64,000 bases of DNA, taken from assembly GCA_963666565.1 (NCBI GenBank), contig OY762911.1, positions 1,504,001-1,568,000 of the forward strand. The letters run 5' to 3'. Positions 1-64,000 of this stretch are shown here, in pieces; within the stretch, counting starts at the first letter, position 1; every line of letters starts with the position of its first letter. This stretch comes from Thermoanaerobaculia bacterium (GTDB taxonomy: Bacteria; Acidobacteriota; Thermoanaerobaculia; Multivoradales; Multivoraceae). Position numbers and translations under genes: made by a program. The notes below the pieces were generated by a model. The model was not told the origin of the DNA and ran no database searches. It saw nothing but the letters and a program-made list of their open reading frames with translations.

Positions 1-135
1 GAGAGGGACGGGGTTTGCGCTTGCTCCGCTTCACTCGCTCCGGTTCGGCGTCGGCTTCCGGGGAAGGCGTCGGCCGTCGCTCGTTCAGAGGCACCTGGAC
101 GCCGACCCCTCCTGACCCGACTGGGCTGGACGTCG
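1..135 (+). repeat. Partial copy (3' part) of ~200-bp palindromic-arm element, family A
   Basis: Shares CGCTCCGGTTCG.CGTCGG and terminal GGGCTGGACG.CG with the copy at 6521-6710; 106-135 is identical to 16855-16884. Confidence 0.7.
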
Positions 136-1395
136 TCAGGCCATCTCCTGACGCACCACCTCGTCGTAGTGGTCGATCACCCGCCGCACGTAGGCCCGCT
201 TCTCGATGTAGCTGCCCGGGTAGAAGCTGCGCTTGAAGCCGTAGATGACCACGTTGCGCAGGTCGTCGAGGGAAAGGTCGAAGGCGTGGCAGGCCAGGGC
301 GATCTCGTTGGTCACCGTGGTGTGGGACATGAGCCGGTTGTCGGTGCAGAGGGTGACCGAGAGGCGATCCGCCATCATCCTGCCGAAGGGGTGGTCGGCG
401 AAGGTCTCCAGGCTCTGGATGCTCTGCAGGTTCGAGGTGATGCAGACCTCCAGGGTGATCCGCCGGTCGCTGATGTACTGGGCCAGGTTGCGGATGTAGC
501 GCTCGGGATCCCGGGCCGCCGCCGAGTCCGGGTTGTCGCGCCGGAGCCGGTCGGCGGCGTAGAGGTGGGTGCCGTGGCCGATCCGGTCGGCCTGGAGCAG
601 GGTGATCGCCTGGAAGATGCTCTCCGGCCCGTATGCCTCGCCGGCGTGGATCGTCTTCTTCAGGAAGTGCTGCTGCGCGTACAGGAAGGCGTCCCGATGC
701 ACGGCGGCGGGGTTGCCGGCCTCGGCGCCGGCGAGATCGAAAGCGACGACCGGCAGCCCGAGCCGGTCGCGCGCCTCGACCACGGAACGGGCCAGCGACA
801 GCGAGGCGGCGGCGTGGATCTCGGGCCTGGTCCAGCCGTCGAGAGCCGAGAAGAGGCCGCGGTAGTACGGGCTGTGGCCGGGACCGAACATCCGTAACGC
901 GCAGGCGATGATCCCGTAGCGGAAGGGCGGCTCGGCGCCGCTCCGCACGCTCTCGGCGGCCTCGTGCTCGCGCTGGACCCGGGCGAGCCCCCGGTCGACC
1001 GCGGCCAGCACGCCGGCGGTGTCGAGACCGGGGCCGGTGTGGAGTTGCGGCGCCAGGCGCACCTCCAGGTAGCAGACGTTCTCGGCCAGGTTGTCGGCGC
1101 CGAGTTCGTAGGCGGCGCGCTCCAGCGCCTCGGCGGTGCAGAGCGCCGGCGCAGTGTAGGAGAAGGTGCGGAGGTAGTCCTCCAGGTCGTCGTAGCGCTC
1201 CTTGAAGACGAGTTCCAGCAGACCCTCCGGCGTCTGCGAGGGGAGTTCCAGCCGAGCGTCTCGGGCCAGCTCGATCAGCGTGTCGAGCCGGAGCGAACCG
1301 TCGAGGTGAACGTGAAGGTCGGTCTTCGGCAGCTTGCCGATCAGATCGGCCGAGGGAAGGGGTGCGTTCAAGTCGGTATCATGCGCGGTCTGCAT
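136..1395 (-). CDS. add: Adenosine deaminase family protein
   Basis: LPKTDLHVHLDGSLR, HAGEA, RIGHG, CTDNR motifs; ATG at 1395 chosen inside the longer ORF 136..2769. Confidence 0.9.
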   Translation of the reverse strand: MQTAHDTDLNAPLPSADLIGKLPKTDLHVHLDGSLRLDTLIELARDARLELPSQTPEGLLELVFKERYDDLEDYLRTFSYTAPALCTAEALERAAYELGADNLAENVCYLEVRLAPQLHTGPGLDTAGVLAAVDRGLARVQREHEAAESVRSGAEPPFRYGIIACALRMFGPGHSPYYRGLFSALDGWTRPEIHAAASLSLARSVVEARDRLGLPVVAFDLAGAEAGNPAAVHRDAFLYAQQHFLKKTIHAGEAYGPESIFQAITLLQADRIGHGTHLYAADRLRRDNPDSAAARDPERYIRNLAQYISDRRITLEVCITSNLQSIQSLETFADHPFGRMMADRLSVTLCTDNRLMSHTTVTNEIALACHAFDLSLDDLRNVVIYGFKRSFYPGSYIEKRAYVRRVIDHYDEVVRQEMA

Positions 1396-1449
1396 GGCGC
1401 AGTGTACAGCGACTTTGAGGATGGGCGACCATCGGCGGGAGGCGAGACG

Positions 1450-2820
1450 ATGACGACGACCAGACGTTCCTTTCTCGGCGGCGTGGGCGGTCTCGGCGCG
1501 GCCGCCGCGGGCTTCGGCACGGCGGGCGCCGCGTTCGCCGCGCCGGCGCGCCGCAAGGCGGTGGCCCCGAGCGACCGCATCCGCGTTGGGTCCATCGGCG
1601 TCAACGGCATGGGGTCGAGCGACATGGGCTCGATGCTCGATGTCGACGGCGTCGAATGCGCGGCGCTCTGCGACGTCGACCGGAACGTGCTCGACCGGGC
1701 GGTCGAGGGCTTCACGGAACTGACCGGCAGCAAGCCGGACGCTTACACCGACTACCGCAAGCTGCTCGAGGACGACGAGATCGACGCGGTCATCGTCGCC
1801 ACCCCGGACCACTGGCACTGCAAGATCATGGTCGACGCCTGCGAGGCGGGGAAGGACGTCTACGTCGAAAAGCCGATGGCGAACTCGATCGAGGAGATCC
1901 GCATCATGCAGCGAGCCGCCAGGGCCTACGGCCGGGTCGTCCAGGTCGGCCAGTGGCAGCGCTCCGGCAAGCACTGGCAGGACGCGATGGAGTACCTCTG
2001 GTCCGGCGAACTCGGCCAGATCCGCACGGCGAAGGCCTGGGCCTACATGGACTGGGACGCGCCGGAGCGAGTGCCGGACTCGAAGCCGCCGAAGGGCGTG
2101 GACTACGACATGTGGCTGGGCCCGGCGCCGAAGCGGCCCTTCAACGAGAACCGGTTCCACTGGAACTTCCGCTGGTACTGGGACTACGCCGGCGGCCTGA
2201 TGACGGACTGGGGCGTCCACCTGATCGACATGGCGCTGATGGGCATGAAGGCGACGGCGCCGAAGTCGGTCATGTCGCTGGGCGGGGCGTTCGGCTATCC
2301 CGACGGCGCGGTCGAGACGCCGGATACCCAGCAGGCGGTGTACGAGTTCGACGACTTCACGATGGTCTGGGAGCACGCCCTGGGCATCGCGCTCGGTCCG
2401 CACCAGCGCGGGCACGGCGTGTCCTTCGTCGGCAACAGGGGCACGCTGGTCGTCGATCGGAGCGGCTGGGAAGTGCTGCCCGAGGTCGGCCGCGAGGACG
2501 GCAAGCGGTTCTACAAGACGGCCGCGATCCCCGACCGGGTGGCATCGCGCAGCCGGCGGGGTCTGGCCCAGCACACCGAGGACTTCATCGAGTGCATGAA
2601 GACCCGCGAGCAGCCGCGCTGCAACGCGGACGTCGGCGCCCTGGCCGCCGTCAACGCGCACCTCGGGAACATCGCGTTCCGCACCGGCCGGCGGGTCTAC
2701 TGGGACCACGAGGCGGGCCGGTTCATCGGCGACGACGAGGCGAACGCGCTGCTCCTGGCCGAGTACCACAACGGCTGGCAGCTTCCGGTCGTCTCGGGCG
2801 CCGAGGCTTCGGCGGGTTGA
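1450..2820 (+). CDS. Tat-exported Gfo/Idh/MocA family oxidoreductase
   Basis: TRRSFLG twin-arginine signal; IGVNGMG, ATPDHWH, VYVEKP, DWGVHLID motifs. Confidence 0.9.
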   Translation: MTTTRRSFLGGVGGLGAAAAGFGTAGAAFAAPARRKAVAPSDRIRVGSIGVNGMGSSDMGSMLDVDGVECAALCDVDRNVLDRAVEGFTELTGSKPDAYTDYRKLLEDDEIDAVIVATPDHWHCKIMVDACEAGKDVYVEKPMANSIEEIRIMQRAARAYGRVVQVGQWQRSGKHWQDAMEYLWSGELGQIRTAKAWAYMDWDAPERVPDSKPPKGVDYDMWLGPAPKRPFNENRFHWNFRWYWDYAGGLMTDWGVHLIDMALMGMKATAPKSVMSLGGAFGYPDGAVETPDTQQAVYEFDDFTMVWEHALGIALGPHQRGHGVSFVGNRGTLVVDRSGWEVLPEVGREDGKRFYKTAAIPDRVASRSRRGLAQHTEDFIECMKTREQPRCNADVGALAAVNAHLGNIAFRTGRRVYWDHEAGRFIGDDEANALLLAEYHNGWQLPVVSGAEASAG

Positions 2821-2891
2821 TTCACCGCCTGAACGCGGCCCGCGGCGCCCAGTGGCCGCGGGCGGGCGGCGCGCGGTATTGAGGTCCTGAC

Positions 2892-3794
2892 GTGGGTTCT
2901 CTCGAAGACCTGCGGCTCGGCGCCGCCACGATCCTGTTCGGCGAGGGCCGGGGCAAGTACCCCGACAACAACGCCCTGCTGGTCGAGGGCGCCGAGTCGA
3001 CGATGCTCGTCGACCCGTCGCTCGGCGTGCGCGCCCGCGGCCGGGGCGCCCTGCCGCCGGTCGACCTCGTGCTGCTCAGCCACTGCCACGAGGACCACAC
3101 CGCCGGGCTGCCGCTGTTCCGGGACGCGCCCGTCCACGTCCACGAGGAGGATCTGCCGGGCCTGCTCGACTTCGACGGTTTTCTGGACATCTTCGGCGTC
3201 GAGCCGGAGCGCCGCGAGGAGTACGGCGGCTACCTGCGGACGCGTTTCTTCTACGAGCCGCGGCCGGACGCCGTGCCGTTCCGCGACGGCGACCTGTTCG
3301 ACCTCGGCGGCGGCGTCTCGGTGCGGATCCTCCACACGCCCGGCCATACGCGCGGGCACTGCGCCCTGCTGATCGAGCCGGACGGCGTCCTGTTCCTGGG
3401 CGACATCGACCTGACCGGTTTCGGTCCGTACTACGGCGACGCGTGGTCCGACCTGGAGGAGTTCGAGCGCTCGCTCGAGCAGGTCCGCGGCATCGAGGCG
3501 AGGCACTACCTGACCGGTCACCACATCGGCCTGCTTGCCGACCGCGAGGCGTTCCTGGGGCGACTGGACCGTTACGTCGCGCGCATCGCCGACCGCGAGG
3601 GCCGCCTGCTCCAGTACCTGAGCGAGCCGCGGACGATGGAGGACATCGTCGCCCACCGCTTCGTCTATCGCCCGCACGACCGGGGCGAGGGCATCGCCAA
3701 GGTCGAACGGCGCAGCGCGCAGCTCCACCTCGACCGCCTCGAGCGCGACGGCCGGGTCGAGCGGGACGGCGACCTGTACCGCGCGACCCGGTAG
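2892..3794 (+). CDS. Metallo-beta-lactamase fold hydrolase
   Basis: SHCHEDH, HTPGHT, LFLGD, TGH metal-binding motifs. Confidence 0.85.
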   Translation: MGSLEDLRLGAATILFGEGRGKYPDNNALLVEGAESTMLVDPSLGVRARGRGALPPVDLVLLSHCHEDHTAGLPLFRDAPVHVHEEDLPGLLDFDGFLDIFGVEPERREEYGGYLRTRFFYEPRPDAVPFRDGDLFDLGGGVSVRILHTPGHTRGHCALLIEPDGVLFLGDIDLTGFGPYYGDAWSDLEEFERSLEQVRGIEARHYLTGHHIGLLADREAFLGRLDRYVARIADREGRLLQYLSEPRTMEDIVAHRFVYRPHDRGEGIAKVERRSAQLHLDRLERDGRVERDGDLYRATR

Positions 3795-3816
3795 GCGCAG
3801 CAACGGGTCGCTCGCT

Positions 3817-3840
3817 GGGTGCGCGGGTCTTCCGACCCGC
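3817..3840 (+). repeat. REP-like hairpin, family B
   Basis: GGGTGCGCGGGTCTTCCGACCCGC; stem GCGGGTC/GACCCGC; just after stop at 3794. Confidence 0.85.
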
Positions 3841-3890
3841 CCGCCGCTCCGCCCTGGGGCGTTCTATACTGCCGAACGGGAGGTTCCAGA

Positions 3891-4448
3891 TTGTCCGTCA
3901 AGACCCTTGCCGCCGTCGTTCCGGCTCTCGCCCTGGCCGCGGCGCCGCTCGCCGCCGCGCCGCCGCTGTTCGCCGAGGACGCGGCCTCCGTGGCACACCT
4001 GATCGAGCCGGACACCGTCCACCCGGCCACCGCGGAGCAGTTCAAGGCAGTCCTGGAACACCACCGCGGCAAGGTGGTCGTCGTCAACTTCTGGGCCACC
4101 TGGTGCATCCCTTGCCTTCAGGAACTCCCCGAACTCGACCTCCTGCAGGAGCGCTACGCCGACCGCGGCCTCGTCGTGCTCGCCGTTTCCATGGACGACC
4201 CGGAGAAGCTGGAGGACCGGGTCCGCCCCTTCTTCGCCAAGCGGGCGCCGGGCCTCGTCTCCTACCTCGCGTCGTCCGAGGGCGACTCGGTCGAATTCGT
4301 GACCGCGCTCGACCCGGAATGGCCGGGGGCGCTGCCGACGACGATGTTCTTCGACCGCGATGGGGAGTTCGTCAACATGCACCTCGGGCGGATGCTGTAC
4401 TCGGAGTTCGAAGAGGCCGTGCTCGAACTGCTCGGGGAGGACGCCTGA
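3891..4448 (+). CDS. TlpA/ResA-like thiol:disulfide oxidoreductase with signal peptide
   Basis: VVNFWATWCIPC, ALPTT; hydrophobic N-terminus; TTG start inferred. Confidence 0.85.
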   Translation: MSVKTLAAVVPALALAAAPLAAAPPLFAEDAASVAHLIEPDTVHPATAEQFKAVLEHHRGKVVVVNFWATWCIPCLQELPELDLLQERYADRGLVVLAVSMDDPEKLEDRVRPFFAKRAPGLVSYLASSEGDSVEFVTALDPEWPGALPTTMFFDRDGEFVNMHLGRMLYSEFEEAVLELLGEDA

Positions 4449-5404
4449 GCGGTCAGGCGGCGTCGGGGAAACGGCGGCCCCACAACGCGCTCGCCGAACC
4501 GGCGGTCGACCGCCGGTCCGAGCGCCGCGCCGACGCCGACTGGCTTGCGCGCCGCCTCGCCGACCCGGCCAGCCGGTTGACCGCCGTCTGGCGCGAGCGC
4601 AGCCTCATCTTCGACGCGCACGCCGGCGACCGGGGGCCGGTTCCCGGCACCGTACCGGCGGTCGAGGCGGCCGCTCTGGTCGAGCAGTCGGAGCAAGTCG
4701 TCTTCCTGGGCGAAGCGGAGGGCGTCGCCTACTTCTCGATCGACGTGTCCGACCGCGAGGATCCCCTCGCCGGTCCGCTGCGGGGCGCCGGCCGCTTCGT
4801 CGAGTTGCGCCAGGTCGGCGCCGCGATGAGCGGCCGCGGCGGCAACCTGCTCGCCTACGCCCGGGCCATGGCCACCTGGCACCGCCGCCACCGTTTCTGC
4901 GGCCAGTGCGGCGCCGCGACCGAGAGCCGCAACGCCGGCCACCTGCGGGTCTGCACGGCGTGCGGCAGCGAGCACTTTCCGCGCACCGACCCCGCCGTCA
5001 TCATGCTCGTCCACACGGAGGCCGGCGGCGACCGTTCCTGTCTGCTGGGCCGGCAGGCCTCCTGGCCGGCGGGCATGTTCTCGGCGCTCGCCGGCTTCGT
5101 CGAGCCCGGCGAGAGCCTGGAGAGCGCGGTCGCGCGCGAGGTCCGGGAAGAGACCGGCATCGCGGTGGACAAGGTCCGCTACCACTCCTCCCAGCCCTGG
5201 CCGTTTCCGACCTCGATCATGCTCGGCTTCTACGCCACCTCGCCCGGCGGCGACGTGCGGGTCGACACCGAGGAACTGGAGCAGGCCGTGTGGGCCACCC
5301 GTTCGGACCTTGAGTACGCGCTCCGCGCCCGCGAGGTGCGGCTGCCGCCGCCGTTCTCCATCGCCCGCCGCCTGATCGACGACTGGCTCCGCGACGAGCG
5401 CTGA
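4445..5404 (+). CDS. nudC: NAD(+) diphosphatase NudC
   Basis: RFCGQCG..CTACG zinc ribbon, FPRTDPAVIM, Nudix box GFVEPGESLESAVAREVREETG, SQPWPFP; start uncertain. Confidence 0.9.
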   Translation: MSGQAASGKRRPHNALAEPAVDRRSERRADADWLARRLADPASRLTAVWRERSLIFDAHAGDRGPVPGTVPAVEAAALVEQSEQVVFLGEAEGVAYFSIDVSDREDPLAGPLRGAGRFVELRQVGAAMSGRGGNLLAYARAMATWHRRHRFCGQCGAATESRNAGHLRVCTACGSEHFPRTDPAVIMLVHTEAGGDRSCLLGRQASWPAGMFSALAGFVEPGESLESAVAREVREETGIAVDKVRYHSSQPWPFPTSIMLGFYATSPGGDVRVDTEELEQAVWATRSDLEYALRAREVRLPPPFSIARRLIDDWLRDER

Positions 5405-5422
5405 GCGCGTAGCATTGTCCCC

Positions 5423-6472
5423 ATGACCCTCGACTCGACGAATGGCGGCGCCTCGTCGGCCGCGGTGACCGACCTCCTCGGCCGGCCGTTGCGCGACCTG
5501 CGCATCTCCGTCATCGACCGTTGCAACTTCCGCTGCACGTTCTGCATGCCGGCCGACCGGGAGTACAGGTTCCTGCCGAGGCAGCAGTTGATGACGTTCG
5601 AGGAGATCGAGCGGCTGGTGCGGCTGTTCGTTCAACTCGGCGTGCGCAAGCTGCGGCTGACCGGCGGCGAGCCCCTCCTGCGGCGGGACATCGAGGATCT
5701 GGTCCGGCGTCTGGCCGCCGTTCCCGGAGTCGAGGACCTCGCCCTGACCACGAACGGCGCCCTGCTGGCGAAGAAAGCCCGCGCGCTTGCCGAGGCCGGC
5801 CTCGACCGGGTGACCGTCAGCGTCGAGTCGCTGCACGACGACGTCTTCGGCCGCGTGACCGGCCTCGGCCACGGCGTCGGCCAGGTGCTGGAGGGCATCG
5901 ACGCCGCGGCGGAAGCCGGCCTCGGCCCGATCAAGATCAACACGGTCGTCATGAAGGGAACGAACGAGGACGAGGTCGCCGACATCGCCGGCTACTTCAA
6001 GGAACGCGGCCACATCGTCCGCTTCATCGAGTTCATGGACGTCGGCACGGTGAACGACTGGAGCCTCGAGCAGGTCGTGACCGCCTCCGGGATCGCCGAC
6101 CGCATCGCCGAGCGCTGGGCCTTCGAGCCGGTCGACCGCGCCCAGCCCAGCGACGTCGCCGAGCGCTTCCGCTACCTCGACGACGGCGTCGAGTTCGGCG
6201 TCATCCCTTCCATCAGCCGCCCCTTCTGCGGGGACTGCGCCAGGGCCCGCCTCTCCTCCGACGGCCGCCTCTACACCTGCCTCTTCGCCGACACCGGCCC
6301 CTCGCTGCGCGACCGCCTCCGCGCCGGCGCCACGGACGACGACCTGCTCGCCTTCCTCGCCGCCCACTGGCGCCAGCGCGAAGACCGCTACTCCGAAGTC
6401 CGCGCCGAACGCCTCCGCGCCGGCCTGCAGCCGGCCGCGGAACGCGTCGAGATGTTCCGCATCGGCGGCTGA
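5423..6472 (+). CDS. moaA: GTP 3',8-cyclase (molybdenum cofactor biosynthesis)
   Basis: LRISVIDRCNFRCTFCMP, LTGGEP, FCGDCARARL..LYTCLF, C-terminal IGG. Confidence 0.95.
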   Translation: MTLDSTNGGASSAAVTDLLGRPLRDLRISVIDRCNFRCTFCMPADREYRFLPRQQLMTFEEIERLVRLFVQLGVRKLRLTGGEPLLRRDIEDLVRRLAAVPGVEDLALTTNGALLAKKARALAEAGLDRVTVSVESLHDDVFGRVTGLGHGVGQVLEGIDAAAEAGLGPIKINTVVMKGTNEDEVADIAGYFKERGHIVRFIEFMDVGTVNDWSLEQVVTASGIADRIAERWAFEPVDRAQPSDVAERFRYLDDGVEFGVIPSISRPFCGDCARARLSSDGRLYTCLFADTGPSLRDRLRAGATDDDLLAFLAAHWRQREDRYSEVRAERLRAGLQPAAERVEMFRIGG

Positions 6473-6520
6473 GACGCCCCGCGGCGCGGCCGCCCGGGGT
6501 GTGGCGACGTCGTCCGTGCA

Positions 6521-6710
6521 CCAGCCCGCGGCGGGGCCGGGGGGAGGGGCGCCAGGGGCCGCTCGCCCTCTCGGAGAGGATGGGGAGGGTGGGCTCGCTG
6601 TTGTCGGCTGCGCTCCGGTTCGACGTCGGTTGCCGGAACGGTGTAGGCAGTCGCTGGCCTCCGACCCCCTGGCGCCCCTCCCCCCGGCCCGCAGCGGGCT
6701 GGACGCCGTT
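6521..6710 (+). repeat. Full copy of ~200-bp palindromic-arm element, family A
   Basis: Arms 6521-6558 and 6666-6702 are reverse complements with one mismatch and one bulge. Confidence 0.85.
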
Positions 6711-6751
6711 GGGTGCGCGGGTCTTCTGACCCGCCGCCGCCGAAGGCGGCG
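6711..6751 (+). repeat. REP-like hairpin, family B, with GCCGCCGAAGGCGGC second hairpin
   Basis: GGGTGCGCGGGTCTTCTGACCCGC followed by CGCCGCCGAAGGCGGCG. Confidence 0.85.
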
Positions 6752-6924
6752 AACAGACGCCGCCGGCCGAAGAGACGGCGACCTCCCGGAATGTCAGGAC
6801 GGTGTGATGGCCGCTGGGGAGCAGCCCTGCCTGTGTGACCGTGCGCTGACCGGTCGGTGATTTCGCCGGAAAGGGCTCGTTCACGCGTTGACCGTCGGTG
6901 GACGCGGCCGGTACGCTGTCGGCG

Positions 6925-7125
6925 ATGACGACGGTCGAGCAGGCTGCGGAACGCGATCAGCGGCTTTCGGGACGCGACGAACCCGCTACTCGCGGCGACC
7001 TCTCCCTTTTGGCCGCCGAGATTCGCGCCGAGATCGCGGCCCTGGAATCTCGCCTCCTGTGGCGTCTTCTCGGCGGCGGTGGCGCCCTGCTGCTCCTTTC
7101 CCGTCTCGCCGACTTCCTTACCTGA
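6925..7125 (+). CDS. Small coiled-coil protein with C-terminal hydrophobic segment (DUF1640-like)
   Basis: ATRGDL..L.AEIRAEIAALESRLLWRLLG heptad pattern followed by a hydrophobic tail. Confidence 0.55.
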   Translation: MTTVEQAAERDQRLSGRDEPATRGDLSLLAAEIRAEIAALESRLLWRLLGGGGALLLLSRLADFLT

Positions 7126-7363
7126 CGTCGGCGTTCGCCACGACCTTCAACTCCAGACCGCTCTCCTGGAGAACGCGGTCCAGTATCCCCTCCTCGCGGC
7201 AGCCCTCGAAGAAGATCGCCAGGGCCTCATGCAGCATGGCCATGGCTTCCTCGACCGTGGAGCCCTGGCTCGCTACATGAAGCCCCGGACACGAGGCTAT
7301 CCAGGCGTCCCGCTCGCGGTGGACTTCTGCAGGAACTTCGGTACCGGGGACTGTGCGGATCAC
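7118..7363 (-). CDS. hicB: HicB-family antitoxin (orphan)
   Basis: WIASCPGLHVASQGSTVEEAMAMLHEALAIFFE matches the HicB N-terminal signature; GTG start inferred. Confidence 0.75.
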   Translation of the reverse strand: MIRTVPGTEVPAEVHRERDAWIASCPGLHVASQGSTVEEAMAMLHEALAIFFEGCREEGILDRVLQESGLELKVVANADVR

Positions 7364-7434
7364 TTGAACCTCCAAAGGCTGGAGTGCAACGTAGCACGGC
7401 CAGCCGTGAGGTCCGGCGACCTCATTCCAATGCC

Positions 7435-7631
7435 CGACGACGTCCAACCTGAAGCGGGTCCGGGGAAGGGTCCCAGCGGGCTGGAGGCCAGCGACTGCCC
7501 TTGTCCCCTCATCGACCAACTTCGTCTCGGAGCGCAGCCGACCGAAGCGAGGGCCAAGTCTCCTCATCCACCTGGAAGGCGCGAGCGTCCGTCTGGGACC
7601 CTCCCCCGGACCCGCTTCAGGCGGGTGCTAC
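7435..7631 (-). repeat. Full copy of family A element, inverted relative to 6521-6710
   Basis: Arms 7448-7476 and 7593-7621 (29 bp, one mismatch); internal GTCGGCTGCGCTCC and GGCAGTCGCTGGCCTCC (minus strand) shared with the 6521 copy; minus strand begins GTAGCACCCG. Confidence 0.85.
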
Positions 7632-7723
7632 TGCCGTCGCATCCGACCGTGAACGCTCCGCTTACGACGCGGTTCCGGTACAGTGACGCGCATGTGCACG
7701 GTCGCGAAACGGGAGCCGCGGCG

Positions 7724-8767
7724 GTGAGCACCCGGCCCCTGCTGGCGGCGGCCGAGGGTGAGCGGGACCGCAAGGCGGAGCACATCCGGCTGGCGCTTGA
7801 CCGGCGGATGCAGGTGGAGCGCAGCTACTTCGACGACTACCGCTTCGAGCACCGGGCACTGCCCGAGATCGACTTCGAGGACGTGCGGATCGGCGCCGAG
7901 TTTCTGGGCCGCGCGCTCCGCGCGCCGCTGCTCATCTCGTGCATGACCGGCGGCACCGGGGTTGCGGAGCGGATCAACCGGCGCCTCGCCGAGGCGGCGG
8001 AGGCGGAGCGGGTCGTGCTGGGGATCGGTTCGCAGCGCAAGGCGATCGACGATCCGGAGACGGCGGCGACGTTCCGCGTCCGGGAATTCGCGCCCAGCGT
8101 GCCGATCCTGGCCAACCTGGGCGCGGTGCAACTGAACTACGGCTACGGCATCGACGAGTGCCGCCGCGCGGTCGACATGGTCGAGGCCGACGCCCTGGCG
8201 CTGCACCTGAACGCGCTGCAGGAGGCGCTCCAGCCGGAAGGGCAACTCAACTTCCGCGGACTGCTGCCGAAGATCGCCCGCGTGGTCGAGGCGCTGGACG
8301 TGCCGGTCGTGGTCAAGGAGATCGGTTGCGGCATCTCGGCGGCGGTCGGCCGCGAGCTCGCCAACGTCGGCATCCGCATCCTGGACACGGCCGGCGTCGG
8401 CGGCACGAGCTGGGCTCGTATCGAGGCGGCCCGAGCCGACGAAACGGCCCTCGGCGAGCGCTTCGCCGACTGGGGGCTGCCGACGCCGGAGTCGATCCGC
8501 CAGTTGGCGGCGGTTCCCGGCGTGCAGGTGATCGGCAGCGGCGGCATCCGCTCCGGCGTCGATGCGGCGAAGGCCCTGGCGCTCGGCGCCGACATCGCCG
8601 GCATGGCGTTCCCGTTCCTCGAGGCGGCGAACGCCTCGACGGCCGCGGTGGTCGACCGGATCGCCCGCACCGCCTTCGAGCTGCGCACCTGCATGTTCTG
8701 CACCGGCGCCGCCGACCTCGCGGCGCTTCGCCGCGTGCCGCTCGCGCGGGAGGCTCGCAGTGGCTGA
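7724..8767 (+). CDS. fni: Type 2 (FMN-dependent) isopentenyl-diphosphate delta-isomerase
   Basis: RKAEHI, ISCMTGG, GSQR, HLNALQEALQPEG, VKEIGCG, GGTSW, SGGIR. Confidence 0.95.
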   Translation: MSTRPLLAAAEGERDRKAEHIRLALDRRMQVERSYFDDYRFEHRALPEIDFEDVRIGAEFLGRALRAPLLISCMTGGTGVAERINRRLAEAAEAERVVLGIGSQRKAIDDPETAATFRVREFAPSVPILANLGAVQLNYGYGIDECRRAVDMVEADALALHLNALQEALQPEGQLNFRGLLPKIARVVEALDVPVVVKEIGCGISAAVGRELANVGIRILDTAGVGGTSWARIEAARADETALGERFADWGLPTPESIRQLAAVPGVQVIGSGGIRSGVDAAKALALGADIAGMAFPFLEAANASTAAVVDRIARTAFELRTCMFCTGAADLAALRRVPLAREARSG

Positions 8768-8841
8768 GCGGCTCTCCAGGCTGCCCGGAGGTTCACGTCT
8801 CGAGAGTCGGCGTGCCAGCTCGCCGGCGCGGGAGGCCGTCC

Positions 8842-10119
8842 ATGTCTGATCGGTCGGTTGCCGGTCCTGAACTGGCCCCCGAGCTCGAGGCGGCGGCGGC
8901 CGAGATCGCCGGCTCGGAGCGCGGTTTCCACCGGCCGCCGCCGGGGCTCGACGCGGCGGGGAAGGCCGCGGTCCGCCGTCGTGCCCTGGACCTTGCGAGC
9001 GGCAGCGGACCGCTCACGACCATCGGCAGCTACGCCCTGGACGGCGAACGCGCGTCCACCCAGAACTGCGAGAACTTCATCGGCGCTGCCCAGGTGCCGA
9101 TGGGCGTCGCCGGGCCGGTTCGCGTCCGCGGGAGTGAGATCGACGGCACCGTCTGTGTGCCGATGGCGACCACAGAGGGGGCGCTGCTTGCCAGCGTGAA
9201 CCGCGGCTGCCGCGCGATCACGGCGGCGGGCGGCGCGACCGTCTTCGTCGAGGACGTGGGCATGACCCGGGCGCCGGTCTTTCGCACCACGGGAATTGAG
9301 GACACGAGGCGGCTGCTCAAGTGGCTGGAAGAGAACGAGGAGACGATCCGCGCCAAGGCTCACGAAACGAGTCGCTTCCTGGAACTTCGGGACATTCGAC
9401 CATCGGTGGTCGGAAGCACCGTGTTCCTTCGGTTCCGCTTCGCCACCGGCGACGCGATGGGCATGAACATGGTCACGATCGCCTGCGACCGCGTTGTGTC
9501 CGAGTTGATCGAGCCGGAGACCGGCGCCCAGTGCGTGGCGCTGTCGGGGAACTACTGCGTCGACAAGAAACCCTCCGCGGTCAACTACCAGCTCGGTCGC
9601 GGCAAGCGGATTCACGCAGAGGTGGTGCTGGACGAGACGACCGTGCGCAAGGTCCTCAAGTCGGAAGCGAACGCACTCCAGGACGTGGCCTACCGCAAGA
9701 ACCTGCTGGGCTCCGTCGCGGCCGGCGCGCTCGCCTTCAACGCCCAGTTCGCGAACGTGCTGGCGGCGGTCTTCGTCGCCTGCGGCCAGGATCTCGCCCA
9801 CGTCGTCGAGGGCGCGATGGGCGTCGCCTCGTTCGAGGCGCGCGACGACGGCTCGGTTTACGCGTCCGTCTACATGCCGGATTGTCCGCTGGCCGCGGTC
9901 GGCGGCGGCACGGGTCTGGACACCCAGCGCGAGGCGCTCGAAGTCATGGGCGTGCGGCCCGACGCGGAGCGGCCCGGCGCGGCGGTGCGCCGGCTGGCCG
10001 AGATCGTCGGCGCCGTCGTCCTGGCAGGCGAACTCTCCCTGACCGCGGCGTTCACGTCGCGCGACCTGGCGCGGGCCCACGAGCGGCTGGGCCGCTCCAG
10101 CGCCGCGAGCGCGGGTTGA
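8842..10119 (+). CDS. hmgA: HMG-CoA reductase, class I (NADPH, archaeal/eukaryote-like)
   Basis: CENFIG, PMATTEGALLAS, GDAMGMNM, SGNYCVDKK, VGGGT, LAGELSL, C-terminal His (HERLGR). Confidence 0.95.
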   Translation: MSDRSVAGPELAPELEAAAAEIAGSERGFHRPPPGLDAAGKAAVRRRALDLASGSGPLTTIGSYALDGERASTQNCENFIGAAQVPMGVAGPVRVRGSEIDGTVCVPMATTEGALLASVNRGCRAITAAGGATVFVEDVGMTRAPVFRTTGIEDTRRLLKWLEENEETIRAKAHETSRFLELRDIRPSVVGSTVFLRFRFATGDAMGMNMVTIACDRVVSELIEPETGAQCVALSGNYCVDKKPSAVNYQLGRGKRIHAEVVLDETTVRKVLKSEANALQDVAYRKNLLGSVAAGALAFNAQFANVLAAVFVACGQDLAHVVEGAMGVASFEARDDGSVYASVYMPDCPLAAVGGGTGLDTQREALEVMGVRPDAERPGAAVRRLAEIVGAVVLAGELSLTAAFTSRDLARAHERLGRSSAASAG

Positions 10120-10125
10120 ACCACC

Positions 10126-10689
10126 ATGTATGAAACCAGGGCGCTCGACGAGACGACCTGGCCGGAGTTCGCGCACCTCGTCGAGGCTAACAACGGTGTC
10201 TGGGGCGGGTGCTGGTGCCTTTGGTATCACGGGAAGGAAGTCAGCGAGAACAGAACGCTCGCTCAGAAGCGCAAGGCGAAGGAACGCCTCGTTCGTGAAG
10301 GCCGGGCGCATGCCTCGCTTGTCTTCGAGGGCGAGGACTGCGTGGGCTGGTGTCAGTTTGGATCGCCGGAAGAGCTTCCGCGGATCCACAATCAGCGCGC
10401 CTATCGGAAGACCGATCCGGTCTTGCCCGACTGGCGGATCACCTGCTTCTTCTCCGGCAAGGGACATCGCGGCAACGGAGTCGCTTCAGTCGCGTTGAAA
10501 GGCGCCATCGAGCAAATCAGGACGCTAGGCGGCGGGCGCGTTGAGGCGTACCCGGAGAACACAGAAGGCAGAAAAGCCTCGCCGGCATTCCTCTTCAACG
10601 GTTCGCTGTCCATGTTCGAACGGAGCGGTTTCAAGCGATCGCAGCAGATCGGGAAGCACAAGTGGGTCGTGACGCGAACGATCAGGTAA
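10126..10689 (+). CDS. GNAT-family acetyltransferase
   Basis: GGCWC, VGWCQ, ITCFF..KGHRGNGVA acetyl-CoA motif, VEAYP; lower GC than neighbours. Confidence 0.8.
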   Translation: MYETRALDETTWPEFAHLVEANNGVWGGCWCLWYHGKEVSENRTLAQKRKAKERLVREGRAHASLVFEGEDCVGWCQFGSPEELPRIHNQRAYRKTDPVLPDWRITCFFSGKGHRGNGVASVALKGAIEQIRTLGGGRVEAYPENTEGRKASPAFLFNGSLSMFERSGFKRSQQIGKHKWVVTRTIR

Positions 10690-10730
10690 CGCCGGGGAGC
10701 TCAGTACAGAAGAGGATTGGCGCCGACCTC

Positions 10731-11873
10731 ATGTCGAAGTTCAATCCAGGCGGAAGAGGAGAGGCGGAGGCGTCGGTGGTGCGGTTGAGCGTGCCCGGCA
10801 AGGTGATCCTGATGGGGGAGCACGCGGCGGTGTATGGCCGGCCGGCTGTGGTGGCGGCCGTGGACCTGCGCCTTGCCGTCGAGGCTCGTAGCGATCCGGC
10901 AGGTGTCGGCCGGATTCGCCTGGACCTGCCTGACCTCGGTCTTCAGGAGGAGCACTCGTGGCCGGCGCTTGAGGACTTCACGAACCGCGCCCGCCGTCGA
11001 TGGAACAGGTTCGAGGCGGGCGACGTGCCGTTCAGGCCGGCGGACGACCGGAGTGCCCTGGTCCGGATCGCGGTCGGTGAAGCGGCGGCGTCTTTGCCAC
11101 CGGCGGTTTCGGAACGGCTGCGACGACGGGGGTTGGAGTTGCGGTTGCGGTCCCAGCTTCCGGTCGGGGCCGGCCTTGGTAGCTCGGCTGCGGCTGCTGT
11201 CGGAGTGGTTGCTGGCGTCCGAGCACTGGCGGGGAGACGGGTTCGCTCACCCGACGAACTGGCTGCGATCGAGGCGGCGGCGCTCGGGGTCGAGCGGCGG
11301 CAGCACGGTTTCCCGTCGGGGATCGACAGTGGAACGGTGCTGCGTGGCGGCGTTCTGCTCGTTCGCCGTGAAGGGGACGAGTTGCGATTCGAGGACCTGC
11401 CGAGGCCGGAGTGGCTTCCGGGCGAGGTCGCGATCCTGGACAGCGGGACGCCTGACCAGACCACGGGCACGGTGGTCACGGCGGTGCGACGGCGCTATGA
11501 GGAAGAGCCAGAGCGGACGATCGCCGTGTTCGACCGCATCGGGGCGGCGGTCGAGTCCTTTCGCGCGGCGCTTGGGGACGGCGGGCCGCGGGACGCGGCG
11601 GCAGCCATCGCCGACGGTCATCGCGCCCTGGTCGAACTCGGCGTGGTGCCGCCGCCGGTCGCTCGCCGGATTGCGTCGGTGGAAGCTGCCGGGGGCGCGG
11701 CGAAGATCTCCGGGGCCGGGGCTCTTGAAGGCGAGTCGGCCGGCGCCCTGGTCTGCATGCTCGGCGGCCGGTCAGTCGAGACGATCGATGGAATCCCGGA
11801 CCTCGAGCCGGTGAACGCGGCGATCGGTGCCGACGGCCTGAGGTTCGAGAGTCCCATCGCCGATCGACTGTAG
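10731..11873 (+). CDS. mvk: Mevalonate kinase (GHMP)
   Basis: PGKVILMGEHAAVYG, PVGAGLGSSAA, HGFPSGID, AKISGAG. Confidence 0.9.
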   Translation: MSKFNPGGRGEAEASVVRLSVPGKVILMGEHAAVYGRPAVVAAVDLRLAVEARSDPAGVGRIRLDLPDLGLQEEHSWPALEDFTNRARRRWNRFEAGDVPFRPADDRSALVRIAVGEAAASLPPAVSERLRRRGLELRLRSQLPVGAGLGSSAAAAVGVVAGVRALAGRRVRSPDELAAIEAAALGVERRQHGFPSGIDSGTVLRGGVLLVRREGDELRFEDLPRPEWLPGEVAILDSGTPDQTTGTVVTAVRRRYEEEPERTIAVFDRIGAAVESFRAALGDGGPRDAAAAIADGHRALVELGVVPPPVARRIASVEAAGGAAKISGAGALEGESAGALVCMLGGRSVETIDGIPDLEPVNAAIGADGLRFESPIADRL

Positions 11874-11885
11874 GCTTCGGGAGAG

Positions 11886-12938
11886 ATGAACTCCGCGTTG
11901 GAACCGGCCCATGAGCCTGGGCCCGTGACTGCTGAGGCGCCTTCGAACATCGCTTTCATCAAGTACTGGGGCGCCCGGGATCTCAAGGGTCCGGTTCCCT
12001 TCAACCGCTCGCTGTCGATGACCCTGGATGCCTGCCGGTCGATCTGCTCGGCGTCTCCCCTGGCCAACGGACGGGACGACGAGATCGTCTGGCTGGAAGA
12101 GCCGTCTGCCGGTCGAACCGAGGCCGCCGCGGAAGCGCCGCCGGCCTTCGTCGAGCGGACGCGGCGGCACCTGGACCGGCTTCGCGAGTGGTCGCGGCAG
12201 ACGACGGCGCCTTACGCGGGCGGGTTCCGGATCGCGACCGGCAACACTTTCCCGGCGGCGGCCGGGATCGCCTCATCCGCTTCGGGCTTCACCGCCCTGA
12301 CCCTCGCCGTGACGGCCGCCATGGGCTTCGACCTGCCGCCACCGACTCTGTCCGCCCTGTCGCGGAGCAGCGGCTCGGGCTCGGCCGCCCGCTCGGCCTA
12401 CGGCGGCTACGTGGAGTGGCCCGGCGGGAACGGCAACAGCGCGGTCCAGGTCCTCGGCGAGGACGCCTGGCGGCTCTGCGACGTGGTCGCCGTGGTCGAG
12501 ACCGGCGCCAAGAAGGTCTCGTCGCGGGACGGGCACCGGCTTGCCACGAGCAGTCCGTACTTCGCGCCGCGCCTGGCCGCGCTCGAAGGGCGGCTGGACC
12601 AGGTTCGGGCCGCCCTCGAACGGCGCGACTTCGAGGCCCTCGGCCAGGCGGTCGAGGAGGAAGGGATCGATCTCCACCTGATTGCGATGTCGTCCCGGCC
12701 TCCGGTGTACTACTGGTCGCCGGGGACGATCGAGGTGCTGGCGGCGGTCCGCGACCTGCGGGCGGACGGCGTCGCCGCCTACGCGACGATGGATGCCGGC
12801 GCCAACGCCCACGTCATCTGCCAGCCCGGCGACGAACAGCGCGTGGCGGAACGGCTCGGCGCCCTCGGCGCCGTCGAGCGCGTGCTGCGGGACCGCACCG
12901 GCGGGCCGCCCGTCTGGCGGAGCGGAGCCGAGCTTTGA
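11886..12938 (+). CDS. mvaD: MvaD-family decarboxylase (probably phosphomevalonate decarboxylase)
   Basis: SNIAFIKYWG, GIASSASG, GSGSAARS, KKVSS, TMDAGAN; substrate inferred from context. Confidence 0.9.
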   Translation: MNSALEPAHEPGPVTAEAPSNIAFIKYWGARDLKGPVPFNRSLSMTLDACRSICSASPLANGRDDEIVWLEEPSAGRTEAAAEAPPAFVERTRRHLDRLREWSRQTTAPYAGGFRIATGNTFPAAAGIASSASGFTALTLAVTAAMGFDLPPPTLSALSRSSGSGSAARSAYGGYVEWPGGNGNSAVQVLGEDAWRLCDVVAVVETGAKKVSSRDGHRLATSSPYFAPRLAALEGRLDQVRAALERRDFEALGQAVEEEGIDLHLIAMSSRPPVYYWSPGTIEVLAAVRDLRADGVAAYATMDAGANAHVICQPGDEQRVAERLGALGAVERVLRDRTGGPPVWRSGAEL

Positions 12939-12955
12939 GTGCGGCCGCCGCCGCG

Positions 12956-13900
12956 ATGTCTGGCGGCGCGTCCTCGCGCCAGCGCCCTGGTCCGAGCGCC
13001 CGTCCTCGGGCGGTCGGGCGTCGCGCCGCCGGCGACCGGCCAGCCGTCACGCTGCTCAAGCTCGGCGGCAGCCTGATCACCGACAAGACGAAGCCGCGCG
13101 CGCTCGCAAAGGAACACCTGGGGCGGCTGGCGGCCGAGATCGCGGCGGGATGGTCGGGGAACGGCCTCGTCATCGGTCACGGCAGCGGTTCCTTCGGCCA
13201 CCCGGAGGCGCAGGCGGCCGGCCTCGCCGGGGGCGCGGGAGGCCGCCGGCTCGACCCGGAAGCCGCCGCGATGGGCATCGCGCGCACGCAATCCGCTGCC
13301 TTCGAGCTCCACCGGCTGGTCGTCGGAAGCCTGGTCGAGGCGGGCGTGCCCGCCTACTCGCAGCCGCCGTCGAGCTTCCTGGTCGCCGACGACGGCGAAC
13401 CCCGGGGCGCTCCGCCCGAGCCCATGGCGGCCGCGCTGCGGCGGGGCCTCGTGCCCGTCACGATGGGCGACGTCGTGATCGACAGCGAGCGCGGCGCAGC
13501 GATCGTCTCCACCGAGACGGTGTTCGGGTTTCTGGTCGGGGCGCTGGCCGGACTGGGGATCGACGTGAAGCGGGTCGTGTGGCTGGGCGTGACCGCCGGC
13601 GTGCTGGACCGGGAGGGGCGTCCGATGCCGCGCATTGACGCCTCGAACATCGAGGCCGCGACGGCGGCGGCCGGCGGTTCCGCCGCGGTCGACGTCACCG
13701 GCGGCATGGAACACCGGCTTGCCGCCGCCTGGCGGCTGGCCCGGCGCGGCGTCGAGTCGCTGATCGCCGACGGCAGGCGGCCGGGCCTGCTCCAGTCGGT
13801 GCTCCGCCATCCGGGCGGTGAGGCCGAGGTCGCCGGTACACTCGTGAGCGCCGTCGGCCAGGCGCCTGCGCCGCAGGGCGCAGCGAAGCAGGTTCTGTGA
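12956..13900 (+). CDS. ipk: Isopentenyl phosphate kinase (amino-acid kinase family)
   Basis: LKLGGSLITDK, GHGSGSFGH with the IPK-specific His, GDV, DVTGGM; alternative TTG start at 12935. Confidence 0.9.
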   Translation: MSGGASSRQRPGPSARPRAVGRRAAGDRPAVTLLKLGGSLITDKTKPRALAKEHLGRLAAEIAAGWSGNGLVIGHGSGSFGHPEAQAAGLAGGAGGRRLDPEAAAMGIARTQSAAFELHRLVVGSLVEAGVPAYSQPPSSFLVADDGEPRGAPPEPMAAALRRGLVPVTMGDVVIDSERGAAIVSTETVFGFLVGALAGLGIDVKRVVWLGVTAGVLDREGRPMPRIDASNIEAATAAAGGSAAVDVTGGMEHRLAAAWRLARRGVESLIADGRRPGLLQSVLRHPGGEAEVAGTLVSAVGQAPAPQGAAKQVL

Positions 13901-14025
13901 CGCACGGTGCCGGTTGGGTGGGGGCTGGCGCCAAGCACGGACTCTGCGACGGGTTTGGCGGCTCTGGCCGACCTCCTGAGCGGCGACATCGAGACCTCCA
14001 TCCGGATCTGTCCACCGAGAGAACC

Positions 14026-14706
14026 ATGCGCGCGAGCAGCACCGTCGAGGACTACCTCAAGTGCATCTTCCTGGCTGAGCACGAGGCCAGCCTGGAGAGC
14101 GCCCAGCTCGTGCCGATGGGCCGGATCGCGGCGCGCCTCAAGGTGGCGCCGGCCTCGGTCACGGCGATGATGAAGACTCTCTCCGAGTCCGGCCTGATTG
14201 CCTATGAGCCCTACAGCGGAGTGCGTCTCCTTCCTGCCGGCCGGAAGCTGGCGACGCACGTGCTGCGGCGCCACCGCCTGGTGGAACTCTTCCTGGTGAA
14301 CGTGATGGGCTTCGACTGGAGCGAGGTCCATGCCGAAGCCGAACTGCTCGAGCATTCCGTCTCCGAACGGATGATCGAGCGGATGGACGAGATGCTCGGC
14401 CATCCGTCGGTCGATCCCCACGGCGACCCGATCCCCAGCGCCGACGGCTACATCGAGATCGTGGACCACCCGAGTCTGCTGAGGTGCCCGCTGAACTGCA
14501 CGGTCGAGGTGGTGCGCGTCACCGACCAGGACGCCGACTTCCTGCGCTTCGCCGAACGCGAGGGTCTGGCGCCAGGGAAGTGGATCGAGGTTGCGGCTCG
14601 CGACGAGACCGCGGGCAGCGTCGCCGTAGTCTCCGGCAGCCGGCAGTTCAGCCTCGGCTTCCCGGCCGCGTCCAAGGTACTCGTGCGGGAGGCGAACCAG
14701 GCCTGA
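14026..14706 (+). CDS. mntR: DtxR/MntR family metal-dependent regulator with FeoA-like C-domain
   Basis: VEDYLK, RRHRLVELFL, EVHAEAELLEH, DPHGDPIP. Confidence 0.9.
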   Translation: MRASSTVEDYLKCIFLAEHEASLESAQLVPMGRIAARLKVAPASVTAMMKTLSESGLIAYEPYSGVRLLPAGRKLATHVLRRHRLVELFLVNVMGFDWSEVHAEAELLEHSVSERMIERMDEMLGHPSVDPHGDPIPSADGYIEIVDHPSLLRCPLNCTVEVVRVTDQDADFLRFAEREGLAPGKWIEVAARDETAGSVAVVSGSRQFSLGFPAASKVLVREANQA

Positions 14707-14731
14707 TCGCCGGCCGCAGACCTCGCTCCTT

Positions 14732-15244
14732 TCAGACGCAGTCGTTACTCTTCGCGACGACGAAGAGCGGGTCGCCGCCGTCGACGGTCTGGCCGACCTC
14801 CACGAGGAGCTTCTCCAGGCGGCCGTCGATCTCGGACTGGATCTCGTTCTCCATCTTCATCGCCTCGAGCACGACGACGCCCTGGCCGGAGGCCACCTCG
14901 TCGCCCTCGGCCGCGAGCACGGCCGTGACCCGGCCGGGCATGTAGGCGGTCGCCTCGAACACGTCGGCGGCGCCCTGCCGGGCCGCCTCTCCGAGGATCC
15001 GCGAGCGGGGGTCGATCACCGTGAGTTCGGCGCCGTCCACGGCGTAGACGCCCTTGCCGAGCGAGCGGACGTTCCGGGTCGCCTGGCGTCCGTCGACGAT
15101 CATGCTCAGTACGTCGGGCCGTCCCAGGGTCGCGGCGTCCACCCGGTACTCGCGGCCGTCGACCGCCACGGTCCACTGGCCGTCCGCCTCGTCGCGGACC
15201 TCGACGCGAACTTCGCCGGCGCCGCGGGCGACGATCAGTTCCAC
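14732..15244 (-). CDS. Biotin carboxyl carrier subunit
   Basis: MPGRV..LEAMKMENEI biotinylation motif; GTG start overlaps the end of the biotin carboxylase. Confidence 0.9.
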   Translation of the reverse strand: MELIVARGAGEVRVEVRDEADGQWTVAVDGREYRVDAATLGRPDVLSMIVDGRQATRNVRSLGKGVYAVDGAELTVIDPRSRILGEAARQGAADVFEATAYMPGRVTAVLAAEGDEVASGQGVVVLEAMKMENEIQSEIDGRLEKLLVEVGQTVDGGDPLFVVAKSNDCV

Positions 15245-16779
15245 GCCGTGCCCCTCCGGGCGTCGCGGCGCGCGGCGAGCAGCCAGTTCGACCGCGGGGC
15301 GCCGTCGCCTGCCGCCGCGCCGGCGCCGTTCGTCTCGATCCGCGTCACGTGGGCGAGAACGGCGGCGAGGACGGGCAGATCGGCCTCCAGGGCGCCGTCC
15401 TCCGGCGCCGCCGGCCGCAACTCGCCGGTCTCGAGCTTGCGGTCGAGCATCGAGATGTCCATGTTGCCGGCTACGAAGTCCTCGTCCTCGAGCAGCAGTT
15501 CGAACAGGGGCAGGTTCGTGCGGATGCCCTCGACCCGGGTCTCGGCGAGCGCTCGCTTCAGCCGAGCCAGCGCGTCGGCGCGGTCCCGCCCCCAGACGAT
15601 CAGCTTGGCCAGCATCGGGTCGTAGTGGATCGTGACCTCGGCGCCCTCGTAGACGCCGCAGTCGTTGCGCACGCCCGGCCCCTCCGGCAGTTGCAGCAGT
15701 TCGATCCGGCCGGGCGAGGGCGCAAAGTTGCGGAACGGATCCTCCGCGTACAGCCGGACCTCGACGGCGTGCCCCCTGGGCTCGATGCCGTTCTCGAGGG
15801 CCTCGGGCAGCGGCTCGCCGGCCGCGATGTCGAGCTGGGCGGCGACGATGTCGATGCCGGTCACCAGCTCGGTGACCGGATGCTCCACCTGGATCCTCGT
15901 GTTCATCTCCAGGAAGTAGAAGTCCCCCCGCGGATCGAGCAGGAACTCGACCGTGCCGGCGCCGGCGTAGTTCACCGCGGCGGCGGCGCGGACCGCCGCT
16001 TCGCCCATGCGGCGGCGGAGATCCGCGTCGACGACGGGCGACGGCGCCTCCTCGACGACCTTCTGGTGGCGTCGTTGCAGCGAGCACTCCCGTTCGCCGA
16101 GGGAGACGATCCGTCCGTGCCGGTCGCCGAGGATCTGGATCTCGACGTGGCGGGGCCGCTCGACGAAGCGCTCGATGTAGACCGAGGCGTCGTCGAAGCT
16201 GGCGCCGGCCTCCGAGGTCGCGCCGCGGAACGCCGCGTCGAGCTCGCTCTCCTCGCGCACCAGCCGCATCCCCTTGCCGCCGCCGCCGGCGGACGCCTTC
16301 AGCATCACCGGGTAGCCGATCTCGGCCGCCGCCGCGCGGGCAGCCTCGGCGGAGGCCAGCGGGTCCGTGCCGCCCGGCACGATGGGCACGCCGGCCGCGG
16401 TCATCAGGCGGCGGCTCTCGATCTTCGAGCCCATCGCCGCGATCGCCGCCGACGGCGGCCCGATGAAGGCGATGCCGCGCTCCTCGCAGAGACGGGCGAA
16501 ACCGGCGTTCTCCGACAGGAAGCCGTAGCCGGGATGGATCGCGTCGGCGCCGACGAAGGCGGCGAGGTCGACGATCCTCCCGGCCTGGAGGTAGCTCTCG
16601 ATCGAGGGCGCGGGGCCGATGCAGTGCGCCTCGTCCGCCATCCGCGTGGCGAGACCGGCGCGGTCCGCCTCCGAGTAGACGGCGACCGAGACGATGCCGC
16701 GCTCGCGGAGCGCCCGGATCACCCGCACCGCGATCTCGCCGCGGTTCGCGACGAGTACCTTCCGTAGGCCGTTCTTCAT
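15235..16779 (-). CDS. accC: Biotin carboxylase subunit of acyl-CoA carboxylase
   Basis: VANRGEIA, HPGYGFLSEN, GGGGKGMR, RECSLQRRHQK, EMNTRIQVEHPVTE, YDPMLAKL. Confidence 0.95.
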   Translation of the reverse strand: MKNGLRKVLVANRGEIAVRVIRALRERGIVSVAVYSEADRAGLATRMADEAHCIGPAPSIESYLQAGRIVDLAAFVGADAIHPGYGFLSENAGFARLCEERGIAFIGPPSAAIAAMGSKIESRRLMTAAGVPIVPGGTDPLASAEAARAAAAEIGYPVMLKASAGGGGKGMRLVREESELDAAFRGATSEAGASFDDASVYIERFVERPRHVEIQILGDRHGRIVSLGERECSLQRRHQKVVEEAPSPVVDADLRRRMGEAAVRAAAAVNYAGAGTVEFLLDPRGDFYFLEMNTRIQVEHPVTELVTGIDIVAAQLDIAAGEPLPEALENGIEPRGHAVEVRLYAEDPFRNFAPSPGRIELLQLPEGPGVRNDCGVYEGAEVTIHYDPMLAKLIVWGRDRADALARLKRALAETRVEGIRTNLPLFELLLEDEDFVAGNMDISMLDRKLETGELRPAAPEDGALEADLPVLAAVLAHVTRIETNGAGAAAGDGAPRSNWLLAARRDARRGTAWN

Positions 16780-16840
16780 GCCAGAAGGCGCATCCTAGTA
16801 GCTTGCGCCGTAGCTTGCGTCGCGAACGCAGCGGCGCGGC

Positions 16841-16884
16841 GTCGGACGGACCCGCCCCTCCTGACCCGACTGGGCTGGACGTCG
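16841..16884 (+). repeat. Fragment of family A element
   Basis: 16855-16884 is identical to 106-135; 16841-16857 is the reverse complement of 29591-29607. Confidence 0.7.
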
Positions 16885-16942
16885 GTGCCTGGGCCGATGG
16901 CGATACTCTCGAATCGGGTTGGGCGGAACAGGAGGATCTTCG

Positions 16943-18304
16943 ATGGAACGCAGTCTCGGACCGGAATCCACGACCGGCGGCGCGTGGGGATCTCCGGTCA
17001 CAAGGAAAGCCGTCGTGCGGTCGGGACTGGCGGCGCTGCTCGTCACTCCCTTCTGGGCGTCGTCGCTCGCTGCGGGCTTGAGGCAGGAATCGGAGGACGA
17101 GGACTCCGGGTCGCCGGACCGCCCGGAAGGCCGGGGCGCGACGGACGAGGAGATCGTCCTCGGCGTGTCGGCCGCCTTCTCGGGGCCGTCGCGGGGGCTC
17201 GGAACGGAGCTCTACCGGGGCGCGACCGCCTACTTCAACCACGTGAACGAGAACGGGGGGATCGAGGGCCGCAGGATCGCCCTCAAGCTCTACGACGACG
17301 GGTATCAGCCGGACCCCTGCGTCCAGAACACGATGAGGCTGATGCTGGAGGACAATGTGTTCCTCCTGTTCGGCTACGTCGGGACGCCGACGGTCACCCG
17401 GGTTCTTCCGATCCTCAAGAAGTTCCAGGACGAGAGGATCTTCCTGTTCTTCCCCTTCACCGGCGCCCAGCCGCAGCGGGAGCCGCCGTACGGCGACTTC
17501 GCCTTCAACCTGCGGGCGTCCTACAACCAGGAGACGGCAGGGCTGGTCGACAACCTGGTGCGGATCGGCCGGCGGCGGATCGCGGTCTTCTACCAGATCG
17601 ACGCCTACGGCCGGAGCGGCTGGGCCGGGGTCCGGGCGGCGCTGGCGAAGCACGGCGAGCGGCTCGCCGGCGAGGCGACCTACAGCCGCGGCGAGAAGTT
17701 CACCGGCAGCATGAGGAAGCAGGTCGAGATCCTGCAGGGGGTCTCGCCGGACGCGGTCATCTGCATCGGCGCCTACGCCGCCTGCGCCGCGTTCGCGCGC
17801 GACGCGGTGGACCTCGGGCTCGACGTACCGATCGCCAACCTCTCCTTCGTCGGCAGCGAGAACCTGCTCAAGCTCCTGACCGAGGGGCAGGAGGACGCCG
17901 AGAGGTACACCCGGCAGTTGATCGCCTCCCAGGTCGTTCCGAGCTACGAGGACACGTCGATCCCGGCGGTTCGCGAGTACCGGGACCTGATGGCGCGTTA
18001 CGACCCCCAGGTGCCGGCCGCCCTGGTCCAGGAGGAGTACGCGCCGTTTCCGCACAGCTTCGGCAGCCTGGAGGGATTCCTGAACGCCAAGCTGCTGGCG
18101 GAGATCCTCCGGCGGCTGGGGCCGAACCCGGACCGGGCGGGGCTGGAGGAGGCGGTCTTCTCGATCGACGACTTCGATCTCGGCATCAGCGAGCGCGTGT
18201 CGTTCGGTCCCGACCGGCGCCAGGGACTGCAGAGCGTCTACCACACCGTCGTCGAGGAGGGCCGCTTCGTGCCGCTCGACGACTGGGGCGCCAGGTTCGG
18301 TTGA
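16943..18304 (+). CDS. Periplasmic binding protein, type I (LIV-like)
   Basis: GVSAAFSG, VNENGGIEGRRI, YDDGYQP, GYVGTPT, RASY..E, DAYG. Confidence 0.85.
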   Translation: MERSLGPESTTGGAWGSPVTRKAVVRSGLAALLVTPFWASSLAAGLRQESEDEDSGSPDRPEGRGATDEEIVLGVSAAFSGPSRGLGTELYRGATAYFNHVNENGGIEGRRIALKLYDDGYQPDPCVQNTMRLMLEDNVFLLFGYVGTPTVTRVLPILKKFQDERIFLFFPFTGAQPQREPPYGDFAFNLRASYNQETAGLVDNLVRIGRRRIAVFYQIDAYGRSGWAGVRAALAKHGERLAGEATYSRGEKFTGSMRKQVEILQGVSPDAVICIGAYAACAAFARDAVDLGLDVPIANLSFVGSENLLKLLTEGQEDAERYTRQLIASQVVPSYEDTSIPAVREYRDLMARYDPQVPAALVQEEYAPFPHSFGSLEGFLNAKLLAEILRRLGPNPDRAGLEEAVFSIDDFDLGISERVSFGPDRRQGLQSVYHTVVEEGRFVPLDDWGARFG

Positions 18305-18305
18305 G

Positions 18306-19046
18306 ATGAAGATCCACAGGCTGTTCAAGTGGACGAGGTTCGGCATCTTCGCCGTCTTCGGCCTGATCGTCCTCTCGACTTCGATTCTCTGCATCTACAC
18401 CGTCGACACGGAGCTTTCGGCGGAGTACGAGGTCAACGCCCAGAACATCGCCAAGACGATCGCGGACTCGAGCGCCGGCATTCTCCTGAACCAGAATCTC
18501 GCGACGCTGCAGTCGCTGGTCGATCAGTTTCTCGCGGTGCAGGGCATCCGTTACATCTACATCACCAGCGAGACAGGCGAGTTTCTGGCGCACACGTTCG
18601 TTCCCGGCATCCCGGAGGAGATCCTCCAGAGCGACCACGCGAGCACGGCGCCGGTGGAACGGAACCTGCCCGGAATGGGCGACTTCATCGAGGTCGGCAG
18701 CCCGATCCTCGCGGGCGTCGCCGGCACCGTGCACGTCGGCATGGACCTCGACGTCGTCGCGCTCAAGATCCAGCGCGCCATCGGCCAGCAGGTCTACCTG
18801 ATCAGCGTCATGCTCGTCCTCGCGGTGCTGGCCTCGATCTGGTTCGTCAACCTGGCGGCCAAGCCGCTGGGGGAACTCCTCGCCTACGCGGTGGAACTGG
18901 CGAAGGACGGGGAGAACGACGAGCTGGGCGAGCGCGACATCCTGGGGCGGGACGACGAGGTGGGCCACCTGGCGCGGCTGTTCCTCCACGTGTCGCGGCA
19001 GGGCGCCGGCCGGGGTCTGCCGGCGGGCGCGCCGGGCGCGGAGTAG
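18306..19046 (+). CDS. Two-TM membrane sensor-like protein with periplasmic domain and HAMP-like tail, no output domain
   Basis: TM, ~140 aa extracytoplasmic region (HTFVPGIP, GTVHVGM), TM, then KPL..L...RDDEVGHLARLF and stop. Confidence 0.75.
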   Translation: MKIHRLFKWTRFGIFAVFGLIVLSTSILCIYTVDTELSAEYEVNAQNIAKTIADSSAGILLNQNLATLQSLVDQFLAVQGIRYIYITSETGEFLAHTFVPGIPEEILQSDHASTAPVERNLPGMGDFIEVGSPILAGVAGTVHVGMDLDVVALKIQRAIGQQVYLISVMLVLAVLASIWFVNLAAKPLGELLAYAVELAKDGENDELGERDILGRDDEVGHLARLFLHVSRQGAGRGLPAGAPGAE

Positions 19047-19052
19047 GCCGGC

Positions 19053-20372
19053 GTGCGGGTACCCCGAGTCGTCATCGCGCTGCTCTGCACGACGCTCCAG
19101 TTGTGCTTCGGCACGGTCTACGCCTGGAGCTTCTTCCAGACGATGCTGGTGCGGCAGGCCGGCTGGACGTTCTCGCAGACGGCCTGGGCCTTCAGCATCA
19201 CGATCTTCTCGCTCGGCGTCTCGGCCGCGTGGGCCGGACAGGCGCTGCCGCGGTTCGGGCCGAGGAAGCTCGCCCTGATCGGCAGCGTCATGTTCTCGGG
19301 CGGCTACGTGATCGCGGCCGTCGCGCTCCGGCTGGACATGCTGCCGCTGTTCTACGCCGGCTACGGGGTGATCGGCGGCGCCGGCATCGGCCTCGGCTAC
19401 GTGACGCCGGTGGCGACGGTCGCCAAGTGGTTCCCGGACCACAAGGGGCTGGTCACCGGGATCGTCGTCATGGGTTTCGGCGTCGGCGCCTTCCTGCTCA
19501 GCAAGGGCCTGGCGCCGCTGCTGGTGGTGGGCGCCGGCGAGGACCTCTCCCAGGTCTTCCTCTGGCTCGGTCTCATCTTCGGCGGCCTGCTGATCCCCTG
19601 CAGCCTGCTGCTGAGCGATCCGCCCGCGCCCTCGGAACTGCCGAAGGTCGTGGCGGGGCCGGCCGCGCCGACGCCCGCCGAGGCCGCCGGGGACGACGCC
19701 GCGGTCAGGACCTACCTCGGTTCCCAGCAGTTCGTCTTCATGTGGATCGTCTTCTTCTTCAACATCGCGGCCGGCATCACGGTGATCAGCTTCCAGTCGG
19801 AGCTGCTGCAGGAGGTCTGGGGGCTCTCCGACCCCTCGCTCGAACCGGCGACCCTGGCGGAGTACGGGGCCACCTTGATCGCGGTCAGTTCCCTGTGCAA
19901 CGGCGTCGGCAGGCTGTTCTGGGGCCTGCTGTCGGACCGCATCGGCCGGGTCAGGGTGTTCCGGATCCTGCTGGCGAGCCAGATGGTCGTCTTCGGCGTG
20001 CTGATGACCGAGACGAACCCGGTGGTCTTCTCCGTGCTCGTCTGCTACGTCCTCCTCTGCTTCGGCGGCGGGTTCGCCACCATGCCGCCCTTCGTCCTGG
20101 ACGTGTTCGGCTCGAGGAAGATGTCCTCGGTCTACGGCGCCGTGCTCACCGCCTGGGCGGCGGCGGGGATCTTCGGCCCGGTCTACCTGGGTTACCTGAA
20201 GGACGTCTACCCGGACCGCGCGGTCATGTACTGCTTCCTGGTCGGGATCCTCATGCTGGGCGGCGGCTTCCTCTTCTCCTACCTGTTGACCGACGACCGG
20301 CTGCGGATGGGGCGCCCGACGCTCGAGGGAACCCTGCGCCAGTTCGGGATTCCCGTTCCAGGCAAGGGGTAG
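19053..20372 (+). CDS. OFA (oxalate/formate antiporter) family MFS transporter
   Basis: GTVYAWS, GLGYVTPVATVAKWFPDHKGL..G, NGVGRLFWGLLSDRIGR, about 12 TM. Confidence 0.9.
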   Translation: MRVPRVVIALLCTTLQLCFGTVYAWSFFQTMLVRQAGWTFSQTAWAFSITIFSLGVSAAWAGQALPRFGPRKLALIGSVMFSGGYVIAAVALRLDMLPLFYAGYGVIGGAGIGLGYVTPVATVAKWFPDHKGLVTGIVVMGFGVGAFLLSKGLAPLLVVGAGEDLSQVFLWLGLIFGGLLIPCSLLLSDPPAPSELPKVVAGPAAPTPAEAAGDDAAVRTYLGSQQFVFMWIVFFFNIAAGITVISFQSELLQEVWGLSDPSLEPATLAEYGATLIAVSSLCNGVGRLFWGLLSDRIGRVRVFRILLASQMVVFGVLMTETNPVVFSVLVCYVLLCFGGGFATMPPFVLDVFGSRKMSSVYGAVLTAWAAAGIFGPVYLGYLKDVYPDRAVMYCFLVGILMLGGGFLFSYLLTDDRLRMGRPTLEGTLRQFGIPVPGKG

Positions 20373-20468
20373 GGAACTGCTCTCTCCCGCGGCCGCGCCG
20401 GCGAGCGCGCGCGTCCTGCCGGCGCCCGGCGCGCCGCGGCTCGCGCCGCGCCGGCACGGGAGCGCCGC

Positions 20469-21356
20469 GTGATCGCTGCCGTCCTGAGGTCGCTCCGGCC
20501 GGCGCAGTGGAGCAAGAACGTGTTCGTTCTGGCGCCGGCCGCGTTCGCCGGCAGCCTGCTGGACGGCGGCGCGCTGGCCGCCTCGGCGACCGCCTTCGCG
20601 GCGTTCTGCGCGGCGGCCAGCTCCGTCTACCTGTTCAACGATCTGCGCGACCGCGAGCTGGACCGCCGCCATCCGACCAAGAGGCTGCGGCCGGTGGCGT
20701 CGGGCGCCCTGGGCGCGGCGACGGCCGCGGCAGTCAGCGCGGGGCTGGCGGCCGCCGCCGTCGGCGCCGCCTGGACCCTCGACGGCCGCGCGGTCCAGCT
20801 CGTCGCCGCCTACCTCCTGGTGAACCTCCTCTACTGCCTGTGGTTGAAGCGGGTCGTGATCGTCGACGTGATGGTGCTGTCGAGCGGCTACGTGATCCGC
20901 GTGCTGGCTGGCGGCGCCGCGGTCGGCGTGGCGGTTTCCGCCTGGCTGGTGCTCTGCACCGTCTTCCTGGCGCTCTTCCTGGGGTTCTCCAAGCGGCGGC
21001 ACGAACTGGTGCTTCTGTCGGGCGAGGCCCGCGAGCAGCGGGCGGTGCTCAGCCAGTACAGCCGGACGTTCCTCGACCAGATGATGAACGTGGTGACCGC
21101 CTCGACGCTGCTGTCCTACGCCCTGTACGCCACGGCCGACGAGACGGTCGCACGCTTCGGCGCCTACAGCCTGGTCTGGACGGTTCCCTTCGTGCTCTTC
21201 GGCATCTTCCGCTACCTCTACCTCATCCACCAGGCCGAGAATCCGAAGCAGCGGAATCCGACCGAGCTACTCCTGTTCGATGCGCCGTTCCTCGTCAACA
21301 TGGGGCTCTACAGCCTGACGGTCTTCCTGATCGTCTACGGTCGCGGCCCGTCCTGA
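20469..21356 (+). CDS. UbiA-family polyprenyl-phosphate phosphoribosyltransferase
   Basis: LRPAQWSKN, YLFNDLRDRELDRRHPTKRLRPVASG, KRRHEL, FGIFRYL. Confidence 0.9.
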   Translation: MIAAVLRSLRPAQWSKNVFVLAPAAFAGSLLDGGALAASATAFAAFCAAASSVYLFNDLRDRELDRRHPTKRLRPVASGALGAATAAAVSAGLAAAAVGAAWTLDGRAVQLVAAYLLVNLLYCLWLKRVVIVDVMVLSSGYVIRVLAGGAAVGVAVSAWLVLCTVFLALFLGFSKRRHELVLLSGEAREQRAVLSQYSRTFLDQMMNVVTASTLLSYALYATADETVARFGAYSLVWTVPFVLFGIFRYLYLIHQAENPKQRNPTELLLFDAPFLVNMGLYSLTVFLIVYGRGPS

Positions 21357-22418
21357 GCGCCCTCCCGCGTTCGACCGGCGCAGCAGCCACAGCACCCAGG
21401 GCATGGCCAGCAGGCCCACGGCGACCGCGAACCACAGGGTGGCGGCCCGGACGATGACGGTCGCGGCCATCGCCGCGTCGAGGCCGACGCCCTGGCGCTC
21501 CAGCAGCAGGACGAGGGACCCCTCCGCGGCGAGGAGGCCGCCCGGCAGCATCGAGGCGGCGCCGGCGATGCTGGAGGCCGCGTAGTCGAACACGGAGGCC
21601 AGGACGGGCACGGACGGCGCGTAGTGCCGGACGACGAGCGCGCAGCCGACGCCCTCCGCCGCCCACGCGGCGGTGGAGAGGGCGAGGCCCGCGAGCAGCG
21701 TCCGGGTCTCGAGCAGGCGCGCGAAGGCCTGGTGGATGTCGATCAGCACCGCCGCTCGCCCCTTGGCGAGCCGGGTCTTCGCCAGCAGGGGCAGCAGGCG
21801 CCGGACCAGCGGCCCGTACGCCGCCGCCACCGCGGCCGCCGCCGCGACGAGGACGACCGGCGCCATGAACGAGCCTTGGCCGGTGAAGACGAGGGCCGAC
21901 GACGCGATCAGCAGCAGGACGGCGAGCACGTCGAGCAGCCGTTCCGTCACGACGACCGCGACGACCGGGCGCGCCCGTCCGCCGCCGAACTCGCGCGCCA
22001 TCCACGCCTTGGCGAGTTCGCCCGCCTTGCCGGGGGTGACCGCGAGCAGGAAGCCGGTCAGGAAGATCGCGAGGCTGCGGGTCCAGGGCAGGCGGACGTC
22101 GAGGCGCCGCAGGTAGAGCTGCCAGCGCACGAAGCGCAGCCAGTAGTTGACGGCGGACAGCAGCAGCACGACGGCCAGCGTCGCGGGACTGAAGCCGCGG
22201 ATCAGCTCGCGGATCCGCCCGAAGTCGCCCAGGAAGCCGAACGCGGCGAACGTCACCGTGCCCAGCAGGAGCAGAACCAGCAGGCCGCGTCCGATGCCCC
22301 GGAACGGCCGGTTCAAGTCGGCCGCTCCTGGCGAGGTGGGGGCTGGGGCCGAACCTGGCGCCTGCGACGGGTCCGGCGGCGTTTGGCGGTGGTCGGTGAG
22401 CGGCACGGGCGGCAGCAT
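21267..22418 (-). CDS. UPF0104 / LPG-synthase TM-like flippase
   Basis: NYWLRFVRW, TPGKAGELAK, ERLLD, PGGL..AEG, IVRAATLW. Confidence 0.85.
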   Translation of the reverse strand: MLPPVPLTDHRQTPPDPSQAPGSAPAPTSPGAADLNRPFRGIGRGLLVLLLLGTVTFAAFGFLGDFGRIRELIRGFSPATLAVVLLLSAVNYWLRFVRWQLYLRRLDVRLPWTRSLAIFLTGFLLAVTPGKAGELAKAWMAREFGGGRARPVVAVVVTERLLDVLAVLLLIASSALVFTGQGSFMAPVVLVAAAAAVAAAYGPLVRRLLPLLAKTRLAKGRAAVLIDIHQAFARLLETRTLLAGLALSTAAWAAEGVGCALVVRHYAPSVPVLASVFDYAASSIAGAASMLPGGLLAAEGSLVLLLERQGVGLDAAMAATVIVRAATLWFAVAVGLLAMPWVLWLLRRSNAGGRSGRAATVDDQEDRQAVEPHVDEERRIEQE

Positions 22419-22495
22419 GGACGCTAGCAGCTTGAGGATCGTAAGGACGGGTATGGCGTACGGGTCGGGTGGGAGGCGCTAAGCTGATTCGGCAC

Positions 22496-25342
22496 ATGTC
22501 GAGCGCGAAGTCGAAGGCGCGGCGCCGCCTGGCTGGCCGGGTCGCGCTCTACGGAGCGTTGCTCGCGGCGCTCGCGTTCGCCGTCGCATTCAACCGGCGG
22601 ACGACGCCGGCGCCGGCCTTCGACACGAGCTGGAACGAGGTCGACTGGGAGGCGGATGAAGACGTCCGCCGGCTCCGGGACCTCGTCCGGATCGACACGA
22701 CGGCGGCCACCGGGCGGGAGATCGATGCCGCGCGCTACCTTGCCGGCATCCTGGAGGAAGCGGGAATCCCGGTCGAGATCGAGCCTCTGGAGGGCGCGAA
22801 GGCGAACCTGTGGGCGATCCTCGAAGGCGAGAGCCGGGAGGCGCTGGTGCTCCACAACCACCTCGACGTCGATCCGGTGCGGCGGCCGGACGAGTGGGTC
22901 GCGCCGCCGTTCGAGGGGCGGATCGAACCGCCGTGGATGATCGGCCGCGGCGCGTTCGACATGAAGAGCGTGACGGCGGCCCAGCTCGCCGCGATGCTGG
23001 CGGCGAAGGAGCGGATGGACGCGACCGGCCTGCTGCCGGAGCGGTCGCTGATCTTCCTCGCCACCAGCAGCGAGGAGACCGGCAGCGGTCCGGGGACGCG
23101 CCGCATCCTGAGCGAACGGCCCGAACTTGCCGAGCGCTTCTGGGCGGTGCTGACCGAGGGCGGCGTGCTGGAGGCGACCTGGACGAACGAAGTCAAGTAC
23201 TGGGGCACCTCGTTCGCCCAGAAGCAGTTCCTGGAGGCGACCGCCGCCGCGCCGACGGCCGAGCGGCTGGAGCGGCTCCGCACCGACCTGCTGGCCGCGC
23301 TGCTCGCCGCGAAGCCGGCGGCGGTCGTCCCCGAGGTTGCGGCGTTCGCGGCGGCGTACGGGCCGTCGCGCCAGCACCCGGACTACCGGGCGGCCCTCGC
23401 CGCGCCGGAGCGGGTGCTCGAAGAGCCCGAGCTGTTCGACGGCCTGCCGGACCTTCTCAAGGCGCTGTTCCGCAACGAGGCGCACCCGTTCTTCGTGGAG
23501 GCCGCGCCCGGCGGCGGGTACCGCCTGCGCATCGTCCTCCACGTGCTGCCGGGGCTGGACGCCGACGCGGTCGCCGCCGAGCTCCTGCCGGCCCGGATGC
23601 TGGAAGGCGTCGAGGTGCGGATCGACGACGTGCGGGGCGCCGCCCACGGGAGCTCCCTCGACCATCCGGCGTACCTGCGGCTGATCGACTCGCTGCGGCG
23701 GCGGACCGGCGTCGAGCCGGACCGGATCGGTCCCTACCTGTTGGCGCGCTACGCCAACGACGCCCGGTTCTTCCGGCGCCACGGCATCGCCGCGTACGGC
23801 TTCACGCCCTTTCGGTTCCTCTCCGTCGACTCGATGACCGTGGCGGGCCCGAACGAGAAGATCGCCCTGCCCGCCTTCGTGGAGGGCGTGGCGCTGTACC
23901 GGCAGGTCGTGCAGGACCTCGTGTACCCGGCGACTGCCGCCGCAGGCGGCCGGGAAAGGCGCCGCGAAGCGGCGGCGACTGCGTCCGCCTTCGCCGCCGC
24001 CGAACCGGTCGCCTGGCTTCGGACCTACCTCTCCTTCGACACGAGCAACCCGCCGGGCGGCGAGGCCGCCGCGATCGGGTACCTCGTCTCGTTGATCGAG
24101 CGCCACGACCCGGCGCGGGAGATCGAGGTGCGGGTGCTGACGAGCCCCGGCGGCCGGTCGAACCTGTACGCCCGCCTGCCCGCGAACGCTCCCGACGCGA
24201 AGGGCGGCGCCCTGGTTCTCCTGCACCACGTCGATGTCGTGCCGGCGGGAGCGGGCTGGCGCCTTCCCCCGTTCGGAGGGATCCTTCGCGACGGGAAGAT
24301 CTGGGGCCGCGGTGCGCTCGACGCGAAGAGCCTCGGCATCGCTCACCTGAACGCCATGCTGCATCTGTTGGAGAGCGGGGTGCCGCGACGTCGCGACCTG
24401 ATCTTCGTCGCCAGCGCGGACGAGGAGGCAGGCGGCGCCGAGGGTGCCGGCTGGCTGGTCGAGGAGCACTGGGAGCTGTTCGAGGGCGCCGAGGCGGTCC
24501 TGAACGAGGCCGGGGTCAACCGCATGGCCGGCGAGCGCCTCCTGTGGTGGGGCATCGAGACCGCCCAGAAGCAGGTGCTCTGGCTCCGCGCCACGGCCTC
24601 CGGCCGGGGCGGCCACGGTTCGGGATTCAACCCGGCCAGCCCCACCCACCGGCTGTTGCGGGCGCTCAACCGCGTGCTCGAACTGGAGCATCCGTGGCGG
24701 GTCACGGAGGCGGCGCACCAGGCGTACCGCGGTCTCGCGGCGTTCCATGGGGGGGAGTTCGCCGCGGTGTTCGACCAGCCGATCGAACTCGTGCAGGCCG
24801 AGCTGGACCGGCGCCTCCGGTTCGGAGGGCTGGACCGGGTGCTGATGCCCGGGATGGCGGCGAGCTTTCGCGACACGGTCCAGATCACCCGGTTCGACAA
24901 CGGCGCCGGCCCGGTCAACGTGGCGCCGGGCGAGGCGGCGGCGCTGATCGACGCCCGCCTGCTCCCGGACGCCGACGTCGAGGCGTTCCGCCGGCGGGTC
25001 GACACGGTGCTGGGCGCCGGCATCCACGTCGAGGAGCTCCTGCGCTCGGGTCCGAGTCCGGCGTCCAGCACGGAGAGCGACGTGTACCGCACTCTGGAGC
25101 GCGTGCTCGGCGCGCGGGCGCCGGTCGCGCCGGCCATGATCGCCGGCGCCACGGACTCGCGTTTCTTCCGCCGGCGCGGCGTGGACGCGTACGGCTTCTC
25201 TCCCTTCACGATTCCCGGCGAGGACGCGGCGGGGATCCACGGAATCGACGAGCGGATACCCGCCGACGACTTCCTTCGCGGCTGCGAGACGATGACGCGG
25301 GTCGCCGCCGCCATCGTCCAGGCCGGCGGCGGGGCGCCATGA
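22496..25342 (+). CDS. Membrane-anchored protein with two tandem M20/M25/M40 metallopeptidase domains
   Basis: HLDV/GRGAFDMKS/SEETG in the first half; HVDVVP/GRGALDAKS/DEEAGG/IHGIDER in the second half. Confidence 0.85.
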   Translation: MSSAKSKARRRLAGRVALYGALLAALAFAVAFNRRTTPAPAFDTSWNEVDWEADEDVRRLRDLVRIDTTAATGREIDAARYLAGILEEAGIPVEIEPLEGAKANLWAILEGESREALVLHNHLDVDPVRRPDEWVAPPFEGRIEPPWMIGRGAFDMKSVTAAQLAAMLAAKERMDATGLLPERSLIFLATSSEETGSGPGTRRILSERPELAERFWAVLTEGGVLEATWTNEVKYWGTSFAQKQFLEATAAAPTAERLERLRTDLLAALLAAKPAAVVPEVAAFAAAYGPSRQHPDYRAALAAPERVLEEPELFDGLPDLLKALFRNEAHPFFVEAAPGGGYRLRIVLHVLPGLDADAVAAELLPARMLEGVEVRIDDVRGAAHGSSLDHPAYLRLIDSLRRRTGVEPDRIGPYLLARYANDARFFRRHGIAAYGFTPFRFLSVDSMTVAGPNEKIALPAFVEGVALYRQVVQDLVYPATAAAGGRERRREAAATASAFAAAEPVAWLRTYLSFDTSNPPGGEAAAIGYLVSLIERHDPAREIEVRVLTSPGGRSNLYARLPANAPDAKGGALVLLHHVDVVPAGAGWRLPPFGGILRDGKIWGRGALDAKSLGIAHLNAMLHLLESGVPRRRDLIFVASADEEAGGAEGAGWLVEEHWELFEGAEAVLNEAGVNRMAGERLLWWGIETAQKQVLWLRATASGRGGHGSGFNPASPTHRLLRALNRVLELEHPWRVTEAAHQAYRGLAAFHGGEFAAVFDQPIELVQAELDRRLRFGGLDRVLMPGMAASFRDTVQITRFDNGAGPVNVAPGEAAALIDARLLPDADVEAFRRRVDTVLGAGIHVEELLRSGPSPASSTESDVYRTLERVLGARAPVAPAMIAGATDSRFFRRRGVDAYGFSPFTIPGEDAAGIHGIDERIPADDFLRGCETMTRVAAAIVQAGGGAP

Positions 25343-26130
25343 CCTCCGAAGCCGCGCCGGCGCTGGTCGCCTTCGGAGCGGCGTACGCTGCGGTCGTGGG
25401 ATTGTGCGTCGGCAGCTTCCTGAACGTCGTAGCCCATCGGCTGCCGCGCGCGGAGTCGATCGTGCGGCCGCGGTCGCGCTGTCCGCGCTGCGGCGAGGGG
25501 ATCGCCGCCCGGGACAACGTGCCGGTGCTGAGCTACCTGCTGCTTCGGGGCCGCTGCCGGACCTGCGGCGAGGCGATCGCCTGGCGTTACCCGGCGGTCG
25601 AGGCCGGCAGCGGTCTTTTCTGGCTCGCCTCCTGGCTGGCGTTCGGCGCGACCTGGGACGGTCTGGCGGCCGCCGTGTTCTGCAGCCTGATGCTGGTGCT
25701 GGCGGTCATCGACGCGACCCACTTCCTGCTTCCGGATCCGCTGACGTACGGCGGCATCGGGCTCGGTCTGGCGGCTTCCTTCGCGGTGGGCTGGACGACC
25801 CCCGTCGACTCGCTGCTCGGCGCGGCGGCCGGGGCGGGCGCCCTCCTGCTCCTCATCGGGCTCTGGTACCTGCTTCGCCGGGTCCGGGGCATGGGGCTCG
25901 GCGACGTGAAGATGCTCGCCGCGGTGGGCGCCTTTCTCGGCGTCGGAGGAATGCTGCTGACGCTGTTCCTCGCGTCGCTCATCGGCGCGGCGGCGGGCCT
26001 CCTGTTCATGGTCCGCGGCCGGCTGGGCTGGAGCTCCAGGCTGCCGTTCGGCTTCTTCCTCGCGATCGGCGCCGTCGTGTCCCTGTTCTTCGGCGCCCGG
26101 CTGATCGCCGCCTACGCGGCCCTGCTGTAG
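25339..26130 (+). CDS. pilD: Prepilin peptidase / N-methyltransferase
   Basis: GSFLNVV, SRCPRC..GRCRTC, IDATHFLLPD, GMGLGDVKM, LPFG. Confidence 0.95.
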   Translation: MTSEAAPALVAFGAAYAAVVGLCVGSFLNVVAHRLPRAESIVRPRSRCPRCGEGIAARDNVPVLSYLLLRGRCRTCGEAIAWRYPAVEAGSGLFWLASWLAFGATWDGLAAAVFCSLMLVLAVIDATHFLLPDPLTYGGIGLGLAASFAVGWTTPVDSLLGAAAGAGALLLLIGLWYLLRRVRGMGLGDVKMLAAVGAFLGVGGMLLTLFLASLIGAAAGLLFMVRGRLGWSSRLPFGFFLAIGAVVSLFFGARLIAAYAALL

Positions 26131-26152
26131 GAGGTCCCGCACCGGGCGCGCC

Positions 26153-26193
26153 GGGTGCGCGGGTCTTCTGACCCGCTGCCGCCGAAGGCGACG
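26153..26193 (+). repeat. REP-like hairpin, family B
   Basis: GGGTGCGCGGGTCTTCTGACCCGC-TGCCGCCGAAGGCGACG after the pilD stop. Confidence 0.85.
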
Positions 26194-26299
26194 GAGAAAC
26201 GGGCCGGCCGCAGGCCGGCGCCACAGCCACGGCCCCTGCCGTAACCCACGGAGCCGAGCTCCACACCCGATCCTCACCCCCGTTTCCGTCCTTGTCTGT

Positions 26300-26740
26300 A
26301 TGAACAGAAGGATCCGTCACCCCGCCATCCCCCCGCTCTCGAACGCCGGCTTCAGCCTGGTCGAGGCGCTCGTCTCCCTCGCCCTGCTCGGGCTGACCGC
26401 GTCGACCGTCCTCGCGCTTGTCCTCCGCTCCGGGCTGAACAACCTGGAGGCGCGCCGGGCCGACGCGCTGGCGGCGATGGCGCGCTCGTCGCTCCGGGAC
26501 GCCGTCGCCGGGCGGGACCTCGACCAGGTCTGGTGTCCCTCCGCGGCGGCCTGGCGGGACGACTGCGCGGGCGAGGCGCCCCGGTTTCGGCGCGCCGTCC
26601 GCAGCGTCGTGACGCTTGAGCCGGCGGGTCCCGGGGGGTCGGTGGAAGTCGCCGAAGTGACGGTCGAGGTGACCGCGCTGCAGGCCGGCCGGGCGGCCGG
26701 CGAGAGAACGATTACCCTCGTCACCCTCCGTGTCCCATGA
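26300..26740 (+). CDS. PilV-like minor pilin
   Basis: AG/FSLVE class III signal followed by a hydrophobic helix. Confidence 0.8.
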   Translation: MNRRIRHPAIPPLSNAGFSLVEALVSLALLGLTASTVLALVLRSGLNNLEARRADALAAMARSSLRDAVAGRDLDQVWCPSAAAWRDDCAGEAPRFRRAVRSVVTLEPAGPGGSVEVAEVTVEVTALQAGRAAGERTITLVTLRVP

Positions 26741-27729
26741 AGGTCCGCGCCGCCGGCTTCAGCCTGATCGAGACGCTCGTGGCCTTCGGGCTGACCGTCG
26801 TCGTGTCGGCGTTCGCGCTCTCGCTCTTCGGCCTCCACCAGCGGCTGGCGCGCGCGCAACTGGAGGACTCGTCGCTGCAGGAGGCTCAGCAAGCGGTCCA
26901 CCGGGAACTGCGGCAGACGTTGCGCGCCGCCGGTCGCGGCGGCCTCGGGCGGGCCGGTCCGGGCCAGGCGGCGCGCCCGGAACTCGCCGCGTTCGTCGAG
27001 AAGGACGTCGCGTCGGGCCATCCGGTCGGCGCCCGGACCGCCGCCGAGGGCACCGACGTGCTCGTCGTGCGCGGCGTGATCGACGGCCCCCTCTACTGGG
27101 TGGAGGACCACGCCTTCGACGCCGCCGCCGGCAGCGGCTGGGTCGAGGTGCGGGCCGAGGCCGCCGGGGGCGTTCCGCAGCCGCTCTCGGCGCTGCGGGA
27201 GGCCGGCGACGCCGGCGACGACGCCTTGCTCCTGGTCTCCGCCGGCGGGGTCCACGCGGTCGTTCCAATCACCGACTACAGCGCCAGCGGACGGGGACGA
27301 CGCCGCACGGCGCGCGTCTTCTTCCACGCCGACGCTTCGAGGGGACCGATCGCCGCCGCCTACCTGGGAATGTCGACCGGCGGCGGCTGGCCCGCCGGCC
27401 GCATGGGCGCGGTCGAGAGGGTCGGCGTGCTGGAGGAATGGCGGTTCTACGTCCGGCCCGCGGACCCGGGGGCCGGCCGCGGGCCGCAGCTCGCGATGGC
27501 CCGCTTCTACCCGGGCGCCGGGATCGCCTGGCGGCGGCGCAACTCGAACCTGGCGCAGCCGATCGCGGACGACATCGTCGACCTGGAGGTGGCCATCGAC
27601 GACGCGCCGGACGGCCGGGGACTCGTCGCCACCGTCGTCAGCACGGCCCGCGCTGGCGAGCCGGCCGTGGGAGCGCTGCGGCTGGAACGGCGGGCGACGT
27701 CCTCGGTCCGCCTGAGGAACGTCCAGTGA
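26737..27729 (+). CDS. PilW-like minor pilin
   Basis: AG/FSLIE class III signal; C-terminal VRLRN typical of PilW. Confidence 0.8.
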   Translation: MKVRAAGFSLIETLVAFGLTVVVSAFALSLFGLHQRLARAQLEDSSLQEAQQAVHRELRQTLRAAGRGGLGRAGPGQAARPELAAFVEKDVASGHPVGARTAAEGTDVLVVRGVIDGPLYWVEDHAFDAAAGSGWVEVRAEAAGGVPQPLSALREAGDAGDDALLLVSAGGVHAVVPITDYSASGRGRRRTARVFFHADASRGPIAAAYLGMSTGGGWPAGRMGAVERVGVLEEWRFYVRPADPGAGRGPQLAMARFYPGAGIAWRRRNSNLAQPIADDIVDLEVAIDDAPDGRGLVATVVSTARAGEPAVGALRLERRATSSVRLRNVQ

Positions 27730-29516
27730 GGCGCCCGGCGGCTGCCGAGGGCAGTTCGACCCTGCTGGTCACCCTCGTCCTGCTGCTCCTGAGCGGCGCC
27801 TGCCTGGCGCTGCTGATGGCGACCCAGACCCGGATGCTGATCGCGTCCCGGCAGAAGGTGCAGGTGCGGCTGCTGGCCGCCGCGGAGGGCGGCGTCGAAC
27901 TCGCCGCCGCGCGGGGCATCGCCGGCGCGGCCGATCCGTACGCGCGAGCGCTGGGCGCCACCGCGTCCGGCGCCGGGATCCTGGTGGAGACGTCGGGCTT
28001 CGTCCCGATGGCGAGCGGCGCCTGCGACCTGTGCATGGCGAACCTGGAGATCTCCTCCGGCGGGTTGAAGCGGGTCAGCCACGCCGTCTCCGCGTCGGCG
28101 AGCGCTCCGGGCCGCTCGGACGGTCTGCCGCCTCCCCGGCGCGCGGTGTCGGCGGTCGTCAACCTGATGCCGTGGCCGGCCGCCGGCCGCGACCGGTGGG
28201 ACCTCGCCGCGAGGCGGACGGCAGCGCGGCGGCTCATGGGCGGGGCCGGCCCGCCCGGGGCCGGCGCCGGCGGGAACGGCGTTCCCGTCGCGGTGGCGAC
28301 GATCGAGGGCGAGGACGGCGCCGCGGCACGGACGGTCGCGGTGGGCGGCGCCGGCAGCACGCTCCGTGCCGTCGAGGTGTCGCCGCGACCGGGGCCCCTC
28401 TGGACCTTCGTCGACGCGAGCGACGCCGACGGCAACGACGCGCCCGATCTCGGCCCGTCTCTGGCGCCGCCGGCGATCGCCGCGTTCCGCTTCAGTGGCG
28501 GCATCCGCGCCGTCGCGCTGTTCGGCGGCGGCCACGATCCCGGCGCCGAGGCCATGGTCGGCAACTGGCTCTACATGGTGGACATCGACACCGGACAGCT
28601 TCTCTACAAGAGCGAACTCGACGCACCGGCGACCGCGACGCCGGCCGTCGTGGACCTGACCGGCGACGGCGTGGCCGACCGGATCTACGCCGCCACGCTC
28701 GACGGCAGCCTGTATCGCCTCGACGTCTCGGCGCCGGCTGGGCTCGCCGGAGGCCGGGTCGCGTTCGGGCACTGGCCGCCCCTGCGCGTGTTCGAGACGG
28801 GCGGCCTGCCCATTCGCCATCCGCCGGCGTCCGTACCGGTGCCCGAGCTCGGCGTTCACGCCCTCGTCCTCGCCGCCGGCGGCGAGGGCGGCTCCGCCGC
28901 CGTCCCTGGGCCGCCGCCAACCGGTCCGGGACCGCCGCCCACCGGCCGCCTCGTCCTGCTCGTCGACCGGGGAGCGGGCCGGCTCCCGAGCATCGACCGG
29001 CTGCCCCGGCTCGACCCGGCGAACCCGGCGCTCGGCATCGACCGCCTGGCGCCGAATCTGCCACCGAGCGGACGGGGCTGGTCGCTGGAGCTCGCGGCAA
29101 GCGAACGTCCGGCGGCGCCGCCCCTCGTCTTCGGCGGCCTCGCGGTCCTCCTGACCTTCCGGCCGACCGGGGCCGGCCGGGGCGAGGCACGGATCTACTC
29201 GCTGTGGCTCGGCTCGGGAGACGCCGCGGACGGCGCCGCGCGATCCCGGACCGTCGCCAGCGACGCGCCGTGGCCGCCTCCCGCCGACTTCGGCTTGCCG
29301 GCCCGGATCGACGTCGACCATCCGGCCACCCTGGCCGCGCCCCTCCTCTCGCCCGCCGAAGACCGCATCCTCGAGGGTCTCCGCGCCCGGATGCCCGACC
29401 GCTGCCGCTTCGACGGCGTCCGGATTCGCTTCGCCGGAGTCGGACCGCACGGAGAACCGCTTCGCCTCGCCACGCTGCCGGTCTGTCGCATCGACCGCGA
29501 CTGGACCTTCCGGTGA
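27726..29516 (+). CDS. PilX-like N-terminus fused to a PilY1/PilC beta-propeller-like domain
   Basis: EG/SSTLLVTLVLLLL (no Glu5), AAEGG; later FGGG, LYMVDIDTG, VDLTGDGVADRIYA, GWSLEL. Confidence 0.7.
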   Translation: MRRPAAAEGSSTLLVTLVLLLLSGACLALLMATQTRMLIASRQKVQVRLLAAAEGGVELAAARGIAGAADPYARALGATASGAGILVETSGFVPMASGACDLCMANLEISSGGLKRVSHAVSASASAPGRSDGLPPPRRAVSAVVNLMPWPAAGRDRWDLAARRTAARRLMGGAGPPGAGAGGNGVPVAVATIEGEDGAAARTVAVGGAGSTLRAVEVSPRPGPLWTFVDASDADGNDAPDLGPSLAPPAIAAFRFSGGIRAVALFGGGHDPGAEAMVGNWLYMVDIDTGQLLYKSELDAPATATPAVVDLTGDGVADRIYAATLDGSLYRLDVSAPAGLAGGRVAFGHWPPLRVFETGGLPIRHPPASVPVPELGVHALVLAAGGEGGSAAVPGPPPTGPGPPPTGRLVLLVDRGAGRLPSIDRLPRLDPANPALGIDRLAPNLPPSGRGWSLELAASERPAAPPLVFGGLAVLLTFRPTGAGRGEARIYSLWLGSGDAADGAARSRTVASDAPWPPPADFGLPARIDVDHPATLAAPLLSPAEDRILEGLRARMPDRCRFDGVRIRFAGVGPHGEPLRLATLPVCRIDRDWTFR

Positions 29517-29568
29517 AGAGGGGGGCCGGGGCCAAACCTGTCGCAAGCCCCATGTCTGGCCTCGGGCA

Positions 29569-29607
29569 CCGACCCCTCCCGACCCAAGACGGGCGGGTCC
29601 GTCCGAC
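29569..29607. repeat. Degenerate family A fragment
   Basis: CCGACCCCTCCCGACCC resembles 102-118; 17 bp reverse-complement match to 16841-16857. Confidence 0.5.
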
Positions 29608-30945
29608 CTAGCAACGGACCTGCTCGACGGCGCGGGCGAGCGCCTCGTCGTCGGCCGGGTCCACCGTCCGCAGGTCGAGGTACAGGCGGCCGTCGCGCTG
29701 GTAGCCGACGACGGGCGGCTCGCCGGCGCGCAGCCTGGCGGCCGCGCCGGCCGGCAGGTCCAGGGCGAGCACCGTTCCCTCGATCGCTTCTTCCGGCGCC
29801 GAACCGCCGCCGACGTAGGCGTCGCCCCGGACCGCCTCGCCGCCGAGCCGGGCGGCCATCCCCTCGACCCGGCGGCGGTGCTCGCCGTCGTCGCGCCACA
29901 GGGCGTCGATCGGCATCGGCAGGTCCGCCAGGCGTCGCCGGAGCACCGCGTCGAGCGCGGCCAGGACCATCCTCCCCGGCCGGAAGGCCCGGTAGAGGGG
30001 CGACTTCCGGAGCCGGGCGACGAGTTCCTCCCGGCCCGCGAGCAGCCCCGCCTGCGGGCCGCCGAGGAGCTTGTCGCCGCTGCCGCAGACCAGGTCGCAA
30101 CCGGCCTCGATCAGGTCGCGGAAGCTCCGGTGGCCGCGCAGCGGCGCCGCCGCTTCGGGCCGCAGCATGCCGCTGCCCTCGTCGACGAGGAGCGGCAGGC
30201 CGCGGCGGCGGGCGAAGCCGGCGAGAGCCGCCGGCTCGACCTCCTCGACGAACCCCCGGATGCGGTAGTTGCTCGGGTACACCTTGAGCACCAGGGACAC
30301 GCCCGGACGGACCGCCCGCTCGTAGTCGGCCAGGCGGGTGCGGTTCGTCGTGCCGATCTCGATCAGGCGCGCGCCGCTCGCCTCCAGGATGTCCGGAATC
30401 CGGAACGAACCGCCGATCTCCACCAGTTCGCCGCGCGACAGCAGCACCTCCCGGCCGGCCGCCAGGGTGGAGAGGGCCAGCACCAGGGCGGCGGCGTTGT
30501 TGTTGACGACCAGCGCGGCCTCGGCGCCGGCGAGGGCCCGCGCCAGGTTCTCGACCCGCCGGCCGCGGTCGCCGCGGCGCCCGGTCTCGAGGCTCATCTC
30601 CAGGTCGCAGTAGGCGTCGAGCCGGTCCGGCAGGCCAGCGACGACTTCGCGGGGCAGCGGCGCCCTGCCCAGGTTGGTGTGGAGGAAGACGCCGGTCGCG
30701 TTGAGCACCCGCCGGAGCGGCGGCGCCTCCGCCTCCAGGCCGGCGCGGACCCGTTCGGGGATCCGGCGGATCGTCTCGGCCAGTTCGTCGTCGTCGATTC
30801 CGGCCCGGATCTCGCCCCGAACCGTATCGAGAATACGGGCCGCTTGGACCCTCAGCGCTTCCCTTCCGTATAATCCTGTGAGTTCGGCAAGCGGGCTTTC
30901 CTGCAGCAAGCGCCCTACTGCAGGCAGTCGTCGCAGTTGACTCAC
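29608..30945 (-). CDS. selA: L-seryl-tRNA(Sec) selenium transferase
   Basis: VLNATGVFLHTNLGRAPL, VVNNNAAA, SRGELVEIGGSFRIPD, GTTNRT, SGDKLLGGPQAG. Confidence 0.95.
   Translation of the reverse strand: MSQLRRLPAVGRLLQESPLAELTGLYGREALRVQAARILDTVRGEIRAGIDDDELAETIRRIPERVRAGLEAEAPPLRRVLNATGVFLHTNLGRAPLPREVVAGLPDRLDAYCDLEMSLETGRRGDRGRRVENLARALAGAEAALVVNNNAAALVLALSTLAAGREVLLSRGELVEIGGSFRIPDILEASGARLIEIGTTNRTRLADYERAVRPGVSLVLKVYPSNYRIRGFVEEVEPAALAGFARRRGLPLLVDEGSGMLRPEAAAPLRGHRSFRDLIEAGCDLVCGSGDKLLGGPQAGLLAGREELVARLRKSPLYRAFRPGRMVLAALDAVLRRRLADLPMPIDALWRDDGEHRRRVEGMAARLGGEAVRGDAYVGGGSAPEEAIEGTVLALDLPAGAAARLRAGEPPVVGYQRDGRLYLDLRTVDPADDEALARAVEQVRC
30869..30874 (+). promoter_or_regulatory. Candidate sigma70 -10 box (TATAAT) for the divergent TPR gene, inside selA
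   Basis: Perfect TATAAT in an AT-enriched patch; TTGGAC about 19 bp upstream. Confidence 0.4.
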
Positions 30946-30989
30946 GTCCTGCTCATCCTAGCCTCACCGGAGTCGCGCGAAAGAGAGTC

Positions 30990-32252
30990 ATGATTGCCAT
31001 GAAGACGATGTCGAGAGCGGCGGTGCTCGCCCTGGGTTGGTTGCTGGTCGGGTCGGGCCTGCCGTTCGGCGGCGTCCCGGACGGCGCGGCCCAGACGGTC
31101 GCCGCCGCGCCGTCGGAGGACCGGAACCTGGACCGGGCGATCGCCGCGCAGCGGAAGCGCGTGAGCGAACAGACGCGGCCGGCCGAGCGCGCCAGCGCGC
31201 TGAACGACCTGGCGAACCTGCTGGAACTGCGCGGGGACGTCGACGGCGCGTTCGAGCAGTACCGGGCGGCGCTCGCCGCGGACGGGCGCCTGGCGCCCGC
31301 GCACTACAACCTGGCGCTGCTCGCGTACGCGGCCGGCGACGGCGAACTGGCCACGGACCATCTCGAGACGGCGGTCGAGCTCGATCCCCGGAACGCCTGG
31401 GCGCACTACCAGCTCGGCCGGATCGCGGACGACGCCGGAGATGCCGCCACGGCGGTGGAGCACTACGTTCACGCCCTGAGCCTGGACACGCGTCTGGCGT
31501 TCGCCGACGTGAATCCGCACTTCACGGTCAACCGGCATGCCACCGAGGTGCTCCTCAAGGCGGATCGAAGCCGGGTCGAGGCGCTGCCGCCGCGCACCTA
31601 CTCGGAGCCGGGCCGCATCAGCGGCCTGCTGCTGCCGCCCATCGAGGAGACGGCCAAGGCTGCGGCCCCAGGAGCGGAAGAGGGCGTCGCGGCGGAGGCC
31701 GCGGCGCCGGCCGAGCCGGACCGGGACCGGCCCCGGCGGGCGACCCGGACGAACGGCGGCGAAGACGCGAGCGCCGAGGGCGTCAGGCGCGTCGTCCAGT
31801 CGCCGGGCACCCTGCCCGGGTCCTCGACGGCCGGCCGAGCTTCGGGCGGGACGCTCGACAGTTTGCCCCGCATGGAAGTGCTCCGGACGGAGTGGCAAAC
31901 GCCCGAGACGGCAGACCCGGACGCGGGAACCGGCGGCGCGGAGCGGGAGTCCGCCGACGCGCGCGCCGGCGAGCGGCCGCGGGTCTTCACCCGGGACCAT
32001 CTGCGAACGCGTACCCTGGGAACCGGCAGGATGGTCGGCGGTTCGCCTGCGGGCGGCGCGCCGTCGCAGTTCAGTCCGGTCGGTGGATCGGGCGGCGGCA
32101 TCCGGCCCGGGACGCCGGTCGGGCCCGGCGGCAGGCAATCGACCGCTCCGGCTTCCGGGACCTTCCGCGGCAGCGGCGGCCGGTTCCAGCCGAGCGCCCG
32201 CAGCAGCGCGCAGCTCGAGACGACGATCCGGCGCGCAGTACCGGCGCCGTAG
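30990..32252 (+). CDS. Exported TPR protein with disordered C-terminus
   Basis: Signal peptide; ALNDLANLL, AHYNLALL, AHYQLGRI TPR repeats; G/S/P-rich tail. Confidence 0.8.
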   Translation: MIAMKTMSRAAVLALGWLLVGSGLPFGGVPDGAAQTVAAAPSEDRNLDRAIAAQRKRVSEQTRPAERASALNDLANLLELRGDVDGAFEQYRAALAADGRLAPAHYNLALLAYAAGDGELATDHLETAVELDPRNAWAHYQLGRIADDAGDAATAVEHYVHALSLDTRLAFADVNPHFTVNRHATEVLLKADRSRVEALPPRTYSEPGRISGLLLPPIEETAKAAAPGAEEGVAAEAAAPAEPDRDRPRRATRTNGGEDASAEGVRRVVQSPGTLPGSSTAGRASGGTLDSLPRMEVLRTEWQTPETADPDAGTGGAERESADARAGERPRVFTRDHLRTRTLGTGRMVGGSPAGGAPSQFSPVGGSGGGIRPGTPVGPGGRQSTAPASGTFRGSGGRFQPSARSSAQLETTIRRAVPAP

Positions 32253-32261
32253 AGGAGGGGT

Positions 32262-32329
32262 CGGCGCGCGGGTCTTCCGACCCGCTGCCGCCGAAGGCGG
32301 CCGGAAGAACGCGCCGCGTAGCGGCGACC
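32262..32329 (+). repeat. Extended family B REP-like unit
   Basis: GCGCGGGTCTTCCGACCCGC-TGCCGCCGAAGGCGGC-CGGAAGAACGCGCCGCGTAGCGGCGACC. Confidence 0.85.
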
Positions 32330-32340
32330 GTGCCGCCGCC

Positions 32341-33792
32341 CTAACCCACCGCCTCGACCCGCAGCCCCGTCAGCAGCAGCGTCGGCGCGCCGACCGCTCC
32401 CGGCACGGGCAGGAACCGGAGATCGTCGCCGATCGCGCGGATGCCCCGGAGCAACTGCCGCACGGAACCGCTCAGCCTCACCCTGGGGGCTTCTCCCAGG
32501 ACGGCGCCGCGGCGAACGACCTGGCCGATCGCGTCGACCTCGAAACGGGCTTCGGCGCCGTTCGCCGCGGCATCGAAGGTCGCCAGGCAGCGTCCTTCAT
32601 GCGCCCGGTCGACCAGGTAGCAGCCGTGGACGATGCCGCTTCGCATCGATTCGGCGGGTTCGTCGCCGCCGGCGATGTAGAGGTGGGAGTGGCACAGCTC
32701 GGGCAAGTCCCGCCATCCCGACCGCCGGCGGCAGCCCGCGGCGGCGAAGCCCGACCAGCCGTCGTCTTCCCATCCCAGCAGGGGTTCGCCGGGCTCGCCG
32801 TCGCGGACCAGCGGCACGGCTCGGGTCGGGGTGCCCTCGTCGTCCGCCACCGCGCTCATCCAGCCGCCGTCGAGGCCGCCGTCGTCCACGATCCGCAGTC
32901 GGGGCGGGCCGAGGGGGCGGCCATCGCCGAGTTCCCGCAACTGCCTCCAGCCGTCGCGCCCCCGCAGCACGGGCGCGAGCAGGGCCAGCAGGTTGCAGGC
33001 GAGCGCCGGCGACGCAACGACCTCGCCGGCCGGCAGGAAGGGCGGCGGGGGGGCCGTCGCCAGCTCCAGGCGTTCCGCGACTTCGGCGGCGATGGCGCCG
33101 GCGCTCAGCAGGTCGAGGCCGGGCGCCGCCCGGTAGAGCCGGCAGTGGCCGTCGCGGCCGTTCCGGGAAGCCGCGAAGTCCAGTTCGAGCGTGACCAGCC
33201 GCAGGGCGGTCCGGGCGGCGGTGCCGGTCGTGCTGGCGAGCGCCGAGGCGCTGGCGCCGCTGTCCAGGCTGGCGCGGATCAGGCGGGCCTCGGGCAGTCG
33301 CTCGCCGAGATTCTGGAGGATGTCGCGCAGGAAGGCCAGGCTGGCCGCCTCCCCGTCTTCCGCCGCACCTCGGCTCGCGTCGCGGTCCGGCGGCCGCGCC
33401 GTCCCGGCGCCCCGCGGCGGCCGCCCGAGGGCGCCCGATCGCGCCGCCTTCCCGGCGCTCGGCGCCGGCAGCCTGAGAGCGCCCGGCCGCAGCGAGTGGA
33501 GGTTGAGCCGCTTCCAGCCGTTCGGTTCGGGAAGCAGGCCCGAGTCGGCGAGGAAGAGCGCCTTGCCGCCGCCGCCGGCGCGGAGCGCCCAGCCACGTTC
33601 GTCCATGACGGAAACCTGGACGTTCAGGTTGTCCGGGTCGGTCGGCGCCGGCGGCCGCCAGGGGGCCACCTCGATGCGGCGCGTGTTCCCGGCCTTCACG
33701 TAGAGCTCGGCCGCCGCCGCGCCGGTGCGTTGCCGCACCGCCCGCAGCGCCGACCCGAGGCGCCGCACGTTCGGCAGACGGGCGGAGGTCAC
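32341..33792 (-). CDS. pmbA: PmbA/TldE family protein
   Basis: LRIVDDG..DDEGTPT..LVRDG, DDLRF..GAPTLL; no HExxxH; downstream of TldD. Confidence 0.7.
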   Translation of the reverse strand: MTSARLPNVRRLGSALRAVRQRTGAAAAELYVKAGNTRRIEVAPWRPPAPTDPDNLNVQVSVMDERGWALRAGGGGKALFLADSGLLPEPNGWKRLNLHSLRPGALRLPAPSAGKAARSGALGRPPRGAGTARPPDRDASRGAAEDGEAASLAFLRDILQNLGERLPEARLIRASLDSGASASALASTTGTAARTALRLVTLELDFAASRNGRDGHCRLYRAAPGLDLLSAGAIAAEVAERLELATAPPPPFLPAGEVVASPALACNLLALLAPVLRGRDGWRQLRELGDGRPLGPPRLRIVDDGGLDGGWMSAVADDEGTPTRAVPLVRDGEPGEPLLGWEDDGWSGFAAAGCRRRSGWRDLPELCHSHLYIAGGDEPAESMRSGIVHGCYLVDRAHEGRCLATFDAAANGAEARFEVDAIGQVVRRGAVLGEAPRVRLSGSVRQLLRGIRAIGDDLRFLPVPGAVGAPTLLLTGLRVEAVG

Positions 33793-35126
33793 TCGGCCGT
33801 CCTCAGCCCTTCCAGGCGGACGGCCGGGCAGCGCGCCCAGACCGGCAGCCGCGCGCCGCCTTTCGCGCACCATCCGGCCCCCCCCGCCCGCGGCCGGTCG
33901 CCGACCGCGGCGACCGCGGCGAGGAGGTCGGCGGCGCGCGACCGGATCTCGACCGGCCCCGTGTAGTCCACCGGGCCGCTCCTGCCGATTCGCCGGCCGC
34001 ACGGCGCGTGGAGCACGCACCGTCCGTCGAAGGGATCCAGACTGCCCCGGTCGAACTCGCCGATGTAGAGGCCGCCGGCCGCTTCGGCGAAGAGGTCCGC
34101 TTCGGGCACGGCGCCGGGCAGCAGCTCCAGGTGAGCGGTGCGCGGTCCGGGCAGCCGGTGCCGGTTCGCTCGCCGGCCGGCGCCCGGGATCATGCCGGGG
34201 CAGCGTTCGGCCCACGCGAGGTCGGCGAGCGGCTGGCGAACCCGGCCGCGCCTCAGCAGCCAGCGGGCGACGACCGCCGTCCCCTCGTCGTCGCTGGTGC
34301 GCTCGCAGCCGCCGGGCGCGGCGCGCGGGTCGTCGACGACGTCGAGTTCCGTGCTGCCCAGCCTCAGGCCGATCGCGTGGTCCGGCGCGCCCGTGAGCGC
34401 CAGGGTGTCCGCCTCCAGCGCGTGGGCGACGACTTCGTGGAGCATGACGGCGGCGGCGTTCGGTCCGAGGACGACGACGTGGGCGGGCCGGTGGGCCGGC
34501 AGGTCCCGCGAACGCATCCGGTCGACGAGGCAGGCGGCCACCGGGTCCAGGTCTTCGTCCGCGAGCGAAGGCAGGAGTCCGCCCCAGACGCCCCACGCGG
34601 TCGCCGCCTGCAGGCTGTAGTACTCCTCGAACTGCGGCGCCGTCGCGATCGGGCCGCGGATCACCTGGACCTGACGCCGGTGGCGCCGCGCCGTGACCTT
34701 CATCGGGAAGCCCACCCGCCGCCGGTTCACGGCGCGGGTCAGCCGGGATTCGGCGCGTTCGATCTCGTTCAGGCGCAGCGCCGGCCAGCGGCCGGTCGCG
34801 ATCCGCGGCGGCGCCGGGCCGATCGAGCCCCCGGTCGCTCCCAGGCGGTCGCAGCAGGCGGCGAAGGCCGGCCCCGAGATCGCGTCGGCGGAGGCCAGCC
34901 GGCTGCCGCCGTTCTCGACTCTCCGTATGGCGAGCCCCTGTTCCCGCCGCAGGCGGACGCGATCGGCGGCGCCGGCCGGCAGGAACTCGACGGTCTCCAG
35001 CCGCTCGAAGAACGCCTCCAGCCGCTGGTCCCCGTGCCCGGCCAGACGGGTCAGCGCGGCGGCCGGCGCGGCGACGTCGGAGGCGAGCAACGGCGGCGGC
35101 TCGGCGCGGTTCGCAGGTTGCGCCAT
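33789..35126 (-). CDS. tldD: TldD family metalloprotease
   Basis: [29 protein letters not shown]. Confidence 0.8.
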
Positions 35127-35217
35127 CGGGTGGATTCTAGGGGTTCGCGCCACGAGGACGACAGGCCGCCGCGCGTCCGGCCGCCGTCGCGGGGCCTGTG
35201 GTAAGAAAGCCGACCGG

Positions 35218-36804
35218 ATGACCCCGGCAGCGAAACCAGACGAGACCGCCGCCGACCTCCGCGGCCAGCAGGTCCAGGAACTGGAGCGGAGGCTCCGGCA
35301 GTCGCAACTGGGCGGCGGCGCCGAGCGGATCGACCGCCAGCACGCGAGCGGCAAGATGACGGCGCGCGAGCGGATCGACCTGCTGCTCGACCCGGGCTCC
35401 TGGGTCGAGATCGACGCCCTCGTCACCCACCGCTGCACCGACTTCGGGATGGACAGCCAGCGCGTGCCGGGCGACGGCGTGGTCTGCGGCCACGGTCGCG
35501 TGGACGGCCGCCCGGTCTACGTCTTCGCCCAGGACTTCACCGTGTTCGGCGGCTCCCTGTCCGAGACGAACGCCCGCAAGATCTGCAAGGTGATGGACTT
35601 GGCGGTCGAGAACGGGGCGCCGGTGGTGGGCCTGAACGACTCGGGCGGCGCGCGAATCCAGGAGGGCGTGGCCTCGCTGGGCGGCTACGCGGACATCTTC
35701 CTCCGCAACACGCTGGCGTCGGGAGTCGTCCCGCAGATCAGCGCGATCATGGGGCCGTGCGCCGGCGGCGCGGTGTACTCGCCCGCGATCACCGACTTCG
35801 TGCTGATGGTCGAGGGGACGAGCTACATGTTCGTCACCGGCCCGGACGTCATCAGGACGGTGACCCACGAGGACGTCTCGATGGAGGAGCTCGGCGGCGC
35901 GATGACCCACGCCCGCAAGAGCGGCGTCGCCCACTTCACCGCTGCCGACGACGCCGCCTGCGTCGTCATGATCCGCGAGCTGCTCGGCTACCTGCCCGGC
36001 AACAACCTGGACGATCCGCCGCTCCGTCCGACCGACGATCCCGACGATCGGGAGGCCCCGGAGCTCGACGAGCTCGTGCCGGTCGATCCGAACAAGCCCT
36101 ACGACATCCTCGACCTGATCGGCGCGGTCGTGGACGACGGCCGGTTTCTGGAAGTCCACCGGCACTTCGCGCCCAACGTCGTCGTCGGCTTCGCGCACAT
36201 GGGCGGCCGCAGCGTCGGCATCGTCGCCAACCAGCCGAACTACCTGGCGGGCGTCCTCGACATCGACGCCGCGGTCAAGGGCGGCCGGTTCGTCCGCTTC
36301 TGCGACGCCTTCAACATCCCGCTCGTCACCTTCGAGGACGTCCCCGGCTTCCTGCCGGGCGTCAAGCAGGAGCACGGCGGGATCATCCGCAACGGCGCCA
36401 AGCTGCTCTACGCGTTCGCCGAGGCGACGGTGCCGAAGATCACCGTCATCACCCGCAAGGCCTACGGCGGCGCCTACTGCGTCATGGCCAGCAAGCACCT
36501 GCGGACGGACGTCAACCTGGCGTTCCCGACCGCGGAGATCGCCGTCATGGGCCCCGGCGGCGCGGTCAACATCCTCTACCGCCAGCAGATCCGGAACGCG
36601 GACGACCCGGAGGCGCTGCGCGACGAACTGACCGCCGAGTACCGCGAGAAGTTCTCGAACCCCTACATCGCCGCGGAGCGGGGCTTCGTGGACGCGGTGA
36701 TCCCGCCGCGGACGACCCGCGGCGAGATCGTGCGGGCGCTGCGCCGGCTTGCCGGCAAGCGCAGCGGCGTGCCGGCGAAGAAGCACGGCAGCGTCCCCCT
36801 GTAG
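35218..36804 (+). CDS. pccB: Acyl-CoA (propionyl/methylmalonyl-CoA) carboxyltransferase beta subunit
   Basis: [55 protein letters not shown]. Confidence 0.95.
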
Positions 36805-36846
36805 AGACACGTACACGCCGGCAGACACGCGGAGAACGACGAGCGA

Positions 36847-37356
36847 ATGAGCGACATCAGGGTTGGAATCGTCATGGGCAGCGACTCCGATTGGCCGACG
36901 ATGAAGAAGGCGGCGAAGGTCTGCGCCGACTTCGGCGTCGGCTGCGAGGCGCGGGTTCTCTCGGCGCACAGGACGCCGCGGGAGACGGCCGCGTGGGCCG
37001 AGAGCGCGGCCGATCGCGGCATCGGCGTGCTGATCGCGGGCGCCGGCGTCGCGGCCGCGCTGCCGGGCGTCGTGGCGGCCGCGACGACCTTGCCGGTCGT
37101 CGGCGTCCCCGTGGCGAGCGGTCCGCTGAACGGGGTCGATGCCCTGCTCGCCATCGTCCAGATGCCGCCCGGGATCCCGGTGGCCACCGTGGGCGTGAAC
37201 CGGGCCGACAACGCCGGGTTGCTGGCGCTCCAGATCCTGGCGCTCGGCGACCCGGAGCTGGCCGCCGCGCTGAAGGACTACCGCGGCCGGATGGGCGAGG
37301 GCGTCGCGGCGGCGGACGAGCGCGTGCGGCAGGACGCGGGCGCCCTCCAGGAATGA
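36847..37356 (+). CDS. purE: N5-CAIR mutase
   Basis: MGSDSD, SAHRTP, ALLAIVQMPPGIPVATV. Confidence 0.95.
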   Translation: MSDIRVGIVMGSDSDWPTMKKAAKVCADFGVGCEARVLSAHRTPRETAAWAESAADRGIGVLIAGAGVAAALPGVVAAATTLPVVGVPVASGPLNGVDALLAIVQMPPGIPVATVGVNRADNAGLLALQILALGDPELAAALKDYRGRMGEGVAAADERVRQDAGALQE

Positions 37357-37790
37357 GATTCGCGGTCGGCGCGGATCATGCCGGCGTCGAGCTGAAGGAT
37401 CGGCTCGGCGAGGTACTGCGGGCCCGGGGCATCGAGTTCGTCGACTTCGGCACGGACGGTTCGACGGCCGTCGACTATCCGGACAAGGCGGCCGAGGTGG
37501 CGCGGGCCGTTGCCGCCGGCGAAGTGGACCGCGGCCTGCTCGTCTGCGGCACGGGAGTCGGCATGGCGATGTCGGCGAACCGGTTCGCGGGCGTCCGCGC
37601 CGTCAACCCGACGGACAGCTACACGGCGCGCATGTCGCGCGCCCACAACGACGCGAACGTCCTCGCCCTCGGCGCGCGCGTGCTCGGCGCCGGCCAGGCG
37701 ACCGAACTGCTCGCGGTGTTCCTCGACACCCCCTTCGACGGCGACCGGCACACGGCGCGCGTGGCGAAGATCGACGACGCGGCGACGTAG
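37353..37790 (+). CDS. rpiB: Ribose-5-phosphate isomerase B
   Basis: GADHAG, DYPD, CGTGVG, HNDANVLALG, RHTARV. Confidence 0.95.
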   Translation: MRFAVGADHAGVELKDRLGEVLRARGIEFVDFGTDGSTAVDYPDKAAEVARAVAAGEVDRGLLVCGTGVGMAMSANRFAGVRAVNPTDSYTARMSRAHNDANVLALGARVLGAGQATELLAVFLDTPFDGDRHTARVAKIDDAAT

Positions 37791-37796
37791 CTCGCT

Positions 37797-37910
37797 GGGT
37801 GCGCGGGTCTTCTGACCCGCTTCCGTTGATGGTGGCGGCCAGCATCGTCGGCGGGGACCCGCCGGCTGCCGCCGCGGGCGGCGAGAAGGACGCGCCGCGA
37901 AGCGGCGACC
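37797..37910 (+). repeat. Family B REP-like unit with spacer and distal GCGCCGCGAAGCGGCGACC hairpin
   Basis: Core 37797-37820, preceded by CTCGCT as at 3811; distal hairpin ends at 37910. Confidence 0.85.
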
Positions 37911-37942
37911 CTCCTGCGATCGCCGTCCTCCTGCGATCGCCG

Positions 37943-39331
37943 TCACCGCTCGAACCCGGTGACGAGGTCTCGGGTTGCCTGCGGTACGCCGTGGCCGCGA
38001 CGGAGCGCCGTGCGGACTTCGCCGACGAGGTAGAGAGAACCGGTGACGACCAGGGCGTGGTCGGCACTCGAGGGCGCCGCGAGGCAACGTTCGAGTGCCT
38101 CCGAGGCGTCGTCGTTCACGCCGGCCCGGTCGGCGGGAAGCAGCGGCGCCAGATCTTCGGGCGAGGCCGCGCGGGGGTGGTCGAAGGCGGTCAGCGCGAC
38201 CCGGTCGGCCGGCTCGGCCAGCAGCGGAAGGCACGCTTCGGGGTGCTTCTCGGCGAGCGAGCCATAGAGGAGGTCGAAGCGGAGGCCGGTCTCGTCGAGG
38301 TAGCGCCGGAGCGCGGCCGCGCCAGCCGGGTTGTGGGCGGCGTCGAAGAGGATGCGGCGGCAAGCGCCGTGCGCTTCGACCTCGACCCACTCCAGCCGGC
38401 CGGGCCAGCGGGTCGCCTCGATGCCGGCGCGGACTGCCTCCGGGTCGAGAGGCCGTCCCGCCAGGGCGCAGAACTCCTCCGCGGCGCGCACCGCCAGCGT
38501 CAGGTTGGCGAGTTGGTGGCCGCCGGCGAGCGGCAGGCGGAAGCGGTAGCCGGCGCGCGGCGTGTTCAGTTCGATGGATCGCACCGGCGGGGCGCCGCCG
38601 GCGTCGGCCGCGCTGCGTGCACGGGCAGCTTCGGCGGCACGGGCCGCGCCGGCCGGTTCGAGCCGAACCCCGCAACTCGCGTCAACGAGCCTTGCGCCGC
38701 ACGCCGCCGCGCAGCGCCGGAGCTCGGCCTGCACCTCCGGCCGGCCGGGCCAGGCGAGGCAGGTCCGGCCGGGCCGCATGACGCCGGCCTTCTCGCCGGC
38801 GATGGAGGTCAGGGTCCAGCCCAGTTGCGGCACGTGGTCGCGGGCGACCTGGGCGATCACGGACAGGACGGGATCCGAGACGTTCGTCGCGTCGAGCCGG
38901 CCGCCCAGGCCGACCTCGAACACGGCGGCGTCCACGGCGTGGTGGTCGAAGTGAAGCCAGGCGGCGGCGGTCAGGCTCTCGAAGTAGGTCGGCGGCGTCT
39001 CGCCGGCGGCGTCCAGCACCCGCCGGAGCCAGCGCCCGAGTTCCGCTGCCGGGATCGCCGCGCCGTCGATGCGGAGCCGCTCCTCGACGTGCTCCAGGTG
39101 GGGCGAGGTGTAGAGGCCGCAGCGGAACCCGGCGGCGCTGAGGATCGAGGCCAGCGCGGCGCTGGTCGAGCCCTTGCCGTTGGTTCCGGCGACCAGCACC
39201 GCCGGCAGCCGGCTCTGCGGCCTGCCGAGCGCGTCGAGCAGCCGCCGGGTGGCGTCCAGGCCGAGCTTCTGGCCCCAGACTTCGAGCCGGTCGAGGATCT
39301 CCCTCGCCGAGGGTCTGGTGTCGCCGGTCAC
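37943..39331 (-). CDS. folC: Folylpolyglutamate synthase / dihydrofolate synthase
   Basis: [47 protein letters not shown]. Confidence 0.95.
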
Positions 39332-39375
39332 GGTGGCGGCGCAGCATAGCGCCGCCGCGCTACACTGACGCCGCC

Positions 39376-40140
39376 ATGTCCGGCCACAGCAAGTGGAGCA
39401 CGATCAAGCACAAGAAGGCGGCGCAGGACGCCCGCCGGAGCAAGGTCTTCACGCGCATCCTGAAGGAGGTCTCGGTCGCGGCCCGGCTCGGCGGCGGCGA
39501 TCCCGCCGGCAACCCGCGGCTCCGCCACGCCCTCTCGGAGGCGAAGGCGCAGAACGTCCCGGGCGACAACATCGACCGCGCCGTCAGGAAGGGCACCGGC
39601 GAACTGGAGGGCGTGTCCTACGAAGAGGTCGTCTACGAGGGCTACGGTCCGGGCGGCGTGGCGGTGCTGGTCGAGACGCTGACGGACAACCGGAACCGGA
39701 CCGTCTCCGAGGTCCGGCACCTGTTCACCAAGCACGGCGGCAACCTGGGCGAGAACGGCTGCGTGGCGTGGATGTTCCAGCGCCGCGGCTTCTTCGCCTT
39801 CGACCGCGCCGCCCTGGAAGGCGCCGGCGTGGACGAGGAGGCGCTGGTCGAACTCGCCCTCGAGCTGGAGGCCGAGGACTTCTCGGTCGAGGACGACGGC
39901 TACCGCGTTTACACCTCGGTCGAGTCGTTCCACGCCGCGAAGGACGCGATCGAGGAGCGCGGCCTGGCCACCGTCGTCGCTCAGTTGACGATGGAGCCCC
40001 AGAACCTGGTTCGGGTCGACGAGGGCGGCGCCGGATCGCTCCTGCGCCTGATCGACGCGCTGGAGGACCAGGACGACGTGCAGCACGTCTGGGCCAACTT
40101 CGACCTCGACGACGAACTGTTCGAGCGGCTGGCGTCCTGA
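39376..40140 (+). CDS. yebC: YebC/PmpR family protein
   Basis: [35 protein letters not shown]. Confidence 0.95.
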
Positions 40141-40165
40141 GCTTCGCCCGTCCCCTGTCGCCGCC

Positions 40166-40681
40166 GTGATCGTCCTCGGGCTCGATCCGGGCAGCCGCTA
40201 CACGGGATTCGGCGTGGTGGAGCAGGAGGGCTCGCGGGTCCGGCAACTGGACGCGGGGCGGATCGCCCTCACCGCCGAGCCGACGCCGGCGGCGCGCATG
40301 GCGCGGCTGGCCGAGGGCGTGGAAGAGACGCTCGAACGCTGGCAGCCGGCGGCGGCGGTGCTGGAGTCGCTGTTCCATGGCCGCAACAGCCGCTCCCTGA
40401 TCGCGCTGGCCCAGGCCAGGGGCGTCATCCTGTCCGTGCTCGGGCGGCGCGGCCTGGACGTCCGCGAGTACTCGCCGGCAGAGGTCAAGCAGGCCGTCTG
40501 CGGCAACGGCCGTGCCGACAAGACCCAGGTCTCCCGGATGGTCGACGTCCTCCTGGGCCCCGCGCCGGCGCCGCGCAGCGCCGACGCGTCCGACGCCCTG
40601 GCCGCCGCCCTGTGCTACCTGCAGCGGCGTCCCCTGGAGCGGATCGTGGCGGCCGCCGGGGCCGCCGCGGAACGCGGTTGA
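40166..40681 (+). CDS. ruvC: Holliday junction resolvase
   Basis: LGLDPG, QARGV, EYSPAEVKQAV.GNGRADK, DASDALA. Confidence 0.95.
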   Translation: MIVLGLDPGSRYTGFGVVEQEGSRVRQLDAGRIALTAEPTPAARMARLAEGVEETLERWQPAAAVLESLFHGRNSRSLIALAQARGVILSVLGRRGLDVREYSPAEVKQAVCGNGRADKTQVSRMVDVLLGPAPAPRSADASDALAAALCYLQRRPLERIVAAAGAAAERG

Positions 40682-40850
40682 CCGGGCGGTTCCACAGCCG
40701 AAACCGTGTGCTATATTGCCCAACCGTTCCAAGGTGAGCCAGGCGCCCCTCCGGTGCAGGGGTCACCGAATGTCCAGAATCGCGTCCGCGTTCGGCGGGC
40801 GGTTCAACCAGGCCCGCGGCAGGCGGGCGCAGTCCCGAGGAGGTAGCTAG

Positions 40851-41516
40851 GTGAACATTGGTGGCACGTTCTGGAAGCTGATGAACGAGGGAGGTCCCGT
40901 CATGTGGCCGTTGCTCGCTTTCTCCGTCATCGCGGCGGCGGTGGTGGTGGAGCGGCTGATCGCGCTGCGGCGGGCCCGGATCAACGTTCACGAGTTCCTC
41001 CCCAAGGTGCGGAAGGCGCTGGTCGTGAACCGGTCGATTCGCGACGCGGTGAAAGTGTGCGAGGAGTACCGCGGTCCGGTCGCCTCGATCCTCAAGGCCG
41101 GCCTGATGAAGTACGGCCAGCCCAAGGAAGACGTCGAGAAGACGATCGAGAACGCGGCCCTCTTCGAGATGGGCCGCCTGGAGCGCGGTCTCGCGGTGCT
41201 GGCCACGACGGCCAACGTCGCCCCGCTGCTCGGGTTCTTCGGCACGGTGACCGGCATGATGGCCGGCTTCGACGCCCTGGCGGCCCAGGGCCTGTCGAAC
41301 CCCGGCGCGGTCGCCACCGGCATCAAGGAGGCCCTGACCACGACCGCCGGCGGTCTGGCCGTGGCCATCCCGACGCAGCTCGCCTACAACTACTTCATGA
41401 GCCGGATCAACAAGTTCGTCCGCGACATCGAGACGTCCGCGAACATGCTGCTCGAGACGTTCGGCGAGATGGAGCGCAGCGGCGTTCCGCCCGAGTCCGG
41501 CGGCGACGCCGGCTAG
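40851..41516 (+). CDS. exbB: MotA/TolQ/ExbB proton channel
   Basis: APLLGFFGTVTGM, GIKEAL.TTAGGLAVAIP; GGAGG RBS. Confidence 0.9.
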   Translation: MNIGGTFWKLMNEGGPVMWPLLAFSVIAAAVVVERLIALRRARINVHEFLPKVRKALVVNRSIRDAVKVCEEYRGPVASILKAGLMKYGQPKEDVEKTIENAALFEMGRLERGLAVLATTANVAPLLGFFGTVTGMMAGFDALAAQGLSNPGAVATGIKEALTTTAGGLAVAIPTQLAYNYFMSRINKFVRDIETSANMLLETFGEMERSGVPPESGGDAG

Positions 41517-41552
41517 AGGCGTTCTTCCCGGTTCTCAGGCGAGCAGACCGAC

Positions 41553-41981
41553 ATGAAGCTCAAGGCAACCATCGAGCACAAGCCGAACATCCCGACGGCC
41601 TCGATGGCGGACATCGCCTTCCTGCTGATCATCTTCTTCATGCTGACGATCACCTTCGAGGTCGACAAGACCCAGGTGACGCTGCCGAAGACGACCCTCA
41701 GGTACGAGATCCCGAAGCAGTCCGCCTACGTCTCGATCGACCCGAACGGCCGCATCCGGGTTTCCGACGGCACGGAGCAGAGCGCCCTGGTCAGCGCGGC
41801 CGACGAGGTGCTCTCGATGGCCGCCGGCGTCATCGCGATGGACCCGACGAAGGTCTTCGTGGTCAAGGCGCACGGCGACGTGGACTGGCTCAAGGTCGAC
41901 GAGGTGATCGACGCGCTGAAGCGGGCCAAGGTGCGGGACGTCTACCTGCTGTCCGATCAGGTCACCGTCGACGACATGTAG
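41553..41981 (+). CDS. exbD: ExbD/TolR
   Basis: IPTASMADIAFLLIIFFML. Confidence 0.9.
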   Translation: MKLKATIEHKPNIPTASMADIAFLLIIFFMLTITFEVDKTQVTLPKTTLRYEIPKQSAYVSIDPNGRIRVSDGTEQSALVSAADEVLSMAAGVIAMDPTKVFVVKAHGDVDWLKVDEVIDALKRAKVRDVYLLSDQVTVDDM

Positions 41982-42038
41982 GCTTGGCGAGGCGAAGCTG
42001 AACGGCAACCCGATGCAGCCGATGAACGGAGGCGCAAG

Positions 42039-42476
42039 ATGAAACTTGATCGTGATCGCCCGGACGATGAGATCCCGACCTCGTCGATGGCGGACATCGC
42101 CTTCCTGCTGATCGTCTTCTTCATGGTGACGACGACGTTCACCGCCACCCGCGGCCTGGACTTCGCGCTCCCCGAGGACGACGACGATCCGCCGGTGGTG
42201 GAGAAGGAGGAGTCGGTGCTGATCGAGATCCTGCCGACCGGCGAGCTGATCGTCGACCAGGATCCGATGCTGCTGCACGAGATCATCCCCTACCTGAAGC
42301 CGAAGCTGGAGCGGAACCCGAAGAAGCCGGTGATCATCCGGCCCGACACCGCGACGCCGTACCGCTACATGGTGCAGGTCTACGACGAGCTGCGCCAGGG
42401 CGAGGACCACGGGCTGGCGGAGCCGATCAACATCTCGGTGCCGACCCAGCGCGAGATCCAGAGCTTCTGGTACTAG
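42039..42476 (+). CDS. exbD: ExbD/TolR (second copy)
   Basis: IPTSSMADIAFLLIVFFMV. Confidence 0.9.
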   Translation: MKLDRDRPDDEIPTSSMADIAFLLIVFFMVTTTFTATRGLDFALPEDDDDPPVVEKEESVLIEILPTGELIVDQDPMLLHEIIPYLKPKLERNPKKPVIIRPDTATPYRYMVQVYDELRQGEDHGLAEPINISVPTQREIQSFWY

Positions 42477-42567
42477 CCCCGGAATAGGCCCAAGCCGCCG
42501 GACGTTGAACCTGGACATCACGCGAACGAACAACTGACCGAGAACCTGACCGAAGAGGGGTAACCGG

Positions 42568-43311
42568 ATGAGCGACGAGAACCTCGAACAGGCTGCATCC
42601 CCGGCTGAAGAGTCGGCGCAGGGCGAAGCGACCGCGCTGACCTCGGCGGAACAGGGCCTGCTGACCTACGTGCAGGAGACCCGCGAGGACAACAAGACCT
42701 TCCGCTACTCGCTGGGGCTGGCGGTCATCCTCCACGGCATCCTGCTGATCGTGAAGCTGCCCGACCTGTACGGCGACACGGTGGCGCCGCCGCCGAAGCC
42801 CAAGGTCTTCGTCGTGCAGCAGGTGCGCTTCAAGCCGCCGCCGCCGAAGGAAGAGCAGCAGATCCCGAAGCCGAAGTCGAAGAAGGTCCCGATCCCCGAT
42901 CCCACGCCCGACGAGCCGGAGCCGATCCGGATCGACGAGCCGGAGGAGATCGACATCCCCGAGGTCGACGACCTCGATCTCTTCGACCTCCCCGAGGCGC
43001 CGCCTCCGCCGGAACCGACCGGCCCGATCTACGTCACCGGCGACGTCACGAAGCCGGAGAAGATCAACGAGGTCCAGCCCCAGTACACCGAGATCGCGCG
43101 CAAGGCGCGGATCCAGGGCGTCGTCATCCTCCAGGCGACGATCGACAAGAACGGCGACATCACCGACATCAAGGTGCTGAAGCCGCTGCCGATGGGCCTC
43201 GCCGAAGCCGCCGTGTCGGCGGTGCAGCAGTGGAAGTTCAAGCCGGCGACGCTGAACGGCAAGCCGGTCGCCGTGTACTACAACCTGACCGTCAACTTCC
43301 AGCTCCAGTAG
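42568..43311 (+). CDS. tonB: TonB energy transducer
   Basis: TM with His (AVILHG), Pro-rich spacer, PQY..ARKARIQGVV..WKFKPA. Confidence 0.9.
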   Translation: MSDENLEQAASPAEESAQGEATALTSAEQGLLTYVQETREDNKTFRYSLGLAVILHGILLIVKLPDLYGDTVAPPPKPKVFVVQQVRFKPPPPKEEQQIPKPKSKKVPIPDPTPDEPEPIRIDEPEEIDIPEVDDLDLFDLPEAPPPPEPTGPIYVTGDVTKPEKINEVQPQYTEIARKARIQGVVILQATIDKNGDITDIKVLKPLPMGLAEAAVSAVQQWKFKPATLNGKPVAVYYNLTVNFQLQ

Positions 43312-43331
43312 ATCCAGTGGAGCGGAGCGGT

Positions 43332-43359
43332 CTGGCGCCGGGCGGAAGCCTGGCGCCGG
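43332..43359 (+). terminator. GC-rich GGAA-tetraloop hairpin between tonB and the TPR gene (no U tract)
   Basis: CTGGCGCCGGGC-GGAA-GCCTGGCGCCGG, with G-U pairs on the + strand. Confidence 0.4.
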
Positions 43360-43420
43360 GCCGGGTCGCAGAACGCCGAACCCCGCCCTCGACTTCCAAG
43401 TCAAGCTCATGGGAGTACAG

Positions 43421-44593
43421 ATGACCATTCGCCGATCCGCACTCGCACTCACCACGATCAGCGCGCTGCTGGCCGCGCCGACGGCCTTCGCCGGCTGGGA
43501 CGAAGGCGTTGCCGCGTTCAAGTCCGGCAACTACGCTCAGGCGATCGCCGAGTTCCAGCAGTTCGTCGAGGAGCGCCCCGACCAGCAGGCCGGCTACCAG
43601 ATGCTGGGCCGTTCCCTGTTGCGGGGCGGCAAGGCCGGCGAAGCGGTTGCCGCGTTCCAGAAAGCGATCGAGATGAAGGCCGACGACATCGGCAGCCAGG
43701 TGCTGCTGGGCCAGGCCTTCTACGAGAGCGGAAAACCCCGGGAGTGCATCTCGACGCTGAGCAGGCTGAACATCGGCGGGCTGCCCGCGAACATCCAGGT
43801 CGGGATCTACGAGACGCGCGGCGCCAGCTACGCGCGGTTGGGCAACACCGGCAGCGCCGCCGCCGACCTCGGCCGGGTGGCCGATCTCAGGCCCAGCGAC
43901 GCCTCGGCCCGCTTCGAGTACGGGCAGATGCTCCACAACGATGCGCAGCTCGACCCAGCGATCGCCGCCTACGAGCGGGCGATCTCGATGGACGGCAGCA
44001 AGTCGGAGTGGAAGAAGATCCTCGTGAACGCCTTGAAGGTCAAGGGCCGGAGCACTCAGGGCTCGGGCAAGGCCGGCGTCTACCGCAAGGCCGAGAACGT
44101 CGCCAGAAGCCTGGTCGGCGCCAGCGCCTCGTACGACAACCTCCTCCTGCTCGGCGAGGTCCAGCTCGGCGGCAAGAGCTACGACTCGGCGGCGACGACG
44201 TTCCAGCAGGCGATCTCGAAGCGGAACAACGACTGGCACTCGCACTTCTATCTCGGCCAAGCCTACGGTTCCCTCGAGCGCTTCAACGAGGCCGAGGCAC
44301 CGCTGAACGATGCGCTGGGTCTCGCCTCGGGCGATGCCGAGAGGCAGATCCTCGACTACTTGGGCTTCGTGCTCTCGAAGCAGAACAAGTACGACGCGGC
44401 CATCTCCGCGTACGAGCGCGCCGGGAACGCCGGCGGCGCCGCGCGCGTGCGCGAGAACAAGCAGATCGCGCAGGAGAACAGGGACGCCGACGAGTTCAAC
44501 GCGAACATCGCGGAACTCGAGCGCCAGCGCGAGGAACTCCGCCGGCAACTCGAAGAGGTCCCCGGAGCGACCAACGAGCCGCCGCGCCGATAG
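43421..44593 (+). CDS. Exported TPR protein
   Basis: Signal peptide (AFA), multiple TPRs, C-terminal coiled coil. Confidence 0.85.
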   Translation: MTIRRSALALTTISALLAAPTAFAGWDEGVAAFKSGNYAQAIAEFQQFVEERPDQQAGYQMLGRSLLRGGKAGEAVAAFQKAIEMKADDIGSQVLLGQAFYESGKPRECISTLSRLNIGGLPANIQVGIYETRGASYARLGNTGSAAADLGRVADLRPSDASARFEYGQMLHNDAQLDPAIAAYERAISMDGSKSEWKKILVNALKVKGRSTQGSGKAGVYRKAENVARSLVGASASYDNLLLLGEVQLGGKSYDSAATTFQQAISKRNNDWHSHFYLGQAYGSLERFNEAEAPLNDALGLASGDAERQILDYLGFVLSKQNKYDAAISAYERAGNAGGAARVRENKQIAQENRDADEFNANIAELERQREELRRQLEEVPGATNEPPRR

Positions 44594-44704
44594 CGGCGTA
44601 GCACCCGTCCGCGGCGGGCCTCCGGGGGGAGGGCGCCAGCGGACGCTCACCCCCTCTTGGTGAATGTGGGGACGGGGGTTCGCTTCGGTCGCCTGCGCTT
44701 CGCG
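44593..44704 (+). repeat. Half copy of family A element
   Basis: Near-identical reverse complement of 48825-48935; begins GTAGCACCCG. Confidence 0.9.
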
Positions 44705-44714
44705 CCGCAACCCG

Positions 44715-46202
44715 TCAGCCCAGCTTGCGGCGCAGGATCTCCTGGGCGGCGCGGGGTTCGGCGCTGCCGCGGGAGGCCTTCATGACCTGGCCGACCAGGT
44801 AGCCGAGCGCCTGCCTGCGGCCGCCGCGGTACTCGGCGGCGGCCTTCTCGTTGGCGGCGATGGCGGCGTCGGCCCAGGCCTCCAGTCGGGCGTCGTCGCG
44901 GACCTGGCGCAGGCCGAGGCGGTCGGCGATCCGTTCCGGGGTCTCCGACGAGTCCCAGACCTCCGCGAGCACCTCCTTGGCGGCCGTGGCCGACAGCTCG
45001 CCCGAGTCGACCAGGGCGACGACGGCGGCGAGCCGCTCCGGCGCGACCGCCTGCTCGACGTCGATGCCGCGCTCCTTCAGTTCGCGCAGAATCTCGGTCA
45101 TCACCCAGTTGGCGACGGACCTTGCGCCTTCCGGGTGAGCCGCGACGGCGCGCTCGTAGTAGGCCGCCAGGGCGACGCTGCCGGATAGCAGCGCCGCCTC
45201 TTCCGCGCGCAGTCCGTAGGCCTCGCGGAAGCGGGCGCTCTTCTTCCACGGCAGTTCCGGAAGCTGCTCCGCGTGCCGCTCGATGCGTTCGGCGGACAGC
45301 ACGACGGCCGGCAGGTCGGGCTCCGGGAAGTACCGGTAGTCGTGCGCCTCCTCCTTCGACCGCAGAGACCGCGTGGCGCCGGTTGCCGGCTCGAAGCTCC
45401 GCGTCTCCTGTTCGACCTGAGCCCCGGAGGTCAGGATGTGCAACTGGCGTTCCCGCTCGTACTCGAGCGCCTTCGCCACGTGGCGGAACGAGTTCAGGTT
45501 CTTGACCTCCGTCTTCGTGCCGAGCCTGGTCTCGCCGGTCGGCCGGAGCGAGAGGTTCGCGTCGCAGCGCAGGCTGCCCTCTTCCATGTTGCCGTCGCTG
45601 GCGCCCGTGTAGAGGAGGACCTGATGGAGCGCCTGCAGGTAGGCCTGCGCGTGCGCCGGCGAACCGATTTCTGGCTCGGTGACGATCTCCACCAGGGGTA
45701 CGCCGCAGCGGTTGAAGTCGACCAGGCTCCGGCCGGGCAGCGGGCCGCCTCCCGGCACCTCGTGGAGGAGCTTGCCGGCGTCCTCCTCCAGGTGGAGCCG
45801 GTGAATCCGCACCACGCCCCCGGACGGCAGCGGCACGGCGCCCCCCTCGGCCAGGGGTTCGTCGTACTGGCTGATCTGGTAGCCCTTCGGCAGGTCGGGG
45901 TAGAAGTAGTTCTTGCGGGCGAACACCGACCGCCGGCGCACCTCGCAGCCGAGGGCGAGCGCGAGCCGGATGGCGAGGTCCACGGCCCGCTGGTTGGTCG
46001 CGGGCAGAGTGCCCGGATAGCCGAGGCAGACAGGGCACACCAGCTCGTTCGGCTCGGCGCCGAAGCGGTTCTCGCAGCGGCAGAACATCTTCGTCCGCGT
46101 GCGCAACTGGACATGGACTTCCAGCCCGATGACCGTTTCCCACCCGGCGTCGACGGGAACTTCGAGGGTGCCCGTCCCGGTCGTGCTCTGCGCTACGCTC
46201 AT
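44715..46202 (-). CDS. gatB: Asp/Glu-tRNA amidotransferase subunit B
   Basis: IGLEVHVQL, RKNYFYPDLPKGYQISQ, EEDAGK, GSLRCDAN, YRYFPEPDL. Confidence 0.97.
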   Translation of the reverse strand: MSVAQSTTGTGTLEVPVDAGWETVIGLEVHVQLRTRTKMFCRCENRFGAEPNELVCPVCLGYPGTLPATNQRAVDLAIRLALALGCEVRRRSVFARKNYFYPDLPKGYQISQYDEPLAEGGAVPLPSGGVVRIHRLHLEEDAGKLLHEVPGGGPLPGRSLVDFNRCGVPLVEIVTEPEIGSPAHAQAYLQALHQVLLYTGASDGNMEEGSLRCDANLSLRPTGETRLGTKTEVKNLNSFRHVAKALEYERERQLHILTSGAQVEQETRSFEPATGATRSLRSKEEAHDYRYFPEPDLPAVVLSAERIERHAEQLPELPWKKSARFREAYGLRAEEAALLSGSVALAAYYERAVAAHPEGARSVANWVMTEILRELKERGIDVEQAVAPERLAAVVALVDSGELSATAAKEVLAEVWDSSETPERIADRLGLRQVRDDARLEAWADAAIAANEKAAAEYRGGRRQALGYLVGQVMKASRGSAEPRAAQEILRRKLG

Positions 46203-46244
46203 GGCCGTCCCGATGGCCGCGGCATCCTACAGCAGGCGAACGCG

Positions 46245-46958
46245 GTGAAGGTGCGGCCGGCGGATGCCGTCCTTGAGGTCTGCCAGCGAGGCCCAGTGTG
46301 GGCCGCCTTTCTCGGCGTAGCGCCGCAGAGCGAGGCCGCCGGGCCGGAGGACGCCTTCCGGTTCCTCGGGCGGGCGGTCTCCGGGGCGACGGCGGCGGCG
46401 CCCGCCTGGCTGCGCCAGCGCCACGGCGCCGACGCGAGGAGAGCGGCCGGGCCCGGACCGGCCGGCGACGGGGACGCCTTGATCGTGTCGGCGCCCGGCG
46501 TCGCCGCCACGGTGTTCGTCGCCGACTGCGTACCCGTGCTGATTGCCGCCGGCGATGCGGTGGCGGCGGTCCACGCCGGCTGGCGAGGTCTCGCGAACGG
46601 CGTCCTGGCGTCGGCCGTGCATGAACTGAGGGAACAGAACGGCGCTCCGTCCCGCGGCGGCGAACCAGCCGAAGCCTGGATCGGCCCGGCGATCGGCCCG
46701 TGTTGCTACGAGGTCGGCGAGGACGTCGCCGTGCAGGTCGAGCGCCGGAGCGGCGCGGCCGTCGTCGCCCGACGCCCCGGACGCAAGCCGCACCTCGACC
46801 TGCCGCTCGCTGCGTCGCGGCAGCTCGCCGACCTGGGCGTCGAGCGGGTCTCCACCGTGGAGCGCTGCGTCCGATGCGACCCGGACTGGTGGAGCTACCG
46901 CCGCGACGGCCCCCGCGCCGGCCGCAACTACGGCTTCATCTGGCGCACTGAGCCCTAA
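46245..46958 (+). CDS. pgeF: YfiH/PgeF (laccase-domain) family protein
   Basis: QRHG, GDALI, VADCVPVL, HAGWRG, IGPAIGPCCYEVG, SYRR. Confidence 0.9.
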   Translation: MKVRPADAVLEVCQRGPVWAAFLGVAPQSEAAGPEDAFRFLGRAVSGATAAAPAWLRQRHGADARRAAGPGPAGDGDALIVSAPGVAATVFVADCVPVLIAAGDAVAAVHAGWRGLANGVLASAVHELREQNGAPSRGGEPAEAWIGPAIGPCCYEVGEDVAVQVERRSGAAVVARRPGRKPHLDLPLAASRQLADLGVERVSTVERCVRCDPDWWSYRRDGPRAGRNYGFIWRTEP

Positions 46959-47257
46959 TCCGGCTGCCGGGACGTGCGGCTGCGGGTCTTTCGCGTCGGG
47001 TCGATCCCGACGGACCGGAGGAACGCCAGGTCGCGGCCGTCGATCCGAAACGGCGGGGCCGGCCGCGACCGCTTCGTCTCCACCTGATCCCGGGCTTCGT
47101 CGTCGCCCTCGAGCGGCTTGCAGTCGAGGAACAGGTTCAGCGTGTAGCCTTCGCGGCGGATCGACTCAAGTTGGCCGTGGACTTCAGGCGATTCGGCGAT
47201 CGCCTCGCAAAGGGAGCGGGTGAACTCTTCGAGCAGTTGCTTGAGCCGGGGTTCCAT
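46955..47257 (-). CDS. Hypothetical protein (100 aa)
   Basis: Protein-like composition (LEEFTRSLCEAIAES..DLAFLRSVGI) and typical codon bias. Confidence 0.75.
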   Translation of the reverse strand: MEPRLKQLLEEFTRSLCEAIAESPEVHGQLESIRREGYTLNLFLDCKPLEGDDEARDQVETKRSRPAPPFRIDGRDLAFLRSVGIDPTRKTRSRTSRQPD

Positions 47258-48314
47258 GGCAGCGAGACCATTATCCCAGACGAACGCGCCGCGCGACAGT
47301 CCGGCTTCGGCGCCGTCCGATCCGGATGCCTGGAAGCCGGTCGTGGAGGAGGTCCAGGCCGCGGGCTTCCGGCCAGCCTCCTTCGAGCCGCTGGCCGGCG
47401 ACGTTTCCGCCCGGCGCTACGCGCGGCTGCGCCTGGCCGGCGGCGAGAGCTTCGTCGTGTGCGCCTACCCGGACGGCATGGCCGGTGTGGCGGCGCGGTT
47501 CCTGGCGGCGACGCAACTGCTGAGGTCGGCCGGCGTTCCGGTGCCGGCCGTGCTGCAACACTCGCTCGACGGGCCGGCGTGGATCCTCCTGGAGGACCTC
47601 GGCCCGGACACCGTGTTCGACCTGTGGCGGGCCGGCCGCCTGAGTTTGTCGGCGCTGGACCGGTGCCTGACGGAGGCGATGGCCCACATCGACCGCATCC
47701 GGCGCCTGCCTGCCGGCGCGGTGCGGGCCCTGGGCTCGCCGTCGCTCGACGGCGGCCTCTTGCGCACGGAACTCGACCTGACCTGGGAGCGTTTTCTCGA
47801 GCCGCGCGGCCTAGTGAACGACCGTGGCCTCGCCGGGGAACTGCGGGCCGTGTGCGCCGCCGTGTGCGAGCGTCTCGCCTCGGCTGCGCCCGTGCCGTGC
47901 CATCGCGACTTCATGGCCCGCAACCTCATGCTGCGGACCGCGCCGTGGGACGGAGCGGAACCGGAAGTCGTCGTGATCGACCACCAGGACCTGCGTCCGG
48001 GTCCGCCGGGGTACGACCTGGCCTCGTTGCTGAACGACAGCCTGACGCTTTCGCCCGGCGAGCGGGAACGCCGCCTGCGGGAAGCGGCCGCCGAAGACAC
48101 CGGAGAACGCGACCTGTACAACGCCGCGGCGGCGCAGCGTACGCTCAAGATCGCCGGCACCTTCGCTCACTTTGCCGCGCTCGGCAACGATCGCCACCTG
48201 CCGCTGATCCGGCCTGCCTTGCGGCGGTTCCTCGACGCGCTGGACGCTCTTCCCGAGGGTCGCGAACTCGCCCCCGTCCTGCGCCGGGAGTGGGCCGCCG
48301 CCGCGGGCCGGTAG
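47256..48314 (+). CDS. APH-family phosphotransferase, AmgK-like (anomeric MurNAc/GlcNAc kinase)
   Basis: LAGDVSARRYAR, LEDLG, HRDFMARNLM, IDHQD, YDLASLL. Confidence 0.85.
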   Translation: MAARPLSQTNAPRDSPASAPSDPDAWKPVVEEVQAAGFRPASFEPLAGDVSARRYARLRLAGGESFVVCAYPDGMAGVAARFLAATQLLRSAGVPVPAVLQHSLDGPAWILLEDLGPDTVFDLWRAGRLSLSALDRCLTEAMAHIDRIRRLPAGAVRALGSPSLDGGLLRTELDLTWERFLEPRGLVNDRGLAGELRAVCAAVCERLASAAPVPCHRDFMARNLMLRTAPWDGAEPEVVVIDHQDLRPGPPGYDLASLLNDSLTLSPGERERRLREAAAEDTGERDLYNAAAAQRTLKIAGTFAHFAALGNDRHLPLIRPALRRFLDALDALPEGRELAPVLRREWAAAAGR

Positions 48315-48450
48315 CGGCTCGAACCGCTCGCAGGTTCAGTCTTTCGGGCCGGCCGCCCGTCCTCGTCCGGGAACTCTCGCCGCGGACTTGGTACGCTTGT
48401 CCTTCGGCGCGAGCTCCCGCGCCCGCTCCGACGTTCAACAGGAGACCCCC

Positions 48451-48645
48451 ATGCCTTCCATCGGCATCCAAGAGCTGCTCGTCATCTTCGTCATCCTGAT
48501 GGTCATCTTCGGCGGCAGCAAGCTGCCCCTCCTCGGCCGGGGAATGGGCGAAGGCATCCGCAACTTCAAGCGCGGGCTGCGGGGCGGCGACTCCTCGGAG
48601 CTTGAAGAAGAGAACGCGCCTTCCCCGGGCGCCAAGACCGGCTAG
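48451..48645 (+). CDS. tatA: Twin-arginine translocase TatA
   Basis: IGIQELLVI..IFGGSKLP.LGRGMGEGIRNFK; AGGAG RBS. Confidence 0.9.
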   Translation: MPSIGIQELLVIFVILMVIFGGSKLPLLGRGMGEGIRNFKRGLRGGDSSELEEENAPSPGAKTG

Positions 48646-48649
48646 GCAA

Positions 48650-48678
48650 GGTCGCCGCTTCGCGGCGCGTTCTTCTCG
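48650..48678 (-). repeat. Distal hairpin of family B unit
   Basis: Reverse complement reads GAGAAGAACGCGCCGCGAAGCGGCGACC. Confidence 0.7.
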
Positions 48679-48731
48679 GAAGCCGGCGGCGACGCAGGCG
48701 CAACCGGTGCGCGACCGCCGCCACGAACCGC

Positions 48732-48935
48732 CGACAACGTCCAGTCCGCGGCGGGCCTCCGGGGGGAGGGCACCAGCGGGCTGGAGCCAAGCGACGCTCG
48801 GCGCCCTGCCCTCGACCGACGCCGACGTGAAGCGCAGGCGACCGAAGCGAACCCCATCCCCCCATTCACCAAGAGGGGGTGAGCGTCCGCTGGCGCCCTC
48901 CCCCCGGAGGCCCGCCGCGGACGGGTGCTACGCCG
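48732..48935 (-). repeat. Full copy of family A element
   Basis: Arms 48744-48779 and 48887-48922, 36 bp with one mismatch; flanks CGACAACGTCCA and CGGGTGCTAC as in the 7435 copy. Confidence 0.9.
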
Positions 48936-48953
48936 CCGCCGGCGGCGCCGGCG

Positions 48954-49703
48954 CTAACCGCCAGCCAGCACGGCGAAGTCGAGTCCGCCGGGGTTGACGG
49001 CGGCCCAGGCCTCGCGGTGGTGCTCGATGTAGACGCGGAGCACGCCGTTCGTGAATCCTCGCGTCTCGCGGAAGGGCGGCAGGCCGCCGAAGCGGTCGAC
49101 GGCGCCGGGGCCGGCGTTGTAGCCCGCGAGCGCCAGGACGAGGTCGTTGTCGAAGCGGCGCAGGAGGTAGGCGAGGTAGCTCGCGCCCGCGTCGAGGTTC
49201 TGGCTCGGGTCGTTCGCGTCGGCCACCCCCAACTGTTCGGCGGTCGTGGGCATCATCTGCATCAGGCCCAGGGCGCCCTTGGGCGATACGGCCTCCGTGT
49301 CGAACGAGGACTCGGCCTGGACGATGGCCGCCACCAGCAGCGGGTCGACGCCATGGCGCGAGGCGGCGCCGAGCATCAGGCCGCCGTACGGCACGCGCTG
49401 CATGCGGTCGCGCACGGCGTTCTCGTCGGCGGCGCCGACGAAGAGGTCGAAGCTCTCTCGGTGCAGCCGGATGCAGTCGTACAGCGGGTGGCCCGCCGGG
49501 GGTGCCAAGGACGCTTGCGTCGGCGGTTCGAGCCATGCCTGAATCTGCTCGAAGAGAGCGACGGCTTCCAGCGGGGGCGACGCGGGGAGCGGTTCGGCGT
49601 GCCGTCCTGTCGCGGTTTCGCGGGGCGCGGCGGCCAGAATGGCGGTCGCCGCCACGGCGATCGCGAGGGTTCGGTTGCGGAGGCTGGGTTTCTGGGCGGT
49701 CAT
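48954..49703 (-). CDS. Lytic transglycosylase (SLT domain), exported
   Basis: AIVQAESSF, SPKGALGLMQMMP, ALAGYNAGPG, ETRGF. Confidence 0.9.
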   Translation of the reverse strand: MTAQKPSLRNRTLAIAVAATAILAAAPRETATGRHAEPLPASPPLEAVALFEQIQAWLEPPTQASLAPPAGHPLYDCIRLHRESFDLFVGAADENAVRDRMQRVPYGGLMLGAASRHGVDPLLVAAIVQAESSFDTEAVSPKGALGLMQMMPTTAEQLGVADANDPSQNLDAGASYLAYLLRRFDNDLVLALAGYNAGPGAVDRFGGLPPFRETRGFTNGVLRVYIEHHREAWAAVNPGGLDFAVLAGG

Positions 49704-49873
49704 CGGGGTGTCTGTATGGCGAAGTTCGGGCGGCGCCTGACCGGGACGCCGCCCGAACTACGTTCGGCGGCGTCCGCGTCGCCGCGGAGTCGTGGGCGGA
49801 TGAGGGCGTTGTCTGGCGACGGCGTGGCGTTCGGCGCAGGAGGGGAACGTCCGCATGGTCCGACTGTCGCTAG

Positions 49874-49889
49874 AGCAAAGCGTGTGCCA
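49874..49889 (-). promoter_or_regulatory. Sigma54 (-24/-12) promoter upstream of the lytic transglycosylase
   Basis: Minus strand TGGCACACGCTTTGCT = GG-N10-GC consensus. Confidence 0.7.
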
Positions 49890-49952
49890 GATCTGTCGTG
49901 ATGCGGTGCGTGTCGGCCCGTGTCCTGGCCGCCTGCGGCGGCGGCAGACGGG

Positions 49953-50246
49953 TTATCCGGACTGGATCCTCTTGCCGGGGCCGCGGTAGTCGGCGGCCTG
50001 TATCTGAAGCGTCGAGACCTTGTTCCGCAGCGTGTTGCGGTGGAGTCCCAGGCGGCTTGCCGAGTTGGTGATGTTGCCGTCGTTGAGTCGTAGGGAAGCG
50101 ACGATGAACTGCCGCTCGAAGATCCCGCGGGCCTGAGCCAGGGTGACGCCCTGGGAAGCCAACTGGGTTACGAGGCGGTCGAGTTGGCCGTTGAGGTCCT
50201 TCTTCGCGTCCGCCGGAAGGCGGTCATCTGGGCTTGGAGGCTTCAA
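49953..50246 (-). CDS. Stand-alone Fis-type HTH protein
   Basis: FERQFIVASL..GNITNSASRLGLHRNTLRNK. Confidence 0.85.
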   Translation of the reverse strand: MKPPSPDDRLPADAKKDLNGQLDRLVTQLASQGVTLAQARGIFERQFIVASLRLNDGNITNSASRLGLHRNTLRNKVSTLQIQAADYRGPGKRIQSG

Positions 50247-50327
50247 GGCGAACCCGGTGCCGAAGCGAAGATGTTAGCACGGGATTCCGGGCTTTGCGGC
50301 CCGATCTCGGTGCCATCCGGGATCGCA

Positions 50328-50394
50328 GCCGCCGCTTCGCGGCGCGTGTTCCCGGCCGCCTGCGGCGGCAGCGGGTCGGAAGACCCGCGCACCC
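50328..50394 (-). repeat. Extended family B REP-like unit
   Basis: Minus strand GGGTGCGCGGGTCTTCCGACCCGC-TGCCGCCGCAGGCGGC-..GCGCCGCGAAGCGGCG, after the cpoB stop. Confidence 0.85.
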
Positions 50395-50412
50395 GGCGGC
50401 TGGCGCAAGACG

Positions 50413-51315
50413 CTACCTGTCGTCCGGCGCCGCGAGCGCCTCGGCGGCCAGGCGGGCCGCTTCGGAGTTCGGAAACCGCCTCGCGACCTCCCGGAACCTG
50501 CGCCGGGCGCCCTCCGCGTCGCCCAGCCGTTCGAGCGACCGGCCCACCTTCAGCAGCGCGTCGGGAACCTTGTTGCCGAGCGGGAAATCGTGGAGCAGTT
50601 GCTGGAACGCGGCCAGCGCGCCGCGGTTGTCTTCGCGGGCGAACCGGCACTCGCCGATCCAGTAGAGCGCATTGTCGGACAGGTCCGTGCCGGAGAAGGC
50701 GGCGAGGTAGCGCTGGAAGCCGAGTTCGGCCTCCACGTAGTCGTGCTGCATGTACGCCTGAAGCGCCCGGTCGTACAGTTCGTTGCCGGTCGCTTCCGCG
50801 GCGGCCGCGGGGGCCGCCTCGGGCGCCGGCGCGGTCTCGTCCGTCGCCGCAGCAGCCTCGGCCGCCGACGCGGCCTCTGTCGGTGCGGGCGCCGCCGGCT
50901 CGTCCTCGTCCGGCCGCGCGGCGGGCGCCGCCACGGCCTCGTCCGGCGGCCGTTCCTCGTCGCCGTCGAGTTCGCTCACCTCGACCACCTGCACCCTGGG
51001 CGGCGGCGGCGGCTCGAACGGGACGGGCTGCGGAGGCGCCTCGGCGACGGCGCGGACCTCTTCCAGGGCCGCTTCCAGCTCGGCGATCCGCTCCCGGAGC
51101 AGGGAGTTCTCGGCGTCGCCCTCGGCGGCCTCCGCCTCGAGCCGCTTCACCCGCTCTTCGAGCAGCGCGAGGTCGGAGCGGACGCCTTCGTTCGGCGTCG
51201 CGATGCGGTCGATGAAGTCCCGCGGCGTCTCGGTCGACGCGCAGCCGAAGCTCAGGCCGGCGAGTGCCAGGGCCGCGAGCGCCAGCGCCGCCTCAGTTGT
51301 CGGGGCCGCCTTCAC
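50413..51315 (-). CDS. cpoB: CpoB/YbgF-like lipoprotein (coiled coil + TPR)
   Basis: Lipobox SFGC, LSDNALYWIGE, KVPDALLKVG, RFPNSEAA. Confidence 0.85.
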   Translation of the reverse strand: MKAAPTTEAALALAALALAGLSFGCASTETPRDFIDRIATPNEGVRSDLALLEERVKRLEAEAAEGDAENSLLRERIAELEAALEEVRAVAEAPPQPVPFEPPPPPRVQVVEVSELDGDEERPPDEAVAAPAARPDEDEPAAPAPTEAASAAEAAAATDETAPAPEAAPAAAAEATGNELYDRALQAYMQHDYVEAELGFQRYLAAFSGTDLSDNALYWIGECRFAREDNRGALAAFQQLLHDFPLGNKVPDALLKVGRSLERLGDAEGARRRFREVARRFPNSEAARLAAEALAAPDDR

Positions 51316-52237
51316 GGGGAGGGCCGTCTCGCCGGGCCGCGTCCGGTCGCAGCGGAGTGGGGGGGACCTTGGCCCGGAGCTTCCGGAGCTGCTCCTCGGA
51401 CGGCGCCTTCTTGAGCCAGGCGCTGCCCGGAAACCCGTTCCGCAGCCGGTCGCAGGCTTCCTTCAGGTACTCGTAGCGCTCGAGTCCCATCTCGCTCGGA
51501 ATCTGAAGGAGGACCATGCGGTAAGTGAGGCACATGTGGGCGAGGATCTTGTCGGGTTCCGGGTAGTCCGGGTACTCCTCGAGCATGATGCGGAACCGGT
51601 TGCCGGCCGCAGTCGGCGTGCGGAAGCGGTAGTAGAAGGACCCGACGACGAACTCGTGCTCGGCGAGGTGGTTCCGGACCTCCACGATCCGTTGCGCCGC
51701 CTGCGCTGCGAACTGGCTGGTCGGGTAGAGCCGCCGGACGTTCTCGAACTCGGTCAGCGCCTGCCGGGTCGTCTGCTGATCGCGGTCCGGCTTCTCCATG
51801 CGCTCGGCGAGGGCGCCGGCGAGGCGGAACTGCGCGTAGGCCGCCTGGTCCGAGGTCGGGAAGCGGTTCAGGAAGTCCCGGTAGCGCTGCTCCGCTTCGA
51901 CGTAGGACTGGTAGCCGCCGCGTTGGTAGAGGGCGTCGGCGGCCAGCAGCAGCCCTTCGCGGCCGGTCTCCGAGTTCGGCTCGACCTCAAAGGCGTGGAC
52001 GAGGTGCTCGCGCGCCTGGTTGAACTTCTCGTCCTCCAGCAGTTGCTTGCCGATCTCGAGGGCCTCGGCCGACGAGAGCCGCAGGATCGGATCGTCCCTG
52101 ACGCCTCCGCACGCGGCGGTCAGGCCCAGCGCCGCCGCCAGGACGACCGGCCATCGGATCGCCCGACGACGGCCGATCCGGCCGGGACGCCGGCGGCGGG
52201 CATCCGCGCCGCCGGGGTTCGCGCGGGGGCGGCTCAT
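51293..52237 (-). CDS. bamD: Outer membrane protein assembly factor BamD
   Basis: Lipobox TAAC, YRDFLNRFPTS, DRDQ..T..A, LAEHEFVVGSFY. Confidence 0.9.
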   Translation of the reverse strand: MSRPRANPGGADARRRRPGRIGRRRAIRWPVVLAAALGLTAACGGVRDDPILRLSSAEALEIGKQLLEDEKFNQAREHLVHAFEVEPNSETGREGLLLAADALYQRGGYQSYVEAEQRYRDFLNRFPTSDQAAYAQFRLAGALAERMEKPDRDQQTTRQALTEFENVRRLYPTSQFAAQAAQRIVEVRNHLAEHEFVVGSFYYRFRTPTAAGNRFRIMLEEYPDYPEPDKILAHMCLTYRMVLLQIPSEMGLERYEYLKEACDRLRNGFPGSAWLKKAPSEEQLRKLRAKVPPTPLRPDAARRDGPPREGGPDN

Positions 52238-52887
52238 TCGCCCGCCTGACGCCGCAGGGCGGCCAGTGTCTCGACCGGGCGCTCGGCCGCGAAGACGCCG
52301 GAACCCACGACCGCGACGTCTACTCCGGCGGCCGCCACCTCGTCCAGGTTGCCGGGCTTGATGCCGCCGTCCATCTCGATGCTCACCTGCAATCCGCGTT
52401 CCTCGACCAGGGCGCGCAGGCGCCGCGCCTTCTCCAGCACTTCGGGGTGGAACGCCTGGCCGGCGAAACCGGGCACGACCGACATCAGCACGACGAAGTC
52501 CAGGTCGTCCAGGTAGGGCAGGAGCTCGTCCAGCGGCGTCGCCGGGTTGATCGCCACGCCGGCGGCTGCGCCGCGCTCGCGAATGCGCGCGGCCAGCCGG
52601 TCCGGCGCCGGGGTCGCCTCGTGGTGGATGGAGACCCACGCCGGCTCGCTGTCCAGGTACCGGTCCAGGAGCGCCTCGGGGTTCGAGACCATCAGGTGGA
52701 TGTCCAAGCCGATGCGCGTCCGCTTCGCCAGATCGGCGATGAGCGGCGGACCGAAGGTCAGGTTGGGGACGAAGTGGCCGTCCATCACGTCGACGTGGAT
52801 CAACCGGGCGCCGCCGTCCTCGCACAGCCTGACGGCGGATGCGAGGTCGGCGAGGTCCGCCGCCAGGATCGAAGGCGCGATCTTCAT
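52234..52887 (-). CDS. rpe: Ribulose-phosphate 3-epimerase
   Basis: IAPSIL, HVDVMDGHFVPNLTFG, HLMV, MSV.PGFAGQ, DGGI. Confidence 0.97.
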   Translation of the reverse strand: MKIAPSILAADLADLASAVRLCEDGGARLIHVDVMDGHFVPNLTFGPPLIADLAKRTRIGLDIHLMVSNPEALLDRYLDSEPAWVSIHHEATPAPDRLAARIRERGAAAGVAINPATPLDELLPYLDDLDFVVLMSVVPGFAGQAFHPEVLEKARRLRALVEERGLQVSIEMDGGIKPGNLDEVAAAGVDVAVVGSGVFAAERPVETLAALRRQAGE

Positions 52888-52938
52888 CGTTCGGGTTCTT
52901 GCGGCGAACGTGCTTGCGGGCGGACGGGGCGGGCGGGT

Positions 52939-53715
52939 TCAGCGACTGTCTGGCGCGGCTACCACGAGGGCGATCGAATCGCTCTGCCGCAGGGGATGGC
53001 CCGGAAGGGGGTATTGACGCAGGACGATCCCGGCGGGGACGCCTTCGTAGGGTTCGTACTTTATCCTTCCGAGCCGGAATCCGCGCGTCTCGAAGAAGTC
53101 CCGGACCGGCGCTTCGGGCAGGTCGATCAGGTCGGGCATGACGAAGGTCGCTCCGGGGTTGGCGAGGCTGACCATCAGGTCCACCTGGGACGAAGGGTCG
53201 ATCCGGCTGCCGGCCGGAGGATCCTGGCCGACGACGGTTCCCGGCTGTCCCGACTCGGCGAACACGCTCCGGCTCCTGCCCATCCGCAGGCCGGAGGCGG
53301 TGAGGCTCACCTGGGCCGTCTGCAGGACCTGGCCGGTCAGGTCCGGCGTCTCGACCAGCTCCCGGCCCCGCGACAGGTAGATGACGACGCCGCTGTTCTC
53401 CTTCACCGCGCTGCCGGCCGGGGGGTCCTGCCGGAGCACGAGGCCGGCCGGGACCGCCTCGTCGTGGCGGTCCTCCTCCACCCGCTGCAGCGTCAGGCCG
53501 GCGGCGGCGAGTCCGGCTTCGGCCTGGCCGCGGTCGAGACCCACCAGATCGGGCGCCGCGACGACGCCGCTGCGGACGAAGTTCGAGAGGGCCACGTAGG
53601 ACGAGGCGCCGAGCAGGGCCACGAGCAGGCCCGCATAGGCCGCGACCAAGGCACTCCGCTTCAGCCAGCGTTGGCGCGCGGCTCTGCGGATCCCCTCCAG
53701 GAGCTTGCCGGACAT
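52939..53715 (-). CDS. Membrane-anchored triple PASTA-domain protein
   Basis: PDLVG..QDPPAG, PDLTG..QDPPAG, MPDLI..QYPLPG. Confidence 0.9.
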   Translation of the reverse strand: MSGKLLEGIRRAARQRWLKRSALVAAYAGLLVALLGASSYVALSNFVRSGVVAAPDLVGLDRGQAEAGLAAAGLTLQRVEEDRHDEAVPAGLVLRQDPPAGSAVKENSGVVIYLSRGRELVETPDLTGQVLQTAQVSLTASGLRMGRSRSVFAESGQPGTVVGQDPPAGSRIDPSSQVDLMVSLANPGATFVMPDLIDLPEAPVRDFFETRGFRLGRIKYEPYEGVPAGIVLRQYPLPGHPLRQSDSIALVVAAPDSR

Positions 53716-53730
53716 CGCGGTCGACTCGCC

Positions 53731-55041
53731 TCAGCGCCCGAGCGCGGGCAGGTTCTTCACCAGGTCGGAGTAGAGCGCGAACATCATGATCGCGAGCACC
53801 ACCGCCAGGCCGAACTGGGTCACCAGGTTCTTGATCCGGATCGAGAGGTCCCGGCGCAGAACGCTCTCGAACAGCAGGATGACGAGTTGGCCGCCGTCGA
53901 GCAACGGGATCGGCAGCAGGTTCAGGATGCAGATGTTCAGGCTGATCAGGGCGATCAGGAAGACGAGATCGCTGAAGCTCCTGCGAGCCGCCTGACCGCT
54001 GATCCGGCCGATCTCGATCGGTCCGGCCAGGGCGCTCTGCGGCGAGACCCGCCGCTCCATCATGCCGCCCAGGAAGCCGAAGATCTCCTCCGTCGTCTCC
54101 CAGTTGATGCGCGCGCTCTCGGCGACCGCGGCGACCGGGCCGACGCGCCGGTAGGAGAAGTGGCTGATCGCGATGCCGGCGCGGCCGACCCCGCCTTCCC
54201 TCTCCGGAACGAGCCGCACGAGCATGCGTTCCTCGCCGCGGCCGATCTCGATGCTCACTTCCTCGCCCGCCCGCGGCTCGACGAGCTGCCGGAAGTCGGC
54301 CGCGTCGGAGATCGGGTGGCCGTCGACGGCGTAGAGCGTGTCTCCGTACCGCAGGCCGACCTGCTCGGCCGGGGTGTCCTCGAACACCTGGCGAATCCGT
54401 GGCAGGAGGCTGGCGTAGAGCCCGGCGTCGCCCAGCTCGTAGCGCGGCATCCTGCGCGGGACGAGCACGGTGTTCAGAGCCTCTCCGTCGCGCTCGAAGT
54501 CGACGTCGAGGGCGCGTTCCGGCGACATCAGGACGGCGTTCGAGACGGCGCGCCAGTCGGGCATCTCCTCGCCGTCCAGGCTCAGGATGACGTCGCCCGG
54601 CATCAGCCCGGCCTCGGCCGCGGCGGACTCCGGTTCGACGCCTCCGATCTCGGTGCCGAGATCCCGCGGCCCGGCAAGTTCCGTGCCGGTCATCAGCACC
54701 GCGGCGATCAGCGCGATCGAGAGCACGACGTTGGCCGCCGGACCTGCCAGGAGCACGATCGTCCGCTGCCAGCGCGGCCTGGCGGTGAAGTCGCCGGCGT
54801 CGCCGGTGGGGTTGGCGGCGTCGACTTCCGAGAACGCGACGTAGCCGCCAAGGGGGATGATGGCCAGCCGGTACTCCGTGTCGCCGCGCTGGAAGCCCCA
54901 GATGCGGGAACCGATGCCGATGGAGAAGACCCGAACCCGGATCCGGAGCAGCCGGGCAGCCAGGAAGTGGCCCAGCTCGTGAATGAAGATGACGACTCCG
55001 ACCACGACCAGGAAGGCCAGCGTGTTGCTGAGGAAAGTCAT
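53731..55041 (-). CDS. rseP: RIP metalloprotease RseP
   Basis: HELGH, IPLGGYV, AGPAAN, two PDZ domains, NLLPIPLLDGG. Confidence 0.95.
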   Translation of the reverse strand: MTFLSNTLAFLVVVGVVIFIHELGHFLAARLLRIRVRVFSIGIGSRIWGFQRGDTEYRLAIIPLGGYVAFSEVDAANPTGDAGDFTARPRWQRTIVLLAGPAANVVLSIALIAAVLMTGTELAGPRDLGTEIGGVEPESAAAEAGLMPGDVILSLDGEEMPDWRAVSNAVLMSPERALDVDFERDGEALNTVLVPRRMPRYELGDAGLYASLLPRIRQVFEDTPAEQVGLRYGDTLYAVDGHPISDAADFRQLVEPRAGEEVSIEIGRGEERMLVRLVPEREGGVGRAGIAISHFSYRRVGPVAAVAESARINWETTEEIFGFLGGMMERRVSPQSALAGPIEIGRISGQAARRSFSDLVFLIALISLNICILNLLPIPLLDGGQLVILLFESVLRRDLSIRIKNLVTQFGLAVVLAIMMFALYSDLVKNLPALGR

Positions 55042-55144
55042 CGTGCGAAGTGGCCGCTGAGAGGGCGTGGCAAACCGGGTGCGCTGGCGTCCCCGCCGGC
55101 TTCCGGCGCGAAGCGCCGGCTTCCGGATCCGCCGCTTGGCGACT

Positions 55145-56341
55145 CTAACCGCCGAATCGCTCCAGGACTTCCCGCGCCCGCCGCCGGCCCCACGAATCCC
55201 ACTCCAGCGCTTCGTCGATCGTCGCCGGCTCCGAACCGCCGGCCTCCCGGCCGTGACGCTCCAGCACCTCCGCCGCCGCCGGCACGATGGCGGTGAAGGG
55301 CGCCTCGCCGCCCAGGAAGGCCGCCACCGCCGTCTCGTTCGCCGCGTTGAGCGCCGCCGGCCCGCCCCGGCCCCGGGCGAGCGCTTCGCGCGCCAGGGAC
55401 GGCGCCGGGAAGACCTCCGGGTCGACTCCGCGGAAGTCCAGCGCGGAGCTCGCCTCCAGCAGTGCGCTCAGTCCATTCGCGCGCCCGTCGTGTCGCCGCG
55501 GCCAGCGTTCGGGGTAGGACAGCGCGTACTGGATCGGGTACTCCATGTCGTTGGCCGAGATCTGGGCGATCGAGTTGCCGTCGCGGAACTCGACGATCGA
55601 GTGAACCAGGGACTGCGGGTGGATCAGGATGTCGATGCGCGGTCCCGGAACGTCGAACAGGTAGCTGGCCTCGATCAGTTCCAGCCCCTTGTTCATCAGG
55701 GTCGCGGAGTCGACGCTGATCTTGGCCCCCATGGCCCACGTCGGATGTGCGGTCGCTTCGGCCGGCGTCACCGAGTCCAAGGTGGCGGGATCGCGGTCCA
55801 GGAACGGGCCGCCGGAGGCGGTCAGCACCAGGCGGCGGACCTCCCCGGGGCGTCCCGCGCGCAGCGCCTGGTGGATCGCGGCGTGCTCGCTGTCGACCGG
55901 CAGGAGCCGGGCGCCGGAGGCGGTCGCCAGCCGGCGCAGCAGCGGGCCGGCGGCGACCATCGCCTCCTTGTTGGCGAGGGCCAGATCGGCGCCGGCGGCG
56001 AGGGCGGCCGCGGCGGGCCGGAGGCCGGCGGCGCCGACGATCGCGGTCAGTACCAGGTCGATCCGGCCTTCGCCGACGGCGTCGACCAGCGCCGCTTCGC
56101 CCCAGGCGAGGGCGGCGCCCGGCGGCAGATCGCTCCGCACGCGCCCGGCCGCCTCCTCGGTTTCGACCACGACCCGGCGCGGCCGGAACTCCCGCGCCAG
56201 CTCCGCCAGCCGCGCCGGCTTCGTGCCCCTCGCGGCGAGCACGGCGACGTCCAGCTTCTCGGGGTGCTGCCGGGCCACGGCCAGCGCGGCCTCGCCGACC
56301 GAGCCGGTGGCGCCGAGCACGGCCAGATTGCGCGCGCTCAC
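55145..56341 (-). CDS. dxr: 1-deoxy-D-xylulose-5-phosphate reductoisomerase
   Basis: LGATGSVG, LANKE, PVDSEH, LTASGGPF, HPTWAMGAKISVDSATLMNKGLELIEA, NAANE. Confidence 0.97.
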   Translation of the reverse strand: MSARNLAVLGATGSVGEAALAVARQHPEKLDVAVLAARGTKPARLAELAREFRPRRVVVETEEAAGRVRSDLPPGAALAWGEAALVDAVGEGRIDLVLTAIVGAAGLRPAAAALAAGADLALANKEAMVAAGPLLRRLATASGARLLPVDSEHAAIHQALRAGRPGEVRRLVLTASGGPFLDRDPATLDSVTPAEATAHPTWAMGAKISVDSATLMNKGLELIEASYLFDVPGPRIDILIHPQSLVHSIVEFRDGNSIAQISANDMEYPIQYALSYPERWPRRHDGRANGLSALLEASSALDFRGVDPEVFPAPSLAREALARGRGGPAALNAANETAVAAFLGGEAPFTAIVPAAAEVLERHGREAGGSEPATIDEALEWDSWGRRRAREVLERFGG

Positions 56342-57186
56342 GGCAGGAGCGAAGGCGCCGCGCCGGCCTGGACGGCGACGTAGAACACGGGCGCCGCCAG
56401 CAGCACGCTGTCGAGCCGGTCCAGCAGCCCGCCGTGGCCGGGCAGAAGGCCTCCCGTGTCCTTGACCTCCACGGCGCGCTTGAGCAGGGAGGCGACGAGA
56501 TCGCCCACCTGGGCCACGGCGCCGCAGAGCAGAGCCATGGCGGGGATGTCGATGCCGAGCGAGTCGGGCCCGCGCCAGACCAGGAACACGGCGACGCCGG
56601 CCGCGACGCTGGCGAGCAGACCGCTCACCGCGCCGCCGACCGTCTTCTTCGGGCTGAGCACGGGCGCCAGCGGCCGGCGTCCGAGCCGGCGGCCGCCGTA
56701 GTACGCGCCGACATCGCCCAGGGAGGCGACCGCGAGGATCCAGAACAGGAGCGCCGGCGAGCCGGCGTGCAGGTCGATCGCGGCGACGAGGAACAGGCCG
56801 AGCCACAGGACGCCGAACGCGAACAGCGACGAGGTCAGGAGCCGGTCGCGGACATTGGCGCGGTTGCCGAGACCGACGGCCAGCGCCAGGGCGAGGACGA
56901 GGGCCGCCACGGCGAACCAGACGCCGGCGCGGGTCGGACCCGCCGGCAGGGGCAGGTCGATCAGCCCGTTCCCGTTCGCGCAGGCGGCGGCCACCGCGCC
57001 GATGGCCAGCCACAGCGCCCAGGCGAGGGCGCGCGAGCCGACGATTCGCCGCACCAGGGCGCCGTACTCGGCCGCCGCCAGGACCATCGTTGCGGTGGCG
57101 GCCGCCACGAAGTAGACGGGTTCGAGGTAGAGGACGATGGCTGCCGCCAGCGCCGCGGTCACGACACCGGTGACGATGCGCTTCAT
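56338..57186 (-). CDS. cdsA: Phosphatidate cytidylyltransferase
   Basis: SPKKTV.G, GDLVASLLKR..VKDTG.LLPGHGGLLDRLDS. Confidence 0.95.
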   Translation of the reverse strand: MKRIVTGVVTAALAAAIVLYLEPVYFVAAATATMVLAAAEYGALVRRIVGSRALAWALWLAIGAVAAACANGNGLIDLPLPAGPTRAGVWFAVAALVLALALAVGLGNRANVRDRLLTSSLFAFGVLWLGLFLVAAIDLHAGSPALLFWILAVASLGDVGAYYGGRRLGRRPLAPVLSPKKTVGGAVSGLLASVAAGVAVFLVWRGPDSLGIDIPAMALLCGAVAQVGDLVASLLKRAVEVKDTGGLLPGHGGLLDRLDSVLLAAPVFYVAVQAGAAPSLLP

Positions 57187-57926
57187 TGCGGGCGATCGTA
57201 TTCCACGCGCTCCAGGCACAGACCCCGGGCGGGCGCGTTCGGGCCGGCCTCGGCGCGCGGCCGGCCGGCGAGCAGCGCGGCCAGGCCGTCGAGCGACCGG
57301 CGGCCGCGGCCGATCTCCAGGGTCGTGCCCACCAGCGCGCGGACCATGCCGCGCAGGAAGCCGTCGCCGGCGACGCGGAAACGGATCTCGTCGCCGTACT
57401 CGGTCCATTCGGCGCGGTGGATCGTCCGCACCGGGCTGCGGTGGCTGCCGCCGGCCTTGGCGAAGGCCGAGAAGTCGTGCCGTCCGCGGACGAGGGAGGC
57501 GGCCGCCTTCATCGACTTGAGATCGAGGCCGCGCGGCGCCGGGACGACGAAGGGGGCCCGGAACGGGTCGATGACCGGCGCGGTGCAGAGCCGGTAGCGG
57601 TAGACCTTGAGCGACGCGCTCTTGCGGGCGTGGAACGAATCGTCGACGGCGTCGGCGGCGAGCATCCGGATGGCCGGCGGCAGGTGGTGGTTCGTGCCGT
57701 GGACGAGGGCGCGGCGGGTCTCGCGGTCCGGGAGCACGAGATGGGCCGTCTGGCCCGCGGCGTGGACGCCGGCGTCCGTGCGGCCGGCGCCGTGGACGGC
57801 GACGCGCTGGCCCGTGACCGCGGCCACGGCTTCCTCAACGACCTGCTGGATCGCCAGAGCGTTGTCCTGCCGCTGCCAGCCGGCGTAGTCCGTGCCGTCG
57901 TAGGCGATGAGGAGGCGGTACTTCAT
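57183..57926 (-). CDS. truA: tRNA pseudouridine(38-40) synthase
   Basis: YDGTDYAGWQ, AGRTDAGVHA, FHAR, GFLRGMVR, GLCL. Confidence 0.95.
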   Translation of the reverse strand: MKYRLLIAYDGTDYAGWQRQDNALAIQQVVEEAVAAVTGQRVAVHGAGRTDAGVHAAGQTAHLVLPDRETRRALVHGTNHHLPPAIRMLAADAVDDSFHARKSASLKVYRYRLCTAPVIDPFRAPFVVPAPRGLDLKSMKAAASLVRGRHDFSAFAKAGGSHRSPVRTIHRAEWTEYGDEIRFRVAGDGFLRGMVRALVGTTLEIGRGRRSLDGLAALLAGRPRAEAGPNAPARGLCLERVEYDRPQ

Positions 57927-59410
57927 GGCGGGGAGAGGCGGCGCCGGTCGATCAGCAGGAGAATCGACGGCGGCATCCAGACGGCGGCGTAGACCCAGGG
58001 AAAGTACGGCACCCCGGCCAGCGCGGGAAGGTAGGCGAGCGGCAGCGTCGCGGAGAGCAGGAGGACGGCGCGGGCGCCGAGCAGCGCCGCCCAGGGGAGG
58101 ATCCAGATCAGGTACCACGGGTAGAACGTGGGACTCGCGAGGAACACGACCGCGAAGGCCGCGAACGCGGCGTGGACCGGCGCCGGGCGCCGCCGCCAGA
58201 GGCGAAGCCACGCCGCGGCGGCGGCGGCGAGGAGCGCGGCGCGAGCGAGGAACTGGGGATAGGCGTAGGAGTAGAGCGTGCTCCAGGGCGTCGCTTCGAC
58301 GTCGCCGCCGAAGGCGGTGCGGACCAGGTGGACCGCGCCGGCCGCGGCCAGGTCGATCCGCAGCAGCCGGAACAGCCGCCACAGCGGCTCGTACAGCGGG
58401 CCGTTGTACTCCCATCGCACCGCGTACTCGACAAGGCCGGACGGAAGGCCGCGGGTCCAGAGCAGCACGGCGGCCGCCGCCGGCAGCAGCAGCGCCGCGG
58501 CGCCGGCCGCGAACAGGCGTCCGCGCCGGCCGCCGGCGCCCCGCCACCACAACGGCAGCGCCGCCAGCGGCACGAGCTTCGCCAGCACCGCAAGCGCGGC
58601 CACCGCTCCGGCCGCCGCCCACCGGGTGGGTCGGCGTGGTTGCGGAGCGAGGCCTTCGGCCTCGCGCGTGCCACCTTCCTTCCGCCGGCCACCCCCAAGC
58701 AGCCACACACAACCGATGACCAGCGAAGCCCCGAGCGCGTCGACATGCCCCATCCCGGCGCCTTCCACGACGAGCAGCGGATTCCACACGTAGGCGAGAG
58801 CCGCCCGCCCGCTGCCCCGGCGCCGCGCCAGCGCCAGCAGCAGCGCGCAGCCCGCGACATCGACGGCGGCGAGCGCCGACTTCCAGGCGATCAGCGGCCG
58901 GGGCAGCGCCGATGCGGCGCCGAACATGCCCAGGGCCAGCGGCGGATACACCGTCGCCACGTCGCGATGCGCCGTCCGTTGCCACAGTTCGTCGCGCAAC
59001 CCGGCGAGGCCCGGGTCGTCCGGCGTCAGAAGATACGGGTTCGATCCGGAGACGGCGACGCGGCCGTCCCAGAGGTAACGGTAGACGTCGTCCGAGAGGC
59101 TGGGGCCGAGCGGCAGCGCGAGCAGGCGGAGCAGGACGGCCACGGCCAGGACGCCGGCGACCGGGAACTTGCCGCCCGCTCGCCGCGCCGCGCCCAGACG
59201 GCGCAGTCCCCACCACAGCGCGGCGAAGGCGAGCGACAGGACCAGCAGGAAGGGGATGCTCCGTCCGGGAGCGCCCGGCGCGGGAGCGAAACCGGTGCGG
59301 TCGAGCACGAGGAGCCCGACGAAGCAGGCCAGCAGAGGCCAGGCGGCCGCGGCAAGGGCCGCAGATCGGTCGCCGCTTCGGGGCGCTCCGTCGCTTCGTC
59401 GCCTTGCCAT
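57923..59410 (-). CDS. GT-C fold membrane glycosyltransferase (GT87/DUF2029-like)
   Basis: LSDDVYRYLWDG..G.NPY, TVYPP, YVWNPL..E..GHVD, PWY. Confidence 0.8.
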   Translation of the reverse strand: MARRRSDGAPRSGDRSAALAAAAWPLLACFVGLLVLDRTGFAPAPGAPGRSIPFLLVLSLAFAALWWGLRRLGAARRAGGKFPVAGVLAVAVLLRLLALPLGPSLSDDVYRYLWDGRVAVSGSNPYLLTPDDPGLAGLRDELWQRTAHRDVATVYPPLALGMFGAASALPRPLIAWKSALAAVDVAGCALLLALARRRGSGRAALAYVWNPLLVVEGAGMGHVDALGASLVIGCVWLLGGGRRKEGGTREAEGLAPQPRRPTRWAAAGAVAALAVLAKLVPLAALPLWWRGAGGRRGRLFAAGAAALLLPAAAAVLLWTRGLPSGLVEYAVRWEYNGPLYEPLWRLFRLLRIDLAAAGAVHLVRTAFGGDVEATPWSTLYSYAYPQFLARAALLAAAAAAWLRLWRRRPAPVHAAFAAFAVVFLASPTFYPWYLIWILPWAALLGARAVLLLSATLPLAYLPALAGVPYFPWVYAAVWMPPSILLLIDRRRLSPP

Positions 59411-59423
59411 ATCGTCAACGTCC

Positions 59424-60926
59424 GTGCTTCTGCCGGTCTACTACGCCGTTCTCGGCACGCTCGCTCTGTACGGACTGCATCGGCTGGTCCTGCTTCTGGC
59501 GCTTCGCCTGGCGCGGCCGCCCGCCGCCGGCGGAGACGACGGCGCGGCGGGCGCTGGCCCCCAAGATAGCGCGCCGTACGACGCCGAGTGGCCCCCGGTC
59601 ACCGTCCAACTGCCCATCTACAACGAGCGTTACGTCGCTCCCCGGCTGATCGCCGCCGTCCTCGACTTCGACTACCCGGCGGACCGGCTCGAAGTCCAGA
59701 TCCTCGACGACTCGACCGACGACACGGCCGACCGCGTCGAGGTCGCACTGGCCCGGACATCCGAACGGAGCCGGCCGCTGCCCCTCGTTCGCCACCTCCG
59801 GCGCACGGACCGGAAGGGCTTCAAGGCGGGCGCTCTCGCCGCCGGCCTGGAGCAGGCCCGGGGCGAGCTGATCGCGATCTTCGACGCCGACTTCGTGCCG
59901 CAACCGGACTTCCTCCGGCGGACGGTCCCGGCGTTCCGCGATCCGGGGCTCGGCATGGTCCAGGCGCGCTGGGACCACATGAACCGCGAGGACTCGCTCC
60001 TGACTCGCGCGCAGGCCGTGCTCCTGGACGGACACTTCCTTGTCGAGCAGGCCGCCCGGCACCGCTCCGGCTGCTTCTTCAACTTCAACGGCACCGCCGG
60101 CGTCTGGCGGCGGCAGGCGATCGAGGACGCCGGAGGCTGGCAGGCCGACACGCTGACCGAGGATCTCGACCTTTCCTACCGGGCACAGCTCGCCGGCTGG
60201 CGCTTCCTGCTGATGACCGACCTCGCGGTGCCCGCGGAGTTGCCGGCGCGGGTCAACGACTTCAAGAGCCAGCAGCACCGCTGGGCCAGGGGGTCGGCCC
60301 AGACGATGCGCAAGCTCCTCGGGTGCATCCTGCGCGGCGCGGCGAGGCCGCGGGTCAAGCTGGCGGCGGCGGCGCACCTGACCTCCGGCGTCTGCTACCC
60401 GCTGTTGGTGGTCCTCGGCCTCCTGCTCCTGCCGGCGATCCTCGAGCGGCGGGAGTCGCCGCAGCTTCTGTTCTGGATCGACGCGCCCCTCTTCCTGCTC
60501 GGCACGGCGGCGGTGGCTGGTTGCTACGCCGCCGGCCAGCGCCGGGCCGGGCGCCGCGGATCGAGGGTTTGGCTCGAGGTCCCGCTGGCGATGTCCGTCG
60601 GCATCGGTCTGTCGCTCCACAACTCGGCAGCGACGATCGCCGGTCTCCTGCGCCGCGGCGGCGTCTTCGCCCGCACGCCGAAGATCCCGGCGACCGCCCG
60701 CAACCCGCCCGCGCCCTATCGCTCGGGCGCGGTCTGGAGTCTCTGGGGCGAAGCGGCCCTGGCGCTCTACTTCTGGGTCTGCGTCGCCGCCGCGTGTCTC
60801 CACGGTCGCTGGTGGTCCCTGCCGTTTCTGTATCTGTTCGCCCAGGGGTACAGCCTGATCGCCCTCGGCGGCGCGCTGCCCCGGCCGGGGCACCGCGCCG
60901 GGAGCATTCGCGAGCTTGCACCGTAG
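59424..60926 (+). CDS. Processive-type GT2 (cellulose synthase-like) glycosyltransferase
   Basis: VQLPIYNE, DDSTD, GFKAGAL, FDADF, TEDLD, QQHRW; start inferred. Confidence 0.9.
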   Translation: MLLPVYYAVLGTLALYGLHRLVLLLALRLARPPAAGGDDGAAGAGPQDSAPYDAEWPPVTVQLPIYNERYVAPRLIAAVLDFDYPADRLEVQILDDSTDDTADRVEVALARTSERSRPLPLVRHLRRTDRKGFKAGALAAGLEQARGELIAIFDADFVPQPDFLRRTVPAFRDPGLGMVQARWDHMNREDSLLTRAQAVLLDGHFLVEQAARHRSGCFFNFNGTAGVWRRQAIEDAGGWQADTLTEDLDLSYRAQLAGWRFLLMTDLAVPAELPARVNDFKSQQHRWARGSAQTMRKLLGCILRGAARPRVKLAAAAHLTSGVCYPLLVVLGLLLLPAILERRESPQLLFWIDAPLFLLGTAAVAGCYAAGQRRAGRRGSRVWLEVPLAMSVGIGLSLHNSAATIAGLLRRGGVFARTPKIPATARNPPAPYRSGAVWSLWGEAALALYFWVCVAAACLHGRWWSLPFLYLFAQGYSLIALGGALPRPGHRAGSIRELAP

Positions 60927-61027
60927 AATCGCATCGCAGTGAGATTCGCGGCGCAGGCGCCCGGGGAGGTGGGAGCTGGGGCCGGACAGCGAGCGTGCGA
61001 GCCGCGTGCCGGCGGCGGCCCGTGGCG

Positions 61028-61603
61028 ATGACCAGCCCCCTGACCCGTCATCCACCTCCGCCTCCGGCCATCGAGGTGGTCGTGCGGCCGGCGCGGCCCG
61101 CGGACGCGGCGTTCCTCCGCCGCTGGCGCGCGGAGCCGGCGGTGCGGCGCTACCAACCCCTGCACAACGTGTCCGTCGCCAAGCTGCGCGCGGACCTGGC
61201 GGGGCAGCGCCCGAAGGACCTGTACCGCGGCCGCGGCGACCGCTACACCTGGATGATCGAGTCCGACGGCGACCGCGCCGGCTGGATCACCCTTGCGGTC
61301 GTCAACTGGGAGCACGGCCTGGGCGAGCTCGGCTATGCCCTCTCGACGGACCACCACGGGCGGGGCACGATGACGGCGGCGCTCGGCCAGTTGCTGCCGG
61401 AACTCCTGCTGCGAACGCCGCTGGAGCGCCTCGAAGCCCGCTGCGCGATCGACAACGACGCCTCCCGCAGGGTGCTGGAGAAGCTGGGTTTCGTCTGCGA
61501 GGGCAGGCTCCGTTCGTACTTCGTGCTGCAGGGCCGCCGCACGGACCACTACCTGTACGCGCTCCTTCCGGAGGACTACATTCCGCGGACGATTCTGCGC
61601 TAG
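61028..61603 (+). CDS. RimJ/RimL-type GNAT acetyltransferase
   Basis: ELGYAL..HHGRGTMT, NDASRRVLEKLGF..EG. Confidence 0.85.
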   Translation: MTSPLTRHPPPPPAIEVVVRPARPADAAFLRRWRAEPAVRRYQPLHNVSVAKLRADLAGQRPKDLYRGRGDRYTWMIESDGDRAGWITLAVVNWEHGLGELGYALSTDHHGRGTMTAALGQLLPELLLRTPLERLEARCAIDNDASRRVLEKLGFVCEGRLRSYFVLQGRRTDHYLYALLPEDYIPRTILR

Positions 61604-61614
61604 GGTTGCCGCCC

Positions 61615-62082
61615 ATGAACGACGCCGCGCTGAAGAATCTGGAAGCAGGGATCGAACTGTTCCACGCGGAACGCACCGCAGAGGCCCGGACCGAGTTCGA
61701 GGCGGTGGTCGCCGCGGCCGCCGAGAGCCGCATCGCGAGCCGCGCCAGGGACTACCTCGCGGCGTGCGGTCGGGCCGAATCGGCGAAGGACCAGGAGGAC
61801 GCCGACGCCTTCACCGAGGCCGTGATGGCGCGAAACGACGGGGACATCGAGCGCGCCCTGAAGATCTGCACCGCGGGCTCGCGCACCCGGGACGGCCGGT
61901 TCGTCTACCTGGCCTCCTGCATCCGCGCGCTGAAGGGCGAGGACGCTGCGGCTCTCGACCAGCTCGCGAAGGCGATCGAACTCGATCCCAAGAACCGCGT
62001 GCGGGCCTTCCACGACACGGACTTCGCCTCCCTCCACGAGGACGAGCGCTTCGAGAGCCTCGTCCATGACCAGACCGACTGA
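61615..62082 (+). CDS. Small TPR-like protein
   Basis: YLASC..AL..LAKAIELDP..A..D.DF.SL. Confidence 0.75.
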   Translation: MNDAALKNLEAGIELFHAERTAEARTEFEAVVAAAAESRIASRARDYLAACGRAESAKDQEDADAFTEAVMARNDGDIERALKICTAGSRTRDGRFVYLASCIRALKGEDAAALDQLAKAIELDPKNRVRAFHDTDFASLHEDERFESLVHDQTD

Positions 62083-63457
62083 GTTGTCGTCCAGGGCCGC
62101 CGCGGCCGTCATCCTCGCCGCCGGGCGCGGCGAGCGGCTTCGCTCGGAACGGCCGAAGGTCCTTCACCGGGTTGGCGGCAGGCCTCTCGTCTCCTGGGTC
62201 GTCCAGGCGGCGCGCGAGGCGGGCTGCGCGCCGATCTGCGTCGTCGCCGGCAGCGGCGCGGACGAGGTGCGGGCGGCGCTCGAAGCCGAGGATCCGGCCG
62301 CGGCCGCGGGGGACGTCGTCTGGGTGGAGCAGCCGGAGCAACGCGGCGACGGCCACGCGCTGTCGATGGCTCGCGACTCGCTGCGTTCCGAGGGGATCGC
62401 TCTCGTCCTGTCCGGCGACTCGGCCCTCGTCCGGCCAACCACGCTGCGCGCCCTGCTGGACGCCGCCGGCGACGGCTGGGGCGCCCTTACGGTCGCCGAC
62501 CTGCCGGCGCCGGGCAGCCTCGGCCGCGTCGTCCGCGAGGGCGGGCGGCTCCTGCGGATCGTCGAGGCGGCGGACGCGAGCGAAGAGGAGCTCGCCTTGC
62601 GCACGGTCGACGGAGGCCACTACGCGGTGCCCGTGCCGGCGATCTTCGACTGGCTCGAGACGGCCGACGCCGGCAACGCCCAGGGCGAGGTCCGTCTGGC
62701 CGATGCCGTCTCCGCCGCCGCCCGCGAGCACCCGGTGGCGGCGGTCCCGGTCGAGGACGTCTCGGAGGCACTCGGCGTCGACTCCCGCGCCGATCTGGCC
62801 GCGGTTCAGCGGGTCTTCTACCGGCGCGGCGTGGACGCCCTGCTCGATGCCGGCGTCACCGTACTCGACCCGGAGAGCGTCTGGGTCGATGCCGGCGTGG
62901 CCGTCGGCGTCGACTCCGTGTTGCACCCCAACGTCACCCTGCTCGGCGCCTCCAGCCTGGGTCGGGGCTGCACCGTCCACTCCGGCGCCTGGATCCGCGA
63001 CAGCGCGCTCGCCGACGGCGTCGAGGTGCTGCCCTACTCCGTGCTCGACGGGGCGCGCGTCGCCTCGGGCTGCAGCATCGGCCCGTTCGCCCGGCTGCGG
63101 CCGGAGGCGGTGCTCGAGGACGGCGCCAGGGTGGGCAACTTCGTCGAGGTCAAGAAGGCGACGCTTGGCCCCGGGGTCAAGGCGTCCCATCTCGCCTACC
63201 TCGGCGACGCCTCGGTGGGCGCGGGCGCCAACATCGGCGCCGGGGTCATCACCTGCAACTACGACGGCAAGCGGAAGAACCGCACGGTGATCGGCGAGGG
63301 CGCGTTCGTCGGCAGCGACTGCATCCTCGTGGCGCCGGTCGAGGTCGGCGCCGGGGCGTACACGGGTGCGGGCTCGGTCATCACGAAGGACGTGCCCGAA
63401 GAGACGCTCGCCGTGGGCCGCGCGCGCCAGAAGAACATCGCGCGCAAGCCCCGGTAG
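62066..63457 (+). CDS. glmU: GlmU-like protein (pyrophosphorylase + left-handed beta-helix acetyltransferase)
   Basis: ILAAG.G..PKVLH; IGPFARLRP, GNFVEVK, HLAYLGDA, GAGVITCNYDG. Confidence 0.9.
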   Translation: MTRPTELSSRAAAAVILAAGRGERLRSERPKVLHRVGGRPLVSWVVQAAREAGCAPICVVAGSGADEVRAALEAEDPAAAAGDVVWVEQPEQRGDGHALSMARDSLRSEGIALVLSGDSALVRPTTLRALLDAAGDGWGALTVADLPAPGSLGRVVREGGRLLRIVEAADASEEELALRTVDGGHYAVPVPAIFDWLETADAGNAQGEVRLADAVSAAAREHPVAAVPVEDVSEALGVDSRADLAAVQRVFYRRGVDALLDAGVTVLDPESVWVDAGVAVGVDSVLHPNVTLLGASSLGRGCTVHSGAWIRDSALADGVEVLPYSVLDGARVASGCSIGPFARLRPEAVLEDGARVGNFVEVKKATLGPGVKASHLAYLGDASVGAGANIGAGVITCNYDGKRKNRTVIGEGAFVGSDCILVAPVEVGAGAYTGAGSVITKDVPEETLAVGRARQKNIARKPR

Positions 63458-63470
63458 CCCGGAGTCCTTC

Positions 63471-64000
63471 GTGCCTCGGTCTTCCGGCCCAGCCCGTCCT
63501 GGCCGGGAGTCCGCTCCGCAAGCTGCCGGCCGCGCGGACTACCGTTCCCGGCTGAACCCGGAGCAACTCGCGGCGGTCACCCACGACGGCGGCCCGCTGC
63601 TCGTCGTCGCCGGCGCCGGATCGGGCAAGACGCGGGTCATCACCTACCGGATCGCCTGGCTGATCGCCGAGCGAGGGATCGAGCCGTGGCGGATCGCGGC
63701 CGTCACCTTCACGAACAAGGCCGCCGACGAGATGCGCGGGCGGGCGCTCGACCTGGTCGGCGGCAACGCCAGCGTCTTCGTCGGCACCTTCCACCGGTTC
63801 TGCGTGCGCCTGCTGCGCCGCTTCGGCGATCGGGCGGGTCTGCGGCCGGACTTCGCCATCGTCGACGCGCCGGACCAGTTGCGGCTGATCAAGGAGTCGC
63901 TCAAGGCCGAGGACCTCGACGACCAGACCTTCCAGCCGCGCGCGGTCCAGGGGCGGATCAGCGCGGCGAAGAACCGCCTGCTCACGCCGGCCGCCTTCGA
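63471..64000 (+). CDS. pcrA: UvrD/PcrA helicase (partial, runs off the window)
   Basis: Hand translation gives LNPEQLAAV, LVVAGAGSGKTRVITYRIAWL, AVTFTNKAA.EM, GTFH. Confidence 0.9.
   Translation, partial: MPRSSGPARPGRESAPQAAGRADYRSRLNPEQLAAVTHDGGPLLVVAGAGSGKTRVITYRIAWLIAERGIEPWRIAAVTFTNKAADEMRGRALDLVGGNASVFVGTFHRFCVRLLRRFGDRAGLRPDFAIVDAPDQLRLIKESLKAEDLDDQTFQPRAVQGRISAAKNRLLTPAAF

Follow-up and report, generated by a model that had tools for sequence, protein, structure and literature searches.

A mevalonate pathway that runs through mevalonate-5-phosphate (MVA-5-P) decarboxylase (PMD or MPD) and isopentenyl phosphate kinase (IPK) was reportedly described by VanNice, in 2014, for the haloarchaeon Haloferax volcanii. 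Where Hoshino 2018, Aoki 2022 and Zhu 2024 treat its distribution, the route is an archaeal trait, found in Bacteria through Chloroflexi only. The part of Hoshino 2018 that deals with Chloroflexi has the genes unclustered and the reductase as HMGR-II. For Acidobacteria, "most mevalonate genes" were noted in the subdivision-22 environmental genome 'Mor1' (Sinninghe Damste et al. 2017, PMC5462960). Its supplementary list holds IDI type II, HMG-CoA reductase, mevalonate kinase and 'mevalonate diphosphate decarboxylase', which were taken in 2017 as the classical pathway; IPK is absent from the searched portions of text and supplement.

The window analysed here is a 64-kb stretch of a 4.79 Mb contig; its host is a soil-type Thermoanaerobaculia (Acidobacteriota), near "Ca. 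Multivorans". Profile matches and ORFs place in it a five-gene mevalonate run at 7724-13900: fni, HMGR, mvk, the gene of an MvaD-family decarboxylase and that of an IPK, all present on the plus strand at the coordinates given in the first-pass annotation. The same annotation called the host a diderm, in agreement with the BamD, YbgF/CpoB, TolQ/R and TonB envelope genes of the window. Gene bounds, set from in-frame starts and GC3, leave intergenic gaps of 6 to 74 nt in the operon, and none of the five reading frames is interrupted or truncated. The GTG start of fni (GC3 0.93) is preceded by a GGGAG motif and the ATG of HMGR by GGGAGG, while an alternative TTG start of IPK, at 12935, overlaps the decarboxylase stop.

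We propose, with a probability of roughly 0.7, that these genes together specify the lower mevalonate pathway in the variant that passes through isopentenyl phosphate. Mevalonate would come from HMG-CoA reductase and be converted to MVA-5-P by the single GHMP kinase of the operon. The MvaD-family enzyme would turn the latter directly into isopentenyl phosphate, IPK would phosphorylate this product once more, to IPP, and the type-2 isomerase would interconvert IPP and DMAPP. HMG-CoA would be supplied by genes outside the window; neither HMG-CoA synthase nor thiolase occurs among the 48 + 11 + 17 window ORFs.

Table 1 Genes of the mevalonate operon and a context gene in the 64-kb window.
Feature	Position	Strand	Profile evidence
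fni, type 2 (FMN-dependent) isopentenyl-diphosphate isomerase	7724..8767	+	TIGR02151 386 bits (cutoff 281), PF01070
HMG-CoA reductase, class I (NADPH type), by model match	8842..10119	+	PF00368 388 bits
GNAT-like acetyltransferase ORF, 187 aa, between HMGR and mvk	10126..10689	+	Pfam Acetyltransf_1
mvk, mevalonate kinase; sole GHMP kinase of the operon	10731..11873	+	TIGR00549
MvaD-family decarboxylase, putative mevalonate-5-phosphate decarboxylase (PMD/MPD)	11886..12938	+	PF22700 123 bits, PF18376 55 bits, TIGR01240 202 bits
IPK, isopentenyl phosphate kinase	12956..13900	+	NF040647 134-136 bits (cutoff 120)
dxr (MEP pathway), context, outside the operon	55145..56341	-	TIGR00243 357 bits (cutoff 316)

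By model match, the HMG-CoA reductase is of class I rather than class II: it scores 426 bits with the class I model TIGR00533, just below the cutoff of 441.8, versus 34 bits with the class II model TIGR00532. TIGR00549 is the best match of mvk, at about 137.5-137.8 bits and below its curated cutoff of 163; kinases of this type score higher on the MVK profile than on PMK profiles in 27/27 relatives. The GNAT-like ORF scores 20.5 bits on Acetyltransf_1, whose gathering score is 20.7, and has an atlas feature score of 0.99 to GNAT clusters. It recurs in just two of the 27 related loci (L001 and L002), differs in composition from the 45 other window genes (GC 0.61 and GC3 0.77 versus 0.72 and 0.93) and is probably not part of the pathway. 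A promoter/terminator scan of 6300-15300 was uninformative, with no promoter-like sites and 6 terminator-like sites where 3.3 were expected, none at a gene end; an Rfam scan of the whole window returned zero matches.

Within the limits of the individual contigs, the 27 related genomes fetched all share this gene order. The decarboxylase gene comes after mvk in every one of these loci and IPK comes next in 26, the exception (L001) being a contig that ends 25 nt past the decarboxylase gene; fni is found in 24/27 and HMGR in 25/27, the other contigs being cut. Decarboxylases of these relatives are 49-90% identical to that of the window. Across the window, GC3 has a mean of 0.927, a standard deviation of 0.021 and a minimum of 0.886. 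Values for fni, HMGR, the decarboxylase and IPK are near-typical (0.885-0.93), and the only outliers in the operon are the GNAT-like ORF and mvk (0.79). Since the operon is shared clade-wide, down to 49% decarboxylase identity, and its composition is mostly near-typical, the recent horizontal acquisition supposed by the first-pass annotation is unsupported, and we rejected a recent transfer of the operon as a whole. Its distribution and composition mark the operon as a long-standing trait of the clade instead of a recent import.

The atypical codon use of mvk, its score below the curated cutoff and the foreign ORF inserted in the operon could also mark a decaying or silent remnant, as could the presence of an MEP gene and the mvk matches of one relative (L004), split over two frames. 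A related suspicion is that the last gene encodes another enzyme of the amino-acid-kinase fold, for instance of the fosfomycin type, instead of an IPK. Both are highly improbable given the open, full-length frames, an order kept among such diverged relatives, and retained catalytic residues. The kinase scores 136 bits on NF040647 and 44-46 on fosfomycin kinase models. Its top six PDB sequences, which cover 12 entries, belong without exception to IPKs (88-96 bits), compared with 48 bits for FomA. It keeps the glycine-rich N-terminal motif, the His60-equivalent and the DVTGG motif, these being motifs given in Table 2 of Dellas 2013.

The isopentenyl-phosphate pathway proposed above assigns MVA-5-P to the decarboxylase, whose best PDB sequence match is the Anaerolinea thermophila MPD 6n0x (196 bits; 156 bits for E. 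faecalis MDD), an entry named as the PMD of that organism in the relevant passage of PMC9254496. The AlphaFold model (pLDDT 88) has the same enzyme as its top structural match, with a TM-score of 0.85-0.86 and 36% identity, versus 0.78-0.84 and 26-30% for MDDs; as all MvaD-family structures match at 0.78-0.86, the fold favours MPD weakly. Citations point to Thomas et al. 2019 as the primary source on MPD specificity.

Ala30 and His217 of the window enzyme align with N20 and H194 of A. thermophila MPD, the residues replaced in the N20K/H194M mutant of PDB title 6n0z. Ala and His occupy both specificity positions in all 28 rows of the acidobacterial clade (27 relatives and the window), and His217 is invariant in alignment A1. 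The classical clade has Lys, Met and a one-residue insertion in 20/20 rows; the window enzyme is without the insertion. Zhu 2024, where it names diagnostic residues, has 'Lys of DMD, His of PMD', and Table 4 of Dellas 2013 gives as diagnostic the lysine that DMDs conserve (Lys21 in S. epidermidis, aligned with N20 in A. thermophila). Among the six positions of that table, the Lys21 equivalent alone is clearly MPD-like in the window. Another of them is Arg83 of Roseiflexus castenholzii, at the position of S. epidermidis Ile27, which is expected to bind the single phosphate. In the equivalent column, as mapped by inference through an S. aureus alignment, the window has Pro, with a Lys two positions before it; in most of the remaining clade, the residue immediately before this column is Arg. 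The equivalents of Ser139, Ser141 and Ser192 are Ser in the window as they are in MDDs and in A. thermophila MPD, and the Ser-Ser-Arg stretch before the window His is MDD-like.

Such a mixture of PMD-like (Ala, His) and MDD-like residues might belong to an intermediate between PMD and DMD that takes both MVA-5-P and MVA-5-PP, so that both branches would run if some kinase made the diphosphate. There are parallels: the section of Zhu 2024 on the Chloroflexota enzyme credits it with both activities, PDB titles record A. thermophila MPD crystals with MVAPP as well as with MVAP, and in CPR loci a second kinase, at times joined by IPK, accompanies His-type decarboxylases. However, a second kinase lies near none of the 27 loci, and an enzyme deprived of the Lys of the β-phosphate site would less likely turn over MVA-5-PP well. 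Dual specificity is therefore unlikely in our view, and from its active-site residues we infer MVA-5-P as the substrate of the decarboxylase.

The profile scores seem at first sight to favour a classical route, in which the enzyme would be a true diphosphomevalonate decarboxylase, a phosphomevalonate kinase (PMK) would be encoded elsewhere in the genome and IPK would merely salvage isopentenyl phosphate. The decarboxylase is above the cutoff of 171 on the DMD model TIGR01240 and, at 123 bits, far below the cutoff of 475 on the NCBIfam PMD model NF040704. Yet the same pattern is seen in L068, which scores 418 bits with 6n0x and, at about 70% identity by eye, serves as a proxy for A. thermophila PMD: it passes TIGR01240 with 249 bits and fails NF040704 with 182. 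All 8 non-classical decarboxylases tested, L068 included, pass TIGR01240. This score thus does not separate DMD from PMD, NF040704 covers the haloarchaeal type only, and both were dropped as evidence of identity.

Phylogeny is compatible with either assignment. Acidobacterial decarboxylases form a separate clade (28 rows, SH-aLRT 99), but a tree that unites them with the clade of classical DMDs is not rejected by an AU test (delta lnL 5.07, p = 0.42), and we dropped the phylogeny as evidence for PMD identity. The comparison with PMD and DMD references suggested in the first-pass annotation delivered the distinct clade and not its placement with PMDs over DMDs.

We searched the six-frame translation of the whole window with two profiles derived from confirmed PMKs of other loci. 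They match just the mvk of the operon, at 55 and 90 bits, where true PMKs reach 400-550; near the 27 related loci, in flanks of up to 10 kb, they again match just mvk. The earlier claim that PMK is missing stands for the window and for the flanks of the relatives, a scope that in this genome amounts to 64 kb of the 4.79 Mb contig.

Locus context was compared in 81 rows (80 loci and the window). A PMK or second GHMP kinase is present in 24 of the 27 rows whose decarboxylase has Lys or Arg at the Lys site and in 0/54 without it; IPK shows the opposite trend, with 1/27 and 31/54, respectively. Because the state of the Lys site changes just twice on the tree, giving 1-2 phylogenetically independent pairs for either PMK or IPK, this association carries no statistical weight. 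Moreover, L032 has a Lys + His decarboxylase beside an IPK, and P0154, a natural IPK-decarboxylase fusion among His-type relatives, has Arg at the Lys site; the Lys site by itself is thus not decisive.

Taken with the MDD-like Ser-Ser-Arg stretch and the sister relation kept by the AU test, the restriction of the PMK search to the window leaves the classical route some room, as do the active IPKs that Dellas 2013, in the part on IPK distribution, places in organisms with the classical pathway. Nevertheless, the Lys by which the cited diagnostics define DMDs is Ala in the entire clade and the Met is His, the PMK or second kinase so regular in Lys/Arg-type loci accompanies 0/27 acidobacterial ones, and IPK is fixed directly behind the decarboxylase in 26/27. 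We consider the classical route rather improbable and retain the isopentenyl-phosphate pathway, both substrate preference and flux being deduced from the residues and the gene set.

As for IPP synthesis through isopentenyl phosphate, put forward in the first-pass annotation, the adjoining decarboxylase and IPK, the Ala/His pair, kinship with A. thermophila MPD and the lack of a nearby PMK speak for it; tree placement and a dxr elsewhere in the window do not. The latter gene is full length and intact, in a cdsA-dxr-rseP arrangement. Its presence in the same window suggests that the MEP route probably coexists as a second IPP route in this genome and that the operon is probably not the sole source of IPP.

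A gene of the SQS_PSY family (squalene-synthase-like) lies downstream of IPK in 18 of the 22 related loci with at least 1 kb of sequence past IPK, directly after it in 15, and L025 also has shc and hpnH upstream. Operons of the subclade to which the window belongs lack this gene, as does the window over its full length. As the gene is attached in most relatives, a probable role of the operon, next to the MEP pathway, is to supply triterpenoid (squalene or hopanoid) synthesis.

Tentatively, these observations could be joined into a broader, rather doubtful picture. Thermoanaerobaculia would combine housekeeping MEP with a parallel isopentenyl-phosphate operon, tied to a squalene-synthase-like gene and reserved for lipids of the triterpenoid (hopanoid) type, and the Ala/His clade would be a third lineage of MVA-5-P decarboxylases, independently evolved or ancestral, distinct from the Chloroflexi and haloarchaeal enzymes. 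Related decarboxylase-IPK pairs occur as well in one MAG each of Planctomycetota, 'Gammaproteobacteria' and Paceibacterota; were this picture true, the route would be far more scattered in Bacteria than the literature states. Of 10 clusters looked up for the nearest non-acidobacterial relatives, one carries an organism name (Anaerolineaceae) and one more a product name alone.

The operon would represent a range extension of known chemistry, as anticipated in the first-pass annotation: the searched parts of the literature name Chloroflexi as the sole bacterial phylum with the route. If so, an operon conserved in a whole Acidobacteriota clade would alter the taxon sampling for scenarios on the origin of PMD, DMD, PMK and IPK. 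It would also correct a systematic mis-annotation, such enzymes being all labelled 'diphosphomevalonate decarboxylase', and provide a compact five-gene cassette with one enzyme family fewer than mixed pathways; its Ala/His pair would give specificity studies a new active-site variant. The ties to squalene/hopanoid genes, if true, would bear on the source organisms of hopanoid biomarkers.

Compared with the MPD and IPK of Chloroflexi (R. castenholzii, in the part of Dellas 2013 concerned; A. thermophila, 6n0x, 6n0y and 6n0z), the window has the same kind of decarboxylase (DMD lysine absent, PMD histidine present) together with an IPK, and likewise lacks a PMK in the vicinity. Both by sequence and by fold its decarboxylase matches A. 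thermophila MPD best, yet at just 36% identity. The Lys site is Ala in the acidobacterial clade and Asn, Val, Gln or Leu in Chloroflexi-type enzymes, whose Arg83/Arg27 equivalent is missing in the window. Unlike in Chloroflexi, all five genes stand together in a single operon, whose HMGR is of class I; in 22/24 Chloroflexota loci, the decarboxylase is accompanied by neither IPK nor an MVK-like kinase. The haloarchaeal PMD/IPK pathway would have the same chemistry, from MVA-5-P through isopentenyl phosphate to IPP, but the window version is bacterial and operon-encoded, and its protein is distant from the haloarchaeal model NF040704 (123 versus 475 bits).

Mor1 has a gene set resembling locus L025, as likened by gene list and not by sequence; in the portions of PMC5462960 that cover the point, no MEP genes were found there, whereas the window has dxr. 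The mixed sets of CPR (Patescibacteria; Hoshino and Gaucher 2018, in the part describing them) have His-type decarboxylases with IPK sometimes adjacent, as in L032. They keep Lys or Arg where the window has Ala, and Microgenomates-type loci (L029, L031 and L034) have two tandem GHMP kinases beside the decarboxylase. Finally, with the classical mvk-mvaD-pmk operons of Bacillota and others, the window has in common the HMGR, MVK, decarboxylase and IDI-2 families and the operon form. Those loci (e.g. L049, L061, L076 and L077) combine a Lys + Met decarboxylase with an adjoining PMK (TIGR01220, 332-449 bits), in place of which the window has Ala + His and an IPK.

Since the window is about 72% G+C, genes were called by third-position GC (GC3) and then checked against curated models. 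The five genes listed in the first-pass annotation at 7724..13900, from fni to an isopentenyl phosphate kinase (IPK), are correct in identity and position by curated-model matches and in-frame starts, the latter with Shine-Dalgarno-like motifs. Intergenic gaps in the operon are 6-74 nt. The HMG-CoA reductase (HMGR) is of class I, and the class II model gives only 34 bits. Overlooked in the earlier gene list was a GNAT-like ORF between HMGR and mvk. The interval between moaA and fni, 1.25 kb long, has no confident gene: it shows a weak GC3 signal, a sub-threshold DUF7387 match and no Rfam match.

Features of the window and of related loci (positions are those of the locus named)
Feature	Locus	Position	Strand	Evidence
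moaA-fni interval	window	6473-7723		DUF7387 match on - strand
fni, type-2 IPP isomerase	window	7724-8767	+	TIGR02151 386 bits (cutoff 281)
HMG-CoA reductase, class I	window	8842-10119	+	PF00368 388 bits; TIGR00533 426 bits, slightly below cutoff 441.8
GNAT-like ORF, 187 aa	window	10126-10689	+	Pfam slightly below gathering score; Atlas feature score 0.99
mvk, mevalonate kinase	window	10731-11873	+	TIGR00549 best match, ~137.5 bits, below cutoff 163
MvaD-family decarboxylase	window	11886-12938	+	PF22700, PF18376; TIGR01240 202 bits
IPK	window	12956 (or 12935)-13900	+	NF040647 134-136 bits (cutoff 120)
Biotin carboxylase	window	15235-16779	-
Prepilin peptidase with pilin-like and PilY1-like genes	window	25339-29516	+
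selA	window	29608-30708	-
Carboxyltransferase, methylmalonyl/propionyl-CoA-type	window	~35270-36804	+
rseP	window	53731-55041
dxr, full length	window	55145-56341	-	TIGR00243 357 bits (cutoff 316)
cdsA	window	56338-57186
Biotin carboxylase and biotin-carrier gene	L003	12610-14711	-
mvk matches split over two overlapping frames	L004	8451-9580
Squalene-hopene cyclase, HpnH, HpnG-like phosphorylase gene	L025	1458-6420		640 bits (cyclase); 365 bits (HpnH)
Decarboxylase adjoining IPK	L032	1546-3390
Decarboxylase adjoining IPK	L048	10001-11805
Decarboxylase and IPK, with mvk	L065	8879-11769
Squalene-synthase-like gene (15 loci)	L008-L013, L015-L018, L021, L023, L025, L026, L033	directly 3' of IPK
Squalene-synthase-like gene (3 loci)	L006, L007, L022	2-4.6 kb from IPK

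The absence of a phosphomevalonate kinase (PMK) from the operon, noted at first pass, was borne out. In other loci, TIGR01220 of NCBIfam (up to 449 bits) confirmed true PMKs adjoining classical decarboxylases; a profile of these, and one built from the second of the tandem kinases in CPR-type loci, were run against six-frame translations of the whole window and all loci. In the 64-kb window, part of a 4,786,144-bp contig, and the 27 related acidobacterial loci no PMK was found, the sole match above the 45-bit mark being the operon's mvk. On the PMK profile, acidobacterial mvk scores 37-76 bits against 400-550 for true PMKs, and the MVK profile outscores it in every locus of the clade. The decarboxylase matches the second-kinase profile marginally, at 11-19 bits.

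Of the PDB sequences, the six that match the IPK best (12 entries) all belong to isopentenyl phosphate kinases, at 88-96 bits, against 48 bits for FomA. Conserved residues in the available Table 2 of Dellas 2013 align in the window protein: the N-terminal Lys/Gly motif, the His60 equivalent and the Asp-x-Thr-Gly motif. Many IPK relatives already carry the name 'isopentenyl phosphate kinase [Acidobacteriota / Thermoanaerobaculia]' in public annotation, where the decarboxylases are called 'diphosphomevalonate decarboxylase'.

The decarboxylase might act on MVA-5-PP (DMD or MDD) or on MVA-5-P (PMD or MPD). NCBIfam scores would point to the former: the window protein lies far below the cutoff of the PMD model and above that of the DMD model. 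However, L068, a locus whose decarboxylase gives 418 bits against Anaerolinea thermophila PMD, shows the same pattern (DMD model 249 bits, PMD model 182), so these scores are uninformative. By sequence, the best solved relative is 6n0x/6n0y (196 bits), with Enterococcus faecalis MDD at 156 bits; 6n0x shows the phosphomevalonate decarboxylase of A. thermophila in complex with MVA5P, according to the available text of PMC9254496. An AlphaFold model (pLDDT 88, pTM 0.89) also matches A. thermophila PMD best, with a TM-score of 0.85-0.86 and 36% identity, but the fold adds little because MDD structures follow closely (0.78-0.84, 26-30% identity).

In the accessible parts of Zhu 2024 the two types are told apart by a conserved lysine in DMD and a conserved histidine in PMD; Lys21 is MDD-like in Table 4 of Dellas 2013, as far as that source was available, and the PDB title of 6n0z describes an N20K/H194M mutant. 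Residue-level alignments place Ala30 and His217 of the window protein at these positions, and Lys and Met in the MDDs of E. faecalis and S. aureus. Among 81 aligned rows, Ala/His occurs in all 28 of the acidobacterial clade, window included; Chloroflexota rows mostly have Asn, Val or Gln, with His; and the classical clade has Lys/Met with a one-residue insertion in 20 of 20. The other Dellas positions, with numbering inferred via the S. aureus chain, are less useful for this call: the Arg83 equivalent is Pro, and the equivalents of Ser139, Ser141 and Ser192 are Ser, as in MDDs and in the proven A. thermophila MPD.

Gene neighbourhood was set against the lysine site over the same 81 rows (the 80 loci and the window). 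A PMK or second kinase accompanies none of the 54 rows lacking Lys/Arg and 24 of the 27 having it, and an IPK 31 of 54 and 1 of 27, respectively; as the site changes state twice on the tree, these counts represent one or two independent events and carry no claim of significance. There are exceptions: P0154, a natural IPK-decarboxylase fusion of 608 aa among the representative relatives (NF040647 198 bits, TIGR01240 266 bits), carries Arg at the Lys site, and the decarboxylase of L032, from a Paceibacterota MAG, has Lys and His and adjoins an IPK. Decarboxylase and IPK are also neighbours in L065, a Planctomycetota MAG, and in L048, a MAG titled Gammaproteobacteria; all three IPKs exceed the NCBIfam cutoff. 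Other fusions join the decarboxylase to a mevalonate-kinase-like domain (P0148) or a GHMP-kinase domain (P0187, P0214, P0156). In Anaerolineae-type loci L053, L054, L058, L063, L067, L071, L073 and L075, an rseP-like site-2 protease gene, not a mevalonate gene, lies directly 3' of the decarboxylase. In three loci of Brevefilum/Anaerolineaceae (L063, L071, L075) the Lys site holds Leu or Phe and the His site Met, without the insertion; we know of no assayed member with this fourth combination.

Phylogeny, proposed at first pass as a check, answered in part. A quick maximum-likelihood tree of 81 rows and 344 columns shows the acidobacterial decarboxylases as monophyletic (SH-aLRT 99), sister to the IPK-linked sequence of L048 (96), and outside the classical clade (96). 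Yet a topology in which acidobacterial and classical decarboxylases unite is not rejected by an AU test (delta lnL 5.07, p = 0.42). Phylogeny left aside, the isopentenyl-phosphate route is the best reading of the operon, with a probability of roughly 0.7, and the interpretation given at first pass is supported in part: the residues of the active site point to this route, as do the nearest characterised enzyme, an IPK linkage that is strictly conserved, and the lack of a PMK nearby.

The operon is conserved across its lineage. Closest relatives of the window protein are Acidobacteriota and Thermoanaerobaculia MAG proteins; the best loci, in one scan of species-representative genomes, belong to 'Ca. 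Multivorans azotirespirans' (90% identity), a Thermoanaerobaculia MAG (86%) and 'Ca. Multivorans sp.' (80%). The lineage is Acidobacteriota; Thermoanaerobaculia; Ca. Multivoradales. BamD, YbgF/CpoB, TolQ/R and TonB, all encoded in the window, fit the diderm host assumed earlier. Proteins of the window itself served to mark six-frame ORFs in each of the 80 loci fetched. Gene order and strand are identical across the 27 loci of the clade (L001-L026 and L033; one titled Gemmatimonadota, one 'uncultured bacterium'). Directly 5' of the decarboxylase lies mvk in all 27, and IPK lies 3' in 26, the contig of L001 stopping 25 nt past the decarboxylase; fni could be traced in 24 of them and HMGR in 25, contig ends cutting off the rest. 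The split mvk of L004 may be a frameshift, a pseudogene or a MAG assembly error.

The first-pass annotation also held horizontal acquisition to be probable. Recent acquisition of the operon as a whole is not supported: the operon is common to a clade whose decarboxylases are monophyletic and diverge down to 49% identity, and GC3 is atypical in the GNAT ORF and mvk only. Other window genes have a mean GC3 of 0.927 (sd 0.021, minimum 0.886); fni, HMGR, decarboxylase and IPK, at 0.885-0.93, sit on the bottom of that range or slightly under it, while mvk has 0.79. For the GNAT ORF, GC is 0.61 and GC3 0.77, whereas 45 other window genes have 0.72 and 0.93; among the 27 related loci it is present only in the two closest relatives, L001 and L002, and is therefore a recent insertion. 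Window mvk scores 696 bits against L001, 616 against L002 and 461 against L003, and by that measure is more diverged than neighbouring genes, a hint of local replacement next to the GNAT ORF.

No HMG-CoA synthase or thiolase was found in the window, so HMG-CoA must come from elsewhere. A biotin carboxylase gene lies just downstream of mntR, a carboxyltransferase gene farther on, and L003 has a biotin carboxylase with a biotin-carrier gene; if these genes encode a methylcrotonyl-CoA carboxylase, HMG-CoA might be derived from leucine degradation, a purely speculative idea. The window also encodes selA, implying selenocysteine use, and a prepilin peptidase with pilin-like and PilY1-like genes.

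A full-length dxr in the usual cdsA-dxr-rseP arrangement indicates that the genome probably holds the MEP pathway as well, so the mevalonate operon need not be the sole source of IPP; both routes in one genome are uncommon in the literature available.

Flanks of 10 relatives were scanned with Pfam, and in 7 of them a squalene/phytoene-synthase-family gene lies 3' of IPK in the same orientation. A profile from those seven (self-matching by construction), run against all loci, found it in 18 of the 22 acidobacterial loci with at least 1 kb past IPK; most relatives have it as a sixth gene of the operon. Among NCBIfam models squalene synthase matches this gene best, but at 76-94 bits, far below the 287 cutoff. 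The same search found none in L002-L004, L024 or the entire window. In L025 ('Ca. Multivoradales') hopanoid-type genes stand immediately upstream of fni, and in L006 and L016 the upstream side carries a terpene-oxygenase-like P450 gene. We infer that the operon of the acidobacterial clade feeds triterpenoid synthesis, a link not visible in the window's own subclade.

In the literature, mostly without subscription papers, we found nothing relevant on an IPK or 'haloarchaea-type' route in Acidobacteria or on mevalonate in Thermoanaerobaculia, and neither the isopentenyl-phosphate assignment nor class-wide conservation of the gene set in print. IPK did not occur in the searched text of Sinninghe Damste et al. 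2017 (PMC5462960), whose supplement, as available, lists IDI type II, HMG-CoA reductase, mevalonate kinase and 'mevalonate diphosphate decarboxylase'. Going by that text, the gene set has already been seen once and was then interpreted as an incomplete classical pathway. The MVA-5-P decarboxylase/IPK route itself has, in the available text of Aoki 2022 and Zhu 2024, a haloarchaea-plus-Chloroflexi distribution.
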